Source of the DNA: Scyliorhinus canicula
Lineage: Eukaryota
Direction: 5' to 3'
Assembly (NCBI RefSeq): GCF_902713615.1
Contig: NW_024055450.1
Coordinates: 1-64,000, forward strand
DNA length: 64,000 nt
The translations under genes were made by a program, and so were the position numbers. How positions within the stretch are numbered: the first letter of the stretch is position 1; each line of letters opens with the position of its first letter. Below, in pieces: positions 1 through 64,000 of this stretch. A model generated the notes under the pieces. That model did no database searches. It was given only the letters and a program-made list of their open reading frames with translations, and was not told the DNA's origin.

Positions 1-12264: not shown

Positions 12265-12564
12265 CGACACCGTCTCCGCCCACTCTCTACAGCCTGGTCT
12301 CCTCCTGTCAGCAACACAACACTGACGGCTCTGTGACCTTCGGCTGTTTGGCAATGGACTACTCCCCAGAAATCACCAGCCTTACCTGGAAGAAAGATGG
12401 GCAGCAGATCACCACTGGAGTTAAGAAATACCCGTCAGTGAGAAACAAGAAGGGAACCTACACTCTGAGCAGCCAGTTAATCATCACCGAGTCAGAGGGG
12501 GAATGCAGCAAAATCAGCTGTGAGGTTCGACACAGCGGCTCAGACAAGAGCATTGGAATGACAT
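12265..12564 (+). CDS. IGHM: IgM heavy chain constant exon CH1
   Basis: AG acceptor at 12263-64, GT donor at 12565, phase 1-1, open; Ig C1 pattern ([25 protein letters not shown]) typical of shark mu CH1. Confidence 0.96.
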
Positions 12565-12764
12565 GTAAGTGCTGTGGAAACTGTGAGAAACAGATGCTTT
12601 GATTACTTTATTTAAATCTTTGGTCATAACACATTGATGGTTCTCTGCACAGTTCTGATTCCTGAGAGAAATAGTGACCACAGAGAAACTGTTCAAAATA
12701 TAATTAGTCATTTTATTCCTTACAACATCTTCTTCAAGAAATGTCTAACTTGTGTTTCTTGAAG

Positions 12765-13076
12765 GTCCTCTACCTGACATCCATCCAAATGTTCTCCTCA
12801 CCGTCAGTTCTAATGAAGGAATCACAAGACAGAAATTTGCAACCATGGTCTGTTCAATCAACGATTTCAGTCCAAAGTCAATGACGGTGAAGTGGCTGAA
12901 GAATGGACAAGCCATGGGTTCAGGAATTGTCACCTCTCCCGCCTGTGAAGTGAACGGGAACTTCTCGGCGAGCAGTCGACTGACAGTCTCTGCTGGGGAA
13001 TGGTTCAGCAAAGCGGTCTATACCTGCCAGGTCACTCATCAAGAGGTCATCCAAAGTCTCAACATCACCGCATCTG
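12765..13076 (+). CDS. IGHM: IgM constant exon CH2
   Basis: AG/GT boundaries, phase 1-1, open; [25 protein letters not shown]. The CH1/CH2 junction codon is T+GT = Cys. Confidence 0.96.
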
Positions 13077-13723
13077 GTAAGAGACACAAACAGAGGAAAC
13101 AGTAAATCATCCTGCACTCTGATGTTAATCCAAATCAGGAATGTACTGAAGTTAGTGCAAAGCGCAGAATAACTTCTAATTTATTGCCATGTAGTTTGTG
13201 TTTCATTCTGATGTAAGAGCTGCATTAGGATTGATCACCATTCAGGATTTGATCAGTATATATGATCAGAAATAAATGTTTCCCTCTAACCTGAAGTAAT
13301 GTAGGGAGTGAGGTGGATTTGATATCAGCTTTATCCTGAGACAGCTGATTAAATTGCAGAGGCAATGGCTGTCTGGAACCCTTTACTGAAACCAGCTCGG
13401 GACGAAGATTTTGGAAAGTTCATTCAAGATATTTATCAAGCAGCCTTCCATATTAGGGTTCTGAGATCAGGACTGGAATATTTGTATTGGGAATGCTGTA
13501 ATACTGATTCATTAGAATGGTTTCGAGGCTGACTGTATTTCACAATGAGAATAGTTTTCACAAACCAAACTGGTTTTCCATTGTGTATAGAAGATTTAAA
13601 GGCGATCATTAGAGGTTGTTATTTCGAAGTTGATTTATTCCCATTGAGTGAGTGAAGGCTGAATCCTGCTGTCCTGATTCTGAAGATGAAACTTGGGTTG
13701 ATTTCCACTTTTTTCATTCACAG

Positions 13724-14032
13724 ATCCTTCCGTTTGCACTGATGCCTCAGTAACAATACTGCCACCACCAATAGAACAGGTCTTACTGGAGGCGACTGTA
13801 ACCTTAACCTGTGTCATTTCGAATGCTCCTTATGGAGTCAACGTGTCCTGGAGTGAAGCGAAGAAGCCGCTGAAATCAGAGATTGCCGACCAGCCTGGGG
13901 CAGATACTGAGAGCGTGGTCAGCAAATTAAACATCTCCACACAAGCCTGGCTGAGTGGGGCTGTGTTTGACTGTGTGGCGAGCCATCAGGACCTGCCAAC
14001 TCCTTTAAGAATTTCAACTCACAAAAAAATAG
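13724..14032 (+). CDS. IGHM: IgM constant exon CH3
   Basis: CAG acceptor at 13721-23, GTGAG donor at 14033; hand translation [65 protein letters not shown] is open. Confidence 0.96.
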
Positions 14033-14254
14033 GTGAGCGGTGAGACTGAAGCAATAAGTGAGTCATTGTGTCTATTTCTAGTGTCAGTGCAGCGGTCAGT
14101 ATTTAGCATTCAGTGTATTTATGGTCCATCCTGATTGGTAATTCCACTAACTGAATACTCTGGGCATTTAGAGTTTAAGGGGGAAATTGATATGCAGATG
14201 AATGAACAATGAATTAAACCCAGTGATATTGGGTGTAGATGAAGCGAGACCATA

Positions 14255-15545
14255 GACCACAAGACTTAGGAGCAGATGTAGGCCATTGGGCCCATTAACA
14301 CCGGTCCAGCCTTCAGTGAGGTCATGACTGATCTGATGTGATAATCTTCAACTCCTCTTTCCCGCCTTATCACCATATCTCTTGATGCTTTTACTGATTT
14401 AAAATATGTGTCCCTCAACCTTGAACGTACTGACCGACCCAGAATCTGAGGTCGTCATCATTCTTCTAAACTCCAATAAGTACAGCCCAGCCGACTTAAC
14501 CTCTCCCTGTAAGAAAATCCCTCCATACTCGGGATCAACCTCGTGATCCTTCTCTGGACTGCCTTCAAAACCAATCTGTCTTCCTTAGATAAGGGCACCA
14601 AAACTGTTCAAAGTATATCAGGTGTTGTCTAACTAATTCCCCAGTTTTAGCTAGGCTTCCCCATTGTTATATTCTACTCCCTTTAAAATAAAGATCAGCA
14701 TTCAATTTGCCTCCATATTACCTGCAGAACTTACTTTTTGTGGTTTCTGCACGAGGGCCCCCAATTCCCCCATTACTTCAGCTTTCTTCAGTCTTTCTCT
14801 ATATAAATGGGGCCTTACGGTAGCATGGTGGTTAGCATCAATGCTTCACAGCTCCAGGGTCCCAGGTTCGATTCCCGGCTGGGTCACTGTCTGTGTGGAG
14901 TCTGCATGTCCTCCCTGTGTGTGCGTGGGTTTCCTCCGGGTGCTCCGGTTTCCTCCCACAGTCCAAAGATGTGCGGGTTAGGTGGATTGTCCATGCTAAA
15001 TTGCCCGTAGTGTAAGGTTAATGGGGGGATTGTTGGGTTACGGGTATACGGGTTACGTGGGTTTAAGTAGGGTGATCATTGCTCGGCACAACATCGAGGG
15101 CTGAAGGGCCTGTTCTGTGCTGTACTGTTCTAAGTCTAAATCTAAATAATAACTCTTTATGTTCTTCCTTCTACCAAAGTGTCGAACCTCACATTCTCTG
15201 TCCCTCTGTGGATTTCCTGTAATCCTCACCACTTGCCTTTTTACCTATTTTTTGTCATCTGCATGGGAATAGTACATTCATTTATCAATCACCGTTTTGA
15301 AATTCATGTATTGCCCCACCCCCTCCCCCTCCCTCTCTCGCCTTCTCGTCATCACCTCAAATAAGGGCACTAAATTTGTCAGGCATGATTTACCCTTCCC
15401 GAAGCCGTGCTGACTCTGTTTGATTATATTGAGTATTTCTAAATGCTCAGCTATTGGATCTGTTATAATGGACTCGAACCGTTTTCCACTGACAGATGTT
15501 AAGGTCCCTGGCCTATAGTTACCTGTGTTTGACTCCCTCCCCTTT
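14255..15545 (-). mobile_element. Degenerate CR1 LINE fragments in the CH3-CH4 intron, split by a SINE
   Basis: CR1 3' tail at ~14255-14330 and reverse-strand RT-like sequence (e.g. GGCATGATTTACCCTTCCCGAAGCCGTGCTGAC at ~15380); ends approximate. Confidence 0.7.
14809..15145 (+). mobile_element. Young tRNA-derived SINE, full length
   Basis: Head, V-like core and TGTTCTA tail as in the other young copies. Confidence 0.92.
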
Positions 15546-15549
15546 TGAA

Positions 15550-15648
15550 GGGTATAGGGTGGATACGTGGGTTTGAGTCAGGTGATTATGGCTCGGCACA
15601 ACATCGAGGGCCGAAGGGCCTGTTCTGTGCTGTACTGTTCTATGTTCT
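15550..15648 (+). mobile_element. 3' tail fragment of the same SINE
   Basis: GGCTCGGCACAACATCGAGGGCCGAAGGGCCTGTTCTGTGCTGTACTGTTCTATGTTCTA. Confidence 0.85.
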
Positions 15649-15940
15649 AAGGTGGGAGGAGCCTGGTGTGGAGTTTATACACCAGCACAGAACAGTTGGG
15701 CCGAATGGCCTGTTTCCCTGCTGTACATTTTCTGAAACTTTCGAATCCAATATCCGTAAATTCTCAGGGAAAAGGATTGTGTCCACCTCTGCTCCGAGCT
15801 GGGAACCCGGACAGATCCCAAAGTGGAAAATGGAAACCTTTAAAATCCAACACAAAACACATTTCTCCCACATCTAACCCGCGGTTCCATTGTCTCAGGA
15901 ATTCCCCATTTTATTGACATTTATTGTACATTTTCTGCAG

Positions 15941-16332
15941 ATCCCAACCCGCGGGAACCGTCCGTCTCTGTCCTCCTGCCCTCGGCTGAAGACGTCTCCG
16001 CTCAGAGATTCGTCTCCCTCAGCTGCTTAGTGAGAGGTTTCTCCCCCCGAGAGATCTTCGTCAAGTGGACCGTCAATGACAAGCCGGTGAATCCCGGGAA
16101 CTACAAGAACACCGAGGTGATGGCGGAGAACGGCAATAGCTCCTTCTTCATGTACAGCCTGTTATCCATTGCAGCGGAGGAGTGGGCCAGCGGCGCTTCT
16201 TACTCCTGTGTGGTGGGACATGAAGCCATCCCCTTGAAGATCATCAACAGAACGGTTGATAAATCCAGCGGTAAACCCAGTTTTGTGAACATTTCCCTCG
16301 CTCTGATGGACACCGTTAATTCATGTCAATGA
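15941..16332 (+). CDS. IGHM: IgM constant exon CH4 plus secretory tailpiece
   Basis: Acceptor TTTTCTGCAG ends at 15940; [44 protein letters not shown]|[20 protein letters not shown]. Internal G|GTAAA donor after 16270 for the membrane form; tailpiece has NIS glycan site and penultimate Cys. Confidence 0.97.
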
Positions 16333-16359
16333 GAATCTATTGGTTATATTTCGAACTAA

Positions 16360-16374
16360 AATAAAAATAATAAA
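16360..16374 (+). terminator. Secretory-form polyadenylation signals
   Basis: AATAAA at 16360-65 and 16369-74, ~30 bp after the stop codon. Confidence 0.8.
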
Positions 16375-16444
16375 AACGTTTCCTCTAATTGTGATTTAAA
16401 CATACAGCCACTTGATTAATGGTGTTTCCACTTTACTGATGTTA

Positions 16445-16615
16445 GATCTGAAAATGAAATGAAAATCACTTATTGTCACAAGTAGGCTTCAGTCAAGTTA
16501 TTGTGAAAAGCCCCTCAGCGCCACATTCCGGCACCTGTTCGGGGAGGCTGGTACGGGAATTGAACCGTGCTGCTGGCCTGTCTTGGTCTGCTTTAAAATC
16601 CAGCGATTTTAAACC
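16445..16615 (-). mobile_element. SINE 3' fragment (second tail type)
   Basis: TTATTGTCACAAGTAGGCTT..GTGAAAAGCCCC..CCACATTCCGGCACCTGTTCGG, shared with 21780, 24093, 43713, 44320 and 63845. Confidence 0.75.
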
Positions 16616-16971
16616 AGTCTCTGGTCAATGAGACCCGGATTTCTACAGGTCTCAGCCCGAAGTCTGATACAACCAGAGCTCTCAGCTCAGAAACACCCTG
16701 GGTTAGAGACAGAGTAAAACTCATTAATTCCAGGATTCAGCAAAATATCTTCATTGACTTTCCTCCAGATGAGGAGAAATCGGACAATTTCCCATTTCAG
16801 ACAAACAAACCCATCACATTTAGATCTCGGTGTTCCTGCTTCTCTCATTGTCCATCCCTTTAAAATTAATGTCAGCTTTAAGTTGCTGCATGAGACCCAC
16901 TGGGAACTGATTTGAGGGTCACACAGAAACATGGACCAACAATCTCCAGTCAAAGAGAGGGGAAAGTGAAA

Positions 16972-18070
16972 TTGTTAATCCACTGTACCCCCACCTCCCC
17001 AACAGAGAGAGCGGGAGGGGTATTAGTTATTCCACTGTCTCCCCACCCACCCACCCACCTCCCACACAGAGAGAGGGGGAAGGGCATTAGTTAATCCACT
17101 GTACCCCCACTTCCCCAACATAGAGAGTGGGAGGAGCTTTAGTTAATCCACTGTACCCCCAATTCGCCAATAAAGAGAGGAGAGGGGGGCATTAGTTAAT
17201 CCACTGTACCCTACCTCACCAACAGAGAGAGTGGGAGGGGCTTTAGTTAATACACTGTACCCCCACTTCACCAACAAAGAGAGGGGCATTAGTTAATCCA
17301 TTGTCTCCCCACGTCCCCAACAAAGAGAGGGGTTGGGGCATTACTTAACACACTGTACCCCCACTGCCCCAGCAAAGCGAGGGGAGGAGCATTAGTTAAC
17401 ACACTGTGCCCCCAGGAGGTCGGGGCCTCACGGTAGCATGGTGGTTAGCATCAATGCTTCACAGCTCCAGGGTCCCAGGTTCGATTCCCGGCTGGGTCAC
17501 TGTCTGTGTGGAGTCTGCACGTCCTCCCCGTGTGTGCGTGGGTTTCCTCCGGGTGCTCCGGTTTCCTCCCACAGTCCAAAGATGTGCGGGTTAGGTGGAT
17601 TGGCCATGCTAAATTGCCCGTAGTGTAAGGTTAATGGGGGGATTGTTGGGTTACGGGTATACGGGTTACGTGGGTTTAAGTAGGGTGATCATTGCTCGGC
17701 ACAACATCGAGGGCCGAAGGGCCTGTTCTGTGCTGTACCGTTCTATGTTCTATGTTCTATGTTCCCCAGCAAAGCGAGGGGAGGAGCATTAGTTAACACA
17801 TTGTGCCCCCACTTCCCCAACAAAGAGACGGTGGTGGGCTGAGTTAATCCACTGTACATCCGCTTCCAACAATGGGGGGGGGGGGTGTACATTAGTTAAT
17901 CCACTGTACATCCGCTTCCAACAATGAGGGGGGTGTACATTAGTTAATCCACTGGACACCCGTTTCCAACAATGAGTGGAAGGACATTATTTAATCCACT
18001 GCCTCCCCACTTCCCCAACAAAGAGAGCTAAGGGGCAATACTAACCCGTTTTACCTCCACTTTCCCAACA
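16972..18070. repeat. ~51-bp minisatellite in the CH4-TM1 intron, interrupted by a SINE
   Basis: Unit ATTAGTTAATCCACTGTACCCCCACTTCCCCAACAAAGAGAG..GGGGC starting at ~17023, 17087, 17139, 17192, 17243, 17289, 17341 and onward. Confidence 0.9.
17422..17763 (+). mobile_element. Young tRNA-derived SINE, full length
   Basis: Near-identical to the 5791 and 58896 copies; tail TATGTTC x3. Confidence 0.93.
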
Positions 18071-18539
18071 AGAGGAGGAAGGTGATGAGTGAACTCTCTG
18101 TATCTCCACCTCCAGCAGGGAGAACCCAAACGCAATTTGCTGAGCTGACCAGAGAGAGGGAGATTATTAACTCAATATCTTCCCAGTCCCCAAGCAGGGA
18201 GTTTGGAAGTAAACGGTTGTCTGGACTAAGAACTCAGTTACTGACATTACAAGACGCCATGTAGTTTACAGGCTGATACATGATAAAGATGTTCTTAAAA
18301 TATCTATTTATGCAACATAATTTTTTTAGCACCCTTGTTCCTCTTATCCGTATGCTAAGACCGATTCCCCATAATCCAAATCCAGACTGGTGATTGAATT
18401 CTCTCTGGGTTTTCACTGTTCTCTCCCGAGGAGCCTCCTTGTTTTTTTGCATTAGGTCACCTGATGTCAACTTGCAACTCACGGAAAACACATTTATATG
18501 CAGAAAGTTCAACATATTCTACATCGGTATCAATAATAC

Positions 18540-19880
18540 CCACAACTGGCAAAGCTACAGGCAGCTGATACAAATACACAGACAGATAAACAGACACAGA
18601 CACTACACTCACATGCACACAGACCCACAAACACACACACGCTCACAAGTAGACACAAACACACACATGGACACACACATAGAAACACATGCACAAACAT
18701 ACACCCAGGCACAACGGACCACACATATTTTGACACAAAAACACACGCAAATGTGCACAAAAATTCACAAGCATGCACATAAACACAAAAAGCACATGTT
18801 TAGAAACACACAGACTCACGTGCACATCCACACATACAAACACAATTCCACACACACAAGTGGGTACACGCATGTACACAGACATATACAACCACATGTC
18901 CACACAGATACACAGACATATACAACCAGACAAGCAGGCTGACAGAAGAATATGAAACAGAAATGTAACCAATAACATATAAATTAGCAGAATTTCACGA
19001 TGACAGAAATATTTCCATTCAAACAGAGACAATAATCCACACTAACGGACACACGTAGATACATATTAGCTGACTCGTACACACGCTAACACCAACACAT
19101 ATGAATACACATAGAGTCATCAACACACATCAATAGATAGTTATAATCAAACATCAACGCATAAATAGCACCACTGCCTCACAGCGCCATAATCCCGGGT
19201 TCAATTCCAGCCTTGGGTGATTGTCTATGTGGAGTTCCCACGTTCTCCAGTGTCTGTTCCCGTTTCCTCCGTGTGCTCCAGTTTCCTCCCACAGTCCAAA
19301 GATGCGCAGGTTAGGTGGATTGGCCAGGCTATATTACCCCTTAGTGCCCACAACGTTAGTTGGGATTACGGGGTTCTCGGCAAAGGGCAGGGGCATGCGT
19401 CCAGGCAGAGTGCTCTTTCGGAGGGTCGGTGCAGACACAATGGGCCGAATGGCCTCGTTCGGCATAGTAGGGATTATATTTAATGATGATTCTATGAAGA
19501 AATACACGCATCAACAAACACACACACACAAACGCACTTATCCAGACACAAACATTAAGACACTGACCTGCATGTTGAACGTACAAAGACACATTAACAC
19601 TTTCATTACTGGACAGGGAAGTATAAACTCATATTGACACAGGCATTAATATATAAACATAGACTTCAACACACAAACACACACAATAAAACACTCATAT
19701 ATACACATTAACAGAAGATAAACAAAGTTCACACAGGCGCTGACACACAAATACACAGATCAATACTCCTTCACACATGAACACACAATGACACTTATAA
19801 AAACATCGGGACACACAAATGAAGAGTAAAGAAATACGAATTTCGCATCTACACAGACACAAAAGCTAAAGAACAAACAC
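18540..19880. repeat. Degenerate (CA)-rich low-complexity region containing an older SINE (~19165-19495)
   Basis: ACAC/ACAT-rich sequence; diverged SINE with V-like core at 19260-19330. Confidence 0.8.
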
Positions 19881-19893
19881 AAACGTCAGGCAA

Positions 19894-20081
19894 GGGCGGC
19901 ACGGTGGCATAGTGGTTAGCACTGCTGCCTCACGCCACCATGGACCTGGGGTTGATCCCGCTCCTGGGTCTGTGTCCCTGTGGACCTTCCCCGTGACCCG
20001 TGGGTCTCACCCCGACAACCCAAAGATGTGCAGGGTAGGTGGATTGGCCATGTTAAATTGCCCCTTAATTGGAAGAAAAAA
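19894..20081 (+). mobile_element. Short tRNA-derived SINE variant
   Basis: GGGCGGCACGGTGGCATAGTGGTTAGCACTGCTGCCTCAC..TTGCCCCTTAATTGGAA; same type at 48537 (-) and 62969 (+). Confidence 0.8.
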
Positions 20082-20236
20082 GTTACAGAGATCGATTTCC
20101 GAGTGTCATGAACTCAACAGTAGATATGCAATGACAAATACGTTAAATTAGCAGCGGGAGAAAATGAAACGAGAATATTAAAAAACATATCCTGGATTAA
20201 TAAACAAACTAATTATATTTGGCTCGAACCTCATAG

Positions 20237-20364
20237 ATACCACAGACAACACCTGGACTGAAGAAAATGAGGATGATAACGGGAACATCTGGACAACCGC
20301 TTCCACATTCATCACCCTGTTCTTCCTGAGCATTTCCTACAGCGCTGCAGTCACTCTGGTGAAG
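20237..20364 (+). CDS. IGHM: IgM transmembrane exon TM1
   Basis: TAG acceptor ends at 20236, AAG|GTGAGA donor; DTTDNTWTEENEDDNGNIWTTASTFITLFFLSISYSAAVTLVK (acidic spacer plus CART-type helix); phase matches the CH4 internal donor. Confidence 0.96.
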
Positions 20365-20504
20365 GTGAGAAGATTCAATCCACTCACACATCAAACTGAC
20401 AGAGGCCGTTTAAAACATCTCTAAATGTTTGATTGATTAAAAACTCTAACATCAATGTCCCAGATCATAAACATCTGCTTCATCATTTTCTCTCTCTTTT
20501 ACAG

Positions 20505-20513
20505 ATCAAGTGA
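20505..20513 (+). CDS. IGHM: IgM exon TM2 (Ile-Lys-stop)
   Basis: Long pyrimidine tract and ACAG at 20501-04, then ATC AAG TGA; gives a K-I-K cytoplasmic tail. Confidence 0.88.
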   Translation: MK

Positions 20514-20918
20514 TGGGTTGACGTTCGGACGCTGTAGATTTCCCTCAGCTGTTTATTATGATCTGTGTGTGACACAAATACAATATCTCCTCTTGGTGAC
20601 TCTCACAGTAAAATTCTCTCAGTTTATTATTCTGCATCTGTAACTGAGACAATCATGGACAGTATTTCTGCTTTTCAGTTTAAAATGGCCGAGATAATTT
20701 TGGCTGTAATGTAATTGTAGTTAATAATTTCTCTCAATGTCATGTCTAAATAAGTAACTTACCTCGTACCTTATTTACAACAGTTGCCTTCTCTTTATGT
20801 TGAGCTCCTGTTCTCTCTTGTGTCTGTTACAGTTGTACATACATTTGGCAGCTCAGAGGGCATGTGTTCTGTTCTCACTGTGACCCTCAATCGTTATGTT
20901 CCCTTTTGTAAACATCAA

Positions 20919-20959
20919 AATAAACTTTTGTGCTATATTTTCTCTGAAATTTTAATAAA
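20919..20959 (+). terminator. Candidate membrane-form polyadenylation signals
   Basis: First AATAAA hexamers after TM2, at 20919-24 and 20954-59. Confidence 0.6.
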
Positions 20960-21344
20960 TATTGAATGAAAAATGAAGAAAACAAGTCTAATCTGAACTC
21001 CTTTCTCTCAGGTCCATCGGCAGCGCTCCATTTCCCCGATTACACAGTTTTCTCCCCTTTCCCAGATATTTCTCACCAGTCCTGTCTGGGATGTGTCTGA
21101 ACTCAAGGCCCCTCAGTGAAAGAGCCGCTGCGCCACCAAGCGGCCCATCCGGGTTAAGTCACTTTCATCTTTGCCTTTTTATGGTAAACTCCAGAGACAG
21201 AATGATTGCACAGCTGAAGAATTCCACAGATTCACTCCCCTCTGATGGAAGAAATGTCTCCTCACCTCTGTCCTAAATTTGAGATCCCTTACTCTGAGAT
21301 TAAGCCCTCTGGTCTCAGACTCTCCCACAAGAGGAAACAAGATG

Positions 21345-21586
21345 ATTTTTCAGGCTGTGTAACTGGTTAAAGCTCTTTCCACAGTCAGTTCACTGGAACA
21401 CTCCCACTCAGGTTTGTGTGGGTCTCGGGGCTTTTCCAGTCACACTGATGTTTGAAATCTCTTCCCACAGTCAGAACAGACAAACACATTGACAGTTTGT
21501 GATATGTAGGTCCTAATGAATTGAGTCAGATCTTGATGTTATATTTGGTTCGAGTTGCCCAGCTGCCAAATCTCCCGTTCTAATGC
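21345..21586 (-). pseudogene. Truncated C2H2-ZNF relic (5' part of the large exon only)
   Basis: Minus-strand acceptor TTTTTCAG|GCATTAG at 21586, then sequence homologous to 26865-27125 (TSV*LEK..FQ*TDCGKSFNQLHSL); cut off at ~21345. Confidence 0.8.
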
Positions 21587-21779
21587 CTGAAAAAGAAGTT
21601 TTGAACCAGAATATTGTCCCCAGTGTCTCTGAAACACTCTTTCCGCTGAGGTATCCACTGGTTGTGGAAGGTGTCACGCATTCCGGTGGATACCACATGC
21701 TCTCTCTGCAAGACCACTGCGAATAGAAAAGACCACAGAACAGAAGTCGGCAGCCAGAGTAACCGCCCACCCCCTCCAT

Positions 21780-22065
21780 AATAATAATAATAATCTTTAT
21801 TGTCACAAGTAGGCTTACATTAACAATGCAATGAAGTTACTGTGAAAAGCCCCTCGTCACCACACTCCGGCGCATGGTTGGGTCACAGAGGGAGCATTCA
21901 GAATGTTCAATTCACAGCACGTCTTTCGGGACTTGTGGGAGCAAACCGGAGCACCCGGAGGAAACCCACGGGGAGAACGTGCAGACTCCACACAGACAGT
22001 GACCCAAGCTGGGCATCGAATCTGGGACCCTGAAACTGTGAAGCAACAGTGCTATCCTACCCCAC
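21780..22065 (-). mobile_element. tRNA-derived SINE, second tail type
   Basis: Same head and V-like core as the young SINE with an ATTATT-ending tail; paralogs at 24093-24402, 44320-44622 and 59900-60105. Confidence 0.8.
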
Positions 22066-22639
22066 CCAGCTACAATGCACTGTTTTAACCAGACTCAAAG
22101 TAGATTCACGCTCAGCACAAGAATATTAGATAGTATACTGTCAGATCCACAAACTCTGCCAAAGTGGCTGCAACTTAACAGGTTACTGTGGACATTAAAC
22201 TGTGGGCAATATTCGATGCTGTGACCAATATTTAGTTAAACACGGACCTGAATAAGGAAACTTTGCAGCCACCTGTGAAGTTTAAATGTGTCGTTGTGTC
22301 AGGATGAACCAGCATTTGAGGAATATGAAATCTCGGGACTGTTGGTCTCCAAGTGCCGTATTGAACACAGGAGAATGACCTTGAATTGGGACAGGGATAA
22401 GCGTGAGTGAGCATCGTAAACTGCTATTGTATCGGGGTGTTCTGGGCCCTAGAGTTTTAACCCTGCAGTTAATTGTCAGGGACGCAGTATAATAAGCTCT
22501 GAACAAAGCAAATGTGTGTGTGAGAAGCACCAGGAACCAGCTGAACCAGCAGAGCTGAAAGTCTCCCAGTGCAGCCACAGGACTGACCTTATTCCAGCTT
22601 CCAAGCCCACCTGAGAACCAACCTCCTGGCTCTTCATCT

Positions 22640-23075
22640 ACAAGAACGTTTGAGGACTTTGGGTCTGTACTCGTTGGAGTTTAGAAGAATGATAGGGGAT
22701 CTTATTGAAACTTACAAGATACTACGAGGCCTGGATAGAGTGGACATGAAGAGGATGTTTCCACTTGCAGCAAAAACTAGAACCAGAGGACACCATCTCA
22801 GACTAAAGGGATGATCCTTTAAAACAGATGAGGAGGAATTTCTTCAGCCAGAGGATGGTGAATCTGTGGAACACTTTGCCGCAGAAGGCTGTGGAGGCCA
22901 ATTCACTGAGTGTCTTTAAGACAGAGATAGGTGGGTTCTTTATTAATAAGGGGATCACGGGTTATGGGGAGAAGGCAGGGGAGTGGGGATGAAAAAATAT
23001 CAACCACGATTGAATGGCGGAGCAGACTCGATGGGCCAAATGGCCTCATTCTGCTCCTATGCCTTATGGTCTTAT
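22640..23075 (+). mobile_element. CR1 LINE 3' end
   Basis: GLYSLEFRRM-type coding remnant and tail GAATGGCGGAGCAGACTCGATGGGCCAAATGGCCTCATTCTGCTCCTAT. Confidence 0.85.
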
Positions 23076-23599
23076 AAGGAGATTCAGAGACTCATGAGAA
23101 TTATTTGTTTTTAAAAACGCTTCACTCCAACTAAAGGATCAGCTCAATAAGAAGACATCAGACCTGCAGCGATATAAAGATTGCAGTCTACATTCCATTT
23201 TCATCATCACAGCTTCAACTTGATCTGTATCTAATTTCTGTCTATGTCAGTGAGTGAAAGAGCCGAGAGACTGGGATGCTCAAACATCCAGGGGAAGATT
23301 GTAAAAAATAAATAACCTTTATTCCTTTAAAAATCACCAGTAAGCCTGCTGCTGAACTGTATTTTAAATAAAGAAATATCACGCTGAGGGTCAGGAAATA
23401 TCACACAAACATCCTGATAATGGACAGGAAAGGTCCACGAAATGTAATCAACCGTTGTATAACCCCCTTCAGGTAGCTATATAGAGGCTGCAGCCTCTCA
23501 CACTAAATGTATACGTGATCCACAGACACCTCCAGGCTGCAAACATCAGCTTCAGGCGCCTGGGAGTGGGTGAAACATTTAAAAAACCTGTTACAATAT

Positions 23600-23893
23600 T
23601 TGCGCTCTTGGGGCGCTAGGACCCGGCTGGGAACAGAAACCTTCAGGTCCCGCCCACCAGTTGTTGCGTCCCAAGACGCCAGCGCATGCGCTCTGCTTCC
23701 CCAAGATGGCGGCTGTGAAGCAGGGCTTGGTCCCGGGACAGAGAGCTGACCGGTGGTGATGTGACCTGAGGATCACCACACCTCAGGCAACGGGCCAGGT
23801 TGGGAAGGCGGTGCCTTCAGGAATAACTGGGAAGGTGATGTTTGGTCAGTTGCTGCAGTCTGTGTAGGGAAGGTGCTGTCACAGTGGTGTGAG
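23600..23893 (+). promoter_or_regulatory. CpG-rich promoter and putative non-coding first exon of ZNF gene A
   Basis: GC box at ~23649, NRF1 GCGCATGCGC at 23682-91, YY1 CAAGATGGCGGC at 23702-13; possible donors at 23753 (CCG|GTGG) or 23894 (GAG|GTAAGG). Confidence 0.65.
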
Positions 23894-24092
23894 GTAAGGA
23901 AGTACAGGATTATCACCCAGCAATGATGAATTAAGGGGAATGTAAATCCAGCCCAGGCTGCTTTCAGATCGGAAAGGGAGCTAAGGTCTGTCCTTGGAGC
24001 TGGTGAATTTTGTGGCTTTGCCAGTTTCTCTGTAAAGTCCTTCTCATTCATTCCCCCTCTTTACAGCACGGATAGAGGCTCTTTGGCCCATT

Positions 24093-24402
24093 CATAATAA
24101 TCTTTATTAGTATCACAAGTAGGCTGACATTAACACTGCAATGAAGTTACGATGAAAATCCCCCAGTCGCCACACTCAGGCGCCTGTTCGGGTAGACAGA
24201 GTGAGAATTCAGAATGTCCAATTCACCTAACAAGCTCATCTTTCGGGACTTGTGGGTGGAAACCGGAGCACCCGGAAAAACCCCACGCAGACACAGAGAG
24301 AACATACAGACTCCCCACAGACAGTGAACCAAGCACAAAATCGAACCCAGGTCCCTGGTGCTGTGAAGCAACAGTGCTACCCGCTGTGCTACCGTGCCAC
24401 CC
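24093..24402 (-). mobile_element. tRNA-derived SINE, second tail type
   Basis: Homologous to 21780-22065. Confidence 0.82.
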
Positions 24403-24504
24403 ATAAGATTATTAGATTACTAGCTCTGGATGAATTGTGTCCCAGGATGCTGTGGGATGTGAGGGAGAGATTGCAGTGGCTCTGACCCAAAGTTTTAACC
24501 ACAA

Positions 24505-24900
24505 ATTAGGCCTGTATTTGCTAGAATTTGGACATTTAGGGTGTGATCTAATTGAAGTATTTAAGATATTAACAGGGAAAGACAGGGTCGATAAAGATCA
24601 CCTATTTCCACTGGTTGGAGATGCTAAAGCTAGGGATCATTGTCTAAAAATCAGGGCTGGACCGTTCAGGAGAGATGTTAGGAAGAACTTCTTCACACAC
24701 AGGGTGGGAGAGGGTTGGAACTCTCTCCCACAAACAGCAGGTGAAGCTGGAACAGTTGTTAAGTTTAAATGTGAGTTTTGTTGAGCAAAGGTATTAATGG
24801 ATATGGGGTTAGGTCACAGATCAGTCTGATCCCACTAAATGGCAGGACAGACTCGAGGGGCTGAATGGCTTATTCCTGTCCCTATGTGTATTTCTGTGAT
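24505..24900 (+). mobile_element. CR1 LINE 3' fragment
   Basis: GLYLLEF..GDLIEVFKIL..FFTHRVG and CR1 tail. Confidence 0.8.
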
Positions 24901-25388
24901 TCTGAAATTCAGACAACACCATGACAGGGAAAGAGTCTGGATTAGAACCTGAGTTAGTCCGAGCTGTAAACCATCCCTCCAGATCCTGGCCCTTCATGGA
25001 TTTAATAAAGGTCAAGGCAATAGTTGGATTATTGAAAGACTTGACGGAGTTGTTGGATACCATTTTTCAGGTCTCAGGATAAAGCCTGACGTAATTCACT
25101 CCCCACAGCCTTGAGCTGCATTTGAACTTCATCGAAGCCTCGATGTTTTGTTTGTGTTGCTGCCGAAAAGTCCTTGAAGAAGTAAATCCTCACTCCTTCC
25201 TGGAGCTAGGTGCTACCTCGCCGTTCCCTCTCCAGGACATACTTTCAAGTTGTGGAAGCGAATTATTACAGGCCTGGGATGAAAACTATCCCTCGGACTC
25301 AAAGACCGATGCACGTTTCTAATTTGAAACGCCCAGGCTTTACATCCAGCTTGAGAAAACGTGGCAGTCGGTCCTTGAAGAACCTAAC

Positions 25389-25712
25389 GGGAGTCTTGGT
25401 AGCACAGTGGTTAGCACAGTTGCTTCAATGCTCCAGGGTCCCAGGTTTGATTCCTGGCTTGGGTCACTGTCTCTCTGGAATCTGCACGTTCTCCCCGTGT
25501 CTGCGTAGGTTTACTCCGGGTACTCCGGTTTCCTCCCAGAGATCAAAGATGTGCAGGTTAGGTAGATTGGCCATGATAAGTTTCCCTTAGTGTCCAAATA
25601 AAAGGTTAGGTGGGGTCACTGTGATACGGGGATGGGTTATGGGCTTGGGTGGTGTGCTGTTTCCAAGGCGTAGACTCAATGGGCCGAGTGATCTCCTGCA
25701 CTGTAAATTCTA
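25389..25712 (+). mobile_element. tRNA-derived SINE (older copy)
   Basis: Head GGTAGCACAGTGGTTAGCAC..CCAGGTTTGATTCC, V-like core and tail ending CTGTAAATTCTATGAT. Confidence 0.82.
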
Positions 25713-26090
25713 TGATGACCATCCGACAGGCCAATGGCTCGGATGTTCTTTCTCCGACCCTCGGTCTTCCAAGTCCTCCAGCACCTCCTTGGCTGGTTTT
25801 CAAAGGATTGAATACGGAGGCATCTTGCTGAATGTTCAGGATTCTCTCCACCGGATCATCGAGCCTCTTCATGGTGTTTTGCAACTGGGCCGCATGAGTT
25901 CACAGATATTGAGTCAGCACACTCAGCCTCTGGTCAAAACCACGGATAATGTCGGCAGTCATCATTTTCGCCACCTCCCAGAGAGCCCCGGAGAGTGGGG
26001 GGTCGAGAGACCTCCTGAGGGTCAGGCAGCCATGTTGAAAAGGCGGCTCCATCCCCGCTGAATCCACCTGCGCTGTTTATCGATGATTTC
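25713..26090 (-). mobile_element. Old L1 ORF1 fragment
   Basis: Minus strand across one frameshift reads EDLEDR-GRRKNIRAIGL, matching the L1 ORF1 RRKNLRILGL motif in the full-length copy. Confidence 0.5.
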
Positions 26091-27224
26091 TTCACTTTTT
26101 CCAGCATAATCCTACCAGACCAAACCCCGAGTCTTCCAGGGACACGATAACAAATATTAATGCAAGGATTAGGTAGATGAGTGCCAGGCAATCAGGATGA
26201 CTGTCAGATTATAGTTTAGTGGCACCAGAACCTGTGGTAAGGCAGCTACTCCCCCACCCATATCACATGCCTGACACCCCCCCCCCTCCCCCCCACCCCC
26301 CACCCCACAGCCACAGACAGATTTCTGATTGAGGTTGTGGAGGGTTATGGGGAACTGGCAGGTAAATGGAGAGAAAGCTGAGATGAGATGGGATTTCTTT
26401 ATTCGAGGATGTGGTGAAGGTTTTGGAATTCTCTACCTCCGAGGATTCTAGAGCTTCAGTCATCGAGTATTTTCAAGCCACAGACTGATAGGTTTCTAGA
26501 TATTCAAGAGGTCAAGGGACATGAAGCTCGCGTGGGAAAATGGTGATGAGGTAGATCGGCCAATTATCTCATTGAATGGTTCAGGTTTGATGGGCCGAAT
26601 GGCTGACTGCAGCTCATATTTGTTCTGATCTCCTGGACAGGAAGCTGTGAGTTTGGATCTGTCAATCAACATTAATCAGCACCTTCAGGAGAATTGGGAG
26701 GGTGAATATTAAATACAGCAGAGTGAGAATGGAGGGAGAGTGTGTGGGATGGAAATTTGCAGCTTTCGGGGAATAAGAGAGAGAAAAAAATGTGACATAG
26801 AAACTAGAATTGTCTGTTTCTACCTTGTACTGACAGTGTTGAATTTTGTAAATTGTTTTTACAGGATATTAGACAAGGAGGAATTACAGACAGAAATCTC
26901 AAAAGACACGTCTCGACCTGATAGTCACTCGATTCCTTAGAACCTGAATATCATCGGCCTTTGAATCAAGAAATGAAATGTTTACCGGAACTGTCAGCTA
27001 AAGATTTCAAACATCAGTGTGATTGGAAAAGCACCGAGACCCACACAACACACACCCGAGTGAGAGTGTTCCAATGAACTGACTGTGGAAAGAGCTTTAA
27101 CCAGTTACACAGCCTAAAAAAACATCACACTATTCACAGCGTGTAAAGACCGTACTCGTGTTGTGTGTGTGGATGAGGCTTCAACTGATCAACCAGCCTA
27201 GAGAGACACGAGGAGACCCAAAAC

Positions 27225-27959
27225 ATGGAGAAACCGTGGAAATGTGAGGACTGTGGGAAGGGATTCCAAGCCCCATCTCAGGTGGAGATTCATATACGCA
27301 GTCACACTGGCGAGAGGCCGTTCACCTGCTCTCAGTGTGGGAAGGGATTCAGTGATTCATCCGGCCTGTGGAAGCATCAGCGAGTTCACACTGGGGAGAG
27401 GGTGTTCACCTGCTCCCAGTGTGGGAAGGGGTTCACTCAGTTATCCAACCTGCAGTCACACCAGCGAGTTCACACTGGGGAGAGACCATTCACCTGCTCT
27501 CAATGTGGGAAGGGATTCAGTAATTTATTCAATCTGCAGACACATCAGCGAGTTCACACTGGGGAGAGGCCATTCACCTGCTCTCAGTGTGGGAAAGGAT
27601 TTACTCACATTTCCCACCTGCGGAGCCACCAGCGAGTTCACACTGGGGAGAGGCCATTCACCTGCTCTCCGTGTGGGAAAGGATTTACTCAATTATCCAC
27701 CCTGCAGACACACCAGCGAGTTCACTCTGGGGAGAGGCCTTTCACCTGCTCTCAGTGTGGGAAGGGATTCAGTCAGTTAACTCACCTGCAGACACACCAG
27801 CGAGTTCACACTGGGGAGAGGCCATTCACCTGCTCCCAGTGTGGGAAAGGATTTACTCAGTTATCCACCCTGCGGAGACATCAGCGAGTTCACACTGGGA
27901 ACAGACCGTTCACCTCTCAATGTGAGACGGGACTGCATATTTCACCACACCTGCTGTGA
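27225..27959 (+). CDS. C2H2 zinc-finger protein A, 8 intact fingers, no effector domain
   Basis: MEKPWKC..; eight CxxC-12-HxxxH units with TGERPF-type linkers and a degenerate ninth. Large-exon acceptor TTTTACAG|GATATT at 26865. Confidence 0.9.
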   Translation: MEKPWKCEDCGKGFQAPSQVEIHIRSHTGERPFTCSQCGKGFSDSSGLWKHQRVHTGERVFTCSQCGKGFTQLSNLQSHQRVHTGERPFTCSQCGKGFSNLFNLQTHQRVHTGERPFTCSQCGKGFTHISHLRSHQRVHTGERPFTCSPCGKGFTQLSTLQTHQRVHSGERPFTCSQCGKGFSQLTHLQTHQRVHTGERPFTCSQCGKGFTQLSTLRRHQRVHTGNRPFTSQCETGLHISPHLL

Positions 27960-28329
27960 CACCAACAATTTCACAATTGATTACAGGGGTTGGATTCTGC
28001 TGTTATTGTTTCTGCTCCGCACCCAGAACTACATTTAGTTCATTCTGACAGGTGGTCAGTGGGGATGGTCGAAGGGTTTCTTTCTGCTGGACTGGCCGGT
28101 CTCACCACTTTGCCTCCAGTGGGCTGATGCTGTTTGAGCCTTGTTGCTAATACCTGGCTTCAAATTGCACAAGGATCTCAGAGTGAAAGGGTGTTTGGAA
28201 TTGTGGAGATATTTAGTTTCCATTTCTGTTTGGAATCCCCCCGCCCGCCCGCAAAGCCACGTTGCCATGGAGATGGGCCCTGGTGGTTACATGGTTCCTT
28301 TGTTTAATTTATCTGGATGTCCTCACAGA

Positions 28330-29140
28330 AGAAAACTATCAGTGTATGAGGGGCAAGTTGTCTGAGGTTGACTGGGAAACTAATTGGTACAGGGAATACC
28401 TAATATTTAAGGAATTATTACATATTTATCAGGGGGTCGATTAGCTCAGTTGGCTGGACGGCTGGTTTGTGATGCAGAGCGAGGTCAACAGAGAGGATTC
28501 AACTCCCGTACTGGCTGAGTTTATTCACGAAGGCCCCCCCCTTCTCAACCAGGCCCCTCGCCTGAGGTGTGCTGACCCTCGGGTTAAATTACCCTCAGTC
28601 AGCTCTCTCTCTGTCAAAGGGGAGAGCAGCCTATGGTCCTCTGGGATTTTTGCAACTTTTATTTCACACATATACAACAAATATAGATTCCTTTAAGGAA
28701 CAAAAATCTAACAGGAAAAATGATGTAACCGTGGCTAACAAGGAAAGTTAAAAGTTTCCATGACATCCATTAAAATTCAGCAAAGGAGGACCAAGAAACT
28801 GATGAGAGCAAACTGGTGAGAAACATAAAAACCGACTGGAAAAGCTTCGACAGGAATGTGAAAAGGAAAAGATTAGCAAAGACCAATGTGGGTCCATTCC
28901 AGGCAGAGACAGGAGAGTTTATAATGGGGAGTAAGGAAATGGCAGAGAAACTAAACAATGTGTGTCTGTCTTCACAGAGGAAGATACAGAAATTGCCCCC
29001 TAAACACCAGAGAACCAAGGAACAGTAAGAGATGAGAATTAGTGAAAAGGTAGCACTGGAGAAATTAATGGGGTTGAAAGTGAATAAATCCCCAAAAGCT
29101 GATGATCTACATCCCAGAGTGTTGAACGAGATGGCTATAG
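28330..29140 (+). mobile_element. CR1 ORF2 internal fragment, interrupted by a SINE
   Basis: RNIKTDWKSF..KRLAKTNVGP..TGEFIMGSKEMAEKLN-type sequence with stops. Confidence 0.75.
28432..28655 (+). mobile_element. Different tRNA-derived SINE family
   Basis: A box TAGCTCAGTTGG and B-box-like GGATTCAACTCC; body unrelated to the V-type SINE; splits the CR1 fragment. Confidence 0.65.
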
Positions 29141-29529
29141 AGATCTCTATTCTTCATTCTAAATTCTCCTGACTCTGTCTGGAACAGACAAAACTTTTTT
29201 TTTTTTTTTTTAAATAATTTTTATTGAAATTTTTCGATACAAACATTTACCCCAACTACATTTTAAATTATAACACAACAAATCCCCCCTGGAAAATCCT
29301 CCCCACGCCCTCCCCCGCGCGCACCCCCCCACCCTCTCCCCCCCCCCCCCCCCCCCCCCCCGCGCTACCAGTCTAGCAACCAAACCGTTTTTTCCCTTTC
29401 TGCCGATGGCCTCGGGCAGCCATTGCCCGCGACCCCCCGCTGACGTGCTCCCTTCGTTGCTATCCCCCCCCCCCCTCCCTTCCCCCCCCCCCTTTCTCCC
29501 CGGGTTGCTGCTGTTTCGGCCTCCAGTTC

Positions 29530-32500
29530 CTATCTCTGATCCAGAAAGTCAAGGAAGGGCTGCCACCGCCGGAAGAACCCCTGTACCGACCCTCTCAGGG
29601 CGAATTTAATTCTTTCCAATTGGATGAAGCTTGCCATGTCGTTTAACCAGGTGTTAACACTTGGTGGCCTTGTGTCCCTCCACTGAATCAAGATCCTTCT
29701 CCGAGCTACCAAGGACGCAAAGGCCAATATTCCGGCCTCCCTTGCCTCCTGTACTCCTGGCTCCACCCCAACCCCAAAAATCGCTAGCCCCCACCCTGGT
29801 TTGACCCTGGTTCCCACCACTCTCGATACCGTCCCCGCCACCCCCTCCCAGAACTCCTCCAGTGCCGGACACATCCAGAACATATGTACATGGTTCGCAG
29901 GGCTTCCCGAACACCTGACACACCTGTCCTCACCCCCGAAGAACCGACTCATCCTAGTCCCCGTCATATGGGCTCTGTGCAGCACCTTAAATTGGATGAG
30001 GCCCAACCTTGCGCACGACGACGACGAATTGACCCTCTCTAGGGCATCCGCCCATGTCCCATCCTCTATCTGCTCTCCCAGCTCCGCTTCCCACTTGTCT
30101 TTCAGCTCCTCTATTGGTACCTCCTCCACCTCCTGCATTATTCTGTAGATGTCCGAGACCTTCCCTTCTCCGACCCAGGCCCCTGACAGCACCCTATCAC
30201 TCGCCCCTCTATCGGGAAGCAAGGGAAATCCTTCCACCTGTCGTCTGGCAAATGCCTTCACCTGCAGGTATCTAAACGTGTTCCCCGGGGGGAGCTCAAA
30301 TTTCTCCTCCAGCTCCCCCAGGCTCACAAACCTCCCCTCTATGAACATGTCCCTCAGTTGCCTGATGCCCGCCCTGTGCCAGCTCTGGAATCCCCCGCCA
30401 GTGTTCCCCGGGACAAATCTGTGGTTCCCTCTCAGTGGCGCCGCCATCAGACCCCCCACTTCCCCCCTGTGTCGCCTCCACTGCCCCCAGATTCTAAGGG
30501 TGGCCGCCACTACCGGACTCGTGGTATACCTTGTGGGGGGGAGCGGCCATGGTGCCGTTACTAGCGCCCCCAGGCTTGTATTGCCGCAGGACGCCCTCTC
30601 CATACGTTTCCAAGCTGCCCCCTCCCCCTCCATCACCCACTTGCGCACCATCGATGCGTTCGCCGCCCAGTAGTATCCGGAAAGATTGGGTAGCGCTAAT
30701 CCTCCACTGTCCCTACTCCGTTCCAAGAAAATCCTTCTCACTCTAGGGGTGCCATGTGCCCACACATAGCCCATAATGCTGCTAGTTACCTTCTTGAAGA
30801 AGGCCCTGGGGAGAAAGATGGGCAAGCACTGGAACAGAAACAAGAACCTCGGGAGGACCGTCATTTTGACTGACTGCACCCTCCCTGCTAGCGACAGCGG
30901 TACCATGTCCCACCTCTTGAACTCCTCCTCCATCTGCTCCACCAGCCTTGAAAAGTTCAGCTTGTGGAGGGTCCCCCAGTTCCTTGCCACCTGCACCCCC
31001 AAGTACCTGAAGCTCTTTACTGCTCTCTTAAAGGGGAGCCGCCCAATTCCCTCCCCCGATCTCCTGGGTGTATCACAAAGACCTCACTTTTACCCACATT
31101 TAATTTATATCCCGAAAAGTCCCCAAACTCCGCCAGTATTTCCATTACCTCCGGCATTCCCCCTTCCGGGTCCGCCACATATAACAACAAATCATCCGCA
31201 TAGAGTGATACCCGATGTTCCTCCCCTCCCCTCGTCAGTCCTCTCCACCCCCCTGAACCCCTCAGTGCCATCGCCAACGGTTCGATCGCTAATGCAAATA
31301 GTAAGGGGGATAGGGGGCATCCCTGCCTGGTACCTCGATGGAGCCCAAAATACTCTGACCTCCTCCCGTTTGTAACCACACTCGCCATCGGGGCCGAATA
31401 CAACAGCTTCACCCACTTGATAAATCCCTCCCCAAACCCAAACCGTTCCAGCGTCTCCCACAGGTATTCCCACTCCACCCTATCGAATGCCTTCTCCGCA
31501 TCCAGTGCTACCACTATCTCAGCCTCCCCCTCCACTGCTGGCATCATAATCACATTCAACAGTCTCCGGACATTTGTGTTAAGTTGTCGTCCCTTTACGA
31601 ACCCCGTCTGGTCCTCATGGATTACCCCTGGCACACAATCCTCTATTCTGGTTGCCAGGACCTTTGCCAACAGTTTGGCATCTACATTCAAGAGGGAGAT
31701 GGGCCTGTAGGACCCGCACTGTACAGGGTCTTTGTCCCGCTTCAGGATCAAGGAGATCAGGGCCTGTGACATTGTCGGGGGCAGAACCCCCCCCTCTCGC
31801 GCCTCATTGAAGGCTCGCACCAGCACTGGACCCACCAAGTCCACATACTTCTTATAAAATTCCACCGGGAACCCATCCGGCCCCGGCGCCTTCCCCGCCT
31901 GCATCTGGCCTATCCCTTTAACTAGCTCCTGCAGCTCTATCGGCGCCCCCAGCCCCTCCACCCGTTCCTCCTGGACCTTTGGGAACCTCAATCTATCGAG
32001 GAAGTTCTCCATTCCCCCCCTCCTCCTGGGCGGCTCAGACCGGTACAATTCCCTGTAGAAATCCCTGAAGACCCCGTTCACCTCTTGCCCCTCCTGCACT
32101 ACGTTCCCTCCCTTCTCTCTCACTCCCCCAATCTCTCTGGCTGCATCTCGCTTGCGCAGCTGGTGTGCTAGCATCCTGCTCGCCTTTTCCCCGTACTCAT
32201 AGTGCCCTTCTCCATTGCGTCTCCGCCTTCCTAGTGGTCAGTAGGTCAAACTGGGCCTGTAAACTGCGCCGCTCCCTCAACAGCCCCTCCTCTGGTGTCT
32301 CCGCATATCTCCTGTCCACTTCTATAAGTTCCCCCACCAGTCTCTCCCTCTCCTGCCTCTCCTTCCTTTCTCTGTGTGCCCTTATGGAGATCAGCTCTCC
32401 TCTGATCACTGCTTTCAGGGCCTCCCAGACTACCCCCACCTTCACCTCGCCCGTGTCGTTCGTGCCCAGATATCTCTCAATGCCCTTCCGGACCCTTCCG

Positions 32501-33313
32501 CACACCTCATCGTCCGCCAGCAGCCCCACATCCAGGCGCCACAACGGGCGCTGGTCCCGTGCTTCCCCCAGTTCTACCTCTACCCAGTGTGGTGCATGGT
32601 CCGAAATCGCAATGGCCGAGTACTCCGTGTCCTGCACTCTCAAAATCAGCCCCCTGCTCAGTACAAAAAAGTCTATTCTGGAGTACACCCTGTGGACGTG
32701 GGAGAAAAAAGAATACTCCCTCATCCTTGGCCTGCCAAATCTCCAAGGGTCTACCCCCCCCATCTGCTCCATGAACCCCCTTAGCACCTCTGCCGCTGCC
32801 GGCCTCCTATTCGTCCTGGAACTCGATCTGTCCAGCCCAGGGTCGAGCACTGTATTGAAGTCCCCCCCCATGATCAGGCCCCCTGCCTCCAGACCCGGAA
32901 TGAGGCCCAACAGGCGCCTCATAAAACCCGCGTCATCCCAATTCGGGGCATACACATTCACCAGCACCACATTCTCTCCCTGCAGCCTACCCTTCACCAT
33001 CACGTACCTACCCTCCTTATCTGCTACCACCTGCGCCGCCACGAACGACACCCTCTTTCCCACCAAAATCGCCACCCCCCGGTTCTTTGCGTCCAAGCCT
33101 GAGTGGAACACCTGTCCCACCCACCCCCTTCTCAGGCGCACCTGGTCTACTACTCTCAAGTGAGTCTCCTGCAACATTGCCACATCCGCCTGCAGTCCCT
33201 TTAGGTGTGAAAAAAACCCTTGATCTCTTGACCGGCCCATTCAGCCCCCTCACGTTCCAAGTAATCAACCGGGTCGCGGAGCGACCCGTCCCTTTCCCCT
33301 GTCTATTAGCCAT
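29530..33313 (-). pseudogene. L1 ORF2p (APE endonuclease, RT, CCHC knuckle) broken by three frameshifts
   Basis: LITWNVRGLN, LQETH, GGDFN, SDH, QGCPLSP, YADD and CVRC..H..C in successive frames; shifts at ~33215 (+1 in a T run), ~32200 (~11-bp deletion) and ~31055 (-1 in a G run). Confidence 0.92.
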
Positions 33314-34259
33314 GTCCTGTCCCCTGTTCGCCCCGGGCCGACCCTCCCCTTCTGACCCGTTCCCCATGGCGATGGCCCCCCCCCCCCCTCTCCTCCCGTT
33401 CTTCCCTTCCCGTCCTCGGCCTTTCCAGCAGCAACCCGGTATCCCCCCCTAACCCCCCTTCCCCCCACCCCCCCCCTGGCTAGGACCCCTCCTAGCCGCG
33501 GTGTATCCACCATCGTACTCCCGAGAGTCAGCTGGTTTTCGCTGACCCGGCTGCCCCTGCCACACTCCGACTCCTCCCGATGTGGGGGGGGAGGGGCCTC
33601 CCCCCCCCCCTTGCCATCCCTCTCTGACCCCGCTTCAGCGCGGGAAAAGCCGCCATTGCTGGCCACACCCCACTCTTCTCTCCTCCCCCTTCCTCCGTCC
33701 CGCGCGCGGGAAACAGGGGAAAGCCCGCGCTTTCGCCCGGCCACACCCTACCCCGCCATCTTCAATTCCACCCCCGTCCCCATCCAAGCCCCTAAAAAAG
33801 CCCCCTTAAAACGAGAGGAAGAAAAAAGAGAAAAAGAAAACACGCATAACCAACTTGCACCCCCCCCCGTCCCGCCTCCCCAACTTAACAATATAACAAT
33901 ATAAATAACAAATCTCAAATAAATACATAAATACATAACTATGCCTGCATAACTAAATAACTACCCAATAATAACGTATTTAACCATCACCCTCCATCGA
34001 ACAGAACAGTAACCATAACCCTTAAAGAACAGATCAAAAAACAGTAAAAAAGCCCCCCCTACAACAACAATAATTAAGGGAAGTTGGCAACGGGAAGAGA
34101 CACACAAAAAGGAACAAAGAAACCCCCCATAACACAAGTTTCAAAGAAACCAAACGATCCATCAACTTTAACCAAGTTCCGACCTGGCCTAAGAAAGACA
34201 TGGGCCACTTGATCAGTCAAGGGTACTCGGGCGGCCTCGACCGCCGGCGTTCCCAAGTT

Positions 34260-35105
34260 CTAGTTCAGGTCCAGCTTTTCCTCCCGAACAAAAGTCCATG
34301 CCTCCTCTGGGGTCTCAAAGTAATGGTGCTGGTCCTTGTAGGTGACCCACAAGCGCGCTGGCTGCAGCATTCCGAACTTGATCCTCTTTGCGTGCAGCAC
34401 CGCCTTCGTCCGGTTAAACCGGGCCCGCCGCTTTGCCACCTCCGCACTCCAGTCCTGATATATCCGCACCGTCGAATTCTCCCATTTGCTGCTTTTCTCC
34501 CTCTTGGCCCACCTCAGCACTTTCTCCCGATCACAGAAACGCTGGAATCGCACCAGCACCGCCCTCGGGGGCTCGTTCGCCCTAGGCCGCCTAGCCATGA
34601 CCCGATATGCTTCTTCCAGCTCCAGGGGCGATGGACCGGCCCCCTCTCCCATCAGGGAGCTCAGCATCTCCGCTACATATTTCGGGAGATCAGGCCCCTC
34701 CAGGCCTTCTGCTAGGCCCAGGATCCTCAAGTTCTTCCGCCTCATTCGAGTGTCCAGCTCCTCAAAGCGGCTCTGCCATTTCAGGTGGAGTGCCTCGTGC
34801 ACCTCCACCTTTCCCACGAGGACCGTGGCCTCCTCCTCCCTTGCAGTCATCTCCTGCTGCAGCTCTCTTATCGACGCCTCTTGGGTCGCCTGGGCCCCCA
34901 TCAGCCTTGTGGTCGTCGCGTTCATAGACTCTAAGAGTTCCACTTTCAGCTCCGTAAAACACCGGAGGAGAGCGGCCTGCTGCTCCTCCGCCCATTTTCT
35001 CCAATCTTCTAGTGCGCCACCAGCCGCCATTTTGGTCCTCTTCCCCCGCTTTTTCCGGGGAGCTGCTGCCGCTTTTTTTGTCGCCCCACTCCGAGTACCG
35101 ACCAT
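34260..35105 (-). CDS. L1 ORF1p (coiled coil, RRM, CTD), intact
   Basis: First ATG at 35105 (track ORF starts at an upstream TTG, 35216); RMRRKNLRILGLAEG, PRAVLVRF and IYQDWSAEVAKRR motifs. Confidence 0.9.
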   Translation of the reverse strand: MVGTRSGATKKAAAAPRKKRGKRTKMAAGGALEDWRKWAEEQQAALLRCFTELKVELLESMNATTTRLMGAQATQEASIRELQQEMTAREEEATVLVGKVEVHEALHLKWQSRFEELDTRMRRKNLRILGLAEGLEGPDLPKYVAEMLSSLMGEGAGPSPLELEEAYRVMARRPRANEPPRAVLVRFQRFCDREKVLRWAKREKSSKWENSTVRIYQDWSAEVAKRRARFNRTKAVLHAKRIKFGMLQPARLWVTYKDQHHYFETPEEAWTFVREEKLDLN

Positions 35106-36224
35106 AAAGTTGGTCTCACTCTCCTCAGGGAGCCTTCCCCCACCGGGATTCGTCTTTTCAGTACCGTCGGGGCCCTCCAATCGGCCCTTAAACACCTTTG
35201 TCGCAGGAGCTGCCAAATGTGCGACTTAGCTGGTCATAGCCGCAACCGGAAGTCACAGACAAAACTTTTAACTGAGCCAAACGTTTCCTTTTTACGTAGC
35301 CATAGAAACTTTTGCAGTCCATTTTGATGTATTTTGCTCGTTCACATTCTATTCTATTCTCCCTTTGTCTCTCGGTGTCTTGGTCGAAGAACGGACATAA
35401 ATCCTCAGGAATGAATCATCACCTTGGACAGGTTCTGAGACAATTAAGTTTCGACTTATAGGGCCGGGTAACTATAATCGTGGAGTGTGGTTTTAGATTG
35501 TGCAAACGGGCAACGTTCTAGTTTATAGTTTAATATGTAGGTTTCCGAGTTAAAGTAGCTTCTCGTTTGTTTGTTGCATTAAAATCATAAGACTTGAAGT
35601 CCCGCCGTGTGATCCTTTAATTTGTTGACTGGGAATTTGATTTTTTTGAAGACGTTGCTGACCTTTATGGAGATCCAAATCCACAAGTTTTGTTTTCCTA
35701 TTTGAGCCTCGGGCACCTTTCTGTCTCTATTGCTCATGTCAATGACAGCCAGGTGATGGAGCTGAGGGCTGAATTTAGCTGAGAATAACGGGGCCTGTTC
35801 CCCAGTTGGGAAACTGCCATGGGCGTCGCTAATAGAGACAGGAAGGTGCTGGAGGACTGACTGGGAACTGGACATCCAACCGTTCGGGGTGAGGGGGGGG
35901 TGACCGGGGCGAGGGGGGGGGGTGACCGGGGCTGACGGTGATGTGACCCCCAGGGTTCAGTGCCCCCGTGTCCAAAGCGGGGAGTCACGGGGACAGGGTA
36001 CAGAGGAGCTGAAGGGAAACCATTTGGGACCCAGAACATTGTGAACATCCTGTTACTCTGATTGTCTTTGATCCTCAAGTAATTTTCTGTTAGTTTTTTT
36101 TAACCATGTTCTGTTTTATCAATAAACTTTTAACAGTAAACTATTTGAATTTGTTGGACTTTTCCTGATTAAATTTGTTCACTTTCGGGAAAGTGGGTGA
36201 CAGGGGTTGACAGGCTCTTTAACA

Positions 36225-37520
36225 GAAAGTGAGTCCGTCTGAGGTAATTGGCAAAGGAGCCAGAGGGGTAGAGGAAATCGGATTTTTCTTTTGACAGTGA
36301 TTGAAAATGGGTTCATGAAATCAATCGTGATTGACTAATTTATCAAGGTTCTTTGAGGAGGTAACAAGGGATGTCAATAAAGGGGAACCTGTAGATGTGC
36401 TTTTATCATTTCCCAAGGTGTCACATCAAAAGTTATTACACAAAGTAAGAACTCATGGCGTGGGGTCAACATATCAGCAATGATAGAGGATTGGTGGGCG
36501 AACAGGAAGCAGCCAGTAGGTATAAATGGGTCATTTCTGGGTGGATAAAATTTGACAAGTGGAATGTCACCAGGTTCAGTGCTGGGCTCCCAACCATTTA
36601 CAATCTGTATGAATGTGTTGGATGATGGGATTGAATGTCTGGCGGCTAAATTTTCTGATGCCTCAAAGACAGGTCGGACAGCAATTTGTGAAGTGGATTT
36701 AAGTACTCTGACTACAAATAGGTTATGAGGGTGGCAAAAACCTGGCAGATGGAGCATAACTTTGGAAAATGTGAATTGTCCACTTTGTCAGGAAGTATTA
36801 AATAAAACAATATTATTTAAATGGGGAGAGATTGCAGAACTCGGAGATACAGAGGGATCGGGTGTCCTGGAATCGCAAGTTAGTCTGCAGGTACACCAAG
36901 TGATTAGGAAGGTCAATGGAATATTGTAAATTGCAAAGGAAATGGAATATAAAAGTGGGGATGTTTTGCTGCAGTTGTACAGGGCCTTCGTGAGACCATA
37001 TTTAGAGCACTGTGTACCGTTTGGGTCTCCTTATTTCAGAAATGAGATAAGTGCATTAGAAGCAGTAGAGAGAAGGTTGACTCTGGATTCCTGGAATGAG
37101 GGGGTTATCCTCTGAGGAAAGGTTTGACAGGTTGGGACTGTATCCATTGCAGTTTAGAAGAATGAGAGATGATCTTATTTAAACACAGGAGACGCTGAGT
37201 GGAATTGACAGAGAGAATGTTTCCCCTTGTGGCAGAGACTAGAACTAGGGGACACCATTTACAAATAAGGGGTCTCCCATTTAAGATGCTGATAATTGTG
37301 CCCCCTGATGACTGTGGGTCTATGAATCTTTCTTCCCGAGGGCTGGAGGTGGGGCCATTGAATCTGCTTTAAGGCTGAATTTGATCGATTCTTGATTGAC
37401 AACAGAATGAAAGGATGGAGAAGGAAAGTGGAGTTGAGACCACAATCACATTAGCCCTGATTTCATTGAATGGAGGAGCAGGATCGAGGGGACGAATGGT
37501 CGACTCCTGCTCCTAATTTA
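36225..37520 (+). mobile_element. Degenerate CR1 LINE 3' 1.3 kb
   Basis: RT remnants (DF.KAFD, QGSVLG, FSDA.K) and tail GAATGGAGGAGCAGGATCGAGGGGACGAATGGTCGACTCCTGCTCCTA. Confidence 0.85.
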
Positions 37521-37789
37521 TATTGACCCCTAACACCCCCACTTCCCCAAACTCTGAAATGATTCACAGTGATAGCCCTTATTGGTGGCAGTGGTTAGAT
37601 TTTATTCAGTATAAATAAGAGTTGACAGTCTAATGTCTGAGCAGTAATATCAAAGTGCAGCAGCATTACCATTACACTCTGGGGAGAAGCACCATTTCCA
37701 TTGGTTGTTTTAAAGTCAGTTTCTCTCTGGAGTGTGTGTCAATGCTTTGATGCTGTCACAATATTGTCTCAATCCCTTGGTCACATTAA

Positions 37790-38375
37790 CATAGAACATT
37801 ACAGCGCAGTACAGGCCCTTCGGCCCTCGATGTTGCGCCGTCCTGTGAAACCCCTCTAAAGTCCCTCTACACTATTCCCTTATCGTCCATATGCCAATCC
37901 AATGACCATTTGAATGCGTTTAATGTTGGCGAGTCCACTACTGTTGCAGGCAGGGCATTCCACGCCCTTACTACTCTCTGAGTAAAGAACCTACCTCTGA
38001 CATCTGTCCTATATCTATCTCCCCTCAATTTAAAGCTATGTCCCCTCGTGCTGGACATCACCATCCGAGGAAAAAGGCTCTCACTGTCCACCCTATCTAA
38101 TCCTCTGATCATCTTGTATGCATCAATTAAGTCACCTCTTAACCTTCTTCTCTCTAACGAAAACAGCCTCAAGTCCTTCAGCCTTTCCTCATACGATCTT
38201 CCCTCCATACCAGGCAACATTCTTGTAAATCTCCTCTGTACCCTTTCCAATGCTTCTACATCCTTCCTATAATGTGGCGACCAGAACTGCACACAATACT
38301 CGAAATGCGGCCACACCAGAGTTTTGTGCAACTGCAACATGACCTCATGGTTCCGAAACACAATTCCTCTACCAT
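37790..38375 (-). mobile_element. Young CR1 LINE 3' end
   Basis: Open 164-aa ORF2 C-terminus (HLEYCVQFWSP-like, RRLRGDLI); 3' tail shared with the young SINE. Confidence 0.92.
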
Positions 38376-38899
38376 TTCATCTCCTGCTGTGTCTCAAGTA
38401 GCTGTGTGTGTTTGGGACCCGCTCTTCAGCCCATTTCACCGTAAATTTACACTTGCTATTTTTCACATGTAACAAATGATATCTACACACTCACACCAGT
38501 GTACCAAAATCATGTCACACACTCTTAACTCAGATGTGTTGATGAAAAGACCAAAGTGAGTGTCCGTCTTTCTTATTTCCCTGTTACAGTGCTGATATTT
38601 AACATAGTGGCCGGGCTTTCAAATGTGGATTTCTTTAAAACAAAATTCATGGGCAAGGATGGAAATATTTCCAAGAGAAAGTGATCAACTCATTCATCCC
38701 ATCGACGCATTCCAGACTTTCACTGGAAAGTAGGTGGATACCAGATTGAAACATTCCATTCAGACACACCCGTGGTAAAGTATTCCAATTCATTTATTGT
38801 CCAGGACAATATATTCACAATATCTTTAAAACAGAAAATAAACGTTCCTATGTGATTTCAGACATTAACATATTCGGTTTGTTCTTTATGGTCGATGTC

Positions 38900-39900
38900 A
38901 GGCTGGGGTTGTTCACCTTTTCGCAAAGGAGGTTGAGGGGAGAGTTGATAGAGGTGGACAAGATTATGACAGGTTTCGATAAGGTGGATAAAGAAAAGTT
39001 GTTCCCATTAGCTGAAGGGACAAGGACAAGGGGGTTCTAGATTTCAGGTTTTGGGTAAAAGATGCAGAGGGAATGTGAGGGAGAATATTTTGATGCAGGG
39101 AATGGTAATGACCTGGAACTCGCTGCCCGTGAGGAGGGTGGGAATGAAGACAATGGAAGATTTCAAATGGAAACCGAATGGGCATCTCGGGATCTAAACT
39201 TGCAGGGCTACAGGGATAGATGGGACTGACTAGTTTGCTCCAGGGAGCCAACAGGGAATCAATAGGCTGAATGGCCTCCTCGGATCTCATGACTGATCTG
39301 AAAACAATTGCAGCTGCTCCAGTCTCTCCCCCCTCATTGAAGTCCCTCATCCCTGGTACTATTCTCATAAATCTCCTCCGCACTCTCTCTGAGAACATCA
39401 CATCTTTCCTAGTGTGGGGCCCATATATAGGGTTCCATTCCAGAGGGATCGAATTGAAGCAGGGAGTTATGTTCAACTTGTTTAGATCCAGGGCTAGACG
39501 ACACTGGGAGCACCGTCAACATTGGTGATCTCCATTTAGAAAAAGGAAATAGAGACTCTGGAAAAGGAGCAACAAAGATTCCAAGAATATACGAGAACAG
39601 AGCATTTAATCTTAGGAAAGACTGGGACTGCTTTCCTCTAGAAAAGAGAAAACTGAAAAGTGACCTAATGGAAGATTATGAGGAGGTTCAATAATTCAAT
39701 AGGAATTTCAGCAGAAACCTCTTTACCCAGTGAGTGGTGAGAATGTGGAACTCACCACCACAGAGTGTGGTTGAGGTGAACAGCATGAATACATTGAAGG
39801 GGAATCTGGATACAGACATGAGGGAGAAAGGAATAGAAGGAGATGCTGATGGGGGGGGGGGATGAAGAGGGGTGGGTGGAGGATCATGTGGAGCATAAAT
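38900..39900. mobile_element. Cluster of short CR1 3' fragments in mixed orientation
   Basis: Repeated RLRGELIEV/GDLMED-type remnants at ~38900-39270 (+), ~39300-39420 (-) and ~39530-39900 (+). Confidence 0.65.
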
Positions 39901-40037
39901 ACTGACACAGACCAATGGAGCCAACTGGCTGCAAACTCAATGGAACATAGATAAATGTATTGATTTTAGATCCACCTGTACTGGTAGGGAACATCTCCAT
40001 TCCTCCCACTGTGAAGGCCAACATACCATTCTATTGA

Positions 40038-40168
40038 CATAGAAACATAGAAAATAGAAGCAGCAGGAGGCCCTATACAATTGCAGTAAAACAGGCCCTT
40101 TGAGCCTGCTCCACCATTCATTCTGTTCATAGCTGATCACCAAGTTCAATACCCTGGTCCCGCTTCCC

Positions 40169-40199
<31 letters not shown>

Positions 40200-40925
40200 A
40201 GATCCCTTTGTCCCTCAAGCCCCAAGAGCAATATCTAATTCCTTCTTGAAATTACACTATATTTTGGCCTCAACAATTTTTGTGGTAGCGAATTCCAGAT
40301 TCCCCACTCTCTGGATGAAGAATTTTCTCTTCACCTCAGTCTGTAAATGTTTCCCCCTTATCCTCAAACTATGACCCCTAGTTCTGGACTCCCCACCATC
40401 GGGAACATTCTTTCTGAATCTCCCCTGTCTAATCCTTTTAGAATTTTGGAAGTTTCGATGAGATCCCCTCTCACTCTTCTAAACTCCAATAAATATAATC
40501 CTAACCGATTTAGTCTCTCCTCATGTGACAGTCCCACCATCCCAGGAATCAGCCTGGTAAACATTCACTGCACTCCCTCCATTGCAAGAACATCCTTCCT
40601 CAGATAAGGACACCAAACTGAACAAAATACTCCAGGTGTGGCCTCACCAATGCCCTATAAAATTGCAATAAAACATCTCTATTCCTCCCGTTATGAAGGC
40701 CATCATACCATTTGCCTTCTTTCCTGCCTGCTGTACCTGTGTGCTTACTTTCAGCGACTGATGCACGAGGACACAGGCCGCGCTGAGTATCCACCTCTCT
40801 CAAATTACACCCATTCAAATAATAATCTGCCTTCCTATTTTTGCTACTGAAGTGGACATCCACATTATACTGAATCTGCCATGCATGTGCCACTCACTCA
40901 GCCTGTCCAAATCCTGCTGAAGCAT
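40038..40925 (-). mobile_element. CR1 LINE 3' fragment
   Basis: Tail CATAGAAACATAGAAA; ORF remnants 40364-40564 and 40600-40893 (RPHLEYFVQF). Confidence 0.85.
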
Positions 40926-40939
40926 CTCTGCATCCTCCT

Positions 40940-41240
40940 CACAGCCATCTGGCCCATCGAGTCTGCATCGACCCTCTGAAAGAGCACTCCACCCAAGTCA
41001 ACTCACCCATCCTATCCCAATAACCAAACCTACACATAGGCACAAATGGGCAATTTAGAATGGCCAATCACCTAACCTGCACATCCTTGGACACTTAAGA
41101 GGCAATTTGGCATGGTTGGTGGACCTCAAAAGAGTGGCCAATCCACCTAACCTGCACATCTGTGGACTGTGGGAAGAATCTGGATCACCGGGAGAAAACC
41201 CACGCTGACACGGGGAGAAGGTGCAAACTCCACACAGTCA
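40940..41240 (-). mobile_element. tRNA-derived SINE with an internal duplication
   Basis: GGCCAATC(C)ACCTAACCTGCACATC occurs twice (~41062 and ~41136). Confidence 0.7.
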
Positions 41241-41457
41241 CCCAGAACTGAACCCTACACAGGATGAAATAAGTGCCTTCATCAGCTTTTGTGGATCATT
41301 TCAGTGGTAATGTGCTCTTAAGACTCAACATCAGCCCACTGGGAGCTACGTCGGGAGACCGGCCAGCCCAGCAGAAAGAAACCCTCCCACTTCACCAAAT
41401 GTCAGAATGTCAAACCTGGATGTGATTAACAGCAGCGATAACAGCAGAATCCAGCCC

Positions 41458-42390
41458 CTATAATCGCTTGTGAACTCGCTGATGTGTTTGCAGGTTGGCT
41501 GACTGTGTGAATCCCTTCCTACAGACAGAACAGATGAATGGTCTCTCCCCAGTGTGAACTCTCTGATGTGTCAGCAGGCTAGATGACTGAGTGAATCCCT
41601 TCCCACATTGAGAGCAGAGGAATGGCCTCTCCCCAGTGTGAACACGCTGGTGTTTCAACAGGGTGGATGAATCTCGGAATCCCTTTCCACAGGCAGGGCA
41701 GGTGAATGGTCTCTCCCCGGTGTGAGTTCGCTGGTGAGAGAGCAGGGTGGAGGACTGAGTGAATCCCTTCCCACAGTCAGAACAAGTGAACGGCCTCTCC
41801 CCATTGTGAACTCGCTGGTGTATCAGCAGCTTGGATAACTGAACAAATCCCTTACCACATTCAGAGCAGGTGAACGGCCTCTCTCCAGTGTGAACCGGCT
41901 TGTGTGTCAGTAAGTGGGTTAACTGAGTGAATCCCTTCCCACACTGAGAGCAGGTGAATGGCCTCTCCCCCGTGTGAACCCGCTGGTGTTTCTGTAGATT
42001 GGATGAATTAGTAAATCCTTTGTCACACTGGGAGCAGGTGAAAGGCTTCTCCCCAGTGTGAACTCTCTGGTGTGACTGCAAATGGGATAACAGAGTGAAC
42101 GCCTTCCCACATTCAGAGCAGGTGAATGGCCTCTCACCAGTGTGAACCCGCTGGTGTGACTGAAGGTTGGATGATCGACTGAATCCCTTCCCACAATCAC
42201 AGCAGGTGTATGGCCTCACCCCGCTGTGAACTCGCTCGTGCATCAGCAGGTTGGATGAATCACTGAACCCCTTCCCACAGTCAGAGCAGGTGAACGGCCT
42301 CTCTCCAGTGTGACTGCGTCGATGTATTTCCAGCTCAGACGGAGCTTTGAATCCCTTCCCACAGTCCCCACATTTCCACGGTTTCTCCAT
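41458..42390 (-). CDS. C2H2 zinc-finger protein B, 11 intact fingers, no effector domain
   Basis: ATG at 42390 (MEKPWKC), 11 canonical fingers, stop at 41458; large-exon acceptor TTTTTACAG|GATATTAG at 42742, homologous to gene A. Confidence 0.92.
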
Positions 42391-42989
42391 AGTGCAAGTC
42401 AACTTGTAACTCTCCAGGTTCGATGATCAGTTGAAGCCTCGTCCACACACAAAACACGGGTACGGTCTTTACCCGCTGTAAATGGTATGATGTTTCTTCA
42501 GGCTGTGTAACAGGTTAAAACTCTTTCCACAGTCAGGAACACTCTCACTCGGGTGTGTGTTGTGGGTCTCGCTGCTTTTCCAGTCACACTGATGTTTGAA
42601 ACCTTTAGAAGCTGACAATTCGGACAAACATTTCTTCTAGATTCAAAGGCCGATGATATTCAGGTTCCAGGGAATCGAGTGACTGTCAGATCGAGAGGTG
42701 ACGTTTGAGACTTCTGTCTGTAATTCTTCCTCATCTAATATCCTGTAAAAACAATTTAGAAAATTCCTCGCTGTCAGTACAGAATAGAAACTCAGAACAG
42801 ATAATTCTAGTTCGTATGGAACAACTTTTCCTCTCTCTTATTTTCCGAAAGCTGCAAATCTCCATCCCACACACTCCCTCCATTCTCACTCTGCTGGATC
42901 CCTGTGGTGTGCCGCTGGTCACTGGCTTCCAGTCACTAAAGCAGCCGTCTGTCATCACCCTCTGTCTCCCACAGCTAAGCCAATTCTGA

Positions 42990-43620
42990 ATCTACCCCAT
43001 CATGTTACCTCTATCCCATGTGCTTTTGCCTTCTTTATAATGTCTCTCGTTTGGGATCTTGTCAAAGGCTTTGCTGAAATCCAGCAAACTGCATCAACTG
43101 CACTACCCTCATCTGCACAGCCAGTCACATAAAAAAATCAATTCAAAATTTGTTAGGCATAACCTCCCTCTAACAAGCCACGCTGACTATTCCTGATCAA
43201 ATCTTGCCCTCCAAGTGAAGATAAGTCTCTGTCCTTCTGAATTTTCTCCAATGTTTTCCCTACCACTGACGTGAGATTAACTAGTCTGTAGTTTCCTGGC
43301 TTATCTCGACAACCTTTCTTAAGGTAAGACCACATTAGCTGATCTCCAGTCCTCTGGCACCTCTCCGTGGCCAGAAAGGATCAAAAAATTTGGGGCAGAG
43401 CTCCTGCAGTCTCTTCCCTCATCTCTCAGAGCATCCAGGGACACAGTTCATCCACACTTGGAGATTTGTCCACTTTTAAGCCTGCCAACACCATGTCACT
43501 CCCCACGTCAATTTGCTCAGAAACCTCAGTCTCCTTGTCCGAGTTCCATATCTATCTCCTCATTCTCTTGTGTGAAGACAGATGTGAAGTTTTCCTTCAA
43601 CAGCTGACCAATATCCTCTG
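42990..43620 (-). mobile_element. CR1 RT fragments
   Basis: KPGNYRLVNLTSVVGK and DFSKAFDK remnants on the minus strand. Confidence 0.75.
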
Positions 43621-43654
43621 GTTGCCCCTTTGTCCCTAATGGGAACACACTGTT

Positions 43655-43865
43655 CTTGATCTGATGAAAGATCATGCTGACCTGAAACATTAACTCTGTT
43701 TTCCTCCACAGACCAGCCTCCCGTACCAGCCTCGCCGGACAGGTGCCGGAATGTGGTGACTAGGGGCTTTTCACAGTAACTTCATTTGAAGCCTACTCGT
43801 GACAATAAGCGATTTTCATTTCATTTTCAGATGCTGCCCGTTATGCTGAAGATTTCCAGCATTTA
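43655..43865 (+). mobile_element. Penelope-like terminal repeat (second family) with hammerhead motif, split by a SINE tail (~43713-43828)
   Basis: CTGATGA-A-AGATCA-TGC-TGACCT-GAAA-CAT-T-AACTCTG..CCACAGA [SINE tail] AGATGCTGCC..TGCTGAAGATTTCCAGCATTT. Confidence 0.65.
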
Positions 43866-44319
43866 AAAAAAAATGTCTAACCAGGATTTTATATATCTCA
43901 GTGCTTCTCCAGTCACACAGATTCTGGAAATCTTTACCGACAAACAGAACAGACCAGAAGCAATAGGGACAGGAGTCAGCCATTCAGCCTTTGAACTGCT
44001 CCACCATTTAATGAGATCACAGCTGATCTCACACTCACTAAGTCCACTTTCCTACCTTCTCTCTATTCCCCAACCGATTAAAAACGTATCAATCTCAGCC
44101 TTGCAACTGATGAAGGACTCGGCCTCCACGTTACCTGGGGTAAATAATTCCAAGATTCACCAGTTTGAGAGAATTCTTTCCTCATTTGGCAGACCCTCAT
44201 CGTTCCTTGAAGAAGGTGATCAAGACTGTACAGTGTTCGAAATGTGACCTCACTGGCTGCTTGTGAAGCTGCAGCAACACCACTTTGCTATTAGACTCCA
44301 CCCTCCTTGAAATAAACAT

Positions 44320-44622
44320 AATAATCTTTATTAGTGGCACAAGTAGGCTTAACACTGCAATGAAGTTACTGTGAAAATCCCCTAATCGCCACGCTCCGGC
44401 ATCTGTTCGGTTACACCGAGGGAGAATTCAGGATGTTCAATTCACTTAACAAGCACGTCTTTCGGGACTTGTGGGAGAAAACCGGAGCACTTTAAAGAAA
44501 CACACGCAGACACGGGGAGAACATGCAGACTCCGCACAGACAGTGACCCAAGCTGGGAATCGAACCCAGGTCCCTGGCGCCGTGAAGCAACAGTGCTAAC
44601 CATTGTGTTACTGTGCCACCCG
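44320..44622 (-). mobile_element. tRNA-derived SINE, second tail type
   Basis: Homologous to 24093-24402. Confidence 0.82.
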
Positions 44623-45097
44623 ATAACGCGGGTGATTATTTGATTATTCTGCCCGCTGTCCCAAGGCAGCAGGAGGTGTTATCAGAGTCAATGGATGGAA
44701 GGGGGTTGGGAAGTGGGTGAGAAGAATGGATGGGAGGACACCAAGATCCCACTGCACAAAAGCATTTATGAAGTTTCTCTTCATTTAGATAATAAGTTGC
44801 CTTTTTATTCAATTTTGGCCCACTCACCCAACCTATGCAAATCCATTAGTTTATTTCATATTTCCCCACTGCAACTTGTTTTCCCACCCATTTCAGTGTT
44901 ATCTACAAATTTAGATATTGTATATTCTGACTGTCCCATAATCATTAATACAGGTTGTAAATAGATGGGGCCCGAGGGCCAAACCCTGAGGCACATCACT
45001 GGTTACAGCTTGCCGACCAGAAAAAGACAGATTAATCCTCACTCTACTGTCGGTTGGTTAGCCAATCCTTTATCCAAGCGATAGAATTTGGGAGAAT

Positions 45098-45156
45098 TTG
45101 GTTCAAGCGCCTGACTAGTTAACAGGAGATCCTGGCTTCGAAATCCAGTGGTGCCT
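45098..45156 (+). pseudogene. tRNA-Thr(AGT) relic lacking its 5' end
   Basis: TTGGTTCAAGCGCCTGACTAGTTAACAGGAGATCCTGGCTTCGAAATCCAGTGGTGCCT matches the recalled vertebrate tRNA-Thr-AGT at about 52 of 59 positions; followed by a T-rich tract. Confidence 0.75.
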
Positions 45157-45170
45157 ACTCTTTATTTTAA

Positions 45171-45955
45171 GGACGGCACAGTGGTTAGCACTGTTGCTTC
45201 TCAGTGCTGCGGACCCGGGTTCCATTCTCGGCTTGGGTCACTGTGCGGAGTCCGAACGTTCTCACCGTGTCTGTATGGGTTTCCTCCGGGCCCTCTGGCA
45301 TTCTCCTACAAGTCCCAAAAGACGTGCTGTCGCCTTCATCGGACGGGGTATTGAATATAACAGTCGGCAGGTCATGTTACAGTTGTATCGGATTTTGGTT
45401 AGGCCACATTTGGAATACTGCATGCAGTTCTGGTCGTCACATTACCAGAAGGATGTGGATGCTTTAGAGAGGGTGTAGAGGAGGTTCACCAGGATGTTGC
45501 CTGGTATGGAGGGTGCTAGCTATGAAGAAAGGTTGAGTAGATAGGACTGTTTTCATTGGAAAGACGGAGGTTGAGGGGAGAACTAATTGAGGTCTACAAA
45601 ATTATGAGAGGTATGGACAGGGTGGATAGCAACAAGCTTTTTCCAAGAGTGGGGGTGTCAATTACAAGGGGTCACGATTTTCAAGGTGAGAGGGAAAAAG
45701 TTTAAAGGAGATGTGCGGGGAAAGTTTTTTACACAGAGGGTGGTGGGTGCCTGGAATGCTTTGCCAGTGGAGCTGGTAGAGGCGGGTACGACAGCATCAT
45801 TTAAGATGCATCTGGACAGATATATGATGGGGTGGGGAACAGAGAAAAGTAGACCGTGGAAAATAGGCAACAGGTTTAGATAAAGGATCTGGATCGGTGC
45901 AGGCTGGGAGAGCCGAAGGGCCTGTTCCGGTGCTGTAATTTTCTTTGTTTTTGAA
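45171..45955 (+). mobile_element. SINE 5' part joined to a CR1 3' end
   Basis: SINE head to ~45330, then VRPHLEYCMQFW..GRLRGELIEVYK and CR1 tail GAAGGGCCTGTTCCGGTGCTGTAATT. Confidence 0.85.
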
Positions 45956-46455
45956 ACCTCACAATGCCCGGGGAATGATTGACGGCATCTCCGGACCAAT
46001 GGAAGCAGAGGGGCGGGACCGGAGGCCTGTTCGGAAGCAGCTGGTCCTCCAACCAATCACAGTGAATGGGTGGGCGGGACTGGGCTGAGTGAAGCATGCG
46101 CAGTGTGATTAATGGCGACGTGAAGAAGGTTCTTTCTCCGATTCACAATCCGTAAATGTCGGAATGGCAGGTCAGTGGGATCAGCCCGGTCGTGAGGCAC
46201 ACTTCCTAAACATATGATAGAAACAGGAAACCGGGAAAAATAACCTACCGGTACCCGGTGACCTGAGCGGAGGCTGCAGCTTTCTCACAGACGGGACGAA
46301 GCAGCTGCCATCTTTGTTTCGCACTAGCAGGAATGCGCATGCGCACACATTTTTAATTGCGTACTCGCAGCAGTGCGCACGCGCACCCAGCATATCTTCA
46401 TTGTAGCAGAGCGCATGCTCAGTCGCCATCATTGTTGGGGGCAACATTTTAAAAA
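45955..46455. promoter_or_regulatory. Overlapping head-to-head promoter/first-exon cassette for ZNF B (-) and ZNF C (+)
   Basis: + strand: CCAAT at 45996 and 46053, GC boxes at 46011 and 46072, donor CAG|GTCAGT at 46171. - strand: NRF1 at 46335-44, YY1-like AAGATGGCAGC at 46304-14, donor CCG|GTAGG at 46249/48. Confidence 0.7.
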
Positions 46456-47599
46456 ATGTTTATGGTGCAGAACAATGATACATATCCAGAGCTGTGACAA
46501 TAATTCGTATTTATATTGTGCCTTGAACAGAATAAAACATTAAGACTTTTCAGAGAAACGTTACAAAATAGGTGATATTGATGATGATGTGGATATATGT
46601 TTGGGAGCTCATCTGGGGGTGAAATATTTCACCATTGTTGCGAACAGTTTGCTTCAGCCTCAGACATTTTGCAGGGACAGGGATCGTGTTTGTCGAGGGA
46701 ACGGAAGAGAATGGGTTTAATCTTCTCAATATTTAAATAGAGTAAATTTCTGCTCCTTCAGCACTTGATGTCACACAAGATCGGACATTGTGTGTCTTGG
46801 AAGGGAACTTACAGGTAGTGATGTTAACATACAGCTGCTGTCCTGGTCCATCCAGGTGGTGGAGGTGAAGGGTTGAGGAGATTCTGTCAAATTGTGATTC
46901 TGATGTAGGTATATATTCTCATTTCATTTTTTTCAAATGCCTCTCCATTGTTCCTATCACTCACACTCCCTTATAATTTCTGTCTTTCCTCTCTGTCTCT
47001 CCACCATGACTCACTCTCTTTTTCTCTCTGTCTGTCTTTCTTGTCACGTGGAATTCCCTAGCCCAGAGGGTTGTGGATGCTCCATTGTTGAATATATTTA
47101 AGGTTAAGATGGTGTGATTTTTGGTCTCTCAGGAAGTCAAGGAAATGGGGAGCTGGCAGGAAAGGAGACTGGAAGACCAAGATCAGCCACAATCGTGTTC
47201 AGTGGCAGACCAGGTTTGACAGGCCAAATGATCTACTTCTGCTTCTGTTTCTTGTATTCTTGCAGAGGCCCGAGTCTTGTGTGGGTTCCGGCCGGTTGGC
47301 AGGTTCCCTTCCCTGAAGGACATTAGTGAACCAGTTGGGTTTTTATGACAATCCAACAGTTTTAATGGTCACTTTATCCCAGTGTTGGCCCCACAAATGA
47401 CCAGATTCATTCAGCTCAATTTCACAACCTGTCTTTGTGTTTTTGTGGGTTCTCTCTCATTCCCTTTTTTTTGTTTTAAATCAATTTAACAGAGTGTTAC
47501 AAGGGGAAGATTTGCAGTCAGGAAACTCAAACCAAACATTACATCAGAATCTGAGGATCGCCCAATTTGTTGCAACCTGAATATCAGTGAATTTTGAAC

Positions 47600-48376
47600 A
47601 TGGAAGGAAAAAGCACCGTTCATAGTGAGGAGAAACCATGGGAATGTGAGGAGGGATTCAGATCCACATCGCAACTGGAAATTCATCATCCCAGACACTC
47701 TGGGGAGAGATCATTCACTTGCTCCGATTGTGGGAAGGGATTCTCTCGATCATCCAGCCTGCTGCAACACCAGCGAGTGCACACTGGGGAGAAACCATTC
47801 AACTGCTCCGTGTGTGGGAAGGGATTCGCTCAGTCGTCCAGCCTGCTGAGACACCAGCGAGTTCACACTGGGAAGAGACCATTCATCTGCTCAGAGTGTG
47901 GGAAAGGATTCATTCGGTCATCTGACTTAATGACGCACCAGCGGGTTCACACGGACGACAGACCATTTAAATGTCCAGATTGCGGGAAGTGCTATAAAGG
48001 TTCTCGGGCTCTGATACTCCATCAACGTGTTCACACTGATGAGAGACCTTTTCAATGCCCAGACTGTGGGAAATGCTTTAAAAGTTCCGGGGAACTTATG
48101 CGGCATCAACGTATTCATACTGATGAGAAACCGTTCAGGTGCTCTTACTGTGGGACTGGGTTCAAGACATCATCTGACCTCACTGTACACCAGCGAATTC
48201 ACACTGGGGAGAGGCCATTCACCTGCTCCCAGTGTGGGAAGACATTCACTCAGTCATCCAGCCTGCTGACACACAAGCGGGTTCACACTGCGGAGAGGCC
48301 TTACATCTGTCCCAAGTGTGAGAAGGGATTCACACAGTCATCCAACCTGATGAGACACCAGCGAATTCACAAGTAA
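47600..48376 (+). CDS. C2H2 zinc-finger protein C, 8 intact fingers plus one degenerate N-terminal finger
   Basis: ATG at 47600 (MEGKSTVH), open to stop at 48376; large-exon acceptor TTTAACAG|AGTG at 47493. Confidence 0.92.
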
Positions 48377-48536
48377 TTACAGTGAGTGGATTTTGCTGTT
48401 AATCACATCCAGGTCTGATCCATCTTCATTGGGGTCTGTTTCTGCTGATGTTAATACATTTCAAACCAGTTACACAGGCTAATAGTCAAGATAACATTTA
48501 AATAAATCAGCTTAGGGTTAACATGCTATATTTAAT

Positions 48537-48762
48537 CTTTTTTTAAAATTTAGAATGCCCGATTCATTTTTTTCCAATTAAGGGGCAATTTAGTGTGGCC
48601 AATCTACCTAACCGGCACATCTTTTTTGTTGTGGGGGCGAAACCCACGCAAACACGGGGAGAATGTGCAAACTCCACACGGACAGTGACCCAGAACTGGG
48701 ATACCTGGGACCTCGGCGCCATGAGGCAGCAGTGCTATCCACTGCACCACCGTGCTGCCCCT
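48537..48762 (-). mobile_element. Short tRNA-derived SINE variant
   Basis: Reverse complement of the 62969-63190 type. Confidence 0.8.
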
Positions 48763-48789
48763 ATTTAATCTTTTTAACACCTCAAACAT

Positions 48790-49300
48790 AAGTTAGTTCC
48801 TTTTGAAGGATCCTCCTTCTCCCCTGTCTTCTCCATTCTCATCTCCAAAAACAACTGCGAGGTGCTCGTGGAGATTCTTTGTCATGAAGATTGAGACAAT
48901 CCGATCAGCTGCCTCTGCTGTTTTTCTCCCTTCCTCTAACCCACCAGACAAAACTGTCTCAAAAAAAATGTCCCTTGTCTGAGTCATGAACTCACATCTA
49001 TCTCCAGTTTCTGTCCGGTCTCCTGTCATGTCCTGTTCAATCTCATCTTGTTTACAAAACCTGCCTTCTGCTCCATTGACCCTATTCTCACTAAACCGCT
49101 GACCATCCAACTTCCCCACATTAACTGATATTGTTAACAGTTCTCTCTCTCTTCTGGTGCTGCCCCTCAATTTAAATACACCATCCTCACCCATCCTGTG
49201 AAAACAACCCTTGACCCCCAACTCCTTTGCAAATGACCACCCCATCTCCAACCTCCCTTTCCTCTCCAATTTGGTGTCTCCCAAGAATCTATCCTTGGCC
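48790..49300 (+). mobile_element. Old L2-like LINE ORF2 fragment
   Basis: Remnants of FFVMKIETIRSAASA, DPI.TK and PISNLPFLS with stops and indels. Confidence 0.6.
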
Positions 49301-49329
49301 CCTCCTGTTTCTCATTTACATGATGGCAC

Positions 49330-49785
49330 GAGAATCCATAGAATCACCACAGTGCAGAAGGAGGCCACTCGGCACTTCAAGTTTGCACTGACTGCCTGAA
49401 AGTGGACCCTAGCTAGGCCCACTCCCCCTTCCTCTCCCAATAACACCGCCTAACCTGCACATCTTTGGACTGTAAGAGGAAATCAGAGCACCTGGAGGAA
49501 ACTCACAGATTTGAGGAGTATGCACAAACTACACACACTGTGTGATATTTGCACGTTCTCCCCGTGTCAGCGTGGGTTTCCTCCAGATGCTCTGGTTTCC
49601 TCCCACAGTCCAAAGATGTGCAGGTTAGGTGGATTGGCCATGCTAAGTTGCCCTTTAGTGTCCAATATTCGAGTGGGGTTACGGGGATAGATCGGGGGAG
49701 TGGGCCTAGGTGGGATGATCATTTAGAGGGTCAGTGCAGAATCAATGGGCTGAATGGCCTCCATCTGCACATTGGGGATTCTATT
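49330..49785. mobile_element. Two 5'-truncated SINEs joined head-to-head
   Basis: Minus copy ~49330-49530 and plus copy ~49540-49785, both truncated near the V-like core. Confidence 0.7.
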
Positions 49786-49789
49786 AAAG

Positions 49790-51420
49790 ACAAATGTGGG
49801 TTCATTAGAGGACGAGACAGGATTTATTTATAATGGGGAAGAGGGAAATGGCAGAGAAGCTAAATAATTACTTTGTGTCTGTCTCCACGGAGGAACGTAG
49901 AAAAACCTCCCAGAAATAAGAGAGAAACTACAGTCTAATGGGAATGAGGAACTGAATGAGATGAGTGAAAAAGTAGCACTGGAGAAATTAATGGGATTGA
50001 AAGTTGATAAATACCTGGGACCCGATGATTTACATTGCAGAGTGTCAGAGGAGGTGGCTGTCGACACAGTGGATACGCTGCCGGTCATCTTTCAACATTC
50101 TATAGACTCTGCAGATTAGAGGTTGAAAATGTAATCCCACTTTTTCAGAAATGGGGAAATAAAAGGGGAATGACAGACTTGTTATCCTGACATCAGTAAT
50201 GGGAAAAATACTAGAATCTTTTGCAAAGGATGTATTAACAGCAACATTTAGAAAATAATTAACTGATCTGGGAAATTCAGCATGAATTTCTGAAAGAGAA
50301 ATGATATGTTCCATGGGGCAGCATGGTAGCACAGTGGGTAGCACAGTTGCTTCAAAGCTCCAGGGTCCCAGGTTCGATTATCGACATGGGTCACTGTCTA
50401 TGTGGAGTCTGCATGTTTTCCCCGTGTCTGCGTGGGTTTCCTCCGGGGCTCCGGTTTCCTCCCACAGTCCAAAGATGTGCAAGTTAGGTCGATTGGCCAT
50501 GATAAATTGCCCTTTGTGTCCAAAAAAGGTTCGGTGGGGTTACTGGGTTATGAGGAGAGGGGAGAAGTGTGGGCTTAAGTTGGGTGCTATTTCCAAGGGC
50601 CAGCACAGACTTGATGGGCCGAATGCCCTCCTTCTGCACTGTAAATTCTATGATTCCAAAGCTGTTGAAAGTTTTCTTTAAGAATATTACCACTGTGTCT
50701 GCGTGGGTTTCACCCCACAACCCAAAAATGTGCGGGTTAAGTGGATTGGCCATGCTAAATTGCCCCTTATTTGAAACAAAACATAACTGGGTACTCTACA
50801 TTAATAAAAAAAAAGAATAATGCTGCAAAAGAGATAAGGGAACCAGTGGATGTGGTGCATTTGGATTTTCAGAAGACTTTTGATAAAGTCCAACAGAGGA
50901 GGTTCGGAAACATATGAATGGTGGGTGGGGATATACTGGCACAGATTGAGGAGTCACAGACAACAGCGAGCAGGAATAAATGGATCATTTTCAGCTGGGC
51001 AGACTATGACCAGTGAGGTATTACAAGGATCAGTATTTGGGCTCCAGTTATTCACAATCTGTGTCAATGATGTGGGTGTGGGGACCAAATGCAATATTTC
51101 CATGTTTGCTGATGACTCAAAACTAGGTGAGAATTTGCGTTCTGAGGAGGATGCAAAGAGGATTCAAGAGTATTTGGACAGGATAATGAATGGGCAAGAA
51201 CATGGCAGATGGATGATAATATAGACAAAATATTGTCTATTATATTGTCTAAATATTGGAACGGTGATGTAGTATATTTCTTAAATGGTGAGAGATTGGG
51301 AAGTGCCGATATCCAGAGGGATCTGGGTGTCCTTGTTCATGAGTCACCAAAAGCAGGTGTAGCAAGTGATCAGGAAGGCAAATGGTGTGTTGAACATCAT
51401 TGCAAGAGGATCTGAGTATC
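49790..51420 (+). mobile_element. CR1 fragments with an inserted SINE (50315-50655) and a partial SINE (50690-50790)
   Basis: KVDKYLGPDD, LDFQKTFDKV, QGSVFG and FADDSK remnants. Confidence 0.78.
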
Positions 51421-51453
51421 TGTTGGAATTTATTATCAAGTTAGCAATACTTT

Positions 51454-53025
51454 TTTCAAAGCGCTGGACAAACTCATCATGGCGTTCGTATGGGGGGGTA
51501 AAAATGCTAGGATCCCAAAGAAGGTCTTACAAAAAACAAAAACCAGGGGAGGGCTAGCCCTCCCGAATCTACAATTCTACAACTGGGCAGCAACAGCCGA
51601 GCGAGTAAGGGGATGGATCCAGGAGCCAGAGGCTGAGTGGGTGCGTGCGGAGGAGGCCTCCTGCATGGGAACCTCCCTCCGGGCCCTCGCCACGGCAGCA
51701 CTCCCATCCCCACCCAAAAAACACTCCAGCAGCCCAGTGGTGACAGCCACCCTCCAATCCTGGAACCAACTGCGGCAGCAACTTGGCCTGACCAAAATGT
51801 CGAACAGGGCTCCCATCTGCAACAACCATAGGTTCACACCAGCACTGACTGACGCCACCTTCAAAAGGTGGAGGCAGGACGGGGGGACACTGACAGTCAG
51901 GGACCTATACACGGACGACAGGATCGCAACACTGGACGAACTGACAGAGAAATTTCAGCTAGCTGGGGGGAACGAGCTACGGTACCTGCAGCTCAAAAAC
52001 TTCCTACGAAAGGAGACAAGGACGTACCCACAACCGCCACGACAGACACTACTGGAAGACCTACTGGACGCAAGTATCCTAGAGAAAGGGAACTGTAGTG
52101 ACATGTATGACCGACTGGTAGATAGGGACGACACCGTACTGGACGCAACAAGAAGGAAATGGGAGGACGACCTGGGGATGGAGATAGGGTGGGGACTCTG
52201 GAGCGAAGCACTGCATAGGGTCAACTCCACCTCCACGTGCGCAAGGCTCAGCCTGACGCAACTAAAAGTGGTACATAGAGCCCACTTAACAAGAACCCGT
52301 ATGAGTAGGTTCTTCCCGGAGGTGGAAGACAGATGTGAACGGTGCCAAAGAGGCCCGGCCAACCACGCCCACATGTTCTGGTCTTGCCCCAGACTCGTGG
52401 AGTACTGGACAGCCTTCTTCGAGGTTATGTCCAAAGTGGTGGGAGTGAGGGTGGAGCCATGCCCGATAGTGGCGGTCTTCGGGGTTTCAGAACAGCCAGA
52501 TCTATTCCTGGGGAGGAGGGCGGACGCCCTTGCCTTTGCCTCCCTGATCGCCCGCCGTAGAATCCTGTTTGGCTGGCGGTCAGCAGCACCGCCCAGAGCT
52601 GCGGACTGGCTGTCCGACCTCTCGGAATCTCTCCAAATGGAGAAAATCAAATTTGCCATCCGAGGGTCGGACGACGGCTTCCACAGAACGTGGGAGCCAT
52701 TCATGCAACTGTTCCGGGACCTATTTGTGGCCAATGTACAAGAGGAAGAATAGTCGGGGGAAGGTAGCGGGAGGGGGGGGGGGGCTACAGGTTCGGTACG
52801 GGGGTTCGATGGCTAGCTAAGGCCCAAAACCAAACTAAATAAACATGTTGGGGGGGGGGGGGGGGGGGCGGGCGCAGTTACTACTACGAAGATGCCTACC
52901 TGTAAATATGTATGTTAATTTTTGCGTGTTTGTTTGTTTTTTTTTGTTCTTTTTCTCTCCTAACAATTTGTAATTTGTTCAATATAAAATATGAAAACTG
53001 AATAAAAACATTTATAAAAAAAAAA
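51454..53025 (+). mobile_element. 5'-truncated L1, second family, uninterrupted ORF2 C-terminus
   Basis: Open 424-aa frame 51479-52753 with CERC..H..C knuckle, AATAAA at 53001, A-tail; 16-bp TSD AAGTTAGCAATACTTT at 51438-53 and 53026-41. Confidence 0.95.
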
Positions 53026-53707
53026 AAGTTAGCAATACTTTACTAAAACCAAAACGGTTCAATATCTAAAATCCTGGGCCTTCTGACCTGATCTGGCTTC
53101 GAGCAGAGGAACCAGATTAGAACAATGTGCTGATTACACTCACAGCTCTTTTTAATGTGTCCTCCTTTGAGTATCCAATAATCTCATGGTCTCAATGTGC
53201 AGTCACTTATGTAATAGAAATAAACATTAAATCAACACGCCATTGGTTCCTACTTTCTGAGTGTGTTTAATGGAGTCTGGATGCAGAGAATTCTGTAAAA
53301 ACCACAATGTATATTGAACCTGTTGGGAGGAAACAATCTGTTACAATTTGAAATGAAGTCCAGGATTTCTGTAAAGCTGTGGCTCCATTATCAGCAAAGC
53401 TCTTTTCATCCACGAAGCAGATAAATTACTGAGTGAATCTCTTCCCACACAACCACGACACCTAGAAGGACAAGAGCAGCAGATGTAGGGAACAACACCT
53501 CGTGGTAGTTTCCCTCCAAGCCACACGCCATTCTGACTTGGAAACATACCGCCGTTCCTTCACTGTTGCTGTATCGATATCCTGGAACTCTCTTCCTAAC
53601 AGCGCTGTGGGTGTACCTACACCACATGGACTGAAGAGGTTCAAGAAGGTGGCCCACCTCTGCCTTCTGAGTAAATTTAATGCACCAGTTCTGAAGTGGG
53701 AGCCACT

Positions 53708-53980
53708 CGGGGCAGGTACAACACTTGTCAGGAACAGTGTAAGTCTCTCTCTACACTTTCCCAACAAACACTCCCAAGGTATGTACAGTCCATCTAAGGT
53801 ACAGAACAAAGTTCTCTCCAAATCATCCCATCACAAACTCACGGGGCAAGTACAGCCCAGGATAGGTACAAAGGAAAACTCCCACTACACGTTACATCAA
53901 ACAGTGCCAGAGAGTAGGTACAGCACAGCTTTGATAAGGGTAAAATTCCCGCTGCCCTGCCCCATCAAACACTCCCAGCC
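53708..53980. repeat. Degenerate ~65-bp tandem repeat
   Basis: Recurrent GGTACAGC/AC..CTACAC..CATCAAACACTCCC motifs, about four copies. Confidence 0.55.
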
Positions 53981-54089
53981 CCTAATGAACTGGATTCTGG
54001 GAGGGCATTTACCAGGTAATGGAATGATGTCATAAAGCATCACCATTCAATGGAGCTGGTTCTCTCCTTGTCCCTTTAAAGTGGAAAAC

Positions 54090-55155
54090 GGGAACATCCT
54101 GTCTCCAAACACATCCCACCCTGTTCACACTGAGAACCCCAGGGTGGGGAACTGAGACATCCTGTCGCCAAACACATCCCACCCTGTTCACACTGAGAAC
54201 CCCAAGGTGGGGAACTGGGACATCCTGTCTCCAAACACATCCCGACGTGTTCACACTGAGAATCCCAGGGTGGGGAACTGAGACATCCTGGGCGCGATTC
54301 TCCGCTGCCCACGACGGATCGGAGAATAGCGGGAGGGCGTACCCGACATTTTTCACGCCCACCCGCTATTCTCCCCCCCCCCCCCCCCCCACGGCCGCCC
54401 CACGACATGAATCGCTGCTCGCCGTTTTTTACGGCGCACAGCGATTCTCCCCAGGCCGATGGGCCAAGTGCCCAGGCCTTTACGACCGTTTTTACGGCAG
54501 CAAACACACCTGCTTGCTGCCGTCGTAAAAACGGGCGCAACATGCCCGTCCTGGGCATCCATGGACCCGCGATCGGTGCCCACCGATCGCAGGCAGTGCG
54601 TCCGTAACGGACGCACTCTTTCTCCCTCCGCCACCCTTCAGGATCAGTCCGCGGGGCGGCCGAGGGAGATGACGGCCCTGCGCATGCGCGGGTTGGAGCC
54701 GTCCAATCCGCGCATGCGCGGCTGACGTCATTGTGCGCGTCAGCCGGCGTGACACTTGGTGCGCAGACTTAGCGACGGTCGCTAAGCCCACAATGTCGTG
54801 CTTCACGGGGCCCGCTGCTAGCCCCGCCCGGGGGGGAGAATCGGGTCCCGGGAGGGGGCGCGGACGCTGCCGTGAAACACGGCCAGTTTCATGGCAGCCT
54901 TTATGACTCGCCGCATTTGCGGAGAATTGTGCCCCCTGTCTCCAAACACATCCCACCCTGTTCACACTGAGAACCCCAGGATGGGGAACTGGGACATCCT
55001 GTTTCCAAACACATCCCACCCTGTTCACACTGAGAACCACAGGGTGGGAACTGAGACATGCTGTCTCCAAATAAATCCCACCCTGTTGACACTGAGAATC
55101 CCAGGATGGAGAACTGGAACATCCTGTCTCCGAACACATCCCACCGTGTTCACAT
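54090..55155. repeat. 63-bp minisatellite, about 7 units, split by a MITE
   Basis: CATCCTGT at 54095, 54158, 54221, 54284, then 54995, 55057 and 55120. Confidence 0.92.
54290..54934. mobile_element. Non-autonomous DNA transposon (MITE), PIF/Harbinger-like, 645 bp
   Basis: 16-bp TIR GGGCGCGATTCTCCGC / GCGGAGAATTGTGCCC (two CpG-type mismatches); 3-bp TSD CCT at 54287-89 and 54935-37. Superfamily inferred from the GGG termini and 3-bp TSD. Confidence 0.8.
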
Positions 55156-55400
55156 TGTTTGTTTAACTATCTTTCCCAAATAATTTACACAGCCTCTTAT
55201 TATTTTTGATTTTGAGTCCCTGAACTCTGACAGTGATTGGTAAGTGGACCAGGTCTTTATTGGACATTCATTTCCCTCTTTCCGTGTTTATTGAAGCTAC
55301 AGAGCTTCATATCCTCTTATTTTGTACCTATTGTGGACAATATTTCACTTTATTGCTCTTTGGGTAAATAACGTAAAATTTTGATGTCTTCAGGGTTTTT

Positions 55401-55540
55401 ACAGTAAGAAGTCTTACAACACCAGGTTAAAGTCCAACATGTTTGTTTCAAACACGAGCTTTTGGATCACTGCTCCTTCCTCAGGTGTTGTAAGACTTCT
55501 TACTGTGTTCACCCCAGTCCAAAGCCGGCATCTCCACATC
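55401..55540 (-). mobile_element. Penelope-like terminal-repeat remnant with a perfect 23-bp inversion and a decayed hammerhead
   Basis: ACAGTAAGAAGTCTTACAACACC at 55401-23 is the exact reverse complement of 55484-506; minus-strand core CUGAGGA-A-GGAGC-AGU-GAUCC-AAAA-GCU-C-GUG. Confidence 0.72.
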
Positions 55541-55584
55541 GTAAGAAATAGGAGTCAGCTACGACACCACTACCACTACCTCCT

Positions 55585-55900
55585 GTGAGATAGCAGTGAT
55601 GTAGTGGTATTGTCACTGGACTACTAAACCAGAAATCCAGGGTAATGTTCTATCACCTGGGTTCAAATCCCGCCACTGCAGATGGTGACATTTTAATTAA
55701 ATAAAAATCTGGAATTAAAAGTCTAATGATGACCATGAAATCATTGTCGATTGTCATTAAAACTCAACTGGTTCACTCATGTCCTTTAGGGAAGGAAATC
55801 TGCTGTCCTTACCTGATCTGGCCTCCATGTGACTCCAGACCCACAGCAATGTGGATGACTCTTAACTCCCTCCAGGGCAATTAGAGATGTTCAATAAATA
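55585..55900 (+). mobile_element. tRNA-derived SINE, third family
   Basis: GGGTTCAAATCCC B box and body GTCCTTTAGGGAAGGAAATCTGC..GACTCCAGACCCACAGC; fragments also at ~47310-47370, ~57715-57770 and ~62440-62500. Confidence 0.65.
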
Positions 55901-55989
55901 TGAACAAATTTTTTTTTAAAATCAGTCTATCGAGCCTGCTCCACCATTGAATAAGGTCACTTTACTGCCGACCCCCAAAAGAAGCCTCT

Positions 55990-56690
55990 CCAGTCCAGTC
56001 AGCATCCAGGGATAACTGAGTGAATCCCCTCCTACACTCGGAGCAGGTGAACGGCTTCTCTCCTGTGTGAACTCACAGCTGTAGTGAGGCAAGAAGATTG
56101 TCTGAACCCAGTTCTACAGCGTGAACATGTTAAGGGGGCATCAGTTATCCAGAATTGTTTTAAAACTCCTCACAGTCTGGATATTTAAATGGTCTCTCCC
56201 CAGTGTGAACTCACTGATGTCTCAGCAGATTGGAGGAATGAGCAAATCCCTTCTCACAGTGGAAGTAGGTGAACAGCCTCTCTCCAGTGAGAAATGTTGG
56301 TGCAGCTGCAAGTGGTGTGAGTGTGTCAGCCCTTTCCCACACTGGGAGCAGGTGAATAGTCTCTCCCCAGTGTGAGTGCACTGATGGATTTTCAACTTGG
56401 ATGGGTAATCAAATCCCTTCTCACAGTCTCGACATTCCCATGGTTTCTCCCCGGTGTGACTGCATTTATATACTGGCAGGCCAGATGATTGGCTGAAGCC
56501 TCGTCCACACACAGGACACATGTGCAGTTTCTCTCCACTGTGAACGGTGTTTTTTCCTGCTATGTTCAAAATCTGATGATATTCAGTTTCGATAAATTCA
56601 GTGAGTGTTAGATGCTGATATGATGTTTGGTTTGTGTTTCCTAACTGCAAATCCTCTCTTTCAAAGACCAACTATATTAACACCTATAAC
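55990..56690 (-). pseudogene. Degenerate C2H2-ZNF unit E
   Basis: Track ORF 56222-56671 has the leader EREDLQLGNTNQ.. and ~3 fingers, then a frameshift; further broken fingers continue to ~55990. Confidence 0.85.
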
Positions 56691-56784
56691 TGAGCTGGAG
56701 GTATTTTTCAATTAAGCAGAAACAGACTCGGATGGACATGGTTCAGTCCTGAATATGATCACCAGCAAATTCCAATCACAACAG

Positions 56785-57486
56785 TTACTTATGAGTTCGC
56801 TGGTGTTTCAGCAGGTTGGATGACTGACTGAATCCCTTCCCACATACTGAGCAGGTGAATGGCCTCTCCCCAGTGTGAATATACCGATGTGCAAGTAGGT
56901 GGGATGATTGAGTGAATCCCTTCCCACACTGGGAGCGGGTGAACGGTCTCTCCCCAGTATGAACTCGTTGGTGTCTCAGCAGATTGGCTGACTGAGTGAA
57001 TCCCTTCCCACACTGGGAGCAGGTGAATGGCCTCTCCAGAGTGTGAACTCGCTTGTGTGTCCGCAGGGTGTATGAGTGAGCAAATCTCTTCCCACACTGG
57101 GAGCAGATGAACGGCTTCTCCCCAGTGTGAACCCGTTGGTGTAATGCTAGGTTGGATGACCGATTGAATTCCAACCCACACTGAGAGCAGGTGAATGGCC
57201 TCTCCTGAGTGTGAAGTCGCTGGTGTCTCAGCAGAGTGGATATGTGAGTAAATCCCTTCCCACACTGAGAGCAGGTGAATGGCCTCTCCCCAGTGTGGCT
57301 GCGTCGATGAGTTTCTAGCTGGGATGGGTAATTGAATCCCTTCTCACAGTCCCCACATTTCCATGTCATCTCCCTGTCCTGACTGCAATTATGTTCCGAA
57401 AGGCCAGATGATTGGCTGAAATCTTGTCCACACACACAACACGTGAACGGTTTCCCCCAGCAGCGATTGGTGCTTTTTTCTTCCAT
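56785..57486 (-). CDS. C2H2 zinc-finger protein D, 6 intact and 2 degenerate fingers
   Basis: ATG at 57486 (MEEKST); one finger has C>R and the first lacks its second His; large-exon acceptor TTCACAG|GGTG at 57595; inverted paralog of gene C. Confidence 0.88.
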
Positions 57487-58414
57487 GTTCAAATTACGAT
57501 GATGTTTAGGTTACAATAAATTGGCCGACTCCATCAGATTCTGATATCATTTTCAGTTTCAGTTTCCTGACTGCAAATCCTCCTCTTCTAACACCCTGTG
57601 AAATTCATTTGAGAGCAGAAAAAAGGGAGTGAGAGAGAAACCACAAAAACACAAAGGCAGGTTGTGAAATTGAGCTGAATGAATCTGGTCATTTGTGAGG
57701 CCAGCACTAGGAAAAAGTGACCATGAAAACTGGTTCACGAATGTCCTTCAGGGAAGGGAATCTGCCAAAGTTGAGTCCCACTCACTTACCCATCACTCCT
57801 GTGCTCATTGACCTACATTGGGTACTGGTTAAGCAACATCTCAATGGAACATTCACATCCTTGTTTGCAAATCTTGCTCTATCCTATCTCAGCTGCACAG
57901 ATGTTTAAATCTTCAACCACAGATCAAACAGAAACACTTACATTCAGATCCTGATGAACTGAATGACTGTCAGATTTTGAAGTGAATCTTGGTTGATTTT
58001 TCTGAGGGAGGGAGAGAGCGAGAGAGAGAGCGAGCGAGCGAGCGAGAGAAAGAATGAATTTTATATGTCGAAAGCTGGTAGCCCTCACCCTCCACGGGTG
58101 TTTTGCATTGTTTTTTGAGAGTCACACCAGCTCCAGAGACATGGAACCCCTCACAGGTAACAGAGCAGAGCACTAAAAGCTCAAAATTGTTGAGAAATGC
58201 TTAGAAATACTCAGCTGTGAAGCAATTTCATTGTTTTCAATATTAAAATGTCCCACTGTAGCCTAAAGCTGGAAAGATATCAGCAACTCTGGAGTCGGAG
58301 GAAAAGTTTCCTAGTTGAGGAAATATCCGGGGAACGGGGGGTGATGTCACCGTGCAAGTGTCGGTGCGTGATGACATCACAGACAGGAAGTCAGAACATC
58401 TGGATCTGTGCAAA

Positions 58415-58720
58415 CCATATATTATGGAGGATGTGACGGTCCTTGAGAGAGTGCAGGGGAAACTTAACAGAATAGTTCCAGGAATGAGGGATTTTAGTTG
58501 CAATGTTAGGTTGGAGAAATTGCGGTTGTTCTCCTTGGAGGAACGGAGATTGATAGAGGTACAAGTTTCTGATTGGTCTCGGTAAAGTAGTTAAAGAAAC
58601 GTTGCTCCTTCCAGCTAATTGCAAAAGGATTTCAGGACACAGATTTAAGATTTGGAGCAAGATCTACAGGCTGATATGAGGCAGAAATTTTACACTGAGT
58701 GGTAATGACTTGGAACTCAA
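58415..58720 (+). mobile_element. CR1 3' fragment
   Basis: VLERVQGKL..RLEKLRLFSLEERRL remnant. Confidence 0.7.
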
Positions 58721-58895
58721 TGCTTACACTGAAAGTGCAATAATATCCTGGTCCTGATGAATTGAGTGATGCTGTAGGAGTTTGATGTCAGGGTTCGCTT
58801 GTGTTTCCTGCCTGTAAATCCTTTTCTAATACCCTGAAAATGAAAGTTGCAAAAGCCATCTTTGTCAGTCCAAACAAGAAATTCAGGAAAGAAAA

Positions 58896-59229
58896 GGGGC
58901 CTCACGGTAGCATGGTGGTTAGCATCAATGCTTCACAGCTCCAGGGTCCCAGGTTCGATTCCCGGCTGGGTCACTGTCTGTGTGGAGTCTGCACGTCCTC
59001 CCCGTGTGTGCATGGGTTTCCTCCGGGTGCTCCGGTTTCCTCCCACAGTCCAAAGATGTGCGGGTTAGGTGGATTGGCCATGCTAAATTGCCCGTAGTGT
59101 AAGGTTAATGGGGGGATTGTTGGGTTACGGGTATAGGGTGGATACGTGGGTTTAAGTAGGGTGATCATTGCTCGGCACAACATCGAGGGCCGAAGGGCCT
59201 GTTCTGTGCTGTACTGTTCTATGTTCTAA
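58896..59229 (+). mobile_element. Young tRNA-derived SINE, full length
   Basis: Near-identical to the 17422 copy. Confidence 0.93.
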
Positions 59230-59899
59230 GTAAACCTATTCTTGGTTTGAGTTTGCTTTGCGTAAATCCTCGCTTTCTAACCCCCTGTAAAAGGATTTTC
59301 CAAAGTTAATCACCGTCAGTCCAGGATAGAAATTCACAGCATCGCTCCTCCTGCTCCAGGATGAATGCTCATACTCCCTGCTACACTTTGCCCCTCCATG
59401 TCATCAGCAGTCCCTCTATTCGAGGATGATGTTTACTCGGGGTAGGTTGAGAGATTTGACAGGTTCTTCATGTGACTGGACACAATCATAGATCTCTAGA
59501 CACATGGAGGAGAATAGCCCAGGAGGTAGTGAGAACTGAAAAGCAGAACGTCTTTCTCTTCTCTTCCTGCTCTGCTTCAACAATAAGACGTTGGGACTCA
59601 AAGGCTAATGTAGATTGATGGTTGGCTTCATTCTGAACGTAGGGTAACAAATACCTCCTAAAACAATCACCTCCTTCAACACATCCCAAACGACATGCTG
59701 TTAGGAGAGTTGGACATTCTGAATTCTCCCTCTGTGTACCCGAACAGTGCAGAAGGAGGGCATTCGGCCCATTGAGTCTGCACCAACCCTTCGAATGAGC
59801 GCTCTACCCATTTACATTCCCTCGTCCACCCGCCTTATCCCCATGACCAAGAACCTAACCTGCACATCCCTGGATATTAAGGAGTAATTAAGCGTGGCC

Positions 59900-60105
59900 A
59901 ATCTACGGTAGCACAGTGGTTAGCACTGTTGCTTCACAGCGTCAGGGTCCTAGCTTCGATTCTTGCCTAAGGTCACTGTCTGTGCAGAGTGTGAAGATGT
60001 GATGTTAGGTAATTTGGACATTCTGAATTCTCCCTCAGTGACCCGAACAGGCGCCGGAATGTGGCGATAGGGGATTTTCACAGTAACTTCATTGTGACGT
60101 TAAGG
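59900..60105 (+). mobile_element. SINE, second tail type, internally deleted
   Basis: Head GGTAGCACAGTGGTTAGCAC, then GGACATTCTGAATTCTCCCTC..TTTTCACAGTAACTTCATTG. Confidence 0.7.
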
Positions 60106-60117
60106 ATTATTCTTTTT

Positions 60118-60520
60118 TTTAAAAACATTGCCTCCAACAAAGATGGCGGCTCCACATTCGCCCTGGTGAGCTTTCCCCCAATAAAGATGGTGGCCGTTCA
60201 CCTGGGTCTAACATGAGAATCTGCAGCCCCGCTCGGTACAAATTGGATCCGGTAAGCTCTTTTCCCAGGTTTGCGGCTCACACAACATGTTTACGCCTGC
60301 CCACCACGTGCTTCTTCGCTCCCTCCTGACCGATTTTAGATCTCAACAAGGAGCCGCTGTCCATCGCCATGACCCATACTGTGCATGCTTCAATCAAGCC
60401 CAGTCCAACCCCTCATTCACTCCGATTGGTTGGAGGACCAGCCGCTCCCTGTCGGGCCTCCAGTCCCGCCCCTCCTCTTCCAATTGGTCGAAAGCTGCCG
60501 TCAATCACCCGGGCATTGTG
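60118..60520. promoter_or_regulatory. Inverted paralog of the 45955-46455 cassette: first exon of ZNF D (-) and first exon of an unseen + strand gene
   Basis: ATTGG at 60425 and 60483, CCCGCCC at 60465, minus donor at 60331/30; + strand YY1 AAGATGGCGGC at 60140-50 and donor CCG|GTAAG at 60252. Confidence 0.72.
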
Positions 60521-60767
60521 ACGGTGACAGATGGTGAGAGCGGCCACAGGCTGAGACAATCGTTGATTGTCCAATAATAACAGTGAGAGTCTCACTGGGA
60601 CAATCAGACAATAATAGTGGAGATGGGGCCCAGAGGAGAAACAGCAAAGGATTCACTCACTTTGAGAGTAAGAAACACAGTTCATAACATTTATAAGCAG
60701 AATTAGGCCATTTGGCCCATTATTATTATAAGTGAGTCTGATCCGCCATTCTGGCTGATATATTCCT

Positions 60768-61983
60768 CATAAGAACATAAGAACATAAGAACATAAGAAC
60801 TAGGAGCAGGAGTAGGCCATCTGGCCCCTCGAGCCTGCTCCGCCATTCAATGAGATCATGGCTGATCTTTTGTGGACTCAGCTCCACTTTCCGGCCCGAA
60901 CACCATAACCCTTAATCCCTTTATTCTTCAAAAAACTATCTATCTTTACCTTAAAAACATGTAATGAAGGAGCCTCAACTGCTTCACTGGGCAAGGAATT
61001 CCATAGATTCACAACCCTTTGGGTGAAGAAGTTCCTCCTAAACTCAGTTCTAAATCTACTTCCCCTTATTTTGAGGCTATGCCCCCTAGTTCTGCTGTCA
61101 CCCGCCAGTGGAAACAACCTGCCCGCATCTATCCTATCTATTCCCTTCATAATTTTAAATGTTTATATTAGATCCCCCCTCATCCTTCTAAATTCCAACG
61201 AGTACAGTCCCAGTCTACTCAACCTCTCCTCATAATCCAACCCCTTCAGCTCTGGGATTAACCTAGTGAATCTCCTCTGCACACCCTCCAGCGCCAGTAC
61301 GTCCTTTCTCAAGTAAGGAGACCAAAACTGAACACAATACTCCAGGTGTGGCCGCACTAACACCTTATACAATTGCAACATAACCTCCCTAGTCTTAAAC
61401 TCCATCCCTCTAGCAATGAAGGACAAAATTCCATTTGCCTTCTTAATCACCTGTTGCACTTGTAAACCAACCTTCTGTGACTCATGCACTAGCACACCCA
61501 AGTCTCTCTGAACAGCGGCATGCTTTAATATTTTATCGTTTAAATAATAATCCCGTTTGCTGTTATTCCTACCAAAATGGATAACCTCACATTTGTCAAC
61601 ATTGTATTCCATCTGCCAGACCCGAGCCCATTCACTTAACCTATCCAAATCCCTCTGCAGACTTCCAGTATCCTCTGCACTTTTCGCTTTACCACTCATC
61701 TTAGTGTCATCTGCAAACTTGGACACATTGCCCTTGGTCCCCAACTCCAAATCATCAATGTAAATTGTGAACAATTGTGGGCCCAACACGGATCCCTGAG
61801 GGACACCACTAGCTACTGATTGCCAACCAGAGAAACACCCATTTATCCCAACTCTTTGCTTTCTATTAATTAACCAATCCTCTATCCATGCTACTACTTT
61901 ACCCTTAATGCCATGCATCTTTATCTTATGCAGCAACCTTTTGTGTGGCACCTTGTCAAAGGCTTTCTGGAAATCCAGATATA
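60768..61983 (-). mobile_element. Young 5'-truncated CR1 LINE
   Basis: RT ORF with YLDFQKAFDKVPH, PQGSVLGP, FADD; one nonsense codon at 61163-65; (TTCTTATG-type)n tail at 60768-60800. Confidence 0.95.
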
Positions 61984-62968
61984 CCTCATCTGTCACCTTT
62001 AATGCTACAGACTAAGAGTTGGATTGCAAAATCAGCTAGAGCATCTCCTCCATGGAACACATGACCCAGGAGATTGAATAGGCAATTCAGCCTCCCGAGC
62101 CTAAACACATCAATGTGATCATGGCTGATCCCATCATGACCTCAACTCCACTGTCCTGCCTTTTCTCCATAAACCTTCAAACCATTACCACTTAAAAAGC
62201 TGTCTAACTCCTCCTTAAATTTACTCACTGTCCCTGCAACTGGGATAGCAAATTCCACAGATTCACAACCCTTGGGAGAAGTAGTTTCTCCTCAAATCTG
62301 TTTTAAATTTTCCACTTCTTATTATATGGCCTTCTGAAAGCAAAAAGGGAGCATAAGAGAGAGGCCACAAAAACAAGGAGACAGGTTGTGAAATTGGGCA
62401 GAATCCATGGGACCAGCTGGAGAAAAGGAGACCATGAAACTGCTGGATTATTGTAAAAACCCAACTGTGTGTTAATATCCTTCCGGGAAAGGTACCTGCC
62501 ATCAGCTCTGAACCTACACAAGAGTTTGCCAGGACATGAACAGAACCTGTCACTCCACCAGCAACAAAGACGAAGGCACCAGTGTGGACAGACACAATCA
62601 CTTCCAGTCACATATCATTCTGAGTTGGACATATATACCTGTTCCTCCATTGTCAGTGAATGACAATCCTGTAATTCTACCAAAAAATATTCTGGAACAC
62701 CTTGGTCGCTTGAAATACTCAACGGATATACTTGTTAATCAAACAATGCTGTATTCTATTGCAATGCTGGACCAACATCTGCTTAACAACTAATTTCTCC
62801 TGGAACATACCTCCCTGTTCTGTGCTGTACTGTTCTAATTCTAATTCTAATTTAGTGTCCCGCAATGGAAATGTCCGTACCCAAAAAGTCCACTGTAGTT
62901 TGGATCCATGGGAAAGACGAGAACGAGGTGACACACTTTAAGAATGAAACATGGGGGGGGGGGGGGGG

Positions 62969-63190
62969 GGGGCAGCATGGTGGCACAGTGGTTAGCATTG
63001 CTGCTTACAGCACTGAGGACCTGGGTTCGAATCCCGACCCTGGGTCACTGTCCGTGTGGAATTCGCATATTCTCCCCTTGTTTGCGTGGGTTTCACCCCC
63101 ACAACCCAAAGATGTGCAAGTTAGGTGGATTGGCCATGCTGAATTGCCCCTTAATTGGAAGAAATAATTGGGTACTCGAAATTTATTTTA
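62969..63190 (+). mobile_element. Short tRNA-derived SINE variant
   Basis: GGGCAGCATGGTGGCACAGTGGTTAGC..GGGTTCGAATCCC..TTGCCCCTTAATTGGAAG. Confidence 0.82.
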
Positions 63191-63224
63191 AAAAGAGAAT
63201 GAGAGATGGGGAGAACATGAAGGC

Positions 63225-63480
63225 TAAAATGAGGATAATTTTTTCCCCCCGAAGTTAGTGGAATTCACTTCCCAGAGAACAGTGGAGGCTGGGGCATTGA
63301 ATTTATTTAAGGCAGAGTTAGACAGATTTTTGATAGACAAGGGAGACAAGGGTTCTGGGTGCAGGGGTTGGTGGTGCAGACAGGCAAGGGGAACCGAGAC
63401 CACAACCAATTCAGCCCTGATTTTATTGAATGGTGGAACAGTCTTGGAGGGCTGAATGGCCTGTTTCTGCTCCTAAATCA
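63225..63480 (+). mobile_element. CR1 3' end
   Basis: GTGGAATTCACTTCCCAG..GTGGAGGCTGG..ATTGAATGGTGG..GAATGGCCTG tail. Confidence 0.75.
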
Positions 63481-63844
63481 TAGTCAAATGGGTTAAACCC
63501 AACAGTATCTCCTCCATCTCCACTTCAGCCCAAATTGCTTTGCATCCAATGCCCATTCTAACTGAACCCTGCTCTTATTTGGTCTGCCCAGCTTTTCTGT
63601 ACCTGTGCATTCAGTCTTTTAGATTAAGAGAAGATGTATTCACACACACAACTGTTTTTTAGGTTGAACTGTGCTCCTTGGGAGAGGTGTACTTTCTCTC
63701 TCGCTCTCTTCCGCCGTGCCCCATATCGGTGTGTGCTTTACCAGTGGTCTGTGCTGCCCGTTTGGGAGCATTTCTGCTGATGTGGTGGTGGTGGTGGCTT
63801 GAAATCTGGTGGTATTGGTTTCTTGTTGATTATTCATTGGTTTC

Positions 63845-63975
63845 TATTTTATAACAATAACTTTTATTGTCACAAGTCGGCTTACATTAACTGCAATGAA
63901 GTTACTCTGAAAATCCCCAAGTCGCCATATTCCGGCGCCCGTTTGGTTTCACTGAGGGAGAATTCAGAATGTCCA
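63845..63975 (-). mobile_element. SINE 3' tail, second type
   Basis: TTTATTGTCACAAG..GAAGTTAC..GAAATCCCC..GAGGGAGAATTCAGAATGTCC. Confidence 0.75.
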
Positions 63976-64000
63976 GTTTTGGTATATTGTGGATATTTTT

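What the first reader, a model, noticed from the sequence alone, without database searches (positions are those of the whole stretch)
45955..60520. Duplicated cassette of two overlapping head-to-head first exons appears to be the unit of ZNF cluster expansion
Seen: 45955-46455 and 60118-60520 are inverted homologs, with CCAAT spacing 57 versus 58 bp, GC box, GCATGC, YY1 motifs and both splice donors preserved. In each, the promoter and first exon of one gene lie inside intron 1 of the oppositely oriented gene, with the donors only ~80 bp apart, so both transcripts must cross the same ~300 bp. Flanking large exons pair accordingly (A with B, C with D). Inference: a conserved transcriptional-interference or mutually exclusive switch linking ZNF pairs, propagated by inverted duplication, and a + strand B-type gene is predicted beyond the window. 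I do not recall this being described.
Basis: partly seen in the sequence, partly recalled or inferred. Interest (0 to 1): 0.75.

Follow-up and report, generated by a model that had tools for sequence, protein, structure and literature searches.

The report
Duplicated two-way promoter of shark ZNF genes
Two mirror-image copies of a short CpG-rich promoter block sit between fingers-only zinc-finger genes of a catshark-type genome, and its two start regions appear to face each other. That layout is common in mammals, and whether both directions are used here could not be tested with RNA.

Summary
The sequence observation holds. 45959-46118 and 60521-60364 are inverted homologs (81.5% over 162 nt, E 5e-37). 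A second block, 46404-46456 versus 60167-60116, is 77% identical, with weaker homology between the two. CCAAT spacing (57 versus 58 bp), one GC box, GCATGC and YY1 sites on both strands are kept. GT donors 79-80 nt apart are also kept, but the A-side donor of copy 2 is weak.

Both copies are CpG-island-like (o/e 0.87 and 0.70; flanks 0.33-0.49). Each lies upstream of an A-type fingers-only C2H2 gene (A 47493-48376 +; C 57595-56785 -).

YY1 motifs and 5' splice sites mark direction, and they point inward from both ends. The sequence therefore favours two facing promoters about 0.2-0.35 kb apart. The first exons themselves do not overlap.

The "switch" idea is untested. Convergent promoters and 5'-overlapping gene pairs are well described in mammals and are usually co-regulated.

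A third ZNF pair in the window lacks the cassette, so it is not the universal unit of expansion. This scan had already noted the same head-to-head ZNF pairs on other DNA of this genome. Verdict: a new member of a known kind, of modest interest.

The parts
45959..46118 (+). Cassette 1, L block (A-type arm): CCAAT 45996 and 46053, GC boxes 46011 and 46072, GCATGC 46094, YY1 core 46112
   Evidence: 81.5-85% identical to 60521-60364; motifs; perfect runs of 12-19 nt
46095..46170 (+). Predicted non-coding exon 1 of gene A. The start is inferred just upstream of YY1 46112; the donor CAG|GTCAGT has its last exon base at 46170
   Evidence: Only + strand donor scoring >=2 in 46060-46700 and only one >=4 up to the acceptor. 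The start is inferred; no RNA data
46249..46445 (-). Predicted non-coding exon 1 of gene B. The start is inferred upstream of YY1 sites 46429 and/or 46314 (- strand); the donor CCG|GTAGGT has its last exon base at 46249
   Evidence: Only - strand donor scoring >=2 in 45700-46470. Homologous to CCG|GTAAGC at 60251. The start is inferred
46404..46456 (-). Cassette 1, R block (outer end of the B-type arm): YY1 ATGGCGAC and an A/T run
   Evidence: 77-78% identical to 60167-60116
47493..48376 (+). Gene A exon 2: acceptor, 106-nt leader, ATG 47600, 258-aa protein with 8 intact C2H2 fingers
41458..42742 (-). Gene B exon 2: acceptor at 42743/42742, a leader made of dead fingers, ATG 42390, 310-aa protein with 10-11 fingers
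60364..60521 (-). Cassette 2, L block (A-type arm), inverted copy
60116..60251 (+). Cassette 2, B-type arm: AAGATGGCGGC at 60140, AAGATGGTGGC at 60183, donor CCG|GTAAGC with last exon base 60251
60331..60375 (-). Cassette 2, predicted exon 1 of gene C: YY1 core 60370, weak donor TCG|GTCAGG with last exon base 60331
   Evidence: donor score below 2
56785..57595 (-). Gene C exon 2 (A-type): acceptor, leader, ATG 57486, 233 aa, some fingers degenerate
56222..56671 (-). D: tandem partial copy of leader plus fingers just 3' of C, with no ATG at its head. Probably a decayed exon
58777..59336 (-). Two B-type acceptor/leader relics (y 58777-58895, x 59245-59336) inside the predicted intron 1 of C

Best explanation
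The two blocks are paralogous copies of one CpG-island-type promoter module of a catshark family of fingers-only C2H2 zinc-finger genes. The module has two arms. The A-type arm runs: two NF-Y CCAAT boxes, an SP1-type GC box, GCATGC, YY1, then a 5' splice site. The B-type arm runs: YY1 sites (plus NRF1 sites in copy 1), then a 5' splice site.

The strand-specific signals of the two arms point toward each other. The two start regions would therefore be convergent and about 0.2-0.35 kb apart. Each short non-coding first exon would lie in the other gene's first intron, with the two donors 79-80 nt apart. From there the transcripts would splice to the big finger exons: A (47493) or C (57595) on one side and B (42742) on the other.

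Shown:
- homology of the two blocks and retention of the motifs;
- CpG-island character;
- gene structures with good acceptors;
- inverted duplication of module plus A-type gene.

Inferred:
- the positions of the starts;
- use of the donors;
- use of both directions.

The most likely working mode is the ordinary one for such promoters: a shared open CpG island that co-regulates both genes. A mutually exclusive switch is less likely.

My confidence that this is a duplicated shared promoter module is about 0.85. My confidence that the two arms really fire convergently is about 0.55. The overall figure covers the whole statement.
For: Homology: E 5e-37 for the L block, plus the R block and an above-chance middle.

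Promoter character: CpG o/e is 0.87 and 0.70, against 0.33-0.49 in the flanks and 0.42 for the whole window. These are the only non-repeat CpG-rich spots between the genes.

Motifs: the set NF-Y, SP1, NRF1, YY1 is the one reported as enriched in vertebrate bidirectional promoters (PMC10887517).

Direction signals: YY1 and the 5' splice site are the directional signals. YY1 acts just downstream of the start, while NF-Y, SP and NRF1 act both ways (bioRxiv 10.1101/2023.06.27.546584). Here YY1(+) 46112 is followed by donor(+) 46170, and YY1(-) 46429/46314 by donor(-) 46249. The same order holds in copy 2 (60370 then 60331; 60140/60183 then 60251).

Donors: in copy 1 these two are the only ones scoring >=2 on their strands within the cassette and its near flanks.

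Need for an upstream exon: A, B and C all start their big exon at strong acceptors, with the ATG inside that exon, so each needs an upstream exon.

Divergence: the rest of intron 1 is not alignable and the fingers are 70-77% identical, while the L block is 82-85%.

Protein family: Pfam finds only C2H2 fingers.
Against: - There is no RNA evidence at all.
- None of the exact protein products is on record, and no near-identical protein was found.
- The A-side donor has C at +3 in both copies and scores below 2 in copy 2.
- The B-type arm has no conserved upstream elements beyond about 25 nt, and copy 2 lacks the NRF1 stretch.
- The last ~170 nt of intron 1 are 91% identical. The 82-85% identity of the L block is therefore not by itself proof of selection.
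- Differences are only mildly depleted in motif columns (7 of 59, against 25 of 108 elsewhere).
- No B-type gene is seen next to cassette 2 within the window.
Confidence: 0.55

Rival explanations
1. One-way promoter. Only the CCAAT/GC/YY1 arm is a promoter, for A and C. The inner YY1/NRF1 sites and the reverse 'donor' are a downstream regulatory cluster in intron 1 of the A-type gene. B is a decaying gene or uses another start.
For: CCAAT and GC boxes occur in one arm only. Copy 2 lacks the NRF1 stretch. No B-type partner is visible at cassette 2. B's leader holds dead fingers with stops. An earlier scan note reports YY1+NRF1 modules amplified inside intron 1 of a family member (s1-195955; not checked here).
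Against: The reverse-strand donor is kept at the homologous place with a fair score in both copies (4.0 and 5.0). B has a strong acceptor and an intact 310-aa frame. Between 42742 and 45955 the only other CpG-rich spots are repeat copies. YY1 sites in the inner arm all point toward B. The B-type paralog E has a YY1/GCATGCGC-type promoter at a similar distance (about 3.1 kb) from its acceptor.
Confidence: 0.2
2. Classical divergent bidirectional promoter. The B-type start lies outside the CCAAT block, so the two transcripts run apart and never overlap.
For: NF-Y, SP1 and NRF1 sites act in both directions. In copy 2 a fair + strand donor (ATG|GTGAGA, 4.7) lies at 60533, 12 nt outside the L block. 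Earlier scan notes describe mirror-image promoters in other pairs of this family (s1-198233, s1-253617; not checked here).
Against: Homology between the copies stops exactly at the outer edge of the L block (45959 / 60521). In copy 1 a LINE tail abuts there. No - strand donor scoring >=2 exists in 45700-45959. No internal mirror symmetry was found in either cassette. All YY1 motifs point inward.
Confidence: 0.08
3. The facing promoters form a conserved interference device or binary switch, so that only one gene of each pair is expressed per cell or allele.
For: The geometry is compatible with it. Convergent pairs can act as switches, and Ly49/KIR are family-wide examples (PMC10887517). Donor spacing is kept at 79 vs 80 nt despite indels.
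Against: Nothing here tests it. In human cells convergent promoters are positively co-regulated and co-transcribed (PMC11735407). Human 5'-overlapping coding pairs are not down-regulated (PMC8076222). The motif set is of the housekeeping CpG-island kind, unlike the small TATA-based Ly49 switch. A third pair in the window lacks the cassette.
Confidence: 0.1
4. Dead relics. The cassettes are leftovers of an old duplicated cluster and are no longer transcribed in either direction.
For: Earlier scan notes say about half of the family's copies are broken. D, x, y and F in this window are relics. C has degenerate fingers and a weak exon-1 donor. No transcript or annotation for A, B, C or E was on record.
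Against: High CpG o/e (0.87, 0.70) implies that both cassettes escape germline methylation. The frames of A, B and E are intact. Absence from the protein collection is weak evidence, because no protein of this genome appeared in any of the searches.
Confidence: 0.1

Closest known systems
Convergent promoter constellations (host start plus downstream antisense start within one CpG island; Wiechens et al. 2025, PMC11735407)
   Same: Two start regions facing each other a few hundred bp apart inside one CpG-rich block, giving 5'-overlapping antisense transcription units.
   Different: In human the partner is mostly a non-coding downstream antisense RNA. Here both partners would be spliced protein-coding paralogs. 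The starts here are inferred from motifs, not measured.
[quoted passage not shown] INO80E/HIRIP3 (PMC8076222: 582 human pairs; PMC11890862)
   Same: Head-to-head coding genes whose first exon and promoter lie within the partner's 5' part.
   Different: The human pairs are unrelated single genes whose overlap varies with start-site choice. Here the pair consists of two related ZNF classes and was copied within a gene family.
Classical bidirectional CpG-island promoters with NF-Y, SP1, NRF1 and YY1 sites (reviewed in PMC10887517)
   Same: The same motif set, CpG-island character and head-to-head genes less than 1 kb apart.
   Different: The classical type has a midpoint from which the two transcripts diverge. 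Here the directional signals (YY1, 5' splice sites) point inward.
Ly49 Pro1 and KIR sense/antisense promoter switches (PMC10887517, PMC10842785)
   Same: A competing two-way promoter element copied along with the members of a fast-evolving gene family.
   Different: [quoted passage not shown] None of this is shown here, and the motif set differs.
Gene families that duplicate as head-to-head pairs around a shared promoter (COL4A1/2, A3/4, A5/6, see PMC12141075; histone H2A-H2B pairs, own knowledge)
   Same: The pair plus its shared promoter behaves as a unit of duplication.
   Different: Those promoters are divergent and those families are small and ancient. This one is a large lineage-specific ZNF family with much decay.

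Membership tests
C2H2 zinc-finger genes without effector domain ('fingers-only') | Tandem C2H2 fingers with TGEKP-type linkers | tested here: met
   PF00096 and PF13465 hits: A E 5e-62 with 8 stretches, B E 5e-74 with 10, C E 5e-46 with 6. Regex scan.
KRAB-ZNF / SCAN-ZNF / BTB-ZNF | An N-terminal KRAB, SCAN or BTB domain | tested here: not met
   No such Pfam hit in A, B, C or D. The ATG lies in the finger exon, 3 codons after an in-frame stop. The upstream exon is short and has only tiny frames.
Bidirectional promoter (head-to-head genes, starts less than 1 kb apart) | Two oppositely oriented genes flanking one promoter region | tested here: met
   B (-) and A (+) flank cassette 1, with strong acceptors at 42742 and 47493. 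At cassette 2 only the A-type side (C) is visible.
Bidirectional promoter (head-to-head genes, starts less than 1 kb apart) | CpG island with NF-Y/SP1/NRF1/YY1-type motifs | tested here: met
   CpG o/e 0.87 and 0.70; motifs listed. The motif set follows PMC10887517.
Bidirectional promoter (head-to-head genes, starts less than 1 kb apart) | Measured transcription starts on both strands | not testable with these tools
No transcript or annotation is on record.
Convergent promoters / 5'-overlapping head-to-head pair | The start of each transcript lies downstream of the start of the other (starts face each other) | tested here: inconclusive
   Sequence signals agree: YY1 and donor motifs point inward in both copies (rule). 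The starts themselves were not measured.
Convergent promoters / 5'-overlapping head-to-head pair | Both transcripts detected and spliced as predicted | not testable with these tools
No reads could be laid.
Probabilistic sense/antisense promoter switch (Ly49/KIR type) | Variegated, mutually exclusive output set by competing promoter strengths | not tested
   This needs single-cell or reporter data. The motif architecture (a CpG island, not a 100-bp TATA element) differs from Ly49.

The most novel reading that the evidence does not exclude
The facing-promoter cassette is a heritable toggle, copied hundreds of times with the elasmobranch fingers-only ZNF family. Each pair would then express only one of its two paralog classes per cell or allele. 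That would be a family-wide stochastic-choice system for transcription factors, comparable to Ly49/KIR or protocadherin promoter choice.
Probability: 0.07. Interest if true: 0.7.

Novelty: new member of a known kind. Interest (0 to 1): 0.3.

Why it matters
If the convergent layout is real and general in this family of reportedly about a thousand genes, it would be a natural, many-times-replicated test set. It could show whether facing promoters of two coding genes co-regulate or exclude each other. It could also show how promoter architecture travels with genes during the expansion of lineage-specific ZNF families. As it stands, it mainly documents that shark fingers-only ZNF genes carry an NF-Y/SP1/YY1 CpG-island promoter module that is duplicated along with them. 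That is useful for annotation, because the non-coding first exons are easily missed, but it is not surprising.

Tried and rejected
- RNA test: the look-up of sequencing runs listed three raw oligo-dT RNA runs of the species (X20-X22) and possible RNA contig sets.
They were present only inside the window file in local within-window BLAST/nhmmer scripts.
- Transcript and annotation look-ups: exact look-ups of the A, B, C and E products found nothing. The word searches with A (whole protein, first 40 aa, first 70 aa) gave only generic ZNFs or nothing.
The Logan contig of P0007 has an unrelated 5' end.
- Extra cassette copies: blastn and nhmmer with L-arm, B-arm and full-length profiles found none. 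A marginal L-block hit at 35846-35898 (E 0.003) does not look related.
- Mirror symmetry within a cassette: none.
- Homology of E's promoter to the B-type arm: motif-level only. It shares a 14-mer, GCATGCGCTCTGCT, plus a YY1 site; 2 and 8 of 1000 shuffles reach the score, and nhmmer gives E 1.8.
- Selection on motifs within the L block: differences are only mildly depleted in motif columns.
- The big representative protein search and structure tools were not used because they do not bear on the question.

Full report
**Observation.** The two stretches are real inverted homologs.
- blastn aligns 45959-46118 with 60521-60364 at 81.5% over 162 nt (E 5e-37), and 46407-46456 with 60165-60116 at 78%.
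- A global alignment shows three zones. The L block is about 82% identical. The middle zone (46119-46320) is 40-65% identical with several indels, yet still scores above all 500 shuffles (31 vs a maximum of 25). The R block is about 75% identical.
- A 66-nt stretch is present only in copy 1.
- Motif positions were checked by script: CCAAT 45996 and 46053 (57 bp apart) vs 60487 and 60429 (58 bp apart); GC box 46011 vs 60471; GCATGC 46094 vs 60388; YY1 core on both strands in both copies.
- The second GC box (46072) is not kept in copy 2. The two NRF1 palindromes (46335, 46375) lie in the 66-nt stretch that copy 2 lacks.
- Both copies are CpG-island-like: o/e 0.87 and 0.70, against 0.33-0.49 in the flanks and 0.42 for the window.
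- No third copy exists in the window, by blastn or by nhmmer profiles.

**Surroundings.**
- The window holds five C2H2 finger exons and several relics.
- A (47493-48376, +), C (57595-56785, -) and B (42742-41458, -) each begin at a strong acceptor.
- In A the ATG (47600) lies 3 codons after an in-frame stop, so the upstream exon must be non-coding.
- Pfam finds only C2H2 fingers, with no KRAB, SCAN or BTB domain.
- A and C share their leader (83%) and the last ~170 nt of intron 1 (91%). Their fingers are 70-77% identical, and the rest of intron 1 is not alignable and is full of repeats.
- Cassette plus A-type gene were therefore duplicated together in inverted orientation, tail to tail.
- B belongs to a second leader class.
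- Cassette 1 is bounded on the left by a LINE tail (45908-45949 matches many copies). Cassette 2 is bounded on its R side by a repeat from about 60100.

**Direction of the two arms.**
- I scored donors with a rough matrix whose frequencies I recalled from published vertebrate tables, so the scores are approximate.
- The - strand donor has a good homolog in copy 2: CCG|GTAAGC at 60251 (5.0).
- The + strand donor keeps GGTCAG in copy 2 but scores below 2 there.
- Donor spacing is 79 vs 80 nt.
- In human promoters YY1 and the 5' splice site are the strand-specific signals. YY1 acts just downstream of the start and the splice-site motif from about 50 bp downstream. NF-Y, SP and NRF1 act in both directions (bioRxiv 10.1101/2023.06.27.546584).
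- Applied here, YY1(+) 46112 is followed by donor(+) 46170, and YY1(-) 46429 and 46314 are followed by donor(-) 46249. Copy 2 has the same order (60370 then 60331; 60140 and 60183 then 60251).
- Both arms therefore point inward. If both are active, the starts face each other 0.2-0.35 kb apart, and each first exon lies in the other gene's intron 1.
- The exons themselves do not overlap, so the mature mRNAs would share no complementary sequence. This corrects the finding's title.

**What could not be tested.**
Runs of the species exist.
They were present only in local within-window scripts.
- Exact look-ups and word searches found no transcript-derived or annotated protein for A, B, C or E.
- Ray homologs lie in files too large to read.
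- Both-way use, the start positions and the three junctions therefore remain inferred.

**Unit of expansion.**
- A third head-to-head pair lies at 21-28 kb: a truncated relic F (- strand, acceptor about 21590) and gene E (+ strand, exon 26865-27959).
- E is 84% identical to B over leader and dead fingers.
- About 3.1 kb upstream of its acceptor, E has a GC box, GCATGCGCTCTGCT and CCAAGATGGCGGC at 23640-23720.
- This resembles the B-type arm only at motif level, and no CCAAT arm faces it.
- Two B-type leader relics also lie on the A side of cassette 2.
- The cassette is thus one duplicated module among pieces of variable size, not a fixed unit.
- This agrees with earlier notes of this scan on other DNA of the same genome (s1-200271, s1-195954, s1-198233, s1-253617, s1-203735). 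Those notes describe the same fingers-only family in head-to-head pairs around shared promoters and also left two-way use unproven.

**Comparison with what is known.**
- The motif set and CpG-island character are those of vertebrate bidirectional promoters (PMC10887517).
- Facing starts within one CpG island are described as convergent promoters. They make up 24.5-29.2% of CAGE-supported annotated starts in human cell lines and are positively co-regulated and co-transcribed (PMC11735407).
- 582 human coding pairs overlap at their 5' ends without evident down-regulation (PMC8076222).
- Switch behaviour of competing promoters copied through a gene family is known from Ly49 and KIR.
- My searches found no paper on shark ZNF pairs.
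- The new elements are that both partners are spliced coding paralogs and that the module was copied with them.

**Verdict.** The sequence observation is sound apart from the weak A-side donor of copy 2, the lost second GC box and the 'overlapping exons' wording. The convergent layout is the reading the sequence favours, at about 0.55. The switch idea is unsupported. The arrangement is a new member of a known kind, and interest is modest (0.3) until RNA data are laid on it.

Noticed in passing
window 21330-21600 (-) and 23640-27959 (+): A third head-to-head ZNF pair. Relic F has an acceptor at about 21590, a leader plus dead fingers, and is cut by a repeat near 21330. Intact gene E (exon 26865-27959, ATG 27225, 244 aa) is 84% identical to B over the leader. 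E's likely promoter (23640-23720: GC box, GCATGCGCTCTGCT, CCAAGATGGCGGC) has no CCAAT arm facing it. A strong donor GAG|GTAAGG lies at about 23893.
   Followed up: partly
window 47296-47493 vs 57768-57596: The last ~170 nt of intron 1 of A and C are 91% identical. That is more than the promoter block (85%), the leader (83%) or the fingers (70-77%). Weaker copies of the same element lie at 62342-62518 and 55730-55803. It could be a repeat-derived piece kept for splicing or regulation, or a gene-conversion tract.
   Followed up: partly
window 58777-58895 and 59245-59336 (-): Two acceptor-plus-leader relics of the B class, without finger arrays (x is cut by a repeat), inside the predicted first intron of C. 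They are signs of earlier rearrangement, or possibly alternative 5' exons.
   Followed up: partly
window 56222-56671 (-): A partial tandem copy (D) of leader plus about 3-4 fingers directly 3' of C, with its own acceptor-like sequence but no start ATG. Probably a decayed duplicate exon.
   Followed up: partly
window 54035-55173: A G+C-rich (0.61), CpG-rich (o/e up to 1.24) tandem repeat of 62-63 nt in two arrays, lying between the tail-to-tail A and C/D genes.
   Followed up: no
window 42400-42742 (-) and 26865-27224 (+): The 5' leaders of B and E consist of dead zinc fingers with stop codons ahead of the working ATG (MEKPWKC...). This matches an earlier scan note on this family.
   Followed up: partly
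They were left out of all later external searches.
   Followed up: no
window 45959-45987 and 46040-46058: The longest perfectly kept runs in the L block are not all named motifs: TCACAATGCCCGGG at the outer edge, TGATTGACGGCA (contains a TGACG half-site) and GCTGGTCCTCCAACCAATC around the second CCAAT box.
   Followed up: no
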